A stretch of 40,088 nucleotides of DNA from Candidatus Eiseniibacteriota bacterium (GTDB lineage: Bacteria > Eisenbacteria > RBG-16-71-46). The position numbers and the translations under genes were made by a program. Every line of letters starts with the position of its first letter. Positions within the stretch are counted from its first letter, which is position 1. Under the pieces are notes generated by a model. It did not search any database and was not told the DNA's origin. It saw nothing but the letters and a program-made list of their open reading frames with translations. This document shows positions 1-40,088 of the stretch, piece after piece. The DNA lies in the NCBI GenBank assembly GCA_044222365.1, contig JBGANH010000002.1:1-40088 (forward strand), written 5' to 3'.

Positions 1-68
1 TGCGTGGCCGAGCCCGAGTTCAGGAACAGCTTCCAGCGCAGCCAGAGCAGCAGCCGCAGCGTCTTCAC
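1..68 (-). CDS. ABC-2-type transporter permease, N-terminal fragment (continues past window start)
   Basis: Minus-strand GTG at 68..66 overlaps the TGA stop of the upstream ATPase gene (GTGA coupling). Translation VKTLRLLLWLRWKLFLNSGSAT is basic/hydrophobic like a permease N-terminus. Only about 22 codons are visible. Confidence 0.4.
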   Translation of the reverse strand, partial: MKTLRLLLWLRWKLFLNSGSAT

Positions 69-859
69 TCGGCCGCGCTCCCGCCGGTGAGCCAGCCGAG
101 CCCGGCCGCCGCGTCGCCGCGCGAGCCGCCGACGCGCGCGAGGAACAGCTGCTCGAGCGAGTTCGTCTCGCCGTGTTCGCCGCGGCGCAGTTCGTCGAGC
201 GAGCCGTTCGCGACGAGCCGGCCGCCCGCGACGATGCCGACGTGCGTGCACAGCCGCTCGACCACCTCGAGCACGTGCGAGGTGAGGAACACCGTCACGT
301 GCCGCTGCGCGACGAGGCGCTGGAGCAGCTCGCGGATCTCGCTCGTCGCGACCGCGTCCACCCCTTCGAAGGGCTCGTCGAGGAACAGCAGCCGCGGCTC
401 GTGGATGAGCGCGCACGAGAGCGCGAGCTTCTTGCGCATGCCGTGCGAGTAGCCGGCGACGAGCTTGCGCGCAGAGGCCGTGAGGTCCATCGCCTCGAGC
501 AGTTCGGCCGCGCGGGACTTGGCGACGGCGGGGGCGAGCCCCTGCACCTCGCCCACGAAGCGCAGCTGGTCCTCGCCGCTCAGGCGCTCGAACAGGTGCA
601 GTCCGTCGGGCACGACCCCGATGCGGCGCTTGATCTCGAGGTCGTCCTTCGCGAGGTCGAGCCCGAGGATGCGCGCCCCGCCCGAACTGGGCGAGAGCAG
701 CCCCGTGAGCATGTTGATCGTCGTGGACTTGCCCGCGCCGTTGGGACCGAGGAAGCCGTAGAACGAACCTTCGGGTACCTGCAGCGACAGGCGGTCCACG
801 GCGGTCTGCGCGCCGAACACGCGCGTGAGTTCGAACGTCTCGATGGCGAAACCGGACAT
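65..859 (-). CDS. ABC transporter ATP-binding protein
   Basis: 264-aa ORF with Walker A GPNGAGKST, signature-like YSHGMRKKL, Walker B LLFLDEP and H-loop LTSH. GC-rich third codon positions. Confidence 0.9.
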   Translation of the reverse strand: MSGFAIETFELTRVFGAQTAVDRLSLQVPEGSFYGFLGPNGAGKSTTINMLTGLLSPSSGGARILGLDLAKDDLEIKRRIGVVPDGLHLFERLSGEDQLRFVGEVQGLAPAVAKSRAAELLEAMDLTASARKLVAGYSHGMRKKLALSCALIHEPRLLFLDEPFEGVDAVATSEIRELLQRLVAQRHVTVFLTSHVLEVVERLCTHVGIVAGGRLVANGSLDELRRGEHGETNSLEQLFLARVGGSRGDAAAGLGWLTGGSAAE

Positions 860-1138
860 GGCGACCTCGGGAGGCGGGAACGGTATCGAGCGTGGCGTGG
901 CACCTTATCAGAAGCGCCGCGCGAGCCCGGGAAGACGGCCTCGTGCCTCGCAAGCTGCAAGTTCCCGAAATGCGTCCTGCATCTCCGTAGTTCCCGCAGT
1001 GGGACGCGACTTCGTCGAGCACCGCTCAACACGCAGGTTTTTTTCACCCGAAGCACGCACGAGAGTCTTGAATGATGCGGCGCTCGCATGGTTTTCTGCA
1101 CGCGGCCCCGATCCCACGCGGGACCCGGCGGAAGACCT

Positions 1139-2359
1139 TCAGAAGGTCAGTTCCGCCACGATCGGTGCGTGATCGCTCGCCTTTCCGGGTCCGTCCAGGC
1201 CCCGCACGGTGTGCCCCCGACCCGATCGCCAGCCTCGACCGCAGATCCAGTCGAGTCGCAACGTTCCACGATGAATCGCCCATTCGAGCACGCGTCTTGC
1301 CACATGACGCAGCGGCCCGGGCAGCGCTTGCGCTTCCTCGAGCCGGTCTTCACGCAGCAGGAGGGACGGCAGCTCGTCCCGGTAGTCGTCCCAGCGGAAC
1401 CCGGCTTCACGCAGCACGTCGAACAGCGGCTCGTGCGCGAACCCCCGGTCCGGATGCAGCAGCCGAGCTTTCAATGCGGGACCCGGCATCAACATCAATG
1501 CAGAAGCACCATGGAGAGCCGAGTGCCACAGACCGCGATCGAACGTATGGGTGTTGAAGTCGCCCGCCAGCACCACGGGGCGGCGTTCGTGCGCGAGCGC
1601 GTCCGCGATCACGCGGGCCTGCGCCGCGCGATGCGCGCGTGTGCGGTGGACCTCGAGATGCGCCGCCACGGCGACGAACGCGCCTTCGGGCCGCAGGATT
1701 TCGGCGACGAGCGCGCAATGGCGTCCGACCATGCGTTCGAGGTCGAACTGCAGCTTCTGCGGACTCGGCAGGTCGAGCACGCGGACCTCGCCGATCGGCC
1801 AGCGCGACAGCACGGCGATGCCGAACAGTCCCTCCTCGTTCTCGCGCCCCGCCGCGGTCACGGGGTCGTCGTCCCGGCCGATCGTGGTCTCGAGGAACAG
1901 CGGAGCCCAGGCGCCGTACAGGCCGAGCGCGCGGGCGATCGTGGTCTCGAGGAACAGCGGAGCCCAGGCGCCGTACAGGCCGAGCGCGCGGGCCAGGTCG
2001 CCCGTCACGTCGCGATTGCCGGCCCGGGCGCAGCCGAGGTCCACCTCGTCGAGGGTCACGACGTCCGGGGCGGCCAGTTCGGCCCGGGTCCGGAAGGCCT
2101 CCTCGACCTGTTCGTACCAGTTGCCGTGCTCGATGTTCCACTGCACCACCCGCACACGATCGGGGTGGCGAGGAGCGGCGGGCCCGCCGATAACGCCGTA
2201 TCGCCTCACGGTGTTCAGCAGCGCGTCGAAGCGCGGACCGAGTTCGCGCCAGGCGTGCGAGCCGTGCAGGTCTTCGATCGTGGCGAAGGGAGTCACCGCG
2301 CGAACCAGCGCGCGGCATTCGTTCAGGAGCGTGAGGTCGTGGGCCATGACGGCCCGCAC
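1139..2359 (-). CDS. endonuclease/exonuclease/phosphatase (EEP) family protein carrying a 19-aa internal duplication
   Basis: EEP-like motifs VVQWNIEHG, TLDEVD, LAGDFN and C-terminal SDHAPIVAELTF. Start is either GTG 2359 or ATG 2347; neither has a clear SD. Confidence 0.8.
   Translation of the reverse strand: MRAVMAHDLTLLNECRALVRAVTPFATIEDLHGSHAWRELGPRFDALLNTVRRYGVIGGPAAPRHPDRVRVVQWNIEHGNWYEQVEEAFRTRAELAAPDVVTLDEVDLGCARAGNRDVTGDLARALGLYGAWAPLFLETTIARALGLYGAWAPLFLETTIGRDDDPVTAAGRENEEGLFGIAVLSRWPIGEVRVLDLPSPQKLQFDLERMVGRHCALVAEILRPEGAFVAVAAHLEVHRTRAHRAAQARVIADALAHERRPVVLAGDFNTHTFDRGLWHSALHGASALMLMPGPALKARLLHPDRGFAHEPLFDVLREAGFRWDDYRDELPSLLLREDRLEEAQALPGPLRHVARRVLEWAIHRGTLRLDWICGRGWRSGRGHTVRGLDGPGKASDHAPIVAELTF
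1880..1993. repeat. perfect 57-bp tandem duplication (2 copies: 1880-1936 and 1937-1993)
   Basis: gatcgtggtctcgaggaacagcggagcccaggcgccgtacaggccgagcgcgcgggc occurs twice head-to-tail with no mismatch. It encodes ARALGLYGAWAPLFLETTI twice, in frame, on the minus strand. Confidence 0.95.
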
Positions 2360-2403
2360 TATAGCCGGGGCGCGTTGGGGCGTCAGCAGGACGGAGGTGC
2401 GAA

Positions 2404-5400
2404 GTGAAGCACGTGTGGCAGCGTTTCCTCTCGTGGGCCGGGCCAGTGGCCGTGGCTCTCGCGTTGACGCTGGCGGCGCTCCGCGGTGAGCCGCTGCAGG
2501 CCGCGAGCGGATCGGGCGTCGAGAACCCGCACGGCACCTTCAAGCAGGAGTGCGAGCTCTGCCATTCGTCGGCGGACTGGCGCACGCTGCGCCTGAGCGC
2601 GCGTTTCGATCACGCCCGCTACGGCTTCCCGCTCGAGGCCGCGCACGCGTCGGCCGCGTGCACGTCCTGCCACCAGTCGCTCGATTTCACGCGCGCGCAG
2701 ACCGTGTGCGCCTCGTGCCACACCGATCCGCACCGCGGTGAGATGGGCACCGAGTGCGCCCGCTGCCACGGCGCCCGCAGCTTCACCGACCGCGCGCCGA
2801 TGATCCGCGCGCACGAGATGACGAAGTTCCCGCTCAACGGCTCGCACGCGGTCGTCGAGTGCGAGAGCTGCCACAAGCCCGCGGCGCAGGGACAGATGCA
2901 GTTCGTCGGCACGCCGGTCGAGTGCCGGTCGTGCCACGAGAAGGACTACCGCGCGACCCGCAATCCCGACCACGCCGCGCAGGGCTTCCCGATGGACTGC
3001 CGCGGCTGCCACACCGCGCAGGTGTGGACGACCGCGACGTTCGACCACTCGCGCACGGCGTTCCCGTTGACGGGCGCGCACGTGACGCAGGAGTGCGCTT
3101 CGTGCCACAACGGCGGCAACTTCGCCGCCGCCGATCCGGCGTGCTCGTCCTGCCACACGTCGCAGTACCAGAACGCGACGCCCGACCACGCGGCCGCCGG
3201 CTTCCCGGCGAGCCAGTGCGCGACGTGCCACAACACGTCCACGTTCGCGGGCGGCGCGTTCGATCACGGCGCCACTCGCTTCGCGCTGACCGGCGCGCAC
3301 GCGGCGACGGCGTGCCTGAGCTGCCACGCCGACGGCGTCTATCACGGCAAGCCGCTCGACTGCGCCTCGTGTCACGAACTGCAGTACAGCTCGGCGACGC
3401 CGTCGCACTCCGGCGCGGGCTTCTCCGCCTCCCAGTGCGCGACGTGCCACACGACCGTGACCTGGTCGGGCGGCCGCTTCGATCACGGCACGACGGCGTT
3501 CGCGCTGACGGGCGCGCACCAGAGCTCGACGTGCAATTCCTGCCACTCCGACAACGTCTTCAACGGCAAGCCGGCGCAGTGCGAGACGTGTCACTCCGCC
3601 GACTACGCGAACGCGACGCCGAACCACCCGGCGTCGGGTTTCCCGGCGAGTCTGTGCACGACGTGCCACAACACGGTCACGTTCGCGGGCGCGACGTTCA
3701 ACCACTCCAACACGAGCTTCGCGCTCACCGGCGCGCACCAGGCCGTGAGCTGCAACTCGTGTCACTCGGACGGCGTCTTCGACGGCAAGCCGACCAATTG
3801 CTACTCGTGCCACCAGTCCGACTATTCCGGCGCCGTCGTGAACCACGCGGCCGCGGGCTTCCAGTCGAGCGCGTGCACGACCTGCCACAACACGACCACC
3901 TGGACGAGCGCCACGTTCAATCACACGACCGGCACGAGCTTCCCGCTCACCGGATCGCACGTCGCGCGCGCCTGCAACGACTGCCACTCGGACAACGTCT
4001 TCAACAACAAGCCGACGAACTGCTACTCGTGCCACGCGGCCGACTACGCCGGCGCGACGCCGAACCATCCGGCGGCCGGATTCTCGACGGCGTCGTGCGC
4101 GAACTGCCACAACACGACGACCTTCGCGGGCGCGGTGTTCAACCACAACACGAACACGAGCTTCCCGCTGACCGGCGCGCACCAGGCGGCGGCCTGCACG
4201 AGCTGTCACTCCGACGGTGTGTACAACGGCAAGCCCACGGACTGCGCCTCGTGCCACATGGCCGATTACAACGGCGCGACGCCGAACCACACCACGTCGG
4301 GCTTCCCGGCGAGCACGTGCGCGAACTGCCATTCGACCACGACGTGGTCGGGCGCGACGTTCAATCACAGCACGAACACGAGCTTCCCGCTCACGGGCGC
4401 GCACCAGACGACCTCGTGCAACTCGTGCCACGGCGACGGCGTCTACGACGGCAAGCCGACGGCGTGCCAGTCGTGCCACTCGAGCGACTACTCGGGTGCG
4501 TCGCTCAACCACACGGCCGCCGGGTTCGCGGCGAGCGCGTGCGCGACGTGTCACACGACCACCGCGTGGACGGGCGCGACGTACAACCACTCGGCGACGA
4601 GCTTCCCGCTCACGGGATCGCACGTGGCGGCGGCCTGCAACAGCTGCCACTCGAACGGCGTGTTCAACAACCACGCGATGGACTGCGCCTCGTGCCACAT
4701 GGCGGACTACAACGCCGCGACGCCGAGCCACGCCACGTCCGGGTTCCCGGCGGCGACGTGCGCGAACTGCCACAACACGACGACGTTCACGGGCGCCACG
4801 TTCAACCACAGCACGAACACGAGCTTCCCGCTCACCGGCGCGCACCAGTCGGTGACGTGCAACTCGTGCCACTCGGACGGGGTGTACGACGGCAAACCGA
4901 CCGCCTGCCAGTCATGCCACTCGAGCGACTACTCGGGCGCGTCGCTCAACCACACGGCCGCCGGCTTCGCGGCGAGCGCGTGCGCGACGTGTCACACGAC
5001 CACCGCGTGGACGGGCGCGACGTACAACCATTCGCTCACGAGCTTCCCGCTGACGGGCGCGCACACCACGGCGACGTGCAACGGCTGCCATTCGAACGGC
5101 GTGTTCAACAACCACGCGATGGACTGCGCGTCCTGCCACATGGACGACTACAACACGGCCGTGCCGAACCACGTGACGTCGGGCTTCGCGGCGTCGTCCT
5201 GCGCGACGTGCCACACGACCACCACCTGGTCGGGCGCGACGTTCAACCACACCACGAACACGACCTTCCCGCTCACCGGCGCGCACCAGGCCGTGAGCTG
5301 CAACTCGTGCCACGGTGACGGCGTGTACGACGGCAAGTCCACGGCGTGCTACTCGTGTCACCAGAGCGACTACACCGCGGCGGTACCCACGCACACCGCG

Positions 5401-5910
5401 ACGTCGTTCCCGACGTCCGCGTGCGGCTCGTGCCACACGACCACGGCCTGGGCGGGCGCGACGTTCAATCACGCCACGACGAGCTTCCCGCTCACGGGTG
5501 CGCACGTGACCACGACGTGCAACAGCTGCCACTCGGACGGCGTGTACGACGGCAAGCCGACGGCCTGCCTGTCGTGCCACCAGACGGACTGGAACTCGAC
5601 CGCGCCGAGCCACGCGGGTGCCGGGTTCAACGCCTCGCAGTGCTCCACGTGCCACACCACCTCGACGTGGGCGGGCGGCAAGTTCACCGCGCACGACGCC
5701 TCGCACTTCCGGATCTACTCCGGCAAGCACAACGGCCGGTGGTCGAACGACTGCACGTCCTGCCACACCAGCACGGCGTCGTACGGGACGTTCACGTGCA
5801 TCGCCTGCCACGAGCACAGCAACAAGACCGAGGTGGACGGGCACCACAGCGGAAACCGCAGCTACACCTACACGCCGACGTCCTGCTTCGGCTGTCACGC
5901 CCGCGTGTAG
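2404..5910 (+). CDS. secreted giant multiheme cytochrome c (46 CXXCH sites; polymer of triheme c7/c3-like modules)
   Basis: GTG start 6 nt after GGAGG (2393-2397). N-terminal signal peptide MKHVWQRFLSWAGPVAVALALTLAALRG. 46 CXXCH motifs by manual count in 1168 aa. A terminator hairpin follows the stop. Confidence 0.93.
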   Translation: MKHVWQRFLSWAGPVAVALALTLAALRGEPLQAASGSGVENPHGTFKQECELCHSSADWRTLRLSARFDHARYGFPLEAAHASAACTSCHQSLDFTRAQTVCASCHTDPHRGEMGTECARCHGARSFTDRAPMIRAHEMTKFPLNGSHAVVECESCHKPAAQGQMQFVGTPVECRSCHEKDYRATRNPDHAAQGFPMDCRGCHTAQVWTTATFDHSRTAFPLTGAHVTQECASCHNGGNFAAADPACSSCHTSQYQNATPDHAAAGFPASQCATCHNTSTFAGGAFDHGATRFALTGAHAATACLSCHADGVYHGKPLDCASCHELQYSSATPSHSGAGFSASQCATCHTTVTWSGGRFDHGTTAFALTGAHQSSTCNSCHSDNVFNGKPAQCETCHSADYANATPNHPASGFPASLCTTCHNTVTFAGATFNHSNTSFALTGAHQAVSCNSCHSDGVFDGKPTNCYSCHQSDYSGAVVNHAAAGFQSSACTTCHNTTTWTSATFNHTTGTSFPLTGSHVARACNDCHSDNVFNNKPTNCYSCHAADYAGATPNHPAAGFSTASCANCHNTTTFAGAVFNHNTNTSFPLTGAHQAAACTSCHSDGVYNGKPTDCASCHMADYNGATPNHTTSGFPASTCANCHSTTTWSGATFNHSTNTSFPLTGAHQTTSCNSCHGDGVYDGKPTACQSCHSSDYSGASLNHTAAGFAASACATCHTTTAWTGATYNHSATSFPLTGSHVAAACNSCHSNGVFNNHAMDCASCHMADYNAATPSHATSGFPAATCANCHNTTTFTGATFNHSTNTSFPLTGAHQSVTCNSCHSDGVYDGKPTACQSCHSSDYSGASLNHTAAGFAASACATCHTTTAWTGATYNHSLTSFPLTGAHTTATCNGCHSNGVFNNHAMDCASCHMDDYNTAVPNHVTSGFAASSCATCHTTTTWSGATFNHTTNTTFPLTGAHQAVSCNSCHGDGVYDGKSTACYSCHQSDYTAAVPTHTATSFPTSACGSCHTTTAWAGATFNHATTSFPLTGAHVTTTCNSCHSDGVYDGKPTACLSCHQTDWNSTAPSHAGAGFNASQCSTCHTTSTWAGGKFTAHDASHFRIYSGKHNGRWSNDCTSCHTSTASYGTFTCIACHEHSNKTEVDGHHSGNRSYTYTPTSCFGCHARV
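3040..5682 (+). repeat. coding array of 12 tandem 73-74-aa triheme modules
   Basis: Module consensus F[ND]H..(T)SF(P/A)LTGAH....C..CH.DGV(Y/F).GKP..C.SCH..DY....P.H...GF....C..CH.T..(W/F).G(A/G). Each module has 3 CXXCH plus 3 additional conserved His. Confidence 0.85.
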
Positions 5911-5931
5911 CCCAAAACAGCGCGCAACTCG

Positions 5932-5975
5932 AAGGGGCGGTCCCGCATCTTTCCATGCGGGATCGCCCTTTCTCG
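5932..5975 (+). terminator. Rho-independent-type terminator after the cytochrome gene
   Basis: GGGCGGTCCCGCAT (5935-5948) pairs with ATGCGGGATCGCCC (5955-5968): 14 bp with one G-U, loop CTTTCC. A T-rich tract TTTCTCGTCT follows. Confidence 0.7.
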
Positions 5976-6056
5976 TCTACCGTGCGCGCCCTCGCGGCCT
6001 TTCCGTCCGGCCGCCCCGCGCTTCCGGCCCGACCTCCGCCCCGGAGAACTCCATCC

Positions 6057-7559
6057 ATGTCCCGTCCCCGCACGCTCGGTGAACTGAAGGCTTCCGGCTG
6101 GCGCTCGCGCTCCGTCAAGGACGAGCTGCGCGCCAACGTGATCGCGCGCCTGCGTTCCGGTGAGCCGTTGTTTCCCGGCATCGTCGGCTACGAGAGCACG
6201 GTCGAGCCGCAGATCGTGAACGCGCTGCTGTCCAAGCACGACTTCATCCTGCTCGGGCTGCGCGGCCAGGCGAAGACCCGCCTGCTGCGCTCGCTCGCGC
6301 AGTTCCTCGACGAATGGGTGCCCGCGATCGACGGCTGCCCGCTGAACAGCGATCCGTACGAGCCGCTCACGCACCACGCGCGGCAGGCGGTCGAGGTGCA
6401 CGGCGACGCGACGCCGATCCGCTGGCTGCACCGTGACGCGCGCTACCAGGAGAAGCTCGCGACGCCGGACGTGACGATCGCCGACCTGATCGGCGACATC
6501 GATCCGATCAAGGCGGCGACGCTGCGGCTCGACTACTCCGACGAGCGTGTCATCCACTACGGCATCCTGCCGCGCACGAATCGCGGCATCTTCGCGATCA
6601 ACGAACTGCCCGACCTGCAGCCGCGCATCCAGGTCGGCCTGCTGAACATCCTCGAGGAAAAGGATTTCCAGATCCGCGGTTTCCCCGTGCGCATTCCGCT
6701 CGACGTGGCCGTCGTGTTCTCCGCGAATCCCGAGGACTACACGAACCGCGGCAACATCATCACGCCGCTGCGCGACCGCATCAATTCGCAGATCATCACG
6801 CACTACCCGCTCACGCGGGAACAGGGCATGGCGATCACGTCGCAGGAGGCGTGGGCGGAGCGCGACTCCGGCATCGAGGTCGTGCTGCCCGCGTTCATGC
6901 GCGAGCTGATCGAGGAAGTCGCGATCCAGGCGCGCAAGAGCGAATACGTGGACCAGAACTCCGGCGTCTCGGCGCGACTGCCGATCGCGCTGCTCGAGAA
7001 CCTCGTGAGCAACGCGGAGCGCCGCGGACTGCGCACGGGTGAGAAGCGGGTCGTGACCCGTGTGTGCGACCTGCAGAACGCGGTGAGTGCCGTGAGCGGC
7101 AAGGTCGAACTCGTGCTCGAGGGCGAGCAGGAGGGTGCGCTCGCGGTGGCGAAGGCCCTGCTCGGCCGCGGTGTGAAGGCCGTCTTCCAGCAGCGCTTCC
7201 CCGACGCGTTCAAGGCGCGCGGCCGCAAACGCGGCCAGCCGCAGACGGAGAACGAGCCGCAGGCGGCGAGCGAGTATCGCCCGATCCTCGAGTGGTTCGC
7301 GGGCGGCCAACACCTGCGGATCGGCGACGACATGCCGGCGGTGGCGTTCGAAGGCGAACTGTCGCGTGTGGCGGGACTCGCCGACCTCGCGAAGAAGTAC
7401 CTCGAGCCGCGCGACCTCGCCGAGCACGCCGTGGCCATGGAACTCGTGCTCGAGGGCATGCACCAGAACTCGATGCTGTCGCGCGAGCGCACCGACGCGG
7501 CGGTGACGGAATACAAGGACATGCTCAAGTCCATGCTGTCCGGATTCGGTGACGACTGA
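6057..7559 (+). CDS. BchI/ChlI-like AAA+ ATPase (family often annotated Mg-chelatase-like or sigma-54-interaction-domain protein)
   Basis: ATG 6057 preceded by GGAGAA. Walker A-like GLRGQAKT, Walker B-like IFAINELPDL, sensor-1 region VVFSANPED and Arg-finger-like ITPLRDRI. The 5' part of the tracked ORF (5346-6056) overlaps the cytochrome gene and terminator and is not coding. Confidence 0.85.
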   Translation: MSRPRTLGELKASGWRSRSVKDELRANVIARLRSGEPLFPGIVGYESTVEPQIVNALLSKHDFILLGLRGQAKTRLLRSLAQFLDEWVPAIDGCPLNSDPYEPLTHHARQAVEVHGDATPIRWLHRDARYQEKLATPDVTIADLIGDIDPIKAATLRLDYSDERVIHYGILPRTNRGIFAINELPDLQPRIQVGLLNILEEKDFQIRGFPVRIPLDVAVVFSANPEDYTNRGNIITPLRDRINSQIITHYPLTREQGMAITSQEAWAERDSGIEVVLPAFMRELIEEVAIQARKSEYVDQNSGVSARLPIALLENLVSNAERRGLRTGEKRVVTRVCDLQNAVSAVSGKVELVLEGEQEGALAVAKALLGRGVKAVFQQRFPDAFKARGRKRGQPQTENEPQAASEYRPILEWFAGGQHLRIGDDMPAVAFEGELSRVAGLADLAKKYLEPRDLAEHAVAMELVLEGMHQNSMLSRERTDAAVTEYKDMLKSMLSGFGDD

Positions 7560-8211
7560 GGCGCCGGTGACCGCCACGGAAGATCCCCGCGACATCGTCC
7601 GGCGCGGCTACGAGCTCGCGTCGCACGCCTATCGGGGCGACACGTTCGCGCTCGAGGGCTCGCGCTACGAGTACTGGCTCGGCCGCTTCGCGCGCCGGCT
7701 GGCCGGCGGCGCGCGCGTGCTCGACCTCGGCTGCGGAAACGGCCTGCCGGTCGCGCTCGAGCTGTCGCGGCGATTCGACGTGACGGGCGTGGACCTGTCG
7801 CCCGTGCAGATCGAGCGCGCCCGGGCGCTCGTGCCCGGTGCACGCTTCGCGTGCGCGGACATGACCAGCGCCGAGTTCGCGCCGGGCTCCTTCGACGGCG
7901 TCGCGGCGTTCTACTCGATCATCAACGTGCCGCTCGACGAGCAGCCCGCCCTGATCGCGCGCATCGCCGGATGGCTCGCGCCCGGCGGCTGGCTGATCGC
8001 GACGGTGGGGCAGGAGCCCTGGACCGGCGTCGAAACCGACTGGCGCGGCGTGCGCGGCGCGAGCATGTACTACAGCCACGGCGCGGCGGAGCACTACCGC
8101 GCGTGGTTCGCGGAGGCCGGCCTCGAGCTCGTCGAGCAGGGCCGCGAGCCGCGCACCGGCAATCCCGGCTACGCGATGCTGCTCGCGCGACGCGCCGGGG
8201 CGGAGGGCTGA
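7549..8211 (+). CDS. class I SAM-dependent methyltransferase
   Basis: Motif I VLDLGCGNG, motif II-like FACADM, post-I DVTGVDLS. GTG start overlaps the end of the AAA+ gene by 11 nt (alternative GTG at 7567). Confidence 0.85.
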   Translation: MTTEAPVTATEDPRDIVRRGYELASHAYRGDTFALEGSRYEYWLGRFARRLAGGARVLDLGCGNGLPVALELSRRFDVTGVDLSPVQIERARALVPGARFACADMTSAEFAPGSFDGVAAFYSIINVPLDEQPALIARIAGWLAPGGWLIATVGQEPWTGVETDWRGVRGASMYYSHGAAEHYRAWFAEAGLELVEQGREPRTGNPGYAMLLARRAGAEG

Positions 8212-8215
8212 CGCC

Positions 8216-9307
8216 GTGCACTTCGACTACACGCGCTGGCAGGGTCCGAATCCGGGTGACATGGAGCGGATGCGCCAGCTCATGGACATCTACCGCAACC
8301 TGCTCCTGCAGACGGGTGGCGACGTGGAAGAGGCGCTGAAGTGGATGGAGCACTTCGGCCGCGAGTACGGGTTCTTCGACGAGAAGTTCGGGCTCTCCGA
8401 CTTCCGCAAGCTGCTCGAGGAGTCCGGTGAGGCGGAACGCACACCGCAGGGCTTCCAGATCACGCCCAAGGGCGAGCGCCGGATCCGGCAGGACTCGCTC
8501 AACGAGATGTTCTCGTCGCTGCGCGCCGGCGGTCCCGGCGATCACCGCACGCCCGTCGCGGGCAAGGGCGGCGAACGCCTGTCGGAGACGCGCGCATGGC
8601 AGTTCGGCGACGACCTCGGGAATCTCGACGCGCTCGGTTCGGTGAGCAACGCGGTCAAGCGTCAGGGCGTGGACGACCTCACGCTCGGCGAGGACGATCT
8701 CGAGGTCTTCGAGCAGGAGCAGACGTCGGCGTGCGCGACGGTGCTCATGGTGGACGTGAGCCACTCCATGATCCTGTACGGCGAGGACCGCATCACCCCG
8801 GCCAAGCGCATCGCGCTCGCGCTCACGCAGCTCGTGCAGACGCGCTACCCGAAGGACACCCTCGACGTCGTGCTGTTCGGCGACGACGCGAAGCAGGTGC
8901 GGCTCGCGGACCTCATGGGCATCCAGGCCGGTCCGTACCACACGAACACGCGGGCCGGGCTGCAGATGGCGCGGCGCATCCTCGCCTCGCGCAAGGGCGT
9001 CAACAAGCAGATCTTCATGATCACGGACGGCAAGCCGAGCTGCATGCACGAGTTCGGCCGGCTCTACAAGAATCCCTTCGGGCTCGACCCGAAGATCGTC
9101 AACAAGACGCTGGAAGAAGCCGTCTACTGCCGGCGTAAGAGAATCACGATCACGACGTTCATGCTCGCCGCGGACACCGTGCTGCTCGAGTTCGTGCGCA
9201 AGCTGACCGAGCTGAACCACGGAAGGCTGTACGAGACCGATCCGCAGAACATCGGCGCGTACGTGTTCCGCGACTTCGTCCGCAACCGCCGCAAGAAGCT
9301 GCATTGA
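8216..9307 (+). CDS. von Willebrand factor A (vWA) domain protein, partner of the AAA+ ATPase
   Basis: MIDAS-like VLMVDVSHSM, later ITDGKPS. GTG start 4 nt after the methyltransferase stop, with GGAGG upstream. Confidence 0.85.
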   Translation: MHFDYTRWQGPNPGDMERMRQLMDIYRNLLLQTGGDVEEALKWMEHFGREYGFFDEKFGLSDFRKLLEESGEAERTPQGFQITPKGERRIRQDSLNEMFSSLRAGGPGDHRTPVAGKGGERLSETRAWQFGDDLGNLDALGSVSNAVKRQGVDDLTLGEDDLEVFEQEQTSACATVLMVDVSHSMILYGEDRITPAKRIALALTQLVQTRYPKDTLDVVLFGDDAKQVRLADLMGIQAGPYHTNTRAGLQMARRILASRKGVNKQIFMITDGKPSCMHEFGRLYKNPFGLDPKIVNKTLEEAVYCRRKRITITTFMLAADTVLLEFVRKLTELNHGRLYETDPQNIGAYVFRDFVRNRRKKLH

Positions 9308-9351
9308 GGTCCACACGCTCCCCGCGTGTCGTCACGTTCCTCGGAGATCCC

Positions 9352-10005
9352 ATGAATCGCAATGTCGCACTCGCGCTGACCGCGCTCGTCATGACCACCG
9401 CCCTCGCCGCGGCGCCCGCGCACGCGGGCGTCACGCTCGGCCTGAAGGCCGGCCTCACCACCTCGCAGCTCGGCTCCGATCTCGGCGACCTCAATAGGCG
9501 ATCCGGTGTCGGCGGCGGCGGTTCCCTCGCCGTGGACCTCACGCGCAACCTCGCGTTCGCGCCCGAACTGCTGTGGTTGCGCAAGGGCTCGACGTTCACG
9601 TCCACGAACGTGAGCTTCGGCGGTTTCGACTTCGGCAACATCCGCACGGGCATCGACCTCGACTACGTCGAAGTGCCGTTGCTGCTCCGCCTGCAGACCG
9701 GCGCTCCGGGATCCGCGCGCCTCATGCTGGTCGGCGGCCCGACCGTCGCGTTCAAGGTGAGCGAGAAGCTCACCACCGACGGTCTTCTCGACACGCATCT
9801 CGACACGAACGAGTTCGAGACGTTCGACTACGGCGTGGCGGTGGGCGCCGGGCTGCGGCTGCCCGCCGGCGGCCTGAACTGGACGTTCGAGGCGCGCTAC
9901 GAGCAGGGGCTCGCCGACGCGTCGAAGCTTCCATTCGGTCCCGACCTCAAGAACGGCAGCGTGCAGGCGCTCGTCGGTCTGGAGTTCCCGCTGCTCGGCC
10001 GCTGA
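9352..10005 (+). CDS. outer-membrane beta-barrel protein (small porin-family/OmpA-like barrel)
   Basis: Signal peptide MNRNVALALTALVMTTALAAAPAHA. Alternating beta-strand pattern with a YVEVPLLLRL-type strand. Paralogous in pattern to 37077-37751. Confidence 0.75.
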   Translation: MNRNVALALTALVMTTALAAAPAHAGVTLGLKAGLTTSQLGSDLGDLNRRSGVGGGGSLAVDLTRNLAFAPELLWLRKGSTFTSTNVSFGGFDFGNIRTGIDLDYVEVPLLLRLQTGAPGSARLMLVGGPTVAFKVSEKLTTDGLLDTHLDTNEFETFDYGVAVGAGLRLPAGGLNWTFEARYEQGLADASKLPFGPDLKNGSVQALVGLEFPLLGR

Positions 10006-10030
10006 CCGCTGCCGCGCCGCCGCACTTTCG

Positions 10031-10066
10031 CTCGCCCGCCCCGGCGTTCTCCCGGCGGCGGGCGAG
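10031..10066 (+). terminator. GC-rich hairpin downstream of the OM barrel gene
   Basis: CTCGCCCGCCCCGG / CCGG(C)GGCGGGCGAG arms around loop CGTTCTC. No U-tract. Confidence 0.5.
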
Positions 10067-10177
10067 CGCGCGTCGGGGCAAATCGGCGCTTCATCCGGGG
10101 ACACCGGGCGCCGACAACAGCGGAGTGCACCGACCGTCATCCCTCCGGAGTGCCGGACCGACGAGGATTCTTCGAGC

Positions 10178-10585
10178 ATGCCGACCGAAGACCGAGAGCT
10201 GTTGAAGGCGCTGCAGGACCTGCTGCGGCAGCACAAGCTCGAAGTGGACCGCGCGATCGCGGCGCACGCCGAGTGGAAGGCGCGCCTCACGCGGGGCGTC
10301 GCCGAGGGCCGCCTCGAGGAATCCACCCTCGAGGTGCTCCGGGACGACCGCTGCGAGCTGGGGCGCTGGCTCCACCGCCTGCCCGCGGAGACGCGCGCCG
10401 AACGCGCCTGGGCGCTCGTGCGCGACATGCACGCGAACTTCCATCGCGAGGCTTCGGAGATCGTCGCGCTCGTGCACGAGGGCGACCTGCACGACGCGCG
10501 CATGGCGCTCGAACCCGACGCGCCTTTCGAGATCGCGTCGCGACGGCTGCTCGACCTGCTCGAGGAGTGGCGCGCGGCGGCCTGA
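10178..10585 (+). CDS. stand-alone CZB (chemoreceptor zinc-binding) domain protein
   Basis: Complete CZB spacing: HAEW, 25 aa, CELGRW, 20 aa, HANFH (the 3His/1Cys zinc motif). 135 aa with no other domain. Confidence 0.8.
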   Translation: MPTEDRELLKALQDLLRQHKLEVDRAIAAHAEWKARLTRGVAEGRLEESTLEVLRDDRCELGRWLHRLPAETRAERAWALVRDMHANFHREASEIVALVHEGDLHDARMALEPDAPFEIASRRLLDLLEEWRAAA

Positions 10586-10645
10586 GTGGCGGAGCCCGCG
10601 GGGCTGCGGCTAAGCTTCCGCCTCGCTCATCCACCGGAGGCTTCC

Positions 10646-11857
10646 GTGTCCCGTCCGACCCGACTTTCCCAGCGTGCCGCCGCCATGCCGGCGTCGCCCA
10701 TCCGCCGCCTCGCGCCTTACGCCGTCGCCGCGCGCGCGAAGGGCCTCGAAGTGCACGGCCTGAACATCGGCCAGCCCGACATCCCGACACCCGACGCCAT
10801 CCTGAAGAAACTGCGCGCCTACGACGCGGCCTACGTGCCGTACGGACCGTCGCAGGGACTGCCCGAATACCTCGAGGCGCTGCGCACCTACTACGCGGGC
10901 GTCGGCGCGAAGCTCTCGGTGGAGGAGATCTTCGTCACGACCGCCGGCAGCGAGGCGATCCAGTTCACGCTCGGCGCGCTGTGCGATCCCGGTGACCAGG
11001 TGCTCGTGTTCGAGCCCTTCTACACGAACTACAACGGCTTCGCCGCGCTCAACAACGTCGAGTGCGTGCCCGTCACGACGAACGGCGCCGACGGCTACCA
11101 CCTGCCGGGCCGCGCGGCGATCGAGGCGAAGATCGGGCCGCGCACGCGCGCGATGCTCATCTGCTCGCCGAACAACCCGACCGGCACCGTGTACACGGAC
11201 GCCGAGATCGAGATGCTCGCCGCGATCTGCCGCGACCGCGGGATCTTCCTGATCGCCGACGAGGTCTACCGCGAGTTCACGTACGACGGGAAGACGAGCC
11301 GCTCCGTGCTCACGCTCGAAGGCATGGACGAACTCGCGATCGTGGTGGACTCGGTGAGCAAGCGCTACTCGCTCTGCGGCGCGCGCATCGGCAACATCGT
11401 GAGCCGCAATCGCGAGTTCATGAACGCGATCCTGCGCTTCGGCCAGGCGCGGCTCTGCCCGCCGACGATCGAGCAGTTCGCGTGCACGGCGCTGACCGAG
11501 GTGCCGGCCTCGTACACGCAGGGCGTGATCGCCGAGTACCAGAAGCGGCGCGACTGTGTGTACGGCGCGCTGTCGAACATGGCCGGCGTGCGCGTGCGCA
11601 AGCCCGAGGGCGCGTTCTACGTGTGCCTCGGCCTGCCCGTGGACGACGCGAACGCGTTCGCCGTCTTCCTGCTCAGCGAGTTCTCGATGGGCGGCGAGAC
11701 CGTGATGGTCGCGCCGCTCGACGGCTTCTACGCGACGCCGGGCCTCGGCCGCGACGAAGTGCGGCTCGCGTACGTGCTCGAAGTGCCGAAGCTCGAGCGC
11801 TCCATGCGGATTCTCGAACAGGCGCTCGCGGCCTACCGCGCGAAGGTGGGGGCGTAG
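10646..11857 (+). CDS. pyridoxal-phosphate-dependent aminotransferase, class I/II
   Basis: GTG 10646 lies 6 nt after GGAGG (10636-10640). N-terminal SPIRRL motif, PLP-lysine context SVSKRYSLCGARIG, NPTG motif. Confidence 0.9.
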   Translation: MSRPTRLSQRAAAMPASPIRRLAPYAVAARAKGLEVHGLNIGQPDIPTPDAILKKLRAYDAAYVPYGPSQGLPEYLEALRTYYAGVGAKLSVEEIFVTTAGSEAIQFTLGALCDPGDQVLVFEPFYTNYNGFAALNNVECVPVTTNGADGYHLPGRAAIEAKIGPRTRAMLICSPNNPTGTVYTDAEIEMLAAICRDRGIFLIADEVYREFTYDGKTSRSVLTLEGMDELAIVVDSVSKRYSLCGARIGNIVSRNREFMNAILRFGQARLCPPTIEQFACTALTEVPASYTQGVIAEYQKRRDCVYGALSNMAGVRVRKPEGAFYVCLGLPVDDANAFAVFLLSEFSMGGETVMVAPLDGFYATPGLGRDEVRLAYVLEVPKLERSMRILEQALAAYRAKVGA

Positions 11858-11864
11858 CGGCGGG

Positions 11865-12254
11865 TCACTCGACCGGCATGAGCGTGTGCGCGTCGCGGGA
11901 CAACCGCCAGCGGCCGTCGGTGCTCTTGCGGTAGACCGTCAGCCGATCGCCGGCGAATCGAGACGTCGCACCTCCCGCGGCGGGCGTCAGGGACAGCGAA
12001 TCCTTGCAGCGGGTGAACGCCAGGTCGCCGGAGACCGCGACCTCCTCGGGCTCGCTCACGCAGCGGATGCGCCACTGCCCGTGCGCGGCGGAAAACGTCT
12101 CGATGAACTGCTCACGCCCGAAGGGCGGCTGCCCGGGGCTGAACAGCACGGCGTCCTCGGCCAGCAGTTCGAGCAGGCGCGGCAGGTCGCCGGCGTTGAC
12201 GGCTTCGATCCAGGTCACGTGAAGCGCGCGAATGTCGCGTTCGTCGGGATTCAT
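11865..12254 (-). CDS. SnoaL-like / DUF4440 (NTF2-fold) protein
   Basis: ATG 12254 with GGAGG upstream. 129 aa with a WIEAVNAGD...LAEDAVLFSPG pattern typical of NTF2-like proteins. Confidence 0.7.
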   Translation of the reverse strand: MNPDERDIRALHVTWIEAVNAGDLPRLLELLAEDAVLFSPGQPPFGREQFIETFSAAHGQWRIRCVSEPEEVAVSGDLAFTRCKDSLSLTPAAGGATSRFAGDRLTVYRKSTDGRWRLSRDAHTLMPVE

Positions 12255-12297
12255 CGGGTTCCTCCTTCGCCGGTCGGCGTGTGGTCGGTCGAGAGGT

Positions 12298-12708
12298 TCA
12301 CGGCAGGAATCGCCCACGCTGTTCCGGGGTCGCGAGCGCGCACGCGTCGGCCCTGCCGAACCAGCCCAGCCGCCGCGCGGCGACGTACCGATAGGCCGAC
12401 TCGCGCAGCGGCCGCGGCACCGCGTGGCCGACCGCCGCGAGCGCGCCCCACGGCCCGCCGCACAGGGCGACCGCACGCAGCACGGCGTCACTGCGGGTCA
12501 GCAGCTTTCCACGGTCGAGCAGCACGACGGTGTCGAGTTCGCACGGCTTGTCCGGCACGTCGAGCGCCGCGTACGTCTCGCCCTGCAACGGCGCGTAGCG
12601 CAGGACGCCGGCGCGATCGTGTCGCAGGCACCAGGCGACCGAGCGCGCGCAGAGTCCGCACGTGCCGTCGTAGAAGAGAAGACTCGCGGTCTCCGGCCGC
12701 GTGCTCAT
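12298..12708 (-). CDS. DCC-family thiol-disulfide oxidoreductase (DUF393)
   Basis: N-terminal LLFYDGTCGLCARSV (the YDGxCxLC motif). About 136 aa. Confidence 0.8.
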   Translation of the reverse strand: MSTRPETASLLFYDGTCGLCARSVAWCLRHDRAGVLRYAPLQGETYAALDVPDKPCELDTVVLLDRGKLLTRSDAVLRAVALCGGPWGALAAVGHAVPRPLRESAYRYVAARRLGWFGRADACALATPEQRGRFLP

Positions 12709-12724
12709 CGGCGCGGCCGCGCGG

Positions 12725-14203
12725 TCATCGCGCGACGGCCGGCTTTCCGGCGCCGCCCTTCATCCCCACGTAGATCGCGCCGGCCGCGAAGAAGCCGACG
12801 AACCACGCGTAGTCATAGAGTGGCCGCATTGGCGGAAATACGAGACCGCCCCACGCGAGCGCGCAGCCCGCGATCGTCGCGACCACGGCGGGAATGCTCC
12901 AGCCGCCGTACTCGCCGTCCGGCAGGTAGAGATCGCCGAGGTTCAACTCCTTCTTCCGCACGATCCAGTAGTCCGCGATCAGCACGCCCGCGATCGAGCC
13001 GAGGCCGCCGGAATAGCCGACCAGCCATGTGAAGATGTAGCCGGTCGGGTCGGCGAGCAGCTTCCAGGGCTGCATCGCGATGCCGAGCAGGCCGGTGATG
13101 AGCCCGCCGGTCTTGAACGAGATGTACTTGGGCAGCGCGTTCGCGAAGTCGTTGGCCGGGGACACCACGTTGGCGGCGATGTTCACCGCGAGCGTCGCGA
13201 TCACGACCGAGAACATGGCGAAGCCGACGATCCATGGGTTCGTGAAGTGGCCGACGAGCTTCACCGGATCCCAGATCGGCTCGCCGTAGAGGATCGCGCT
13301 CGCGCTCGTGATGAGCACGCCCATCGCGGCGAACGCGAACATGGTCGTGGGGAGCGCGACCGTCTGGCCGACCACCTGTTCCTTCTGGCTGCGGCCGAAG
13401 CGCGTGAAGTCCGGCATGTTCAGCGACAGCGTCGCCCAGAAGCCGATCATGCCGGTGAGCGACGGAATGAAGACCGGCATGAACTCCGCCATCGTCGTGA
13501 ACTTGCCGGGCTGCGAGAGCAGCGGGCCGAAGCCGTTCGCGGCCTTCACGGCCCACACGAGCAGGATCGCGGTCACGACGAGCACGTAGGGCGCCGACAG
13601 GTTCTCGACGATCCGCAGCAGGTTCATGCCCTTGTAGATGATGCCGATGTTGATGCCCCAGAAGATCAGGAAGCTGAGCCACTCCGTGCCGGTGTGGCCC
13701 GCGAAGCCGGGGCCGAGCAGCTGAGCCCAGTTCGGGATCAGCACGGCGAAGAACGTCTGCAGCGCCTCGCCACCGATCCACGCCTGGATGCCGAACCAGC
13801 CGCACGCGACGAGCGCGCGCATGAGCGCCGGGAGGTTCGAGCCCGCGGTGCCGTACGCGGCGCGGGCGAACACGGGGAAGGGAATGCCGTACTTCGTGCC
13901 CGGGTGCGAGTTCAGCAGGATCGGGGCGAGCACGATCGTGTTGCCGAGGAGGATCGTGAAGAGCGCCTGCCACCAGTTCATGCCCTGCGTCATGAGGCCG
14001 GACGCGAGCATGTACGTGGGAATGCAGTGCGCCATGCTGATCCAGAGCGCGGCGAAGTTGTACGTGGTCCAGTCGCGCTTCGCGACCGCGACGGGGGCGA
14101 GGTCCTCGTTGAAGAGCGGACTCGTGTGCAGCGCGGCGGCGTCCTGCAGTTCCACGCGGCCGTCGGCATGGCGGATCACGTCCAGCGGGCGATGTGCGGC
14201 CAT
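12725..14203 (-). CDS. NCS1 family nucleobase/hydantoin:cation symporter
   Basis: ATG 14203 with GGAGG upstream. Polytopic membrane protein with an NCS1-like N-terminus NEDLAPVAVAKRDWTTYNFAALWISM. Confidence 0.87.
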   Translation of the reverse strand: MAAHRPLDVIRHADGRVELQDAAALHTSPLFNEDLAPVAVAKRDWTTYNFAALWISMAHCIPTYMLASGLMTQGMNWWQALFTILLGNTIVLAPILLNSHPGTKYGIPFPVFARAAYGTAGSNLPALMRALVACGWFGIQAWIGGEALQTFFAVLIPNWAQLLGPGFAGHTGTEWLSFLIFWGINIGIIYKGMNLLRIVENLSAPYVLVVTAILLVWAVKAANGFGPLLSQPGKFTTMAEFMPVFIPSLTGMIGFWATLSLNMPDFTRFGRSQKEQVVGQTVALPTTMFAFAAMGVLITSASAILYGEPIWDPVKLVGHFTNPWIVGFAMFSVVIATLAVNIAANVVSPANDFANALPKYISFKTGGLITGLLGIAMQPWKLLADPTGYIFTWLVGYSGGLGSIAGVLIADYWIVRKKELNLGDLYLPDGEYGGWSIPAVVATIAGCALAWGGLVFPPMRPLYDYAWFVGFFAAGAIYVGMKGGAGKPAVAR

Positions 14204-14355
14204 CGGGGTTCCTCCCGGTTCGGCGCTCCATGGGGGCGGCGCGCAACATTCCGCACGCCCCATCCGTCAAAAGGTGGCGCGCAGGTTAGCATGCGGTCCG
14301 CGCGATGCTGCCGAAAATCCCACGCGCCTCAACGGCCATTCCCGGAGGTTCCCGC

Positions 14356-15363
14356 TTGAAGCTCGTTCCGTCCGTCCTGTTCGCCTGCGCGTTGCTCACG
14401 ATCGCCGGGCGCGCGTCCGCTTTCGATTCCGCCGCCGCCACCGCCAAGGGCAAGGCCATGCTCGCGCACGCCACGGCCAACGAGGCCGCTCCCCTGTGGG
14501 CGGAGTTCGACGGCGGCATGCGTGCCGCGATGAAGGACTCGGCCAACTTCGCCGCCACGCTCGAGCGCATCGGCGGCAGCCTCGGCAAGCTCGACTCCGT
14601 GGTGAGCGAGACGACGTCGGAGCCGGCGCCCGGCAACTGGGCCTACGTCGCGACGTGCCGCTTCTCGAAGGTGCCCGCGCCCATCGACATGACTTTCGCG
14701 TTCGATCGCGACGGCCGCGTGACCGGCATGCTCGCCCGGCCCTCCGCGAAACCCACCGAGTTCGCGAGCGCGCACCTCGGCTACGAGACGAAGACGACGC
14801 TGCGCCTGCCGTTCGAGGGCGAGTGGTTCGTGGTGTGGGGTGGGCGCACGGTGGACCAGAACTATCACGCGGCCACGCGCGACCAGCGCTTCGCGATGGA
14901 CGTGCTGATCGTGAAGAACGGCTCGACGCACAGGGGCGACGGCAAGGCGCTCGCGGACTACTGGTGCTACGGGAAGAAGGCGCTCGCGCCGGCCGCGGGC
15001 ACGATCGTGTGGATGCGCGACACCCTGCCCGACAACCTGCCGGGCAAGACCGACCGCGCGAATGCGATCGGCAACGGCGTCGTGATCGATCATGGCAACG
15101 GTGAGTACTCGCTGCTCGCGCACCTGCAGCCGAAGTCGCTGCGCGTGAAGACCGGCGACCGCGTGAAGAGCGGGCAGATGCTCGGGCTCGTCGGCAACTC
15201 CGGCAACACGAGCGAGCCGCACATTCACTACCACCTGCAGAACGGCCCGAAGCCGTTCGACGCCGACGGCCTGCCGATCCCGTTCACGAACCTCGTCGTG
15301 AACGGCGTCGCGACCGCGAAGGCGGAGGTGGTGAAGGGACAGGCGGTGGCGCCGGGGCGCTAG
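14356..15363 (+). CDS. secreted M23 family metallopeptidase
   Basis: TTG 14356 lies 7 nt after GGAGG (14344-14348) and gives signal peptide (M)KLVPSVLFACALLTIAGRASA. ATG 14305 is an alternative start. M23 motifs VVIDHGNGEYSLLAHL and GNSGNTSEPHIHYHL. Confidence 0.85.
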   Translation: MKLVPSVLFACALLTIAGRASAFDSAAATAKGKAMLAHATANEAAPLWAEFDGGMRAAMKDSANFAATLERIGGSLGKLDSVVSETTSEPAPGNWAYVATCRFSKVPAPIDMTFAFDRDGRVTGMLARPSAKPTEFASAHLGYETKTTLRLPFEGEWFVVWGGRTVDQNYHAATRDQRFAMDVLIVKNGSTHRGDGKALADYWCYGKKALAPAAGTIVWMRDTLPDNLPGKTDRANAIGNGVVIDHGNGEYSLLAHLQPKSLRVKTGDRVKSGQMLGLVGNSGNTSEPHIHYHLQNGPKPFDADGLPIPFTNLVVNGVATAKAEVVKGQAVAPGR

Positions 15364-18300
15364 GGCTTCACTCCGAGCGCGCGCGCCCGCGCGAGCAGCC
15401 CGCGCTCACGTTCGAGCAGCGCCGCAAGCGCGCGTTCGGCTTCGGGCGCGGCGGCCGCGAGCGCCGCGGTCGGCGCGTCGTCCGCGCGCTGGATCTGGTC
15501 GAGCGCGCGGCTGCAGTCGGTGGCGAGCGCGGCGCAGTCTCGCCCGCCGCCGCCGCGCGCCCACCACGGACCGCCGCCTCGGCCTTCGAGCGCGGCGAGG
15601 TCGCGCCGCAGCGAATCGCTCGCGGCGTCCGTGCCGGTGACGCGGGAGCGCAGCGCGCGCATGCGCGTGGCGAGCCGGGCGTCGGCCCGCCAGATCGCGA
15701 GCAGCTTCGCCGACAGCGAGTACTGCTCGTCGAGGTCCGCCATCGTGGCGGGAGAGCGCGGGTCCATTCGCACGTGGAGCAGCTGCTCGTACACGTGCCC
15801 GTCAACGGTGAGATGCAGGTGGTACACACCCGGAGTCACCCAGGCGCCCCGCGGCTCGACGGGCGTGTCGTGCTCGATCGCCGCCATGCCCCAGCCGCGA
15901 TCGTCGGTCGGCGGCGGGTCCGTGCGCAGGTTCCACACGAAGCGATGCGCGCCCGCCTTCGCGCTCAGCGCCTGCTCGTTCCGCATCCAGTACCACGGCG
16001 TCTGGTCTTCGGTCCTCACTGCGCGCACGGAGTCCGTGGTCGACCAGCTGCACACGGTCCCGGTATCGCCGTCGATCACCTCGAGCGTCACCGGGCCCTT
16101 CGCGTCGCGCGCGAGCACGTAGTCGATCACCGCGCCGTCGGGCGGGTTCTGCCCCGCGGGCTCGTCGGGAGGAATCGGCGTGTCGGTGTTGCGATTCCAG
16201 CGCACGCGCGTGGCCAGCGCGGGCTTGCAAAGGTGGGCCTGCCCTGACGCGCGCGCGGTTGCAATCGCCGCCGCCTGCCGCAGTGGCGTCACGTCGTCGA
16301 GGATCCAGAACGAGCGGCCGTGCGTGCCGATCACGAGATCGGCGTCCTTCACGACCAGGTCGCGCACGCTCGTCGTGGGCAGGTTGTACCGCAGCGACTG
16401 CCAATGGTCGCCGGCGTCGAACGACATGAACACGCCGCGCTCGGTCGCCGCGTAGAGCAGCGACGGCGTCGTCGGGTCCTCGCGCACGGCGTTCACCACC
16501 ACGTCGGGCGGCAGGCCATTCACGATCTGCTCCCAGGTGCGGCCGCCATCGCGCGTGCGCCAGACGTGCGGCGCATAGTCGTCGAGCCGGAAGCGATTGA
16601 TCGCCGCGTACGCGACGTTCGAGTCCGCGTACGACGCCTCGAGCATGGACACCTTGCTCCACGGCGTGAGCGCGGGCGGGGTGACGTTCGTCCACGTGCG
16701 GCCGTGGTCGTGCGTGACGTGCACGAGCCCGTCGTCGGTGCCCGCCCAGATGAGCGCCGCCGAGCGCGGCGAACCCGCGATCGTATAGACGACGCCGCGA
16801 TGCTTGCCCTTCTCGCCGTCGAGCGCGGCGAACGCGCCCATCGAGGGCGGCGTGTCGTACGACTCGCGCGTCAGGTCGGGGCTGATCGTGGTCCAGTGCT
16901 CGCCGTCGTCGAAGGACGAGAACACGACGTTCGCGCCGAGCAGCAGCTCGTGCGCCTGCGCCGGATGCCACGTCACCGGCATCGTGCGCACCCAGCGCAA
17001 CGGCTGGCGGCGCAGCGGATCGGGCGAGACGTTCTTCACGTCGCCGGTGCGGCGGTCGTAGCGCGTGATCTTGCCGCCGAAGATGAAGTGGGCGTGCACC
17101 GGGTCCGGCGCGACGTAGCCGTATTCCTCGACGCCGACCGGGTGCCATTCGCGCAACGTGATCGCGCCGTCGCGGCCGCGGCTGGCGACACCGGCCGAGC
17201 CACTCTCCTGCTGGCCGCCGTAGACGTGGTAGGGCCAGTCGAAGTCGGTCGCGACGTGGAAGAACTGCGCGGTCGGCTGGTTGTACCAGGAGCTCCAGCT
17301 CTCGCCGCCGTTCACCGTGATCACGGCCCCCTGGTCGCCGGCGAGCAGGATCACGCGCGGGTCGTGCGGGTCGATCCAGAAGCGGTGGTAGTCGTCGCCG
17401 CCGGGCGCACCGCGGAACGCCTCGAACGTGCGGCCACCGTCGGTGGACTTCCACGCGACCACGTTGCCGACGTACACGACGTCGGCGTTCGTGGGGTCGG
17501 CCTTCACTTCGTCGAAGTCGCCGTTGCGCTCGCACAGCCGCGGGTCGGCGTTGACGAGCCGGAAGTGTTCGCCCGAGTCGTCGCTGCGGTACAGGCCGCC
17601 GCCCTTCGAGCCGGACGTGATCGCGTACAGGCGCTTCGGGTCGCTCGGGCACGTGCCGATGCCGATGCGCCCGAGCCCTTCGTCGCCCGTCGGCAGGCCC
17701 GCGCCGATGCGGCGCCACGTCGTGCCGCCGTCCTCCGACTTCCAGAGCCCGTTCTTCGCGCTGAGTGACCAGCCGTTTTCCCACGGCGCCTGCCGCGCGG
17801 CCCACAGCACGGCGTACAAGACGCGCGGGTTCGCCGGGTCGAGCGCCACGTCCATCGCACCCGTGTCGTCGTCGGTGTGCAGCACGCGCTCCCACGTGCG
17901 GCCGCCGTCGGTGGTGCGGAACACGCCGCGCTCGGCGTTGGGTCCGTACGGGTGGCCGAGCGCCGCGACGAACACGCGGTTCGGATCCACCGGGTCCACC
18001 GCGATCGCCGGGATCTGCCGCGCGTCCTTCAGTCCGAGATGCCGCCACGTCGCGCCCGCATCGTCGGAGCGGTACATGCCATCGCCCACCGACAGGTCGG
18101 GACGCTGCAGTCCTTCGCCGCTGCCGACGTAGATCGTCGCGGGGTTCGACGGCGCCACCGCGATCGCGCCGATGGACTGCGTCGGCTGCTCGTCGAAGAT
18201 CGGACGCCACGTGCGGCCGTAGTCCGTCGTGCGCCAGACGCCGCCGTTGTTCACGCCGACGTAGAAGAGCCCGCGGGTCTGCGGCACGCCGACCGCGGCC

Positions 18301-18452
18301 ACCGTGCGGCCGCCCCGGTGCGGGCCGATGCAGCGCCAGCGCAGCTCGGAAAACAGCGAAGCATCCTGCGCGAACGCCATGGCGGCGAGCGCGAGCGAGG
18401 CGAACAGCGTGGCGGAAGCGAGAGCGAGCACAGCGCGGAAGCGGGGCGTCAT
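15360..18452 (-). CDS. BNR/Asp-box repeat, sortilin/VPS10-like beta-propeller protein (secreted)
   Basis: Signal peptide, then repeated S.D.G.TW Asp-box motifs (TTDYGRTW, SDDAGATW, TTDGGRTW, SEDGGTTW, STDGGRTF, THDHGRTW, TRDGGRTW). 1030 aa. Confidence 0.85.
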   Translation of the reverse strand: MTPRFRAVLALASATLFASLALAAMAFAQDASLFSELRWRCIGPHRGGRTVAAVGVPQTRGLFYVGVNNGGVWRTTDYGRTWRPIFDEQPTQSIGAIAVAPSNPATIYVGSGEGLQRPDLSVGDGMYRSDDAGATWRHLGLKDARQIPAIAVDPVDPNRVFVAALGHPYGPNAERGVFRTTDGGRTWERVLHTDDDTGAMDVALDPANPRVLYAVLWAARQAPWENGWSLSAKNGLWKSEDGGTTWRRIGAGLPTGDEGLGRIGIGTCPSDPKRLYAITSGSKGGGLYRSDDSGEHFRLVNADPRLCERNGDFDEVKADPTNADVVYVGNVVAWKSTDGGRTFEAFRGAPGGDDYHRFWIDPHDPRVILLAGDQGAVITVNGGESWSSWYNQPTAQFFHVATDFDWPYHVYGGQQESGSAGVASRGRDGAITLREWHPVGVEEYGYVAPDPVHAHFIFGGKITRYDRRTGDVKNVSPDPLRRQPLRWVRTMPVTWHPAQAHELLLGANVVFSSFDDGEHWTTISPDLTRESYDTPPSMGAFAALDGEKGKHRGVVYTIAGSPRSAALIWAGTDDGLVHVTHDHGRTWTNVTPPALTPWSKVSMLEASYADSNVAYAAINRFRLDDYAPHVWRTRDGGRTWEQIVNGLPPDVVVNAVREDPTTPSLLYAATERGVFMSFDAGDHWQSLRYNLPTTSVRDLVVKDADLVIGTHGRSFWILDDVTPLRQAAAIATARASGQAHLCKPALATRVRWNRNTDTPIPPDEPAGQNPPDGAVIDYVLARDAKGPVTLEVIDGDTGTVCSWSTTDSVRAVRTEDQTPWYWMRNEQALSAKAGAHRFVWNLRTDPPPTDDRGWGMAAIEHDTPVEPRGAWVTPGVYHLHLTVDGHVYEQLLHVRMDPRSPATMADLDEQYSLSAKLLAIWRADARLATRMRALRSRVTGTDAASDSLRRDLAALEGRGGGPWWARGGGGRDCAALATDCSRALDQIQRADDAPTAALAAAAPEAERALAALLERERGLLARARALGVKP

Positions 18453-18574
18453 GCGGCGGTCCTCCGTTCGACGGGCAGGTGACGGTCGGCCGCATGCTAA
18501 CCGCGTCGCCCGAGTTGTCCTACTCTGTCCCGCGTCCGGTGCCGCACACCGTCCCTCGTCTGGGAGACTCGCGC

Positions 18575-19638
<1,064 letters not shown>

Positions 19639-19639
<1 letters not shown>

Positions 19640-21831
19640 TGGGGCGCGCGGTCGTGCTGTCGGTGGCGCTGCTGGCGTTCACGGCTTCGTCCACGCACGC
19701 GCTCACGCCGGCGCCGGCCGAGCTCGCGCGCTGGCGGGCGCGGGCCGCACGAGTGACCGTCACGCGCGACACGTGGGGCATCGCACACGTGCACGGGCGC
19801 TCCGACGCCGACGCCGTGTTCGGCATGGAGTACGCGCAGGCGGAGGACGACTTCGCGCGCGTCGAGTGGAACTACGTCGTCGCGTTGGGACGCCGCGCCG
19901 AGGTCGAGGGGGAGGGCGCGGTGTTCGCCGACCTGCGCCAGCGGCTGTTCGTGTGCGACGACTCGCTTCGCGCGCAGTACCGGCGCAGTCCCGCGTCGCT
20001 GCGCGCGCTCATGGACGCATTCGCCGACGGGCTCAACTTCTACCTGTACCGCCACCCGAACGTGACGCCGCGCGTGATCACGCGGTTCGAGCCGTGGATG
20101 GCGCTGTCGTTCACCGAGGGCAGCATCGGCGGCGACATCGAGCGCGTGAGCGTGCCCGATTTGGCGGCGTTCTACGGCGACAGTGCGCTGGCGCCGCGCC
20201 GGAGGCGCGGAGACGGTGAAGACCCGCTCGCCGAACCGTCCGGCTCGAACGGCTTCGCGATCGCGCCTGCGCGCACCGCGGGCGGCCACTCACTGCTCTG
20301 GATCAACCCGCACACGTCGTACTACTTCCGCTCCGAGCTGCAGATGACGAGCGACGAAGGGCTGAACGCGTACGGCGCCGTGACGTGGGGGCAGTTCTTC
20401 GTCTACCAGGGCTTCAACGCGCACTGTGGCTGGATGCACACCTCGAGCGGCGTGGACAACATCGACGAGTTCGCCGAGACCATCACGCGGCGCGGCGACG
20501 CGTTCTTCCAGCGCCGCGGCGCGCGCGAGGTGCCGGTGCGCGAGCGGCTCGTGCTCATACGCTACCGGTCCGGCGACATGCTCGCCGCCCGCACGTTCCG
20601 CGCATTCTTCACGACGCACGGGCCCGTCGTGCGCCGAGCCGGCGACCGCTGGATCGCCGTGAGCCTCATGAACAGGCCGATCGAAGCGCTCACGCAGTCC
20701 TACGGTCGCACGAAGGCCCGCGGCCTGGCCGAGTTTCGTGCGCTCATGGAGCTGCACGCGAACTCGTCGAACAACACCGTGTTCGCCGACGACGCGGGAC
20801 ACGTCGCTTACTTCCATTCGAACTACATTCCGCGCCGCGACACGACGCTCGACTGGCTCGTGCCGGTCGACGGCTCGCGGCCCGAGTTCGACTACCGCGG
20901 ACTGCTGGGCGTGGACGAGTCGCCGAACGCCGTGAACCCGGCGAGCGGCTGGGTGCAGAACTGCAACGACTGGCCGTGGTCGTGCGCGGGAGAGACGAGC
21001 CCACGCCGTGAGGCCTTCCCGCGCATGGTCGAGGTGTCGAACGAAGAAACGCCACGCGGTGAGCACGCCGTACGGCTGCTCGCCGCGAAGCGCGACTGGA
21101 CCATGGAGTCGTTGGCCGCCGCGGCGTTCGATCCCGCGCTGCCCGCCTTCGACCGGCTGCTGCCGCGGTTGTTCGCGGCGTACGACGGGGCCGCGCCCGG
21201 TTCGTCCGAGCGCGCGCGGTTCGCCGCGCCGATCGACACTCTGCGCGCGTGGGACCGCACGTGGAGCGCCGCGTCGGCCGCCACCGCGCTCGCCGTGCAC
21301 TGGGGCGAGGCGATCGTGCGCGATGTGGCGCGCGACGCCACCGCGGCGCGCGTCACGCCGATCACGTGGGCCGTGACGCGTTCGCCCGGCGCGCAGCTGC
21401 TGGCCGCGCTCGGCGCTGCGACCGACACGCTGACGACGCTCTACGGCGACTGGCGCACGCCGTGGGGCGACGTGAACCGCTTCCAGCGGCTCGACGCCGC
21501 GATCGACCCGCACTTCGACGATGCGAAACCCAGCCTCGCCATTCCGTTCGCGTCCGGCACGTGGGGCTCGCTCGCTTCGTCGGGCTCGCGGCAGTGGCCC
21601 GGCACGCGAAAGCGCTATTCGACGAGCGGCAACAGCTTCCTCGCTGCGATCGAGTTCGGCGACACGTTGCGAGCCGTCGCCGTGACCGCCGGCGGCGTCA
21701 GTGGCGATCCCGCTTCGCCGCACTTCGACGACCAGGCGGAACGATTCGTCACCGGCCGCCTGCGCGAGGTGTGGTTCCACCCATGGCAGCTCGCGGCGCA
21801 CACCGAACGCCGGTACCGGCCGGGGGAGTAG
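19639..21831 (+). CDS. penicillin acylase family Ntn-hydrolase (possible acyl-homoserine-lactone/beta-lactam acylase)
   Basis: ATG overlaps the namA stop (TGATG). Signal peptide. GSNGFAIAP provides the putative N-terminal Ser nucleophile after autoprocessing. Family-like MEYAQAEDDF. Confidence 0.87.
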
Positions 21832-21849
21832 GCGCGAGCCCCGAACGCA

Positions 21850-21883
21850 CGCCGGCCCGGCGGATCGCTCCGCCGGGCCGGCG
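21850..21883. terminator. bidirectional terminator hairpin between convergent acylase and preA genes
   Basis: Perfect 15-bp stem CGCCGGCCCGGCGGA / TCCGCCGGGCCGGCG with loop TCGC. Confidence 0.65.
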
Positions 21884-21912
21884 CGTGACGTGGTGAGGCC
21901 GTGCCGCGGACT

Positions 21913-23247
21913 TCAGCCCCGCAGACCGCCCGGGACCTTGTTCGTCCCCTTGGCGATGCGGTCGTTCCAGCTCTCGAACGGCTTGCCGCGCGTGTCGTCC
22001 ACCATCGTGATGCAGCCGGGCACGGGGCAGACGTGCGAGCACAGGTTGCAGCCCGTGCACTCGTCCCAGTCCACCCACGGCACGTGCACGCCGGTGGCGT
22101 TCGCCTTCGCGATCGCCCGCTCGCGCGTCGGCGCGCGATGGCCTTCGTGCAGCGGCTCGCCCGCGGTGTGGATGCAGTGCACCGACGTGTCGCGGCACGC
22201 CACGTAGCACAGGTCGCAGCCGATGCACTTCTCGGGGTCGATCTGGGCGGCGACCTTGTAGTTGAGGTCGAGATCGCCCCACTCGCTGTACGCGCCGAGC
22301 GCCTTGCCGCGGAGTTCGTTCACCGACTTCATGCCCTTCTCGTCGAGGAAGTTCGACAGGCCGTCGATCATGTCCTCCACGATCCGGAAGCCGTAGTGCA
22401 TGGCGGCGGTGCACACCTGCGTCGTCGTGCAGCCCATCGCGATGAACTCCGCCGCGTCACGCCACGTCGCGATGCCGCCGATGCCCGAGATCGGCACCGT
22501 GATGCGCGGGTCGCGTCCGAGCGCGCTCACCATGTGCAGCGCGATCGGCTTCACCGCCGGTCCGCAGTAGCCGCCGTTGGTCGAGCGGTTGCCGACGACG
22601 GGGTAGGGCACCATCTTGTCGAGGTCCACGCCGACGATGCTCTTGATGGTGTTGATCAGCGACAGCCCGTGCGCGCCGGCTTCGACGGCCGCGGCGCCGG
22701 GCACGGTGATGTCGCCGACGTTCGGCGTGAGCTTCACGAGCACCGGCACGGTCGAGTACTGCACCGCCCAGCCGGCGACGACCTTGAGCACTTCGGGCTC
22801 CTGGCCGACCGCCGAGCCCATGCCGCGCTCGCACATGCCGTGCGGGCAGCCGAAGTTCAGTTCGAGGCCATCGGCGCCGGCGTCGATCACCATCTTGATG
22901 ATGTCGCGCCAGTCTTCCTGCGACTCGACCATCAGCGACGCGATGACCGCGTGCTTCGGGTACTTGCGCTTCACCTCGCGCATTTCGCGCAGGTTCACTT
23001 CGAGCGGCCGGTCGGTGATCAGCTCGATGTTGTTGAAGCCGACCATGCGCGAGTTGCCGACGTCGATCGAACCGAAGCGGCTCGACGTGTCCACGATCGG
23101 GTCGCCGAGCGTCTTCCACACCGCGCCGCCCCAGCCGTGATCGAACGCGCGCATGATCTGGTCGCCGGAGTTGGTCGGCGGCGCGCTCGCGAGCCAGAAG
23201 GGGTTCGGCGACTGGATGCCGGCCATGTTGACGGAGAGGTCTGCCAT
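21913..23247 (-). CDS. preA: NAD-dependent dihydropyrimidine dehydrogenase subunit PreA
   Basis: DHOD-like TIM-barrel motifs (LELNFGCPHGM, GGYCGPAVKPIAL) plus two C-terminal 4Fe-4S motifs CIGCDLCYVAC and CTGCNLCSHVCP. Confidence 0.92.
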   Translation of the reverse strand: MADLSVNMAGIQSPNPFWLASAPPTNSGDQIMRAFDHGWGGAVWKTLGDPIVDTSSRFGSIDVGNSRMVGFNNIELITDRPLEVNLREMREVKRKYPKHAVIASLMVESQEDWRDIIKMVIDAGADGLELNFGCPHGMCERGMGSAVGQEPEVLKVVAGWAVQYSTVPVLVKLTPNVGDITVPGAAAVEAGAHGLSLINTIKSIVGVDLDKMVPYPVVGNRSTNGGYCGPAVKPIALHMVSALGRDPRITVPISGIGGIATWRDAAEFIAMGCTTTQVCTAAMHYGFRIVEDMIDGLSNFLDEKGMKSVNELRGKALGAYSEWGDLDLNYKVAAQIDPEKCIGCDLCYVACRDTSVHCIHTAGEPLHEGHRAPTRERAIAKANATGVHVPWVDWDECTGCNLCSHVCPVPGCITMVDDTRGKPFESWNDRIAKGTNKVPGGLRG

Positions 23248-23331
23248 GCGGGACTCACGATGTTGGCCGGCCGAAGCCGGCGGTGGTGAGGGCTCTCGGC
23301 CCCCGAAAGGTCGGAGTGGGTCGAAAGTCTT

Positions 23332-24639
23332 CTAACGATGTCCCGCCAGCATCGGCGAGTCCGGCCGCACGGTGACGCCGCAGGCCGAGGCGATGGCGCG
23401 CGCGGCGCGCTTGCCGTCCTGCGCCGCGGTCACGACGAGTTCGCCGCCGGTCACGTCGCCGCCGACGAACACCTTCGGGTTCCCGGTCGCGCCGCTCATC
23501 GGATCGGCGATCGCGAGGCCCTTGTCGTTCACCGCCACACCCGCGAACTGCGACACGACCGCGCCGAGCTTGCCCTGCCCGATCGCGACGACGGCCAAGT
23601 CGCACGCGACCTCGCGGCCGTCGGCCAGCGCGAGCGCCGCGAGCTTGCCGTCCTGCCGCACGAACTGCTTCGGCGTCGCCTTCTCGATCAGCCGCACGCC
23701 TTCCTTGCGGGCCAGCTCGAGCTCGTGCTTGTAGCCCGGCATGTCGGCTTCGGTGCGGCGGTAGACGAGCGCCACGTCGGGCACGCCCAGCTTGGCCAGT
23801 TCGCGCACCACGTCAAGTGCGGTGTTGCCACCGCCGATCACGATCGCGCGCTTCACGCCGTCGAGCGAGTACGACTCGTCGAGCTTCATCTTCTCGACCC
23901 ACTCGACGCCGCCCAGCACGTTCGCGCCGTCCTCGCCCGGGATGCCGAGCTTCGAATCCGCACCGAGGCCCACGCCGACGAACACCGCGTCATGGTCGGC
24001 CACGAGCTTCTCGGCCGTGATCGTCCTGCCGATCTCGACGCCGGTCTTGATCGTCACGCCGAGCGAGCGGATGAACTCGACCTCGGCATCGGCGCCCTCA
24101 CCGTTCATCTTGTAGGGCGCGACGCCGGTGCGGTTCAGGCCGCCGGCCAGGTCGCGCTTCTCGTAAAGCGTCACCTCGAAACCTTCGATCGCCAGGTAAC
24201 CCGCACACGCGAGCGACGCGGGACCGGCGCCGACGCACGCGACGCGCTTGCCGTTCTTCGGCGCCCGGCTCAGCAGCGCCGCCGCGTCACCCTTGGCGAA
24301 CGCGGTCTCGACCGCGTAGCGCTGCAGGCGGCCGATCTGGATCGGCGGGTTGCGGTGCCATTCGTTGTACACGCACGAGCCGACGCACAGCGCCTCGACC
24401 GGGCACACCCGCGCGCACGAGTAGCCGAGCAGGTTGGCCGACAGAATGGTGCGGGCGGAGCCCTTCACGTTGCCGGTCGCGATCTTGCGGATGAACGTCG
24501 GGATGTCGATGCCGGTCGGGCAAGCCGTGATGCACGGCGCGTCGTGGCAGTAGAGGCAGCGGTTCGCCTCCGCCACGGCGTCGCCCGGAATGTAGTTCGG
24601 CTTCGAGTCGGCGATGCGGCTTTCGAGGGCCTGCTTCAA
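23332..24639 (-). CDS. preT: NAD-dependent dihydropyrimidine dehydrogenase subunit PreT
   Basis: TTG start overlaps the dihydropyrimidinase stop (TTGA). N-terminal Fe-S motif CLYCHDAPCITACP, dinucleotide fold VACVGAGPASLACAG, second fold VIGGGNTALD. Confidence 0.88.
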   Translation of the reverse strand: MKQALESRIADSKPNYIPGDAVAEANRCLYCHDAPCITACPTGIDIPTFIRKIATGNVKGSARTILSANLLGYSCARVCPVEALCVGSCVYNEWHRNPPIQIGRLQRYAVETAFAKGDAAALLSRAPKNGKRVACVGAGPASLACAGYLAIEGFEVTLYEKRDLAGGLNRTGVAPYKMNGEGADAEVEFIRSLGVTIKTGVEIGRTITAEKLVADHDAVFVGVGLGADSKLGIPGEDGANVLGGVEWVEKMKLDESYSLDGVKRAIVIGGGNTALDVVRELAKLGVPDVALVYRRTEADMPGYKHELELARKEGVRLIEKATPKQFVRQDGKLAALALADGREVACDLAVVAIGQGKLGAVVSQFAGVAVNDKGLAIADPMSGATGNPKVFVGGDVTGGELVVTAAQDGKRAARAIASACGVTVRPDSPMLAGHR

Positions 24640-26042
24640 ACCTTCACCTCCGCGTGCTGGGCGAAGTGGGTGGGCTTGCGCGTCACGAACCGGCCGCTGC
24701 CGCGCGTGGTCATGAGCTTCGAGCCGTCCCAGGCGATCTTGCCGTTCACGATCGTCGTGGCGACACGGCCGTACGTCTTGAAGCCCTCGAAGATGTTGCG
24801 GTCGCTCTTCGAGTGATGCGTCTTCGCGCTGCGCACGGACTCGCCGTTCGGATCGTAGAGCACGATGTCCGCGTCCATGCCGACCGCGATCGAGCCCTTC
24901 TTCGTGAGCCCGAAGATGCGCGCGGGAGCCGTGCTGCCGAGCTCGACCATGCGCTGCACGTCGAAGTGCCCGCCCTTCACGCCGTACGAGTACAGCATCG
25001 TGAGGCGGTCCTCGATGCCCGCGGCGCCGTTCGGGATCTTCGTGAAGTCGGAAAGCCCCATCTTCTTCTGCTCGTGCGTGAACGGGCAGTGGTCGGTGCC
25101 CACCGAGTCGAGCATGCCGTTCGAGACGCCGGCCCACAGCGCGTCGTGGTGGCCGACGTGGCCGGGGCGGATCGGCGGGCTCATCACGTACGCCGAGCCG
25201 CCGAAGTCCGGCTTCTGGAACACCGTGTCGTCGAGCAGCAGGTACTGCGGGCAGGTCTCGCCGTAGCAGCGCTGGCCCGACAGCTTCGCGCGCTCGAGCG
25301 CGTGTACGGCTTCCTTGCAGGTCATGTGCACGATGTAGGCGGTCGTGCCGTGCAGGCGCGCCATCATGAGCGCGCGCTCGGTGGCTTCGCCCTCGACCGC
25401 GCTCGGCCGCGAGACCGGATGGTATTCGGGGCCCATGCAGCCGGCGGCCACGAGTTCCTTCTGCAGCAGCGCCACCGCGTCGCCGTTCTCGGCGTGCACC
25501 GTGACGACCGCGCCGAGCTTCGCCGCTTCCTTCATGACCTGGTAGAGCTGGCCGTCGTCCACCATGATCGCGCCCTTGTAGGCCATGAACACCTTGAAGC
25601 TCGTGATGCCGTGCTTCTCGACCACTTCGCGCATCTCGGCCGCGGTGGTGGGCCCGAAGTTCGTGATCGCCATGTGGTACGTGTAGTCGGTGACGGCCTT
25701 CGCCGAGCGCTTGTGCCACTCCGCGATCGCGTCGGGCAGCGACTGCCCGGCGCCCTGCATGCAGAAGTCGATGATGCAGGTCGTGCCGCCCGCGATGCCG
25801 GAGGCCGTGCCCGACTCGAAGTCGTCGGCGCTCACGGTGCCCATGAACGGCAGCTCCATGTGCACGTGCGGATCGATGAAGCCCGGCATCACCAGCTTGC
25901 CCGCGGCGTCCACCACTTCTTCACCCGCGCGCGCTTCGAGCTTCGCGCCGATCTCGGTGATGGTGCCACCGTCCACGCGCAGGTCCGCGACGTAACGGTC
26001 GGAGGCGGTGACGATCTCGCCGCCCTTGATCAGGAGCCCCAT
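24636..26042 (-). CDS. hydA: dihydropyrimidinase (D-hydantoinase)
   Basis: ATG 26042 after GGAGGAAGG. PGFIDPHVHM metal-binding HxH, FKVFMAYKG (carbamylated Lys context), VHAENG, GTDHCPF. Confidence 0.92.
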   Translation of the reverse strand: MGLLIKGGEIVTASDRYVADLRVDGGTITEIGAKLEARAGEEVVDAAGKLVMPGFIDPHVHMELPFMGTVSADDFESGTASGIAGGTTCIIDFCMQGAGQSLPDAIAEWHKRSAKAVTDYTYHMAITNFGPTTAAEMREVVEKHGITSFKVFMAYKGAIMVDDGQLYQVMKEAAKLGAVVTVHAENGDAVALLQKELVAAGCMGPEYHPVSRPSAVEGEATERALMMARLHGTTAYIVHMTCKEAVHALERAKLSGQRCYGETCPQYLLLDDTVFQKPDFGGSAYVMSPPIRPGHVGHHDALWAGVSNGMLDSVGTDHCPFTHEQKKMGLSDFTKIPNGAAGIEDRLTMLYSYGVKGGHFDVQRMVELGSTAPARIFGLTKKGSIAVGMDADIVLYDPNGESVRSAKTHHSKSDRNIFEGFKTYGRVATTIVNGKIAWDGSKLMTTRGSGRFVTRKPTHFAQHAEVKV

Positions 26043-26540
26043 GGCCTTCCTCCGGAAAGGAAGCCGCGGTGCGGCCGGGGCAGTGGGCGCCGGTCCGCCG
26101 GGTCGCGACTTCGAAAATGGCTCGATGCCGGCCAAGTCGGGGCTCGCGGGACCCGTGTCTCCCGGCAGTTGGGTTTCGACTGCCGTGTGCGCAGCGCAGG
26201 AGCGCATCGCATCGCACGCGCGCGGAACGCGCACGGGCGCGGGAGAGTCTACACCGGGCGGGGCCGAATCCGAGTGGCCGAATTGCGGTGGCGGGTCTTC
26301 CCCCGTTCGCCGTCGCCGCCGGGCTGCGGAAACGCTTCGGCCGACCCGGGCGAATCCCGTGCGCGCGGCCGCCCGCGGTCACCCGGGACCGACCGGCGGG
26401 CGGGGCGGAATGCTCGCTCCGGGGGGGCGCCTGCGAGTTCGTCCTGTCGCCACCCGGCCGAGACGCGCCCGCGTTCGCCGCGTGGAACGTCACGCACGGC
26501 TGCCGTGGTGCCGTCACGGAGCGGCTGCCGCGCACGACGA

Positions 26541-26576
26541 ACGACAGCCGGCGGGATCGCTCCCGCCGGCCGTCGT
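26541..26576 (-). terminator. terminator hairpin after the S9 peptidase gene
   Basis: GCCGGCGGGA (26547-26556), loop TCGC, TCCCGCCGGC (26561-26570). The stem is extended by ACGAC/GTCGT around one mismatch. Confidence 0.6.
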
Positions 26577-26604
26577 CGTACCGCAGCGCCGCCGTGCCGC
26601 CGCG

Positions 26605-28584
26605 CTACCGGGCAGCTCCGATGGTCTCGTCGAAGAACTGCACCATGCGCTCGTTGAAGTAGATCCGGTTGTCGAGCTTCTGGAAGCCGTGGCCTTCGTC
26701 GGGCGCGATGAACACGCGCGGCGACTTGCCGCGATCCTTGAGCGCGACCGCGAGCTGCATGGCCTCCTCCACCGGCACGCGCGGGTCGTTGAACCCGTGG
26801 GCGATGAAGAACGGCACATTGAGCTTGTCGAGCTTGTGGATCGACGAGATCGACTTGAGGAACTCGGGGTCGGTGAGCGGGCCGTACTCCGCCTCGCGCA
26901 GCTTGCGCCGGTAGCCGCTCGTCTTCTCGAGGAAGCCCTTCATGTTCACGATCCCGACGATGTCGACGCAGGCACCGAACACGCGCTCCTTGCGCTCGCC
27001 CCGCGTCACGCGCTCCTGGTCCTCCACGATGCAGGCGACCGACATGAAGCCCCCGTACGAGCCGCCGTAGGCTGCGACGTGCCCGGCCGTCGCGTAGCCG
27101 TTGCGCACGAGCCATTCCGCCGCGTCGACTCCGTCACGCACGGAGTCCCAGCGCTTCTTGTAGTCGTCGAGCATCTGGAACGCCCGGCCATAGCCCGTCG
27201 ATCCGCGCACGTTGGGCATCAGAATGCCGAAGCCGCGCGCGAGGAAGTACTGCATCGGCGCGCTGAACGTCGGCCGGCTCTGGCCCTCGGGCCCGCCGTG
27301 GTAAACGATCACGAACGGAATCGCCTTGCCCTTCGCGGCACCCGGCGGCATGAAGAGGAACGCGGGGATCGACTTGCCGTCGAACGCGGTGTAGTGGATC
27401 AGCTCGGGCAGCGGGAACGACGCGAGGTCGATGCCCTGATCGGCGACCCACGTGAGCTGGCGCGTCGCGAGGCCCGCGTCCTTCGCGCCCTTCGCGGGCC
27501 ACGTGGTGGCGTACGAAACACCCGGGATGCGCGCGTTGGTGTTCTGCCACACGAGCGTGCGACCGAGGAACGCACCGCCGCCCACGACGCCGCGCTCCAT
27601 CGCCGGCACGGGGAGCGGCCTGAAGTCGGGCAGCGAGTACACGTGCAGCGTGCCGTAGCCGTCCTCGTTGGTCTCGACCGCGAGCAGATCGCCCTCGGAG
27701 TTGACCTGCGCTCCGTCGATCTCGAACGCGTGCAGTGCCGGCAGCGGTTCGGTCACCTTGCCCGTGCGCAGGTCGCGCACGTAGAGGCGCGAGATGCCGT
27801 CACGGAAGTCGGAGGCCATGATCACCGCACGCTCGCCGGGCATGTAGCCGACGAAGCCGCACGCGGCCGTCGCGTCGGCGGGCTTCAGCGTGAGGTCCGT
27901 GAGCTTCCCGCTCGCCGCGTCCAGTTCGAACGCGCGCGTGTCGGACGCCGAGATCTCGTGAACGACGAGCACGCGCGAGCCGTCGCGCGTGAGCGTGCGC
28001 GCGCTCCACGAGCCGGCTTCGCCGAGCAGGCGCGTGGCCTTGCCGCTCGCGAGGTCGTACCGGTAGAGGTGGAAGTCGGAGGGGCTCTCGTCGTTCGCCG
28101 AGTAGACGAAGGCCGAGCCGTCCCACATCCACGACTGCACGGACGCCTGCACCTTCGGGTTCGCGAGCACTGGCGTGGTCGCGCGCGTGGGCGAATCGAG
28201 GTCCATGAGTGTCAGCTGCGTGTTCTCGTTCCCGCCCTGTGCGTGCATCAGCACGACCCAGCGCCCCTTCGGGCTGACGGAGAAGCCGGCGAGGCCGTCG
28301 GTGAAGCGGGTCAGCCGTTCGCTGCGCGCTGCAGCGGGCGAGTAGTCGGGTGCGATCGGGCTCCCGCCCGGCGTCACGCGGTAGAGCTGGAAGACGCCGT
28401 CGGGCCAGTCGCGCAACAGTAGAGAACCGTCCGGCAGCACCACCGGCGCACCGGGTGTGCGGATCTTGAGGAACTGCTCCACGGAAGGCGCGGAACCGTG
28501 TGCGGGTGACTGGGCGAAAGCGAACAGGGGCGACGCGAGCACGACGAGGGCGACGACGGCGCTGAAAGCCGAGAGACGGCGCAT
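26605..28584 (-). CDS. S9 family serine peptidase (prolyl oligopeptidase/acylaminoacyl-peptidase type), secreted
   Basis: ATG 28584 after GGAGGAG. Signal peptide MRRLSAFSAVVALVVLASPLFAFA. Nucleophile elbow GGSYGG, later AHGFNDPRVP and the catalytic His context EGHGF. Confidence 0.9.
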   Translation of the reverse strand: MRRLSAFSAVVALVVLASPLFAFAQSPAHGSAPSVEQFLKIRTPGAPVVLPDGSLLLRDWPDGVFQLYRVTPGGSPIAPDYSPAAARSERLTRFTDGLAGFSVSPKGRWVVLMHAQGGNENTQLTLMDLDSPTRATTPVLANPKVQASVQSWMWDGSAFVYSANDESPSDFHLYRYDLASGKATRLLGEAGSWSARTLTRDGSRVLVVHEISASDTRAFELDAASGKLTDLTLKPADATAACGFVGYMPGERAVIMASDFRDGISRLYVRDLRTGKVTEPLPALHAFEIDGAQVNSEGDLLAVETNEDGYGTLHVYSLPDFRPLPVPAMERGVVGGGAFLGRTLVWQNTNARIPGVSYATTWPAKGAKDAGLATRQLTWVADQGIDLASFPLPELIHYTAFDGKSIPAFLFMPPGAAKGKAIPFVIVYHGGPEGQSRPTFSAPMQYFLARGFGILMPNVRGSTGYGRAFQMLDDYKKRWDSVRDGVDAAEWLVRNGYATAGHVAAYGGSYGGFMSVACIVEDQERVTRGERKERVFGACVDIVGIVNMKGFLEKTSGYRRKLREAEYGPLTDPEFLKSISSIHKLDKLNVPFFIAHGFNDPRVPVEEAMQLAVALKDRGKSPRVFIAPDEGHGFQKLDNRIYFNERMVQFFDETIGAAR

Positions 28585-28778
28585 GCACTCCTCCTGGGTT
28601 CCCGGGACGACGCCGGTCGATCTGCGGCCGGCGCGGTCGCGCACGCTACTACCGATGACCCCGCGGCGGGTAGGCGAGATGCACGCATGCGGACCGCGAT
28701 CGGACGATCGTCGCGGTACCTTCCTCGAGCGCAGATTGGCCTCGGTCGCACTTTCACGGACTGCTAGACTGTTCGCCC

Positions 28779-29417
28779 ATGTTCGACCTTCGCCTGCCCC
28801 GCCTCCTGCTCCTCGGCGTCTGCATCGCCCTCGTCGCGTTCGTGGCCACCGCCGCGCACGCGGGCGAGCGCGGCGCGTCGCGTGGCGAGCCCCGGCTCGT
28901 GATCCCGGGCCCCGGCGTCCTGCGCGCGGGCCAGGAAGTCGAGCTGCGCTGGACCGGGGGTGAGGGCGAGGGCGACGAGCTCGAGATCATGCTCACGATC
29001 GAGAGCCCGCACCGCCGCACGCTGCAGATCTCGCCGCACCTCGATCCGGAACGAGGCGTGTTCGTGTGGCGGGTGCCGGAACTGGGTCACGTTTCGGGCC
29101 GGTTCCGCGTGCGCTACGAACGCGATCACCACGAGGTCGAGGGCACGCCTTCAGCCTGCTACGAGATCCTCTCGGCCGTCGGCCCGCCCATCGCCCCTGC
29201 GCTCCTGCCCGACGCGACGCTCCCGGGCGCTCCCGCGAGCGGTCCGGTGCGCGAGGCGCGAGTGCCGGACGCCGAACGCGAAACGAGCCGCCTCGTCGAC
29301 GGTGGCCGCCAGCAGCGCGCCTCGACGTCGGAAGTGAGCCCGGCCCCGTCCTGGGTGGTCGGTGCTCCCCAGTCCCGAGATTGCCGCACACCTGCCTTCG
29401 TTCCCGCGCGGAACTGA
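28779..29417 (+). CDS. hypothetical secreted protein
   Basis: ATG start, signal peptide LLLLGVCIALVAFVATAAHA, strongly GC-biased third positions over most of the ORF. No recognisable catalytic motif and no clear SD. Confidence 0.5.
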   Translation: MFDLRLPRLLLLGVCIALVAFVATAAHAGERGASRGEPRLVIPGPGVLRAGQEVELRWTGGEGEGDELEIMLTIESPHRRTLQISPHLDPERGVFVWRVPELGHVSGRFRVRYERDHHEVEGTPSACYEILSAVGPPIAPALLPDATLPGAPASGPVREARVPDAERETSRLVDGGRQQRASTSEVSPAPSWVVGAPQSRDCRTPAFVPARN

Positions 29418-29489
29418 TTCCCACGGCAGGCGGCGCCCGACCTCCGATCGGTACACGGTCCGGTTCGTCGATCGAACGATCGTGCGGAT

Positions 29490-29662
29490 CACGCTTCGTC
29501 CTGGGAGCGTGACGCCGTCTCGACGCGTGCGTTCGCGCGAATGCGGTGACGCCCGGCATCGTCCTGGATGCCGCGGTGACTCACCCGGATCCGCGGAGGA
29601 GGAGATCCCCCGGTGCTTCGCGCTCTCGACGTGGCGCGGATGCACTTCGTCCTGGGGGTGCA
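29490..29662. ncRNA. candidate structured RNA or protein-binding array: three hairpins sharing the loop TCGTCCTGG (strand undetermined)
   Basis: Hairpins at 29490-29511 (stem CACGCT/AGCGTG), 29554-29573 (CGGCATC/GATGCCG) and 29641-29662 (TGCAC/GTGCA). Each displays TCGTCCTGG (29496-29504, 29559-29567, 29647-29655) in or spanning the loop. The region lies in a roughly 420-bp gap between convergent genes. Confidence 0.3.
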
Positions 29663-29774
29663 ACCCGAACCACGAGAGGCGCGATCGCACGCGCCGCGGC
29701 GCCCGGAGCGGGCGCCCGCCGATGGGCGTCGTGGCCGGGGGAGACCCGCGCGACCGACGGAACGTATGACGAGC

Positions 29775-29814
29775 GGGGGCGGTGCGTACGGCGATGGCCG
29801 TACACACCGCCCCC
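29775..29814 (-). terminator. terminator-like hairpin after the UshA-like gene
   Basis: 18-bp arms GGGGGCGGTGCGTACGGC / GCCGTACACACCGCCCCC with one mismatch, loop GATG. Begins 24 nt beyond the stop at 29838. Confidence 0.55.
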
Positions 29815-29837
29815 GATGCGTTGTCCCGATGTGGAGG

Positions 29838-30854
29838 CTAGCGAGCCGCGTCGCTCGCGCCCGAACTCGCGCGGCCCGGGTGCTCGCGTTCCCAGCGCTG
29901 CTTGCGCTCGGCGAACGCGTCCTCGAACGCCTTCACGCGCGCCATCGTGGAAGGCTTGTCCGGAATGTTCGGCGAGAGGGCGACAGTGATCGCGTCGGCG
30001 GAGTCGACGCGCTGGCCGGCGCCGAGCGACAGCGTGCTGACGCCGACGTAGTGCCCCTGCTCACCGCCATAGACGGCGAGCGTGCGCTTGACGAGGCGCC
30101 CCTTCTGCAGCACCGGAACGTTGCGCCCAACGATCAGAAGGTCGACGCCGTCGACCGCCGTGACGAGGTCCTCGCTCTCGACCTTGCCGAGACTCGAGAG
30201 CAGCACGATCACCCGGGCTCCCTTGCCGCGCAGCTCCGCGATGGTCGCTCGCGCCGCGGCCGCAGGCTCGTCGACCTGGAGCGAATCCGCCGCGGGGCCG
30301 AGCGCGACCTTGTCCGAGATGAGGGCGAACACGCCGACGTCGAGGTCGCCCGTGCGAACGATGCGACAGGCGGGGAAGACGAGCCGGCCGCTCGAACGCT
30401 CGCGCAGGTTGGCGCACACGACGGGCAGCTTCGTCCGGCCGACCACGGTCTGCAGCGCGGCGAGGCCGTACGCGAGTTCGCGTTCGCTCACGCCCGCGGC
30501 CGCCACGCCCGCGATGGACATCTCCGCCGCGACGAACGTCGTCGCGTCGCGCTGGACGGATTCGGAGTCGGCGGCCCAGCCGCCGCCGTCGACGAGCAGC
30601 GTCTGCCCGTAGATCGTGGCGAGGCTGTCCATGAACGCTTCGCGCCGCGCGAATCCGCCCTTGGGCACGTGGCAGCCGCACGGGCTCGTCTTGCCCTTGA
30701 CGTCGACGGTGGAGACGACGACGAGGCGATCGGGCTGCAGGACGTCGCTGCGGGGCTTCGAACCGGCGGACGAGGGAAGCGGGCACGTGGAGGCGAGCAC
30801 GAGGGCGGCCACGAGCGGGCGAGGGAAGCGGAGGGTGCGGAGGATGGCGTTCAT
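29838..30854 (-). CDS. UshA/5'-nucleotidase-like metallophosphatase-fold protein with degenerate metal ligands and a PCGCH insert (probable pseudoenzyme)
   Basis: Collinear with the UshA N-domain blocks, but ligands are replaced: VSTVDVKG for NDxHG, VDGGG for GGD, GVSEREL for GNHEFD, LLSSLG for THMG, IVGRN for VGGHS. Signal peptide present. Start is ATG 30854 or GTG 30860. Confidence 0.6.
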   Translation of the reverse strand: MNAILRTLRFPRPLVAALVLASTCPLPSSAGSKPRSDVLQPDRLVVVSTVDVKGKTSPCGCHVPKGGFARREAFMDSLATIYGQTLLVDGGGWAADSESVQRDATTFVAAEMSIAGVAAAGVSERELAYGLAALQTVVGRTKLPVVCANLRERSSGRLVFPACRIVRTGDLDVGVFALISDKVALGPAADSLQVDEPAAAARATIAELRGKGARVIVLLSSLGKVESEDLVTAVDGVDLLIVGRNVPVLQKGRLVKRTLAVYGGEQGHYVGVSTLSLGAGQRVDSADAITVALSPNIPDKPSTMARVKAFEDAFAERKQRWEREHPGRASSGASDAAR

Positions 30855-31164
30855 GCGCACGAGTTTCGCCGAGCCCCGCGACGCCCTGCAAGCGTCTCGC
30901 GAGTCGGCCGTGCAACGTGCACGTCAAGATCGGGCCGTCCCGGAACCGCCGCCCGAAAGCGGTGTATCGCTTCGCGCGTCCACGCACCTGTACCGCGAAA
31001 GGGGGGCCGACGGCGCGACTCCTGCTCGCGACTGTGCGAGATTGTCGATCGCGAACTCCGATGCCTCTCCACCAGCCTCCAGAGGCGGGCCCCACGCTCC
31101 GCGATCGGATCGCCGGTGACCACGTCGCTTCGTCCACGTTCCCATTCCCGAGGTGAACCTGCCC

Positions 31165-31665
31165 ATGCTTCGCCGCCTCATCGTGCGCACCCTCGCCGCG
31201 GCCGTGCTGGGGCTCGCGCTCGCCGCCGTTCCGCTCCACGCTGCCGCGCCGGAGCCAGCGCCGGCGCTCACGGTGCGCACCGCGCGCGGGGACGTTTCGC
31301 TGGAGTCGCTGAAGGGCAAGGTCGTCGTGCTCGACTTCTGGGCGTCGTGGTGCGCACCCTGTCATCAGTCCTTCCCCTGGCTCGACGCGCTCCAGAAGAA
31401 GTACGCCGACCAGGGCCTCGTCGTGCTGGCGGTCGACGTGGACAAGGACTCCGATCTGGCCGACCGCTTCGTGGCCCGGCATCCGGTGTCGTTCACGATC
31501 GGCTACGACCCCGCGGGCCGAGCCGCGAGTGCGATGAAGGTCTCGGGCATGCCCTCGACGTTCGTGATCGACCGCACCGGCACGGTGCGGATGCGCCACG
31601 TCGGATTCGACGCCAAGAAGACGAAGCCGCTCCAGAACGCCATCGAGGAGGCACTCCGCCCATGA
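31165..31665 (+). CDS. TlpA-family periplasmic thioredoxin-like disulfide reductase
   Basis: ATG 31165 after GAGGTGA. Signal peptide. Active site FWASWCAPC. The MPSTFVID strand is typical of TlpA/ResA proteins. Confidence 0.88.
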   Translation: MLRRLIVRTLAAAVLGLALAAVPLHAAAPEPAPALTVRTARGDVSLESLKGKVVVLDFWASWCAPCHQSFPWLDALQKKYADQGLVVLAVDVDKDSDLADRFVARHPVSFTIGYDPAGRAASAMKVSGMPSTFVIDRTGTVRMRHVGFDAKKTKPLQNAIEEALRP

Positions 31666-31910
31666 CGCCGATCCTCCCTTCGCACCGTCGCGCGCTCCTC
31701 GTCGCGGTCGCCGCAGTCGCGGTCGCCGCGCTCGCATCGGGCTGCGCGGCGATGGTCGTCCATCCCTGGGATCACGACCTGCTCGCCGAGAAGAAGATGA
31801 GCTTCACTCCCAATCCGCTCGAGACGGCAATGGACATGCACATCTACTTCAGCAAGGAAGGCTCGACCGGCGGACAGGACGTCGGGGGAGGAGGCTGCGG
31901 ATGCAACTGA
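31662..31910 (+). CDS. DUF4266-type small lipoprotein with C-terminal GGGGCGCN
   Basis: ATGA overlap with the tlpA stop. Lipobox LASGC. 82 aa ending in a Gly-rich CGC motif. Confidence 0.78.
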   Translation: MTPILPSHRRALLVAVAAVAVAALASGCAAMVVHPWDHDLLAEKKMSFTPNPLETAMDMHIYFSKEGSTGGQDVGGGGCGCN

Positions 31911-33178
31911 CCTCCGGCGCCCCGGTGCCCGTGCTGCGCGCGCGACTGCGCGCCGCGACCTGCGTCCTGCTGGCGGCGGGCGCCCCCGCGGCGGCCCACG
32001 CCGAGGGCGCGGCGCCCGCGTGGCAGTTCGACGGCTCGACGCTCGTCTACGCGGAGCGGTCGCGGACGCAGATCGTCGAGCCGGTCGCGAGGATCACGCG
32101 GATGTTCTCGGGCGGGCAGAGTCTCTCGGCCCAGTTCGCGCTCGACGCGATGAGCGGCGCCTCGCCGAGCGGTGCGCAGCCCTCGGGCCAGGTGCAGACG
32201 ACCACGTCGGCTTCCGGCACGCCCGACGACGCACGCAGCCAACGAGGTGCCGACTGACCCTTCCACGATTTCCGCAGCGCGTTCGACCTGTCGTACGCGC
32301 AGCCGGTCGGTTTCGCCACGTTCACGACTGGCGGGCACTTCTCGCACGAACGCGATTACCGCTCGCTGGGTGTGCACGAATCGGTGTCGCTCGACCTCAT
32401 GCACCACCTGACGACCGTGACGCTCGGCGGCGGCGTGAACCGCGACCACGTCGTGCCGATCGGCGGCGTGCGCGTCGGACTGACCGACGGCACGCTGTAC
32501 GAGAGCGGCTCGAGCCGCTCGAAGAACGTCACCGACGGACTCGTCGGCGTCTCGCGCGTGCTCACGCGCCGCTGGATGGTGTCGATGAATGCCGCGCGCA
32601 CACACGAGCAGGGTTACCTGACCGAGCCCTACAAGATCGTCAGCCTGATCGACGCGACGGGCTACCCGATCCCGGAAAGCCTGCTCACCGAGAAGCGTCC
32701 GTCGACGCGCAACCGGAACAGCGTGGTGGGCAGCTCGGTCTTCCACTTCGCGAAGGACGTGCTCTACACCACCTATCGCTACTACTGGGACGACTGGGGC
32801 GTGCGCTCGCACACGGTCGATTTCAAGTACCGCCAGGAGCTCCCCGAGCACGACTGGCTGCAGCCGCACGTCCGCTACTACCAGCAGACGCCGGCCGACT
32901 TCTTCACCTTCGGCCTGCCGCTCACGCAGCCAGTCTCGCAGCGGCCGAAGTACGCCACGAGCGACCTGCGCCTCGGCCCGCTGCGCACCCTCACGCTCGG
33001 CGCGTCGTACGGCTTCCGCTGGCCGGACCTTCCGGGCGACTTCAGCCTGCGCGGCGAGTACCTGCGTCAGTGGGGCGACGGACATCCGTCGTACGCGATC
33101 GGCGCGCAGCGAACGCTCGACCTGTTCCCGCCCGAAGACGTCTTCACGGTCACGGTCGGCTACTCCGTGCCGTTCTGA
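31901..33178 (+). pseudogene. DUF3570-type outer-membrane beta-barrel protein interrupted by an in-frame TGA at 32255-32257
   Basis: Two tracked ORFs (31901-32257 and 32372-33178) are in the same frame. Protein-like sequence reads straight across the stop (..GAD*PFHDFRSAFDLSYAQPVGF..). Signal peptide at the N-terminus and a barrel-type C-terminus ..VGYSVPF. The start overlaps DUF4266 by 10 nt. Confidence 0.7.
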
Positions 33179-33186
33179 GGCCGCCC

Positions 33187-34107
33187 GTGGCGTCGCGCGA
33201 TCCGCAACCGACGCGCCCCGAGACGGGCGCGTCGGTCGCGCGCGCTGGGAATCATTTCGTCGGGCGATTCGCGGCGCTGGGCGGCCCGTGCGAGTTGCTC
33301 GTCGACACCGACGACCGCGCCGAGGCCCTGGAGCTGGTGGACCTCGCGCGCGAGGAGGCGCTCCGCATCGAGGAGAAGTTCGGGCGCTACCGTCCCGTGG
33401 GCGTCGTGCACCGCATCAATCACGCGGAGGGCGCGACGCTCGAGGTCGACGACGAGACCGCGGCGCTGATCGACTACGCCGCGCTCTGCCACGAGATGTC
33501 GGAGGGACGCTTCGACGTGACGTCGGGCGTGCTGCGGCGCGTCTGGCACTTCGACGGCCGCGAGGCAGAGCCGGACGAAGCGGCGCTCCGCGCCGCGCTC
33601 GCGCGCGTGGGCTGGTCGCGGGTGCGCTGGGAGCGCCCGCACCTGACGCTGCCCGCCGGCATGGAGATCGACCTCGGCGGGCTCGGCAAGGAGTACGCCG
33701 TCGATCGCGCCGCCGCGCGCGTCGCCGAACGGGCGTCGGCACCGTTCCTCGTCAACTTCGGCGGCGACCTCGTCGCCCACGCGCCGCGACGCGGCGGCGT
33801 GCCGTGGGCCGTCGGCATCGACGATCCGGGACACACGGGCGAGGCGGTGCTCTACCGCGTCGATCTCGCGCGGGGCGGTCTGGCCACGAGCGGTGACGCG
33901 CGCCGCTTCGTGACCGTGCGCGGCCGGCGGCTCGGCCACATCCTCGATCCCCGCACGGGCTGGCCGGTCGAAGGCGCGCCGCGCTCGATCACCGTGCTCG
34001 CCGCGAACTGCCTCGAAGCGGGCACGCTCGCGACGATGGCGATTCTGCGCGGCGAGAACGCCGCGGCGTTCCTGCGCGAGCAGGGCGTCGAGCACCGCAT
34101 CGCTTGA
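33187..34107 (+). CDS. apbE: FAD:protein FMN transferase (ApbE family)
   Basis: GTG 33187 after GAGG. ApbE motifs GGLGKEYAVDRAA, FLVNFGGD, LATSGD, GHILDPRTG. No obvious signal peptide or lipobox. Confidence 0.88.
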   Translation: MASRDPQPTRPETGASVARAGNHFVGRFAALGGPCELLVDTDDRAEALELVDLAREEALRIEEKFGRYRPVGVVHRINHAEGATLEVDDETAALIDYAALCHEMSEGRFDVTSGVLRRVWHFDGREAEPDEAALRAALARVGWSRVRWERPHLTLPAGMEIDLGGLGKEYAVDRAAARVAERASAPFLVNFGGDLVAHAPRRGGVPWAVGIDDPGHTGEAVLYRVDLARGGLATSGDARRFVTVRGRRLGHILDPRTGWPVEGAPRSITVLAANCLEAGTLATMAILRGENAAAFLREQGVEHRIA

Positions 34108-34123
34108 CCGGCCGTAACGCGAA

Positions 34124-34152
34124 GCGGCCGGCACGCCACGCGTGCCGGCCGC
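34124..34152. terminator. bidirectional terminator hairpin between apbE and the convergent coiled-coil gene
   Basis: 13-bp perfect stem GCGGCCGGCACGC / GCGTGCCGGCCGC with loop CAC. Confidence 0.65.
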
Positions 34153-34167
34153 CCTCGCGGAGTCGGG

Positions 34168-35043
34168 CTACGACTGGCGCAGGATGACGACGTGCTTGAC
34201 GGTGCGGAACGCCGGCGGGTCGAGGATGCGCAGTTCGAGCCCCTTACCGGCGGGCACCAGCGAATAGCTCGCCGCGGGCTGTGCGCTCAGGACGCGGGCA
34301 CGCGCCGACGGGATCGGGATGACCGTCTGGGCGTCGGTGTCGATCGCGGTGAACACGCTGTCGGCGATCGACGACGAAGGCACCAGCGTGCTGCCCAGCC
34401 CGAGGAAGCCACCGGTCGCGACCGCGGCACCGGAGCGCGTCAAGCCCTGCTTGTCGCCGATCACGTAGAAGACCGTGCCCATCTCGCGGCGCTGCTCCTC
34501 GATCGTCTGCTCGCGCAGTTGCACCGTCTCGTTCGCCGTCTCCACCTGCGTCGTGAGCCCGGCGACCGCCGTGTGCAGCGAATCCACCTGATTGGTGAGC
34601 GACGCGATGATGGACTCCTTGGCCGCGATGTCGCGCCGCAGGCCCTGGATCACGCGCTCGAGGCCGGCGATCTTGACACCGTTCAGGCGCGCGCGGTTCT
34701 CGAGGTCACGCAGGCGCAGCTTGGTCCGCTCGATGCCGGCCTTCAGCAGCGCGATGCGGTCGAGCGCTTCGCGGCCGCGCAGCACCGACAGGCCGCGCTC
34801 GGTCCCGGGCGAGCCGGGCAGGAGCGGCCGCGTGGCCTCCGAGACGCCCAGCGTGGCGAGGCTGTCCTGGATTTCGGCGATGGCGCTCAACGCGTCGCCG
34901 TAGCGCAACTGCGTCGCGTCCTGCGTGGACTTCACGCTCTGGTAGCTGGCCTCCATCGTGCGGTACTTCTGCCAGAACATGACGGTGGCCGCGAGCAGCA
35001 GCACGACGAGTGCGGTGAGGGTGAGGGGAACGACCTTGTTCAT
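34168..35043 (-). CDS. membrane-anchored coiled-coil protein with a conserved C-terminal globular domain
   Basis: ATG 35043 after AAGGAGA. One N-terminal TM helix VVPLTLTALVVLLLAATVMFW. About 170 aa of heptad-like sequence (LRLRDLENR, IQGLRRDIAAKE, VDSLHTAVAGL). C-terminal FYVIGDKQGL...ILDPPAFRTVKHVVIL. Confidence 0.7.
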   Translation of the reverse strand: MNKVVPLTLTALVVLLLAATVMFWQKYRTMEASYQSVKSTQDATQLRYGDALSAIAEIQDSLATLGVSEATRPLLPGSPGTERGLSVLRGREALDRIALLKAGIERTKLRLRDLENRARLNGVKIAGLERVIQGLRRDIAAKESIIASLTNQVDSLHTAVAGLTTQVETANETVQLREQTIEEQRREMGTVFYVIGDKQGLTRSGAAVATGGFLGLGSTLVPSSSIADSVFTAIDTDAQTVIPIPSARARVLSAQPAASYSLVPAGKGLELRILDPPAFRTVKHVVILRQS

Positions 35044-35171
35044 GTCCACGTCTCCTTTTCGACGGGGCCTTCGCTCCGGGGAGGTGCGGAGGTGCGATGC
35101 GCGCATGGTACACCGAAGCGCGCCTCCGGGTTCGCCGCGCGTGGCCCCGGTGGTGCCCGACGGCAAAAGCG

Positions 35172-35199
35172 AGGGGCGAGGTCCGTGGACCCCGCCCCT
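35172..35199 (-). terminator. Rho-independent-type terminator after the lipoprotein gene
   Basis: AGGGGCG(A)GGTCC..GGACC(C)CGCCCCT hairpin, followed on the minus strand by CGCTTTTGCCG. Confidence 0.6.
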
Positions 35200-35236
35200 G
35201 GCTCTGCCCGTCGCCCCGGCCTGCGCCGGGCCGCCG

Positions 35237-35875
35237 TCACTTGCTCGTCAGCGTCTTCGTCTTGACCTTGCCGACGACGTTCATCGTCAGACGGATTTCG
35301 TAGTCGAAGTTCGTCGAGCCGCCGCCCGCCGCCGTACCCGTCGCGTCGTACGCCAGGTAGTGCGTGGCCGCGGTGTGCGACTTGAGCTCGCCCAGCAGCG
35401 TGGCCAGCGTGTTGTTGATCAGCGTCACGCCCGCGGGCGTCAGAGCCACGTTCGTCCAGGGCGTCACCGCGCCCGCGCCGCCCGTGAAGCTCGAGATCAG
35501 CGTGGTGCCGGGCGTGATGCTCGACGTGCTGCCGAAACCGATGCGGATCGAGCCGTTGATGGTGCGGGCCGCGACCGGATCCGGCGTCGTGACGCGGTAG
35601 TCGACCTTCTGCAGCGAGATCGACACGAGGCTGTCCAGTTCGATGCCGGCGTCGTCGATGGCCGACAGGATGTCGGACGTCGGGATGAGCGTGGACGTCG
35701 GGTTACTCGTCAGCACGTTCGTCGAACCGCTGGCGTGCAGCTGCGTCGTCACGGAGTTCGTGACCACGAGCTCGACCATGCGGTCCTCGATCGTGGGTGT
35801 CAGGATGCAGCCGCTGGCGAGAAACTGCACCGCGACGAGCGCGGCGAGGGCGAGACCAAAGCGATGGATGCGCAT
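35237..35875 (-). CDS. hypothetical lipoprotein (Thr/Ser-rich)
   Basis: ATG 35875 lies 6 nt after GGAGG. Lipobox FLASGC. 212 aa with no recognisable catalytic motif. Confidence 0.7.
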   Translation of the reverse strand: MRIHRFGLALAALVAVQFLASGCILTPTIEDRMVELVVTNSVTTQLHASGSTNVLTSNPTSTLIPTSDILSAIDDAGIELDSLVSISLQKVDYRVTTPDPVAARTINGSIRIGFGSTSSITPGTTLISSFTGGAGAVTPWTNVALTPAGVTLINNTLATLLGELKSHTAATHYLAYDATGTAAGGGSTNFDYEIRLTMNVVGKVKTKTLTSK

Positions 35876-35885
35876 CGTCGTCCTC

Positions 35886-36785
35886 CTAGAGACCCAGGCT
35901 CAGGCCGAGGGCCGCGCCGGTGTACGCTGCCTTGAACCACTCCGCGTGGAGCTTCACGACCGCCAGCGAGACCTGCGCGCCGATGGCCGCATGAACGTTG
36001 CTCTCGCCGTCCGGGTGCACCGAGATCTTCTCGCCGGAGCCGTCGGTGAGCGTGTAGGCGATGTCCATCTTGCACGTGTCGAAGCCGAGCGAAGCATACG
36101 GCTCGAACTGGAACAGGCCGCCGAGCTTCTTGCTGCCCGTGACGTCGAAGTGCGTCGTCTTCACCTTCACGAGGTCGTCGCCGACCTTGAGCGTCTGGTA
36201 GAAGCCACCGACCGCGACGTCGACCGGCATGTGGACGTACTGCGAGATCGAGTGCTGTGCACCGAAGCCCACGAGGTCGATCTTGCCGTAGTCGGTGTCA
36301 CCGAGCTTGCTCGAGAACCAGCGCACCGTGGCGCGCGTCCCGGCGAAATCACCCACCGTCAGTTCCGGCACGGGCAGGTAGAAGAGCGTCGCGTCGAGAC
36401 CACCGGGATAGACCGGCGTGTACCCGAGGCCGTCCGGCACACCGACCGAACCGGTCGGGCCGATCACCGTCGGCACCTCGGTCGGCGTGTTCGCCGTCGA
36501 GCCGAACGGGTCGGTGGGCATGAACGTGCGGTCCTCGTCCGCGAACTCGGCACCCATGACGTGCACGCCGACGTGGAACGTGAAACCGGACTTCGGCACG
36601 GATCCCGACTGGAAGATGCCCCCGTTCAGCGTCGAGCTGAGGGCCTTGTTCAGCGGCGCCAGGTACCCGGCCGCGTTCGTGCCGGAAAGTGCGCCGAGCT
36701 TCTCGCTCAGGTCCGCCCGGGCCGGGGTCGCGAGCGACAACCCGAGAACCCCGAACAGGGCGAGGACGACTGCGATTCGCTTCAT
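35886..36785 (-). CDS. secreted beta-rich protein, probable outer-membrane protein (unassigned DUF)
   Basis: ATG 36785 (GTG 36794 is an alternative). Signal peptide MKRIAVVLALFGVLGLSLATPARA. Alternating hydrophobic pattern. Its stop codon abuts the SD of the next gene. Confidence 0.65.
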   Translation of the reverse strand: MKRIAVVLALFGVLGLSLATPARADLSEKLGALSGTNAAGYLAPLNKALSSTLNGGIFQSGSVPKSGFTFHVGVHVMGAEFADEDRTFMPTDPFGSTANTPTEVPTVIGPTGSVGVPDGLGYTPVYPGGLDATLFYLPVPELTVGDFAGTRATVRWFSSKLGDTDYGKIDLVGFGAQHSISQYVHMPVDVAVGGFYQTLKVGDDLVKVKTTHFDVTGSKKLGGLFQFEPYASLGFDTCKMDIAYTLTDGSGEKISVHPDGESNVHAAIGAQVSLAVVKLHAEWFKAAYTGAALGLSLGL

Positions 36786-37026
36786 GAATGGCACCTCGTC
36801 GATAGGAGTGGTCCGACTCGGCTAGCCCGCCACCACCGACCCTCGGCGGTTTCAGCGACGCTTGCGACGGCGATCTCGCCGCGGCGCCAGCGCCTCTTGC
36901 GGTGCGAACCCGTGGGTATCGATCGCGCCCGTGGGGGTAGACGTGCGCCCCGAGAGCCTAGTCGTCGGGCTTCTCGCGGGTCAACGGTCTTGTGCGGCTC
37001 CGTCCGAGCCGGCACGGGCAATACGA

Positions 37027-37058
37027 CGCGCCCGGCGTGGCGATCCGCGTCGGGCGCG
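37027..37058 (-). terminator. terminator-like hairpin after the OM barrel gene 37077-37751
   Basis: Stem from 37027-37040 pairing with 37045-37058 (about 14 bp including two G-U pairs), loop CGAT. Confidence 0.5.
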
Positions 37059-37076
37059 ATGTGACGGCGAACGTGG

Positions 37077-37751
37077 TCAGTGCGGATCGAGCACGGGGGG
37101 ATAGGCGATGCGCCAGCCCAGAACGACGCGCATCTCGTCGGTGTTCGCGCTCTGCCGGTAAACGCCTCTCAACGCGTCGGTGAGACCGCGTGTGTAGCGC
37201 GCCTCGAGCGTCGCACAACGTTCCGGCGGACCGAACTCCAGTCCGACGCCGGCCGTCGCACCCGCTTCGAGCGGAGCGAAGTCGTTCGGCTTGCCGGCGT
37301 AGCTGTTGTTGTCGCTGCCGTGCAGCCGCGCCTTCTCGAGCACCTTCCAGCCGAGGTACGGGCCGGCGACCAGCACCGGGCGCACGTGGCCGTGGCCGAG
37401 CGAGAAGCGGGCGAGGACCGGCAGCTCGAGGTAGTCTAGCGCGTAGAGCTGGTCGAACGTGCCGGAGTACGGCACGCCGTCGTAGATCGGGTTGGTGATT
37501 TCGCCGAACGACGCGCCCTTCGCGGCGTAGTTCAGCTCCGTTTGCAGCGAGAACGACGACGAGAACGGCACGTGGACGGCCATGCCGATCACGAAGCCGT
37601 ACTTCGAGTCGGTCGCCACGTCACCCGCGAGCTTCGCCTGATTGGCGCCTCCGCGCGTTTCGACATACAGCTGGCGCTCGGCGTGTGCGTTCGCCGCGCC
37701 CAGGAAGAGCGTGACGAGCGCCGCGGCCAGCGCGAGACGACTGCGAGCCAT
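37077..37751 (-). CDS. outer-membrane beta-barrel protein (small porin-family barrel), paralog-like to 9352-10005
   Basis: ATG 37751 lies 6 nt after GGAGG. Signal peptide MARSRLALAAALVTLFLGAANAHA. The LDYLELPVLARF strand resembles LDYVEVPLLLRL of the other barrel. Confidence 0.8.
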   Translation of the reverse strand: MARSRLALAAALVTLFLGAANAHAERQLYVETRGGANQAKLAGDVATDSKYGFVIGMAVHVPFSSSFSLQTELNYAAKGASFGEITNPIYDGVPYSGTFDQLYALDYLELPVLARFSLGHGHVRPVLVAGPYLGWKVLEKARLHGSDNNSYAGKPNDFAPLEAGATAGVGLEFGPPERCATLEARYTRGLTDALRGVYRQSANTDEMRVVLGWRIAYPPVLDPH

Positions 37752-37841
37752 GAGCCACCTCCGGATCCCGGGAGGTCATCTCCCGGCCCGGGCTTTATCG
37801 GCCCCCGCCGCGGGGAACTTCAGCGCGGCGGCCGGCTCCGG

Positions 37842-39488
37842 TCAGCGGTGGACGCCCGCCGCTTCGCTGCCGGTGCGCTCCACGAACTCGGCGTACGTGC
37901 CGCCGTACTCGAACGGCGGCTGCGCCGGCTCGTCCGTGCCGTCGCCCGGCCGCAGTTCGAGCACGCGGTTCGAGAGGCCGCGCAGGAACGTGCGGTCGTG
38001 GCTCACGAAGAGCATCGTCCCCTCGAAGTCCTTCAGCGCCGAGACGAGCATCTCCTTGGTCTCGAGGTCGAGATGGTTCGTCGGCTCGTCGAGCACGAGG
38101 AAGTTCGGCGGATCGAACAGCATGCGCGCGAGCACGAGCCGGCTGCGCTCGCCGCCCGAGAGCACGCGGATCGGCTTGTCGACGTCGCTGCCGGAGAACT
38201 GGAACGCGCCGAGCAGGTTCCGCAGCACGCCCTGGTTCTCGAGCGCGAAGTCCTTCTGGATCTGCTCGAACACGCTGAGCCCGGGATCGAGCAGCTCGAG
38301 CGACTGCTGCGCGAAGTAGCCGAGCTTCACGTTGGCGCCGAGCCGCACGCCGCCGGCGTCGGGCTCGAGCGCGCCGGCCACGAGCTTGAGCAGCGTCGAC
38401 TTGCCCGCGCCGTTGCGGCCCATCACGCACCAGCGCTCGCGGCGGCGGATGCGGAAGTCGAAGCCGTCGTAGATCGCGCGCGCGCCGTACGCCTTGCTCA
38501 CGCCCTCGAGCGTGGCGACGTCCTCGCCCGAACGCGCCGGATCGCGGAAGCGGAACTCGACGACCTTGCGCCGGCGCGGCAGCTCGACCATCTCGATCTT
38601 CTCGAGCTTCTTCACGCGGCTCTGCACCTGCGCCGCCTTGGCCGCGTGCGCGGCGAAGCGCTCGATGAAGCGCCGCTCCTTCGCGAGCATCGCCTGCTGG
38701 CGCGCGTACGCGGCCTCGCGGTTCGCCTCGGCGATCGCGCGCTCGCGGACGTAGTAGTCGTAGTTGCCCGTGTACTCGGTGAACTCGCCGCCGTCGATCT
38801 CGATCACGTGGTCGACGACGCGGTTCATGAAGTCCTTGTCGTGGCAGGTCATCAGGACCGCGCCGGCGTAGTCGCGGATGAACTTCTCCAGCCACAGGAT
38901 CGATTCGATGTCGAGGTGGTTGGTCGGCTCGTCCATCAGCAGCACGTCCGGCCGCCCGAGCAGGATGCGCGCGAGGCCGACGCGCATCTTCCAGCCGCCC
39001 GAGAGCGCGCCGACGTCGCCGTCGACCTGCGGCGCCTCGAAGCCGAGCGCGTGCAGGATCTCGCGGGCGCGCGCCTCGAGGTCGTAGCCGCCGCCGCGCA
39101 TGTACTCGTCCTGCACGTGACCGAAGCGATCGAGGATCGCCTCCATCTCGTCGGCGCGTTCGGGATCGGCGAGCGCGTGCTCGAGGTCCTTGAGCTCGTG
39201 GTGCAGTTCGCCGAGGTTGCCGCTGCCGGCGATCGCCTCGTCGAGCACCGACCGGCCCGACATCTCGCCGATGTCCTGCCGGTAGTAGCCGATCGAGATG
39301 CGCTTGGGCACGGTGACGTCGCCCTCGTCCGGCGACTCCTCGCCGACGATGAGGCGGAACACCGTGGTCTTGCCGGCGCCGTTCGGGCCGACGAGCCCGA
39401 CCTTCTCGCCCGGGTTGAGCTGGAAGCCGGTCTCGACGAACAGGATCTGCGAGCCGTACTGCTTCGAGACGTTGTTGAAGACGATCAC
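37842..39488 (-). CDS. ABC-F family ATPase (two ABC domains, no TM domain)
   Basis: GTG 39488 overlaps the glnS stop (GTGA). Two Walker A sites ([18 protein letters not shown]), two signatures ([16 protein letters not shown]), two Walker B sites ([22 protein letters not shown]) and an inter-domain linker. Confidence 0.92.
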
Positions 39489-40088
39489 TTGCCGCCCTGC
39501 TTCTTCTCGATGCGCGCCCAGGCGTCCTTGAGCGTCACGGTGCGGTTGAAGACGGGCGCACCGGGCTTCGAGTCCCGCGCGTCCGCCACGAAGTAACCCA
39601 CGCGCTCGAACTGCACGGGCGCGCCGGGCGTGGCGTCGCCGAGCACCGGCTCGACCTTGCAGCCCGTGAGCGTCGTGAGCGAGGCGGGGTTGAGGATCGT
39701 CGTGAAGTCCGCGCCTTCGGCCGCGGTCTCGGGATCCTCGGCGGCGAAGAGCGTCTCGTAGAGGCGCACCTCGGCGTCCACGGCGTGCTTCGCGGACACC
39801 CAGTGAATGGTCGCCTTCACCTTGCGGCCGTCGGGCGCGTTGCTGCTGCGCGTCTCCGGATCGTAGGTCGCGCGCACTTCGGTCACCTCGCCGGCCTCGT
39901 TCTTCACGACGCCCGTGCAGCGGATGAAGTAGGCGCCGCGCAGGCGCACCTCGGTGCCGGGCGAGAGCCGGAAGTACTTGGGCGGCGGGACCTCGCGGAA
40001 GTCCTCTTCCTCGATCCACAGCTCGCGCGAGACCGCCACCTGACGGGTGCCGGCCGCGGGGTCCTCGGGATTGTTGCCGAGTTCGAAG
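39485..40088 (-). CDS. glnS: glutamine--tRNA ligase, C-terminal anticodon-binding part (5' end outside window)
   Basis: Collinear with E. coli GlnRS C-terminal motifs: [51 protein letters not shown]. The frame stays open to the window end. Confidence 0.9.

Follow-up and report, generated by a model that had tools for sequence, protein, structure and literature searches.

A predicted 46-heme exported cytochrome of tandem triheme modules in Candidatus Eisenbacteria

Introduction

How many hemes, in what arrangement, and to what end are encoded by one reading frame densely packed with CXXCH motifs is the question raised by a locus in a 40,088-nt stretch of contig JBGANH010000002.1 (assembly GCA_044222365.1, Candidatus Eiseniibacteriota), hereafter the window. 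A first-pass annotation, made from the letters alone, proposed a secreted c7-type polymer substantially longer than those characterised, acting as a heme wire or electron capacitor in a lineage unlike Geobacter. Polymers of this type in Geobacter sulfurreducens are GSU1996 and GSU0592, both with 4 domains and 12 hemes, and the 27-heme GSU2210, with structures 3OV0, 3OUE, and 3OUQ, and the sizes of 12 and 27 hemes given in that annotation for characterised c7 polymers are correct (PMC10138318). GSU1996 forms a 12-nm wire of 12 hemes, spaced 3–5 Å edge to edge, and is a proposed capacitor (PMC10138318), and for a 27-heme protein of Geobacter the predicted length is 35 nm, compared to a 17-nm periplasm (PMC11492766).

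Much larger proteins are also on record. Uncharacterised proteins with 87 and 112 CXXCH motifs have been published, the metagenomic giants reaching 87 motifs in Desulfuromonadia, >100 in Saprospiraceae, and 112 in a Paludibaculum MAG (PMC11492766, PMC11495043), and the same papers speculate on a role in extracellular electron transfer or as a capacitor (PMC11495043, PMC11492766). Literature searches returned no paper characterising the family of the window cytochrome, and the papers found on giant multiheme cytochromes describe neither the family architecture nor experiments.

Results

Gene structure and motif content

The open reading frame at 2404–5910 is a real gene (GC3 of 0.95 in the coding frame; Table 1) predicted to encode a Sec-type exported multiheme c-type cytochrome composed of tandem triheme modules. 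The earlier hand count of its CXXCH motifs proved exact, and all 92 cysteines of the product fall within them, compared to 0.6 ± 0.8 motifs (maximum, 5) expected by chance in 5000 composition-matched shuffles of the same protein. CX3CH, CX4CH, and CXXCK variants are absent from the 1168-aa cytochrome. A zinc-ribbon or DnaJ-like cysteine-rich repeat was considered and dropped because every CXXC precedes a histidine and the match to DnaJ_CXXCXGXG is below threshold. Overall, the protein is very rich in Thr, Ser, Asn, and Ala at its surface, poor in Lys, and has few charged residues, with a total of 11 Met, none of them conserved in the modules.

The Sec-type signal peptide recognised in the first pass is supported on inspection by a charged n-region (K2 and R7), a hydrophobic core (residues 8–26), and an AXA-like site (LQA/A) near residue 33, and the homologues likewise begin with hydrophobic leaders. 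The first cysteine is C50, with no lipobox Cys, and no membrane anchor occurs in the 1168 residues. Because the chain stops 3 residues beyond the last CXXCH, it is without a C-terminal sorting domain. The ribosome-binding site and GTG start were also read correctly, and the description of the gene as monocistronic agrees with a divergently oriented upstream neighbour. Of the strong terminator described downstream, the stable 18-bp hairpin was confirmed, but its U-tract is short and lies partly within the stem, and a simple terminator scan passed it over; it is likely a transcription terminator with a weak U-tract.

Table 1. Features of the cytochrome locus, with positions in the window
Feature	Position	Strand	Details
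Shine-Dalgarno-like GGAGG, 6 nt before GTG	2393..2397	+	direct reading
Complete cytochrome gene	2404..5910	+	GTG start, 1168 codons + TAG stop, 46 CXXCH
Predicted Sec (SPI-type) signal peptide, residues 1–33	2404..2502	+	inspection only
Diverged N-terminal triheme modules 1 and 2, residues 36–184, from the family-wide NPHG cap	2509..2955	+	
Twelve regular triheme modules 3–14, 73–74 aa each, residues 185–1065	2956..5598	+	Tandem Repeats Finder, alignment, identity matrix
Diverged module 15 and single C-terminal heme, residues 1066–1168	5599..5907	+	family-conserved C-terminal cap
18-bp GC-rich hairpin, 21 nt past the stop	5931..5972	+	−40.8 kcal/mol, z = −6.9 (200 shuffles)

Fifteen triheme modules and one terminal heme

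The hemes had been laid out as 7 + 12 × 3 + 3; the arithmetic of this division is right, but 15 triheme modules followed by one C-terminal heme, a phase matched by the Pfam c7 model, describe the protein better. Each regular module runs H..CXXCH..F[ND]H..TG[AS]H..CXXCH-x11-CXXCH, such that CXXCH spacing cycles 32/33-16-25 along the cytochrome. Modules 1 and 2, though diverged, keep the regular order (H..CXXCH..H..H..CXXCH..CXXCH), and their segment scores 30.9 bits on Pfam PF14522; module 15 likewise has the motif order of the regular modules. Modules 3–14 alternate between two types, and the DNA therefore repeats at 441 nt (5.5 copies) as well as at 222 nt (10.9 copies) within an array detected by Tandem Repeats Finder at 3174–5580. 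The C-terminal cap is conserved across a 30-sequence alignment and, as a query, retrieved 809 representative clusters. The three additional histidines per module noted at the outset are present, and the distal, non-motif histidines (n = 46) are invariant in 30 homologues; they would be enough for bis-His ligation of all hemes.

Such an array could be an assembly artefact, a repeat expanded or collapsed. The relatives' loci were located with an alignment of three close sequences, and the gene has the same length in two other Candidatus Eisenbacteria assemblies and is two modules shorter in two others. The same-length orthologues, L001 (ENA k141_313155; 92.8% identity) and L003 (contig tig00008821, a ‘tig’ contig that we take to be long-read-derived; 89.7% identity), align collinearly with the window across all 3507 nt of the gene. 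Among the 13-module orthologues, which differ in length by about 447 nt (two modules), L004 has an intact open reading frame with 40 CXXCH that obeys the 3n+1 rule, where n is the number of modules; the second copy of 13-module length (L002/L029) carries C-terminal frameshifts. The repetitiveness of the array (module pairs 9/11 and 10/12 share 85–89% DNA identity) and the frameshifts and two-module length difference among related MAG copies are what an artefact might produce. Against this, DNA identity is ≤89% for every module pair, L001 and L003 match the window across the whole gene, the frame is intact with all 46 motifs present, and the 13-module form in L004 is itself a regular, uninterrupted gene, leaving an artefact very improbable. 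Module number is proposed to shift as two-module (441-nt) units are gained or lost in tandem. Purifying selection acts on the gene (dN/dS = 0.21, window gene compared to L001).

Relationship to c7 and other multiheme cytochromes

A Pfam search, as recommended in the first pass, recovered PF14522 (Cytochrome_C7) across the whole protein (1.7e-54; 182 bits, summed from 17 stretches). One module taken alone reaches 29.6 bits (gathering threshold, 24.8; profile positions 13–67 of 67), approximately level with PpcA at 31.0 bits. The curated NCBIfam model for the Geobacter c7-type triheme cytochromes, TIGR04257, gives 24.7 bits, below its cut-off of 40. In searches of PDB sequences, phmmer with the full protein found no matches and only module profiles matched: the best match of a di-module profile was the 16-heme cytochrome 1Z1N (E = 8e-10), followed by GSU1996 (3OV0; E = 3.3e-6, three collinear two-domain matches), 3OUE (E = 0.0019), and 3OUQ (E = 0.0044), with 3OV0, 3OUE, and 3OUQ each collinear over ~130 residues. 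An hhalign comparison of the 15-module profile with PpcA reached only 15% probability over 12 columns.

An AlphaFold2 model of a di-module (residues 625–771; 147 aa, six hemes) was confident (pLDDT = 87.6, pTM = 0.66), so the modules are predicted to pack in a defined way, and the full-length model from the 30-sequence alignment was unusable (pLDDT = 44.5) and was therefore left out of the fold search. Foldseek, run with the heme-free di-module model against the PDB without a positive control, returned zero matches at E ≤ 10, c7 and GSU1996 structures included. Heme-free, loop-rich models may defeat Foldseek, and a new fold was not adopted as the reading of this null.

As in the Geobacter c7 polymers, a single polypeptide carries tandem triheme domains of ~70–80 aa behind a signal peptide, and the domains are paired as in GSU1996. 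In contrast to those polymers (4 to 9 domains), the window protein comprises 15 modules with 46 hemes, is capped at both termini by additional conserved segments, and has a family spread over Eisenbacteria and other phyla outside Desulfuromonadia. GSU1996 has one His-Met heme in each domain (PMC10138318), whereas the window hemes are all predicted to be bis-His, and the conserved His of TG[AS]H aligns with a Met-containing segment of GSU1996. With PpcA–E and the Desulfuromonas c7 the modules share three CXXCH per ~70 residues and six His in all, but CXXCH spacing is 32/33 and 16 compared to 24 and 14 in PpcA, a single distal His precedes the first CXXCH and two lie between it and the next compared to two and one in PpcA, and the composition is Thr/Ser/Ala-rich and Lys-poor where PpcA is Lys-rich. 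Class III cytochromes (16-heme HmcA, 1Z1N; nine-heme cytochrome c) also have repeated c3/c7-like units and paired CXXCH-x11-CXXCH. The NCBIfam HmcA model (NF045713) scores 44.3 bits, however, below its cut-off of 400, no Hmc/Qrc membrane-complex context surrounds the window gene, and the regular triheme period and 3n+1 architecture are features of the window protein and not of HmcA.

The c7-polymer reading of the first-pass annotation was thus partly supported. PF14522 and the collinear match to 3OV0 are in its favour, while the TIGR04257 score, the predicted absence of a His-Met heme, and the His order relative to PpcA count against it, and the Foldseek null calls for caution. The profile evidence shows that the modules are related to c7 cytochromes, with remote homology to c7-type polymers.

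Homologues and size within the family

The nearest relatives of the cytochrome belong to Candidatus Eisenbacteria MAGs, in line with the non-Geobacter lineage first suspected, and the closest were recovered from activated sludge and groundwater. An exact look-up found no identical protein in the assembly collection. The best 120 homologues carry 34–85 CXXCH (median, 60), mostly follow 3n+1, and represent at least six phyla; direct homologues in Paludibaculum, Saprospiraceae, and Flavobacteriales MAGs have 68–85 CXXCH per open reading frame. The exceptional length implied earlier is therefore wrong in sequence space, given these homologues and the published protein with 112 motifs. The window cytochrome is of middling size within a large, uncharacterised family and is no outlier; compared to the metagenomic giants it is shorter, and compared to the giants in other phyla it is without their neighbouring genes.

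Genomic neighbourhood

Neighbouring genes encode a member of a nuclease/phosphatase family, an AAA_5 ATPase, a methyltransferase, and a VWA protein. Within the 40-kb window there is no second multiheme open reading frame, no obvious redox partner gene, and no large porin or β-barrel, only ~220-aa OMP_b-brl proteins; with neither a large porin nor a partner cytochrome adjacent, the locus does not resemble a porin-cytochrome conduit of the Mtr/Pcc type. Ccm/Ccs maturation genes are absent from the window and from the Eisenbacteria loci (±10 kb). Where the family occurs in Bacteroidota, the cytochrome gene adjoins one for a cytochrome c synthase, a ResB-CcsA fusion. The b-type membrane protein, FeS-flavoprotein, and CcsBA encoded beside homologues in other phyla gave no tblastn match in the window or the Eisenbacteria loci, and a Pyr_redox gene upstream of the L001 cytochrome, considered as a counterpart of the FeS-flavoprotein, is unrelated.

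Discussion

Proposed function

The reading preferred here, with a probability of roughly three in four, is that the window cytochrome is a soluble, Sec-exported, bis-His 46-heme protein acting in the cell envelope as a heme wire, an electron store (capacitor), or both, the role also proposed for GSU1996 (PMC10138318). We infer that the motifs are occupied by heme, that the hemes link into a continuous chain, and in which place (periplasm or outside the cell) and with which partners the protein works. The product would be a soluble c-type cytochrome of ~147 kDa with hemes, carrying 46 covalent, low-spin, bis-His hemes. By analogy with GSU1996, the hemes of the 15 modules and the cap would be expected to form one continuous chain, about 45–60 nm long if extended. 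Donors in the membrane or periplasm would supply electrons to the cytochrome, which would either hold them or relay them over distance. Against this reading stand the missing maturation genes, large porin, second multiheme cytochrome, and redox partner in the window, the Foldseek null, the unusable full-length model, and a rod that, if straight, would be too long to lie across a periplasm.

Where it would do so divides the more specific possibilities. A strictly periplasmic capacitor or redox buffer comparable to GSU1996, sustaining respiration during oxic-anoxic swings in the habitat and bent or lying along the membrane, is credible at somewhat under even odds. It is consistent with a Sec signal unaccompanied by any further sorting signal, with homology to GSU1996, a proposed capacitor (PMC10138318), with the activated sludge and groundwater origins of the closest relatives, and with a stand-alone gene that has no conduit partner. 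However, this role is a hypothesis even in Geobacter, and a protein of 85 or more hemes, a size reached in the family, would have great length relative to a periplasm.

The expected length of 45–60 nm, greater than the width of the periplasm (from PMC10138318 and PMC11492766), points instead to an extracellular wire or terminal reductase, secreted through the outer membrane after periplasmic maturation, from which minerals, humics, or partner cells would receive respiratory electrons. The Thr/Ser/Asn/Ala-rich surface with few charges fits such a location, and for related giant cytochromes from sludge MAGs, secretion has been predicted and a part in extracellular electron transfer proposed (PMC11495043). 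On the other hand, no known sorting signal beyond the periplasm was seen in the window cytochrome, which has no C-terminal sorting domain, the OMP_b-brl proteins of the window are no porin-cytochrome partner, and no secretion-system genes occur among the window open reading frames scanned; this version is doubtful.

A multiheme enzyme (nitrite, sulfite, hydroxylamine, or metal reductase) in place of a pure electron carrier, hinted at by weak, sub-threshold similarity to the HmcA, DmsE, and MtrC family models, is highly unlikely given that CXXCK and other atypical motifs and any non-heme catalytic domain are absent, the curated enzyme and complex models all score far below cut-off, and a conserved His is available to every heme as candidate sixth ligand, leaving no obviously open coordination site.

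A possible family of heme wires of adjustable length

The family of the window gene has a common architecture, consisting of the NPHG N-terminal cap, n triheme modules predicted to be bis-His throughout, and the one-heme C-terminal cap (3n+1 hemes), with n ranging from about 3 to 28 or more, and occurs in Eisenbacteria, Gemmatimonadota, Acidobacteriota, Bacteroidota, Ignavibacteria, Planctomycetota, and others. Two partner genes adjoin the cytochrome gene in many of them, encoding a membrane protein whose transmembrane helices bear two conserved pairs of His, 14 residues apart, as expected for two b-hemes, and a membrane-anchored 2×[4Fe-4S] FAD/NAD(P)H oxidoreductase. Tentatively, and at odds well below even, this may represent a distinct, undescribed family of adjustable-length heme wires together with a new electron-export pathway fed by NAD(P)H through the two partners. 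If true, cytoplasmic NAD(P)H would feed electrons through the membrane into the heme wire by way of the partners, independently of quinones.

The value of the window gene itself is moderate: it is one stand-alone member of ordinary size, from Candidatus Eisenbacteria, and has no visible partners. Its 147-aa, six-heme di-module has a confident model and could be expressed. With a single module type, the family as a whole spans sizes from about 10 to 85 or more hemes, a natural series of lengths, and the length dependence of conduction and charge storage is therefore directly testable. Long heme wires are candidate bioelectronic materials, and such long single-chain wires bear on how respiratory electrons are moved and stored in uncultured bacteria of sludge, groundwater, and soil.

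Heme motifs and module architecture

A script count of the cytochrome returned 46 CXXCH motifs, confirming the number given by the first-pass annotation, compared to 0.6 ± 0.8 (maximum, 5) in 5000 shuffles of the same protein. All 92 cysteines sit inside these motifs, no CX3CH, CX4CH, or CXXCK variants occur among the 1168 residues, and the reading frame has a GC3 of 0.95. Motif spacing cycles 32/33-16-25, and the Pfam c7 model begins matching at the CXXCH after each 25-residue gap. In this phase the whole protein consists of 15 triheme modules and one terminal heme; the layout initially proposed (7 + 12 × 3 + 3) was arithmetically right but divided the protein differently. Modules 3-14 are regular (73-74 aa each), while modules 1, 2, and 15 are diverged with the same motif order (H-x9-CXXCH-x11-H(F[ND]H)-x10/11-H(TG[AS]H)-x4-CXXCH-x11-CXXCH). 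In addition to 46 histidines in motifs, the mature protein has 52 others, 46 of which hold conserved positions (three per module and H1148) that are invariant in an alignment of 30 homologues, making bis-His ligation of every heme possible, as had been suggested for the module hemes. Two module types alternate along the array, which accounts for the longer of its two repeat periods; modules 9, 11, and 13 share 72-86% mutual identity and modules 10 and 12 share 89%, compared to 54-59% between types.

Relationship to the Geobacter c7 polymers

Pfam PF14522 was matched by the whole protein (182 bits) and by a single module (29.6 bits; cut-off, 24.8), the latter near the score of the triheme cytochrome c7 PpcA (31.0 bits). 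A di-module profile built from 95 sequences and run against PDB sequences matched a 16-heme cytochrome (1Z1N, 8e-10) and the dodecaheme polymer GSU1996 (3OV0, 3.3e-6), the latter on its two-domain units, where three matches were collinear and each spanned about 130 residues, as well as the bi-domain structures 3OUE and 3OUQ. The c7-polymer identity first assigned is partly supported: it holds at this level, but not at that of the Geobacter family itself: the curated Geobacter triheme nanowire domain model (TIGR04257) scored 24.7 bits, under its cut-off of 40, hhalign to PpcA was insignificant, and the order of distal histidines differs from that of PpcA. Further, in the alignment to GSU1996 the TG[AS]H histidine falls on the segment that carries Met, suggesting that the His-Met heme that defines GSU1996 domains (PMC10138318) is replaced here by a predicted His-His heme. 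The protein is classed as a distant relative of the Geobacter c7 polymers, and as their functional analogue, outside that family.

AlphaFold2 modelled the full-length protein poorly (pLDDT 44.5), and a di-module (residues 625-771, from 95 aligned homologue di-modules) reached a pLDDT of 87.6 and pTM of 0.66. A Foldseek search of this heme-free model against the PDB returned nothing at E <= 10, which may reflect either a new fold or the known weakness of such searches on loop-rich cytochromes.

Size and distribution of the family

A word-indexed search with the window protein returned >5443 matches, the best 120 of which possess a median of 60 CXXCH (range, 34-85) and lengths up to 2024 aa. The exceptional length initially implied was not upheld, as family heme counts make the 46-heme protein a mid-to-small member. 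Used as the query of an exhaustive search, the C-terminal cap identified 809 representative clusters (50% identity, E <= 1e-3), a count that includes module carriers as well as cap carriers because the query matched internal modules too. The 125 apparently complete homologues have 10 to 85 hemes, with 70% fitting 3n+1; an NPHG-like N-terminal cap occurs in 84 of the 125, and the C-terminal cap (F-x-C-x-x-C-H ... G-Y-x-Y ... C-Y-x-C-H) is seen repeatedly at the homologue ends that were inspected. Homologues come from Eisenbacteria, Gemmatimonadota, Acidobacteriota, Ignavibacteria, Calditrichota, Bacteroidota, Planctomycetota, Lentisphaeria, and Nitrospinota, among others. At three related loci (L005, L012, and L008), consecutive multiheme ORFs may together specify >100 hemes, in one protein or in a set of genes. 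Published counts include 87 motifs in a Desulfuromonadia multiheme cytochrome (PMC11492766), and >100 in Saprospiraceae and 112 in Paludibaculum (PMC11495043), where giant cytochromes are termed 'undescribed' and their function is only speculated upon. A literature search found no paper on the architecture of the family or on experiments with any member. Overall, the window gene is of ordinary size for its family, which is uncharacterised.

Gene boundaries and assembly

The upstream neighbour, an endonuclease/exonuclease/phosphatase-family gene, is divergent, and the next gene begins 147 nt downstream. The GGAGG-GTG start described earlier was found and a monocistronic gene is plausible, but the 'strong terminator' is a hairpin with a short U-tract that a simple terminator scan left uncalled. 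Against a 93%-identical orthologue, dN/dS is 0.21.

Two contigs match the gene collinearly along its full 3507 nt: L001 (ENA assembly, k141_313155; 92.8% nt identity) and L003 (Candidatus Eisenbacteria MAG, contig tig00008821, from a MAG set presumably assembled from long reads; 89.7%). As DNA identity between any two modules is also <=89%, collapse or expansion of the module array is unlikely. Two further Eisenbacteria orthologues are ~447 nt, or two modules, shorter, and one of them, L004, is intact (1019 aa, 40 CXXCH); differing heme number among close relatives has been noted previously (PMC7399161). These genes are rich in repeats, and in several MAGs the copy is broken by frameshifts, so that public annotations undercount hemes. 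The annotated protein P0014 is cut off in this way, with its true C-terminal cap readable in other frames; as deposited, it finishes in an out-of-frame Arg-rich tail.

Genomic context

Every one of the nearest relatives is a Candidatus Eisenbacteria (Eiseniibacteriota) MAG recovered from activated sludge or groundwater, and gene order around the cytochrome is kept among them; GC of the window is 70%. The 40-kb window contains no second multiheme ORF, Ccm/Ccs genes, or large porin. An Acidobacteriota locus (L019) has homologues of the AAA_5 ATPase and VWA protein (about 40-45% identity) at a distance of 6-9 kb from its giant cytochrome, an arrangement that may be chance or may point to a role in maturation.

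The homologous giant cytochrome genes at Bacteroidota, Acidobacteriota, Lentisphaeria, and Planctomycetota loci adjoin two same-strand partner genes. The first encodes a ~300-aa membrane protein with conserved pairs H103/H117 and H283/H297 (14 residues apart) within transmembrane segments and weak cytochrome b561/ferric-reductase matches, and the second a ~440-aa protein with 2x[4Fe-4S] and a Pyr_redox FAD/NAD(P)H oxidoreductase domain. A ResB-CcsA fusion (~1040-aa cytochrome c synthase) is also nearby in Bacteroidota loci. Together these may represent a dedicated electron-input and maturation module; none of the three occurs near the Eisenbacteria cytochrome gene.

Coordinates of features in the window and, where prefixed by a locus, in related loci from other assemblies
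Feature	Location	Strand	Details
GGAGG	2393-2397	+	6 nt ahead of GTG start
Cytochrome gene	2404-5910	+	GTG start, 1168 residues
Tandem array	3174-5580		One array (Tandem Repeats Finder); periods 222 nt (10.9 copies) and 441 nt (5.5 copies)
18-bp hairpin	5931-5972	+	21 nt past stop codon; -40.8 kcal/mol, z = -6.9
Conserved order, upstream			ABC ATPase, nuclease/phosphatase-family gene
Conserved order, downstream			AAA_5 ATPase, methyltransferase, VWA protein, small OMP beta-barrel, CZB protein
AAA_5 (MoxR-like) ATPase, methyltransferase, VWA-domain protein	6057-9307	+	Placed after the cytochrome gene at every Eisenbacteria locus
Permease (cytosine/purine family)	12725-14266	-	With the next two ORFs, may be a pyrimidine-catabolism set
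Dihydroorotate-dehydrogenase-like/4Fe-4S dicluster fusion	21913-23331	-	
Amidohydrolase	24636-26378	-	
Sortilin-Vps10 protein	15360-18599	-	About 1030-1080 aa; BNR/Asp-box repeats
Thioredoxin-like Redoxin/AhpC-TSA protein adjoining DUF3570 protein	31120-33178	+	Besides the cytochrome, only the thioredoxin-like ORF has an in-frame CXXCH with high GC3 in the window
Consecutive same-strand cytochrome ORFs	L005:6531-14944		23+85 CXXCH
Consecutive same-strand cytochrome ORFs	L012:5429-14515		23+85 CXXCH
Consecutive same-strand cytochrome ORFs	L008:574-15574		26+38+17+70 CXXCH
Partner genes (examples)	L005:17393-18316, L026:8610-9923, L014:14917-18024		Equivalents in L006-L034
Frameshifted cytochrome genes	L002:12600-13260, L003:9983-13508, L010, L020		L002 contig also L029

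Predicted function and location

The predicted Sec signal, dense CXXCH motifs, predicted all-bis-His ligands, and homology to GSU1996 suggest that the hemes of the window protein would form a chain. The 12 hemes of GSU1996 lie 3-5 Å edge-to-edge along 12 nm (PMC10138318), and a 27-heme Geobacter protein has a predicted length of 35 nm compared to a 17-nm periplasm (PMC11492766); scaling these figures to 46 hemes gives a span of roughly 45-60 nm for an extended chain. Secretion, by which the protein would serve as an extracellular wire, is possible. The C-terminus falls 3 residues past the last heme motif, and the sequence lacks a membrane anchor and a lipobox as well as any sorting domain at the C-terminus, leaving the periplasm as the default location, where the protein would serve as relay or capacitor.

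Follow-up and report, generated by a model that had tools for sequence, protein, structure and literature searches.

Does the cluster of four genes on the forward strand at positions 31165-34107 of the analysed DNA (40,088 nucleotides, referred to as the window) encode a protein of the outer membrane that carries covalently bound flavin, and could this flavin be served by a thiol-based system of the periplasm? The genes encode, in order of transcription, a TlpA-like thioredoxin, a DUF4266 lipoprotein, a DUF3570 protein and an ApbE, all of which have been assigned by Pfam with scores far over the cut-offs. The genes are tightly coupled, with an ATGA overlap at the first junction, a 10-nt overlap at the second and an 8-nt gap at the third (33178 to 33187). 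These junctions and the gene identities had been listed in a first-pass annotation made from the raw letters, and they agree with the sequence and with the Pfam assignments. The ApbE gene and the next gene are convergent and are separated by a hairpin with a folding energy of -46 kcal/mol (z-score -3.95), which is not followed by a U tract and is not called in a scan for consensus terminators. This hairpin is probably the end of the operon. The features are listed in Table 1.

Table 1. Positions of the features of the cluster in the window
Feature	Positions	Strand	Basis
TlpA/ResA-like periplasmic thiol:disulfide reductase	31165..31665	+	Pfam Redoxin, AhpC-TSA; PDB 3gl3
DUF4266 small lipoprotein	31662..31910	+	Pfam PF14086
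DUF3570, 5' piece: signal peptide, barrel strands 1-3, both Ser sites	31901..32257	+	Pfam, alignments
DUF3570, out-of-frame stretch	32222..32257	+	DNA and protein alignments, blastn
DUF3570, 3' piece: barrel strands 4-18 and beta-signal	32258..33178	+	Pfam PF12094, AlphaFold, Foldseek
ApbE-family FAD:protein FMN transferase	33187..34107	+	Pfam PF02424, PDB matches
GC-rich 13-bp hairpin	34125..34153		folding energy

The central idea of the annotation, that the DUF3570 protein is a candidate substrate of the adjacent ApbE, is correct. The module had been taken there to have, as far as is known, no assigned function. Both the flavinylation and the gene cluster were published in 2021, in a study showing by experiment that a DUF3570 protein receives flavin from ApbE (Méheust et al. 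2021, eLife 10:e66878, PMC8238504). The pair from Chlorobium luteolum (C. luteolum) was studied there by co-expression and by Ser-to-Ala mutants, and the loss of flavin required that the serines of both [S/T]GA[S/T] motifs be mutated; the CXC of DUF4266 has also been remarked on (PMC8238504). The reading of the raw sequence arrived independently at this result. As the core result is already published, the locus is regarded as one more, damaged example and not as a new system. The current analysis adds to it the conservation of the first acceptor site and of the gene order, a model of the barrel, an ApbE that lacks a signal peptide, the lack of DsbD in the window and the separation of the cluster from a multi-haem cytochrome. 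The locus is very probably a copy of the published module of ApbE, DUF3570, DUF4266 and thioredoxin-like protein, in the form that has no adjacent DsbD, and would work by the relay proposed here. Its source is probably a bacterium of the Candidatus Eisenbacteria type.

In this proposal the ApbE, using FAD, would form a phosphoester link between FMN and Ser88 of the DUF3570 protein, and perhaps also Ser105. The DUF3570 protein would be exported through the Sec pathway and inserted in the outer membrane as a barrel of about 18 strands, in which a flavin-bearing loop (residues 90-117), facing outwards or into the lumen, would connect strand 3 to strand 4. The TlpA-like reductase with its C-x-P-C site would be held in the reduced state by a DsbD or CcdA encoded elsewhere. 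Electrons would pass from it to the C-terminal CGC of DUF4266, the glycine tail of which would hand them to the FMN of the barrel, and this FMN would reduce an acceptor outside the cell or on its surface, perhaps Fe(III). We infer the passage of electrons from thiol to flavin, its direction and the nature of the acceptor.

The DUF3570 protein carries the motif DAMSGAS, which lies exactly at 32144-32164 as first annotated, with Ser88 as the predicted FMN acceptor. The site, of the form D-x-x-[ST]-G-A-S, is found in 101 of 105 DUF3570 homologues and its columns are conserved at 96-100% (D82 and G86 in all the homologues, A87 in 96% and S88 in 98%). Two matches to D..[ST]GA[ST] are observed in the six-frame translation of the window, compared with 0.77 expected. 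The copy in DUF3570 is considered on these sequence comparisons to be more than a chance match. The other one, DPMSGAT at 23485-23505 of the reverse strand, is treated as chance since it falls where a pyridine-nucleotide oxidoreductase binds FAD (the ...GD region).

A second conserved serine block, TTTSASG at 32198-32218, which had been missed in the earlier reading, includes Ser105. Its positions T100, T102, S105 and G106 are invariant among the 105 homologues. The block departs from the canonical [S/T]GA[S/T]: it reads TSAS here and T-[ST]-[AP]-S-G in this clade, with Pro at position 104 in 39 of the 105 homologues, and TGAS is seen in the loci L033 and L080 only. At least two canonical motifs are found in only 17 of the 105. 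The assignment of DUF3570 as the substrate of the adjacent ApbE is supported, for the homologous C. luteolum pair, by co-expression and mutants (PMC8238504), and the motif and the gene linkage are conserved here.

The DUF3570 protein has a signal peptide (AHA/EG at 31994-32008) and ends in an outer-membrane beta-signal, VGYSVPF, at 33155-33175. An AlphaFold model of the homologue P0001, with which it shares 93% identity, has a pLDDT of 91.6 and about 18 strands. Long loops are seen in the model on the odd-to-even strand connections only, and the turns on the other side are of 2-7 residues. Foldseek relates the model to the OccK, OmpG, FadL and AlgE barrels with a probability of 1.00 and TM-scores of 0.3-0.45; a sequence search for a solved relative of DUF3570 gave none. 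The protein is modelled with confidence as an outer-membrane barrel of about 18 strands, which fits its initial assignment as an outer-membrane barrel. In the model the acceptor serines, Ser88 and Ser105, placed only by strand order, would sit on the long loop that joins strand 3 to strand 4.

The TlpA-like gene begins at the ATG at 31165, which has GAGG 10-15 nt upstream, with a GTG at 31153 as the alternative start. Its product has a signal peptide ending in LHA/AAP and an active site WCAPC at 31348-31362. It is matched by the Pfam families Redoxin (PF08534, 80.7 bits) and AhpC-TSA (PF00578, 79.4 bits), and in the PDB its best match is 3gl3 (119 bits), the top matches being of the DsbE/ResA type. 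The matches to NCBIfam models are all under the cut-off (ResA 92.3 against 170, DsbE 68.9 against 123, TlpA 65.4 against 230). Going by these scores, the TlpA-like assignment holds at the level of the superfamily only and no named equivalog can be given. The active site in the related loci is C-x-P-C without exception, which is the reductase type.

The DUF4266 protein (69.5 bits) has a lipobox, LASGC, at 31731-31745, a mature part of about 55 amino acids and, at 31884-31907, a C-terminal tail rich in Gly, GGGGCGCN. The ending GGGCGCN is found in 80 of 80 locus homologues. A lipobox-like x-G-C is present in every locus homologue as well, with Ala after the Cys in 66 of 73.

In principle these two proteins could have no part in a relay. 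TlpA and DUF4266 would then serve in maturation or handle thiols or metals for some unrelated purpose, for instance by binding Cu or Fe through the CGC tail, and the DUF3570 protein with its FMN would act by itself as a channel or an enzyme. Metal binding by a CXC motif at the end of a flexible C-terminal tail has a precedent in the copper chaperone CCS. The mature DUF3570 protein has no conserved cysteine, and the clusters of L035 and L046 lack TlpA, both of which would suit this explanation. The invariance of GGGCGCN, the translational coupling of the four genes here and the same gene order in nearly all loci speak against it, and flavoprotein disulfide oxidoreductases provide well-established cases of flavin-dithiol chemistry. 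The explanation is considered unlikely, and the relay from TlpA through DUF4266 to the flavin is preferred.

The ApbE gene has a GTG start. Its product scores 210.9 bits with PF02424 (cut-off 25.6) and has the motifs GGLGKEYA (33676-33699), TSGDARRF (33886-33909) and HILDPRTG (33937-33960). A phmmer search of the PDB gave 1vrm (E = 2.6e-36), 6nxi, 3pnd and 4xdr, with which the ATSGD...R and HILDP.TG motifs align. The score with the E. coli-type equivalog NF007774 of NCBIfam is 90.9 bits and the cut-off is 498; by this measure the protein is a member of the family that falls outside that equivalog.

The N-terminus of the ApbE has no signal peptide, lipobox or hydrophobic stretch, in agreement with the caveat first noted, and a signal peptide is likewise absent in all 55 loci that could be scored by hydrophobicity. 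In these loci the start of the ApbE homology ranges from just upstream of the DUF3570 stop to about 65 nt downstream of it. The in-frame sequence that precedes the homology was scored as non-hydrophobic (best 9-residue Kyte-Doolittle mean below 1.9). An ApbE lacking a signal in every one of these loci, beside a substrate that is exported, is an observation that counts against the explanation preferred here. One tentative route for this clade, which we regard as somewhat improbable, is that the signal-less ApbE flavinylates the unfolded DUF3570 precursor in the cytoplasm, after which the precursor would cross SecYEG with its FMN and be folded by BAM. Loop 2 of the 18-strand barrel, on the outward or lumenal face, would then hold the covalent FMN, forming a haem-free, thiol-fed flavin conduit for electrons across the outer membrane.

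The species-representative genome collection contains 398 stretches that encode a relative. Among 80 loci from other species, practically every one has TlpA-DUF4266-DUF3570-ApbE in this order and on one strand, and the four-gene linkage is also found in other phyla. Conserved flanking genes have been considered and ruled out, as the closest relatives (L002-L004 and L013) are the only ones to share those of the window.

No DsbD (PF02683) or CcdA was found when about 30 ORFs of the window were scanned against Pfam, and for this reason the window falls in the published class of 316 clusters of these genes that have no DsbD, the clusters with DsbD numbering 227 (PMC8238504). The ten nearest neighbours with multiple membrane spans that were scanned in the related loci, a screen that could miss short CcdA proteins, are all unrelated transporters or peptidases, and the lack of DsbD and CcdA in these scans counts against the proposed relay. 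These observations raise the question of whether electrons could flow inwards. The flavin barrel would then accept electrons from Fe(II), sulfide or reduced humics and pass them through DUF4266 to TlpA, giving the periplasm reducing power that does not depend on DsbD. The flavin loop, by the order of the strands, would be on the outer side of the barrel, which agrees with such a flow, as do the neighbour scans and the number of published clusters that have no DsbD. Reductases of the thioredoxin fold with a C-x-P-C site, however, typically have low redox potentials, so the flavin would need a strong donor in order to reduce them. A DsbD or CcdA may moreover be encoded elsewhere, and the clusters that do contain DsbD are against an inward flow. 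We consider this direction to be quite unlikely and retain the outward one, from TlpA to the barrel.

The first-pass annotation had also tied the module to a 46-haem cytochrome encoded at 2404-5910. This link has been rejected. The cytochrome is 25 kb from the cluster, and the unrelated genes in between include those for an aminotransferase, a permease, an M23 peptidase, a BNR protein, a penicillin amidase, dihydropyrimidine dehydrogenase-like proteins and an S9 peptidase. Of 82 loci, just 2 have multi-haem ORFs in the vicinity of the cluster.

The DUF3570 gene of the window is interrupted. Its start, end and motifs stand as annotated, but the single open frame does not: the reading frame 31901-33178 is split by an in-frame TGA at 32255-32257 into a piece of 118 codons, with the signal peptide and the motif, and a piece of 306 codons with the barrel. 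PF12094 is matched in two parts, of 48.5 and 211 bits, at profile positions 3-99 and 115-426. DNA alignment with the close homologues L001, whose DUF3570 protein is 93% identical, and L002 reveals an additional base within the run of C at 32222-32224 and the loss of a base between 32256 and 32257. The blastn alignment to L001, 2150 nt long, has no gaps other than these two. The 11 codons between them are out of frame and read PDDARSQRGAD-stop; a shift of one base gives TTHAANEVPT, as in P0001. Selenocysteine or programmed recoding at the TGA has been ruled out: this residue is V, A, K or R in the homologues, and relative to L001 and L002 the 11 codons before it are merely read in the wrong frame. 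General indel noise in the assembly has been ruled out as well, because a codon-position GC scan shows no further frame breaks in the window and the alignment to L001 has no other gaps.

The interruption indicates either a module that does not function in this organism or a local error of assembly. In the former case the operon would be a recently inactivated pseudogene operon, making no DUF3570 barrel and leaving the module idle. This has to be reckoned with as a serious possibility, though not as the favoured one. The TGA arises from a pair of indels that is absent in L001 and L002, in a window with no other frame breaks. Yet the dN/dS with respect to L001 is 0.09-0.18 for both pieces of the gene, like that of the neighbouring genes, and the other members of the operon are intact. 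An indel pair that cancels out exactly within 33 nt also resembles a local artefact of consensus or strain mixing.

Compared with the published clusters, represented by the DUF3570 (ABB24424.1) and ApbE (ABB24423.1) proteins of C. luteolum, the cluster has the same four Pfam families, the conserved acceptor motif and the signal peptide of DUF3570, and the CXC end of DUF4266. The thioredoxin-like family in most of the published clusters is PF13899 (PMC8238504), which is not among the Pfam matches of the CxxC protein here, a Redoxin/AhpC-TSA member of TlpA-like type. The published DUF3570 has two canonical motifs, whereas here only the first is canonical and the second is T-S-A-S, and the gene is frameshifted here, unlike in the published system. 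The ApbE here has no signal peptide; the methods of that paper imply, by analogy with a DUF2271 construct, that the C. luteolum apbE construct was truncated to remove one.

The DsbD/CcdA pathways to TlpA, ResA and CcmG share with the cluster a secreted thioredoxin-fold protein with a C-x-P-C site. Their target is an apocytochrome or Sco, whereas the target proposed here is a CXC lipoprotein and a flavin, with no DsbD nearby. The FMN-bind substrates NqrC, RnfG, NosR and PplA have the same D-x-x-[ST]-G-A-[ST] acceptor, with FMN linked by a phosphoester to the last Ser/Thr, and their role in extracytosolic electron transfer is likened to that of the DUF3570 module. They are small soluble or inner-membrane-anchored domains, to which the DUF3570 protein, a beta-barrel of 425 residues, is unrelated in sequence and in fold. 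The MtrAB and other porin-cytochrome conduits likewise have a redox cofactor within or at an outer-membrane beta-barrel. They are likely to be a suitable analogy for the working of the module, membership of this group not being claimed, and the CxxCH motif is absent from all four genes of the operon. In MtrAB a decahaem protein is threaded through the barrel, whereas the DUF3570 barrel is proposed to carry a covalent FMN on a loop of its own.

Pfam scores well over threshold are obtained for all four genes of the TlpA-like, DUF4266, DUF3570 and ApbE operon, and the forward-strand layout, overlaps and motifs described in the first-pass annotation are borne out by the coordinates and Pfam matches, with DAMSGAS placed exactly. 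An alternative GTG start of the TlpA-like gene at 31153 lacks a ribosome-binding site.

Features of the redox operon and the multi-haem cytochrome gene in the window
Feature	Position	Strand	Details
46-CxxCH cytochrome	2404-5910	+	1168-aa ORF; Pfam Cytochrome_C7, Class III cytochrome c, MtrC/MtrF domain II/IV
TlpA-like gene	31165-31665	+	ATG start, GAGG 10-15 nt upstream; WCAPC at 31348-31362; Pfam Redoxin, 80.7 bits
DUF4266	31662-31910	+	ATGA overlap with TlpA; lipobox LASGC; C-terminus GGGGCGCN; Pfam 69.5 bits
DUF3570	31901-33178	+	10-nt overlap with DUF4266; C-terminus ...VGYSVPF; Pfam 48.5 + 211 bits
DAMSGAS of DUF3570	32144-32164	+	acceptor motif
ApbE	33187-34107	+	GTG start; 8-nt gap after DUF3570; Pfam 210.9 bits
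13-bp GC hairpin	34125-34153		between ApbE and convergent gene

DUF3570, which had been taken as one intact gene, is not a single open frame. A TGA at 32255-32257, overlooked in that reading, interrupts the translation started at 31901, and the two resulting pieces match positions 3-99 and 115-426 of the Pfam profile. The closest homologue (P0001), intact with 425 aa and 93% identity, comes from a Logan assembly; in the protein alignment it reads ...SASGTLTTHAANEVPTVPFHDF, against ...SASGTPDDARSQRGAD followed by the stop and PFHDF in the window. TTHAANEVPT is encoded in the window too, shifted by one base (ORF 32172-32411). DNA alignment to two close homologous loci, L001 and L002, reveals an extra base in the C run at 32222-32224 and a missing base between 32256 and 32257, these being the sole gaps over 2150 nt aligned to L001 at 92.8% identity. 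Such an interruption could mean that the locus is a pseudogene in the window organism. The dN/dS values relative to L001 (0.18 in the 5' and 0.09 in the 3' piece) resemble those of the neighbouring genes, and a codon-position GC scan found no further frame break in the window; the lesion therefore arose very recently or is an artefact of local assembly.

In the protein collection, 639 relatives were identified among the candidates scored, and a scan of species-representative genomes gave 398 stretches encoding a relative, with top matches in Candidatus Eisenbacteria and Thermoanaerobaculia and others in Verrucomicrobiota, Calditrichota and further groups. The linkage of the four genes, proposed from this genome, is conserved outside it: in the 80 fetched loci the genes follow one another on one strand as TlpA-DUF4266-DUF3570-ApbE wherever the contig extends, except in two. 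These Eisenbacteria loci without TlpA, L035 (3622-5541, reverse strand) and L046 (3560-5746, reverse strand), carry a divergent fused ABC_membrane and ABC_tran exporter upstream of DUF4266, in the place of TlpA. The flanking genes of the window are found again in the closest relatives only, and the conserved unit is therefore exactly these four genes. Three convergent genes lie downstream (34168-36794, reverse strand), encoding a DUF6588 protein and proteins of 332 and 212 aa to which no Pfam family could be assigned; all three adjoin the cluster in L002 also, and the 332-aa gene alone does so in L003. This recurrence reflects shared ancestry and not a functional link.

The acceptor motif D-x-x-[ST]-G-A-[ST], suggested earlier for DUF3570, is conserved in the family. 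Among 105 aligned homologues D82 and G86 are found in 100%, A87 in 96%, S88 in 98% and P89 in 95%, with T or S at position 85; TGSS occurs instead in 9 of 81 loci. A second block, T100-x-T102-[ST]-[AP]-S105-G106, has four residues invariant in the same homologues and probably corresponds to the second of the published sites. Its sequence is non-canonical in this clade, with TSAS in the window; two other loci (L033 and L080) have TGAS. The DUF4266 C-terminus is GGGCGCN in 80 of 80 loci, and its lipobox-like x-G-C is mostly followed by Ala. Every TlpA active site has the form C-x-P-C, with 41 loci carrying CGPC, 10 CAPC, 9 CVPC and 8 CEPC; this motif is of the reductase type. The top PDB match of the TlpA-like protein (31153-31665) is 3gl3, a 'putative thiol:disulfide interchange protein DsbE' (119 bits vs 75 for the runner-up), which we take to come from a Chlorobium species and which may be a solved orthologue from a DUF3570 cluster.

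The AlphaFold model of P0001, built with the 105-sequence alignment, is all-beta (mean pLDDT 91.6, pTM 0.84) with about 18 barrel strands. Long connections (residues 90-117, 185-205, 330-360 and 393-411) each run from an odd strand to the next even strand, and those on the opposite side of the barrel have 2-7 residues. The modelled connections fit the usual pattern of outer-membrane barrels, in which outer loops are long and periplasmic turns short. Foldseek matches comprise OccK/OpdK, OmpG, FadL, AlgE and TonB-dependent barrels at probability 1.00 with TM-scores of 0.3-0.45 only, and a sequence profile search found no solved relative. DUF3570 is predicted with good confidence to be an outer-membrane barrel. 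By strand order, Ser88 would lie where strand 3 ends on the outer side, and Ser105 would be part of a small hairpin inside loop 2. The pLDDT of this loop, about 90, points to its being packed against the barrel; we infer that the flavin could be placed in the lumen or at the surface. Two small OMP_b-brl_2 barrel genes at 9304-10005 (forward) and 37077-37775 (reverse) show that an outer membrane is indeed present in this organism.

ApbE looks intact as an enzyme: it aligns to the ApbE structures of T. maritima (TM1553), Vibrio and Salmonella and retains the ATSGD and HILDP.TG motifs. The caveat that it has no signal peptide holds, and is general. In 55 loci with alignments reaching the N-terminus, the start of homology falls between a point just ahead of the DUF3570 stop and about 65 nt beyond it, and the in-frame sequence upstream is never hydrophobic. 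Cytoplasmic ApbE enzymes with cytoplasmic substrates exist (review PMC12052999), and Chlorobium luteolum DUF3570 was flavinylated despite most of the protein being in the insoluble pellet (PMC8238504). If both C. luteolum constructs were without signal peptide, as the methods of PMC8238504 and the analogy with the DUF2271 construct imply, ApbE could act on non-native cytoplasmic DUF3570. Flavinylation ahead of Sec export would on these grounds be possible. We know of no precedent for this in an outer-membrane protein.

One Eisenbacteria genome (L005) encodes a second ApbE homologue, which is more distant (E = 2e-32) and lies some 2 kb upstream of the cluster (2379-3242, reverse strand). Six-frame translation of the window gave one other match to D..[ST]GA[ST], DPMSGAT at 23485-23505 (reverse), within the FAD-binding ...KVFVGGD region near the C-terminus of a Fer4_20 and Pyr_redox_2 protein (dihydropyrimidine dehydrogenase / GltD-like). 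The carrier is cytoplasmic, in a genome whose ApbE is without signal peptide; with 0.77 matches expected, the motif match was taken as chance.

When the gene is intact, ApbE would very probably place the flavin on Ser88 of DUF3570. A tentative proposal, which we hold at somewhat below even chance, is a thiol relay in which a DsbD/CcdA encoded elsewhere would reduce TlpA, whose electrons would pass to the DUF4266 CGC tail, then to the FMN on DUF3570 and finally to an external acceptor; that this acceptor is Fe(III) seems unlikely. A scan of about 30 ORFs of the window revealed no DsbD or CcdA, and in related loci the ten multi-membrane-span ORFs closest to the cluster proved to be unrelated transporters or peptidases. 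Published clusters include 227 with DsbD and 316 without, and a VIT1 iron transporter in 25 (PMC8238504). Electrons may alternatively run inward through the module, or TlpA and DUF4266 may serve a role other than a relay. As to the 46-haem cytochrome brought into connection with the operon, the ORF is real and the link does not stand, the two being 25 kb apart with unrelated genes between and multi-haem ORFs lying near the cluster in 2 of 82 loci only. These are a 7-CxxCH ORF immediately after ApbE on the same strand (L012, 8242-9285, forward) and 10- and 5-CxxCH ORFs about 3.4 kb and 4.4 kb downstream of ApbE (L039, 11516-13176, reverse). Another thiol-redox gene of the window, at 12301-12759 (reverse), encodes a DCC1-like thiol-disulfide oxidoreductase (PF04134, 80.6 bits) and is unlinked to the operon.

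The first-pass annotation rightly proposed DUF3570 as the substrate of the adjacent ApbE, an idea already in print. Méheust et al. 2021 (PMC8238504) described two conserved [S/T]GA[S/T] motifs in ApbE-associated DUF3570 proteins and showed that C. luteolum DUF3570 is flavinylated on co-expression with its cognate ApbE, mutation of both serines being required to abolish the label. That paper does not term DUF3570 an outer-membrane protein and states that the function of the module "remains uncertain"; a 2024 paper of the same group touches on outer-membrane localisation of flavinylated domains in passing only. The DUF4266 / DUF3570 / TlpA neighbourhood was noted by a 2023 preprint as well, and no other relevant paper mentioning DUF3570 was found in the literature searched. 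The locus is a known module rediscovered in a new genome with its substrate gene damaged, and adds little that is new to the published system.
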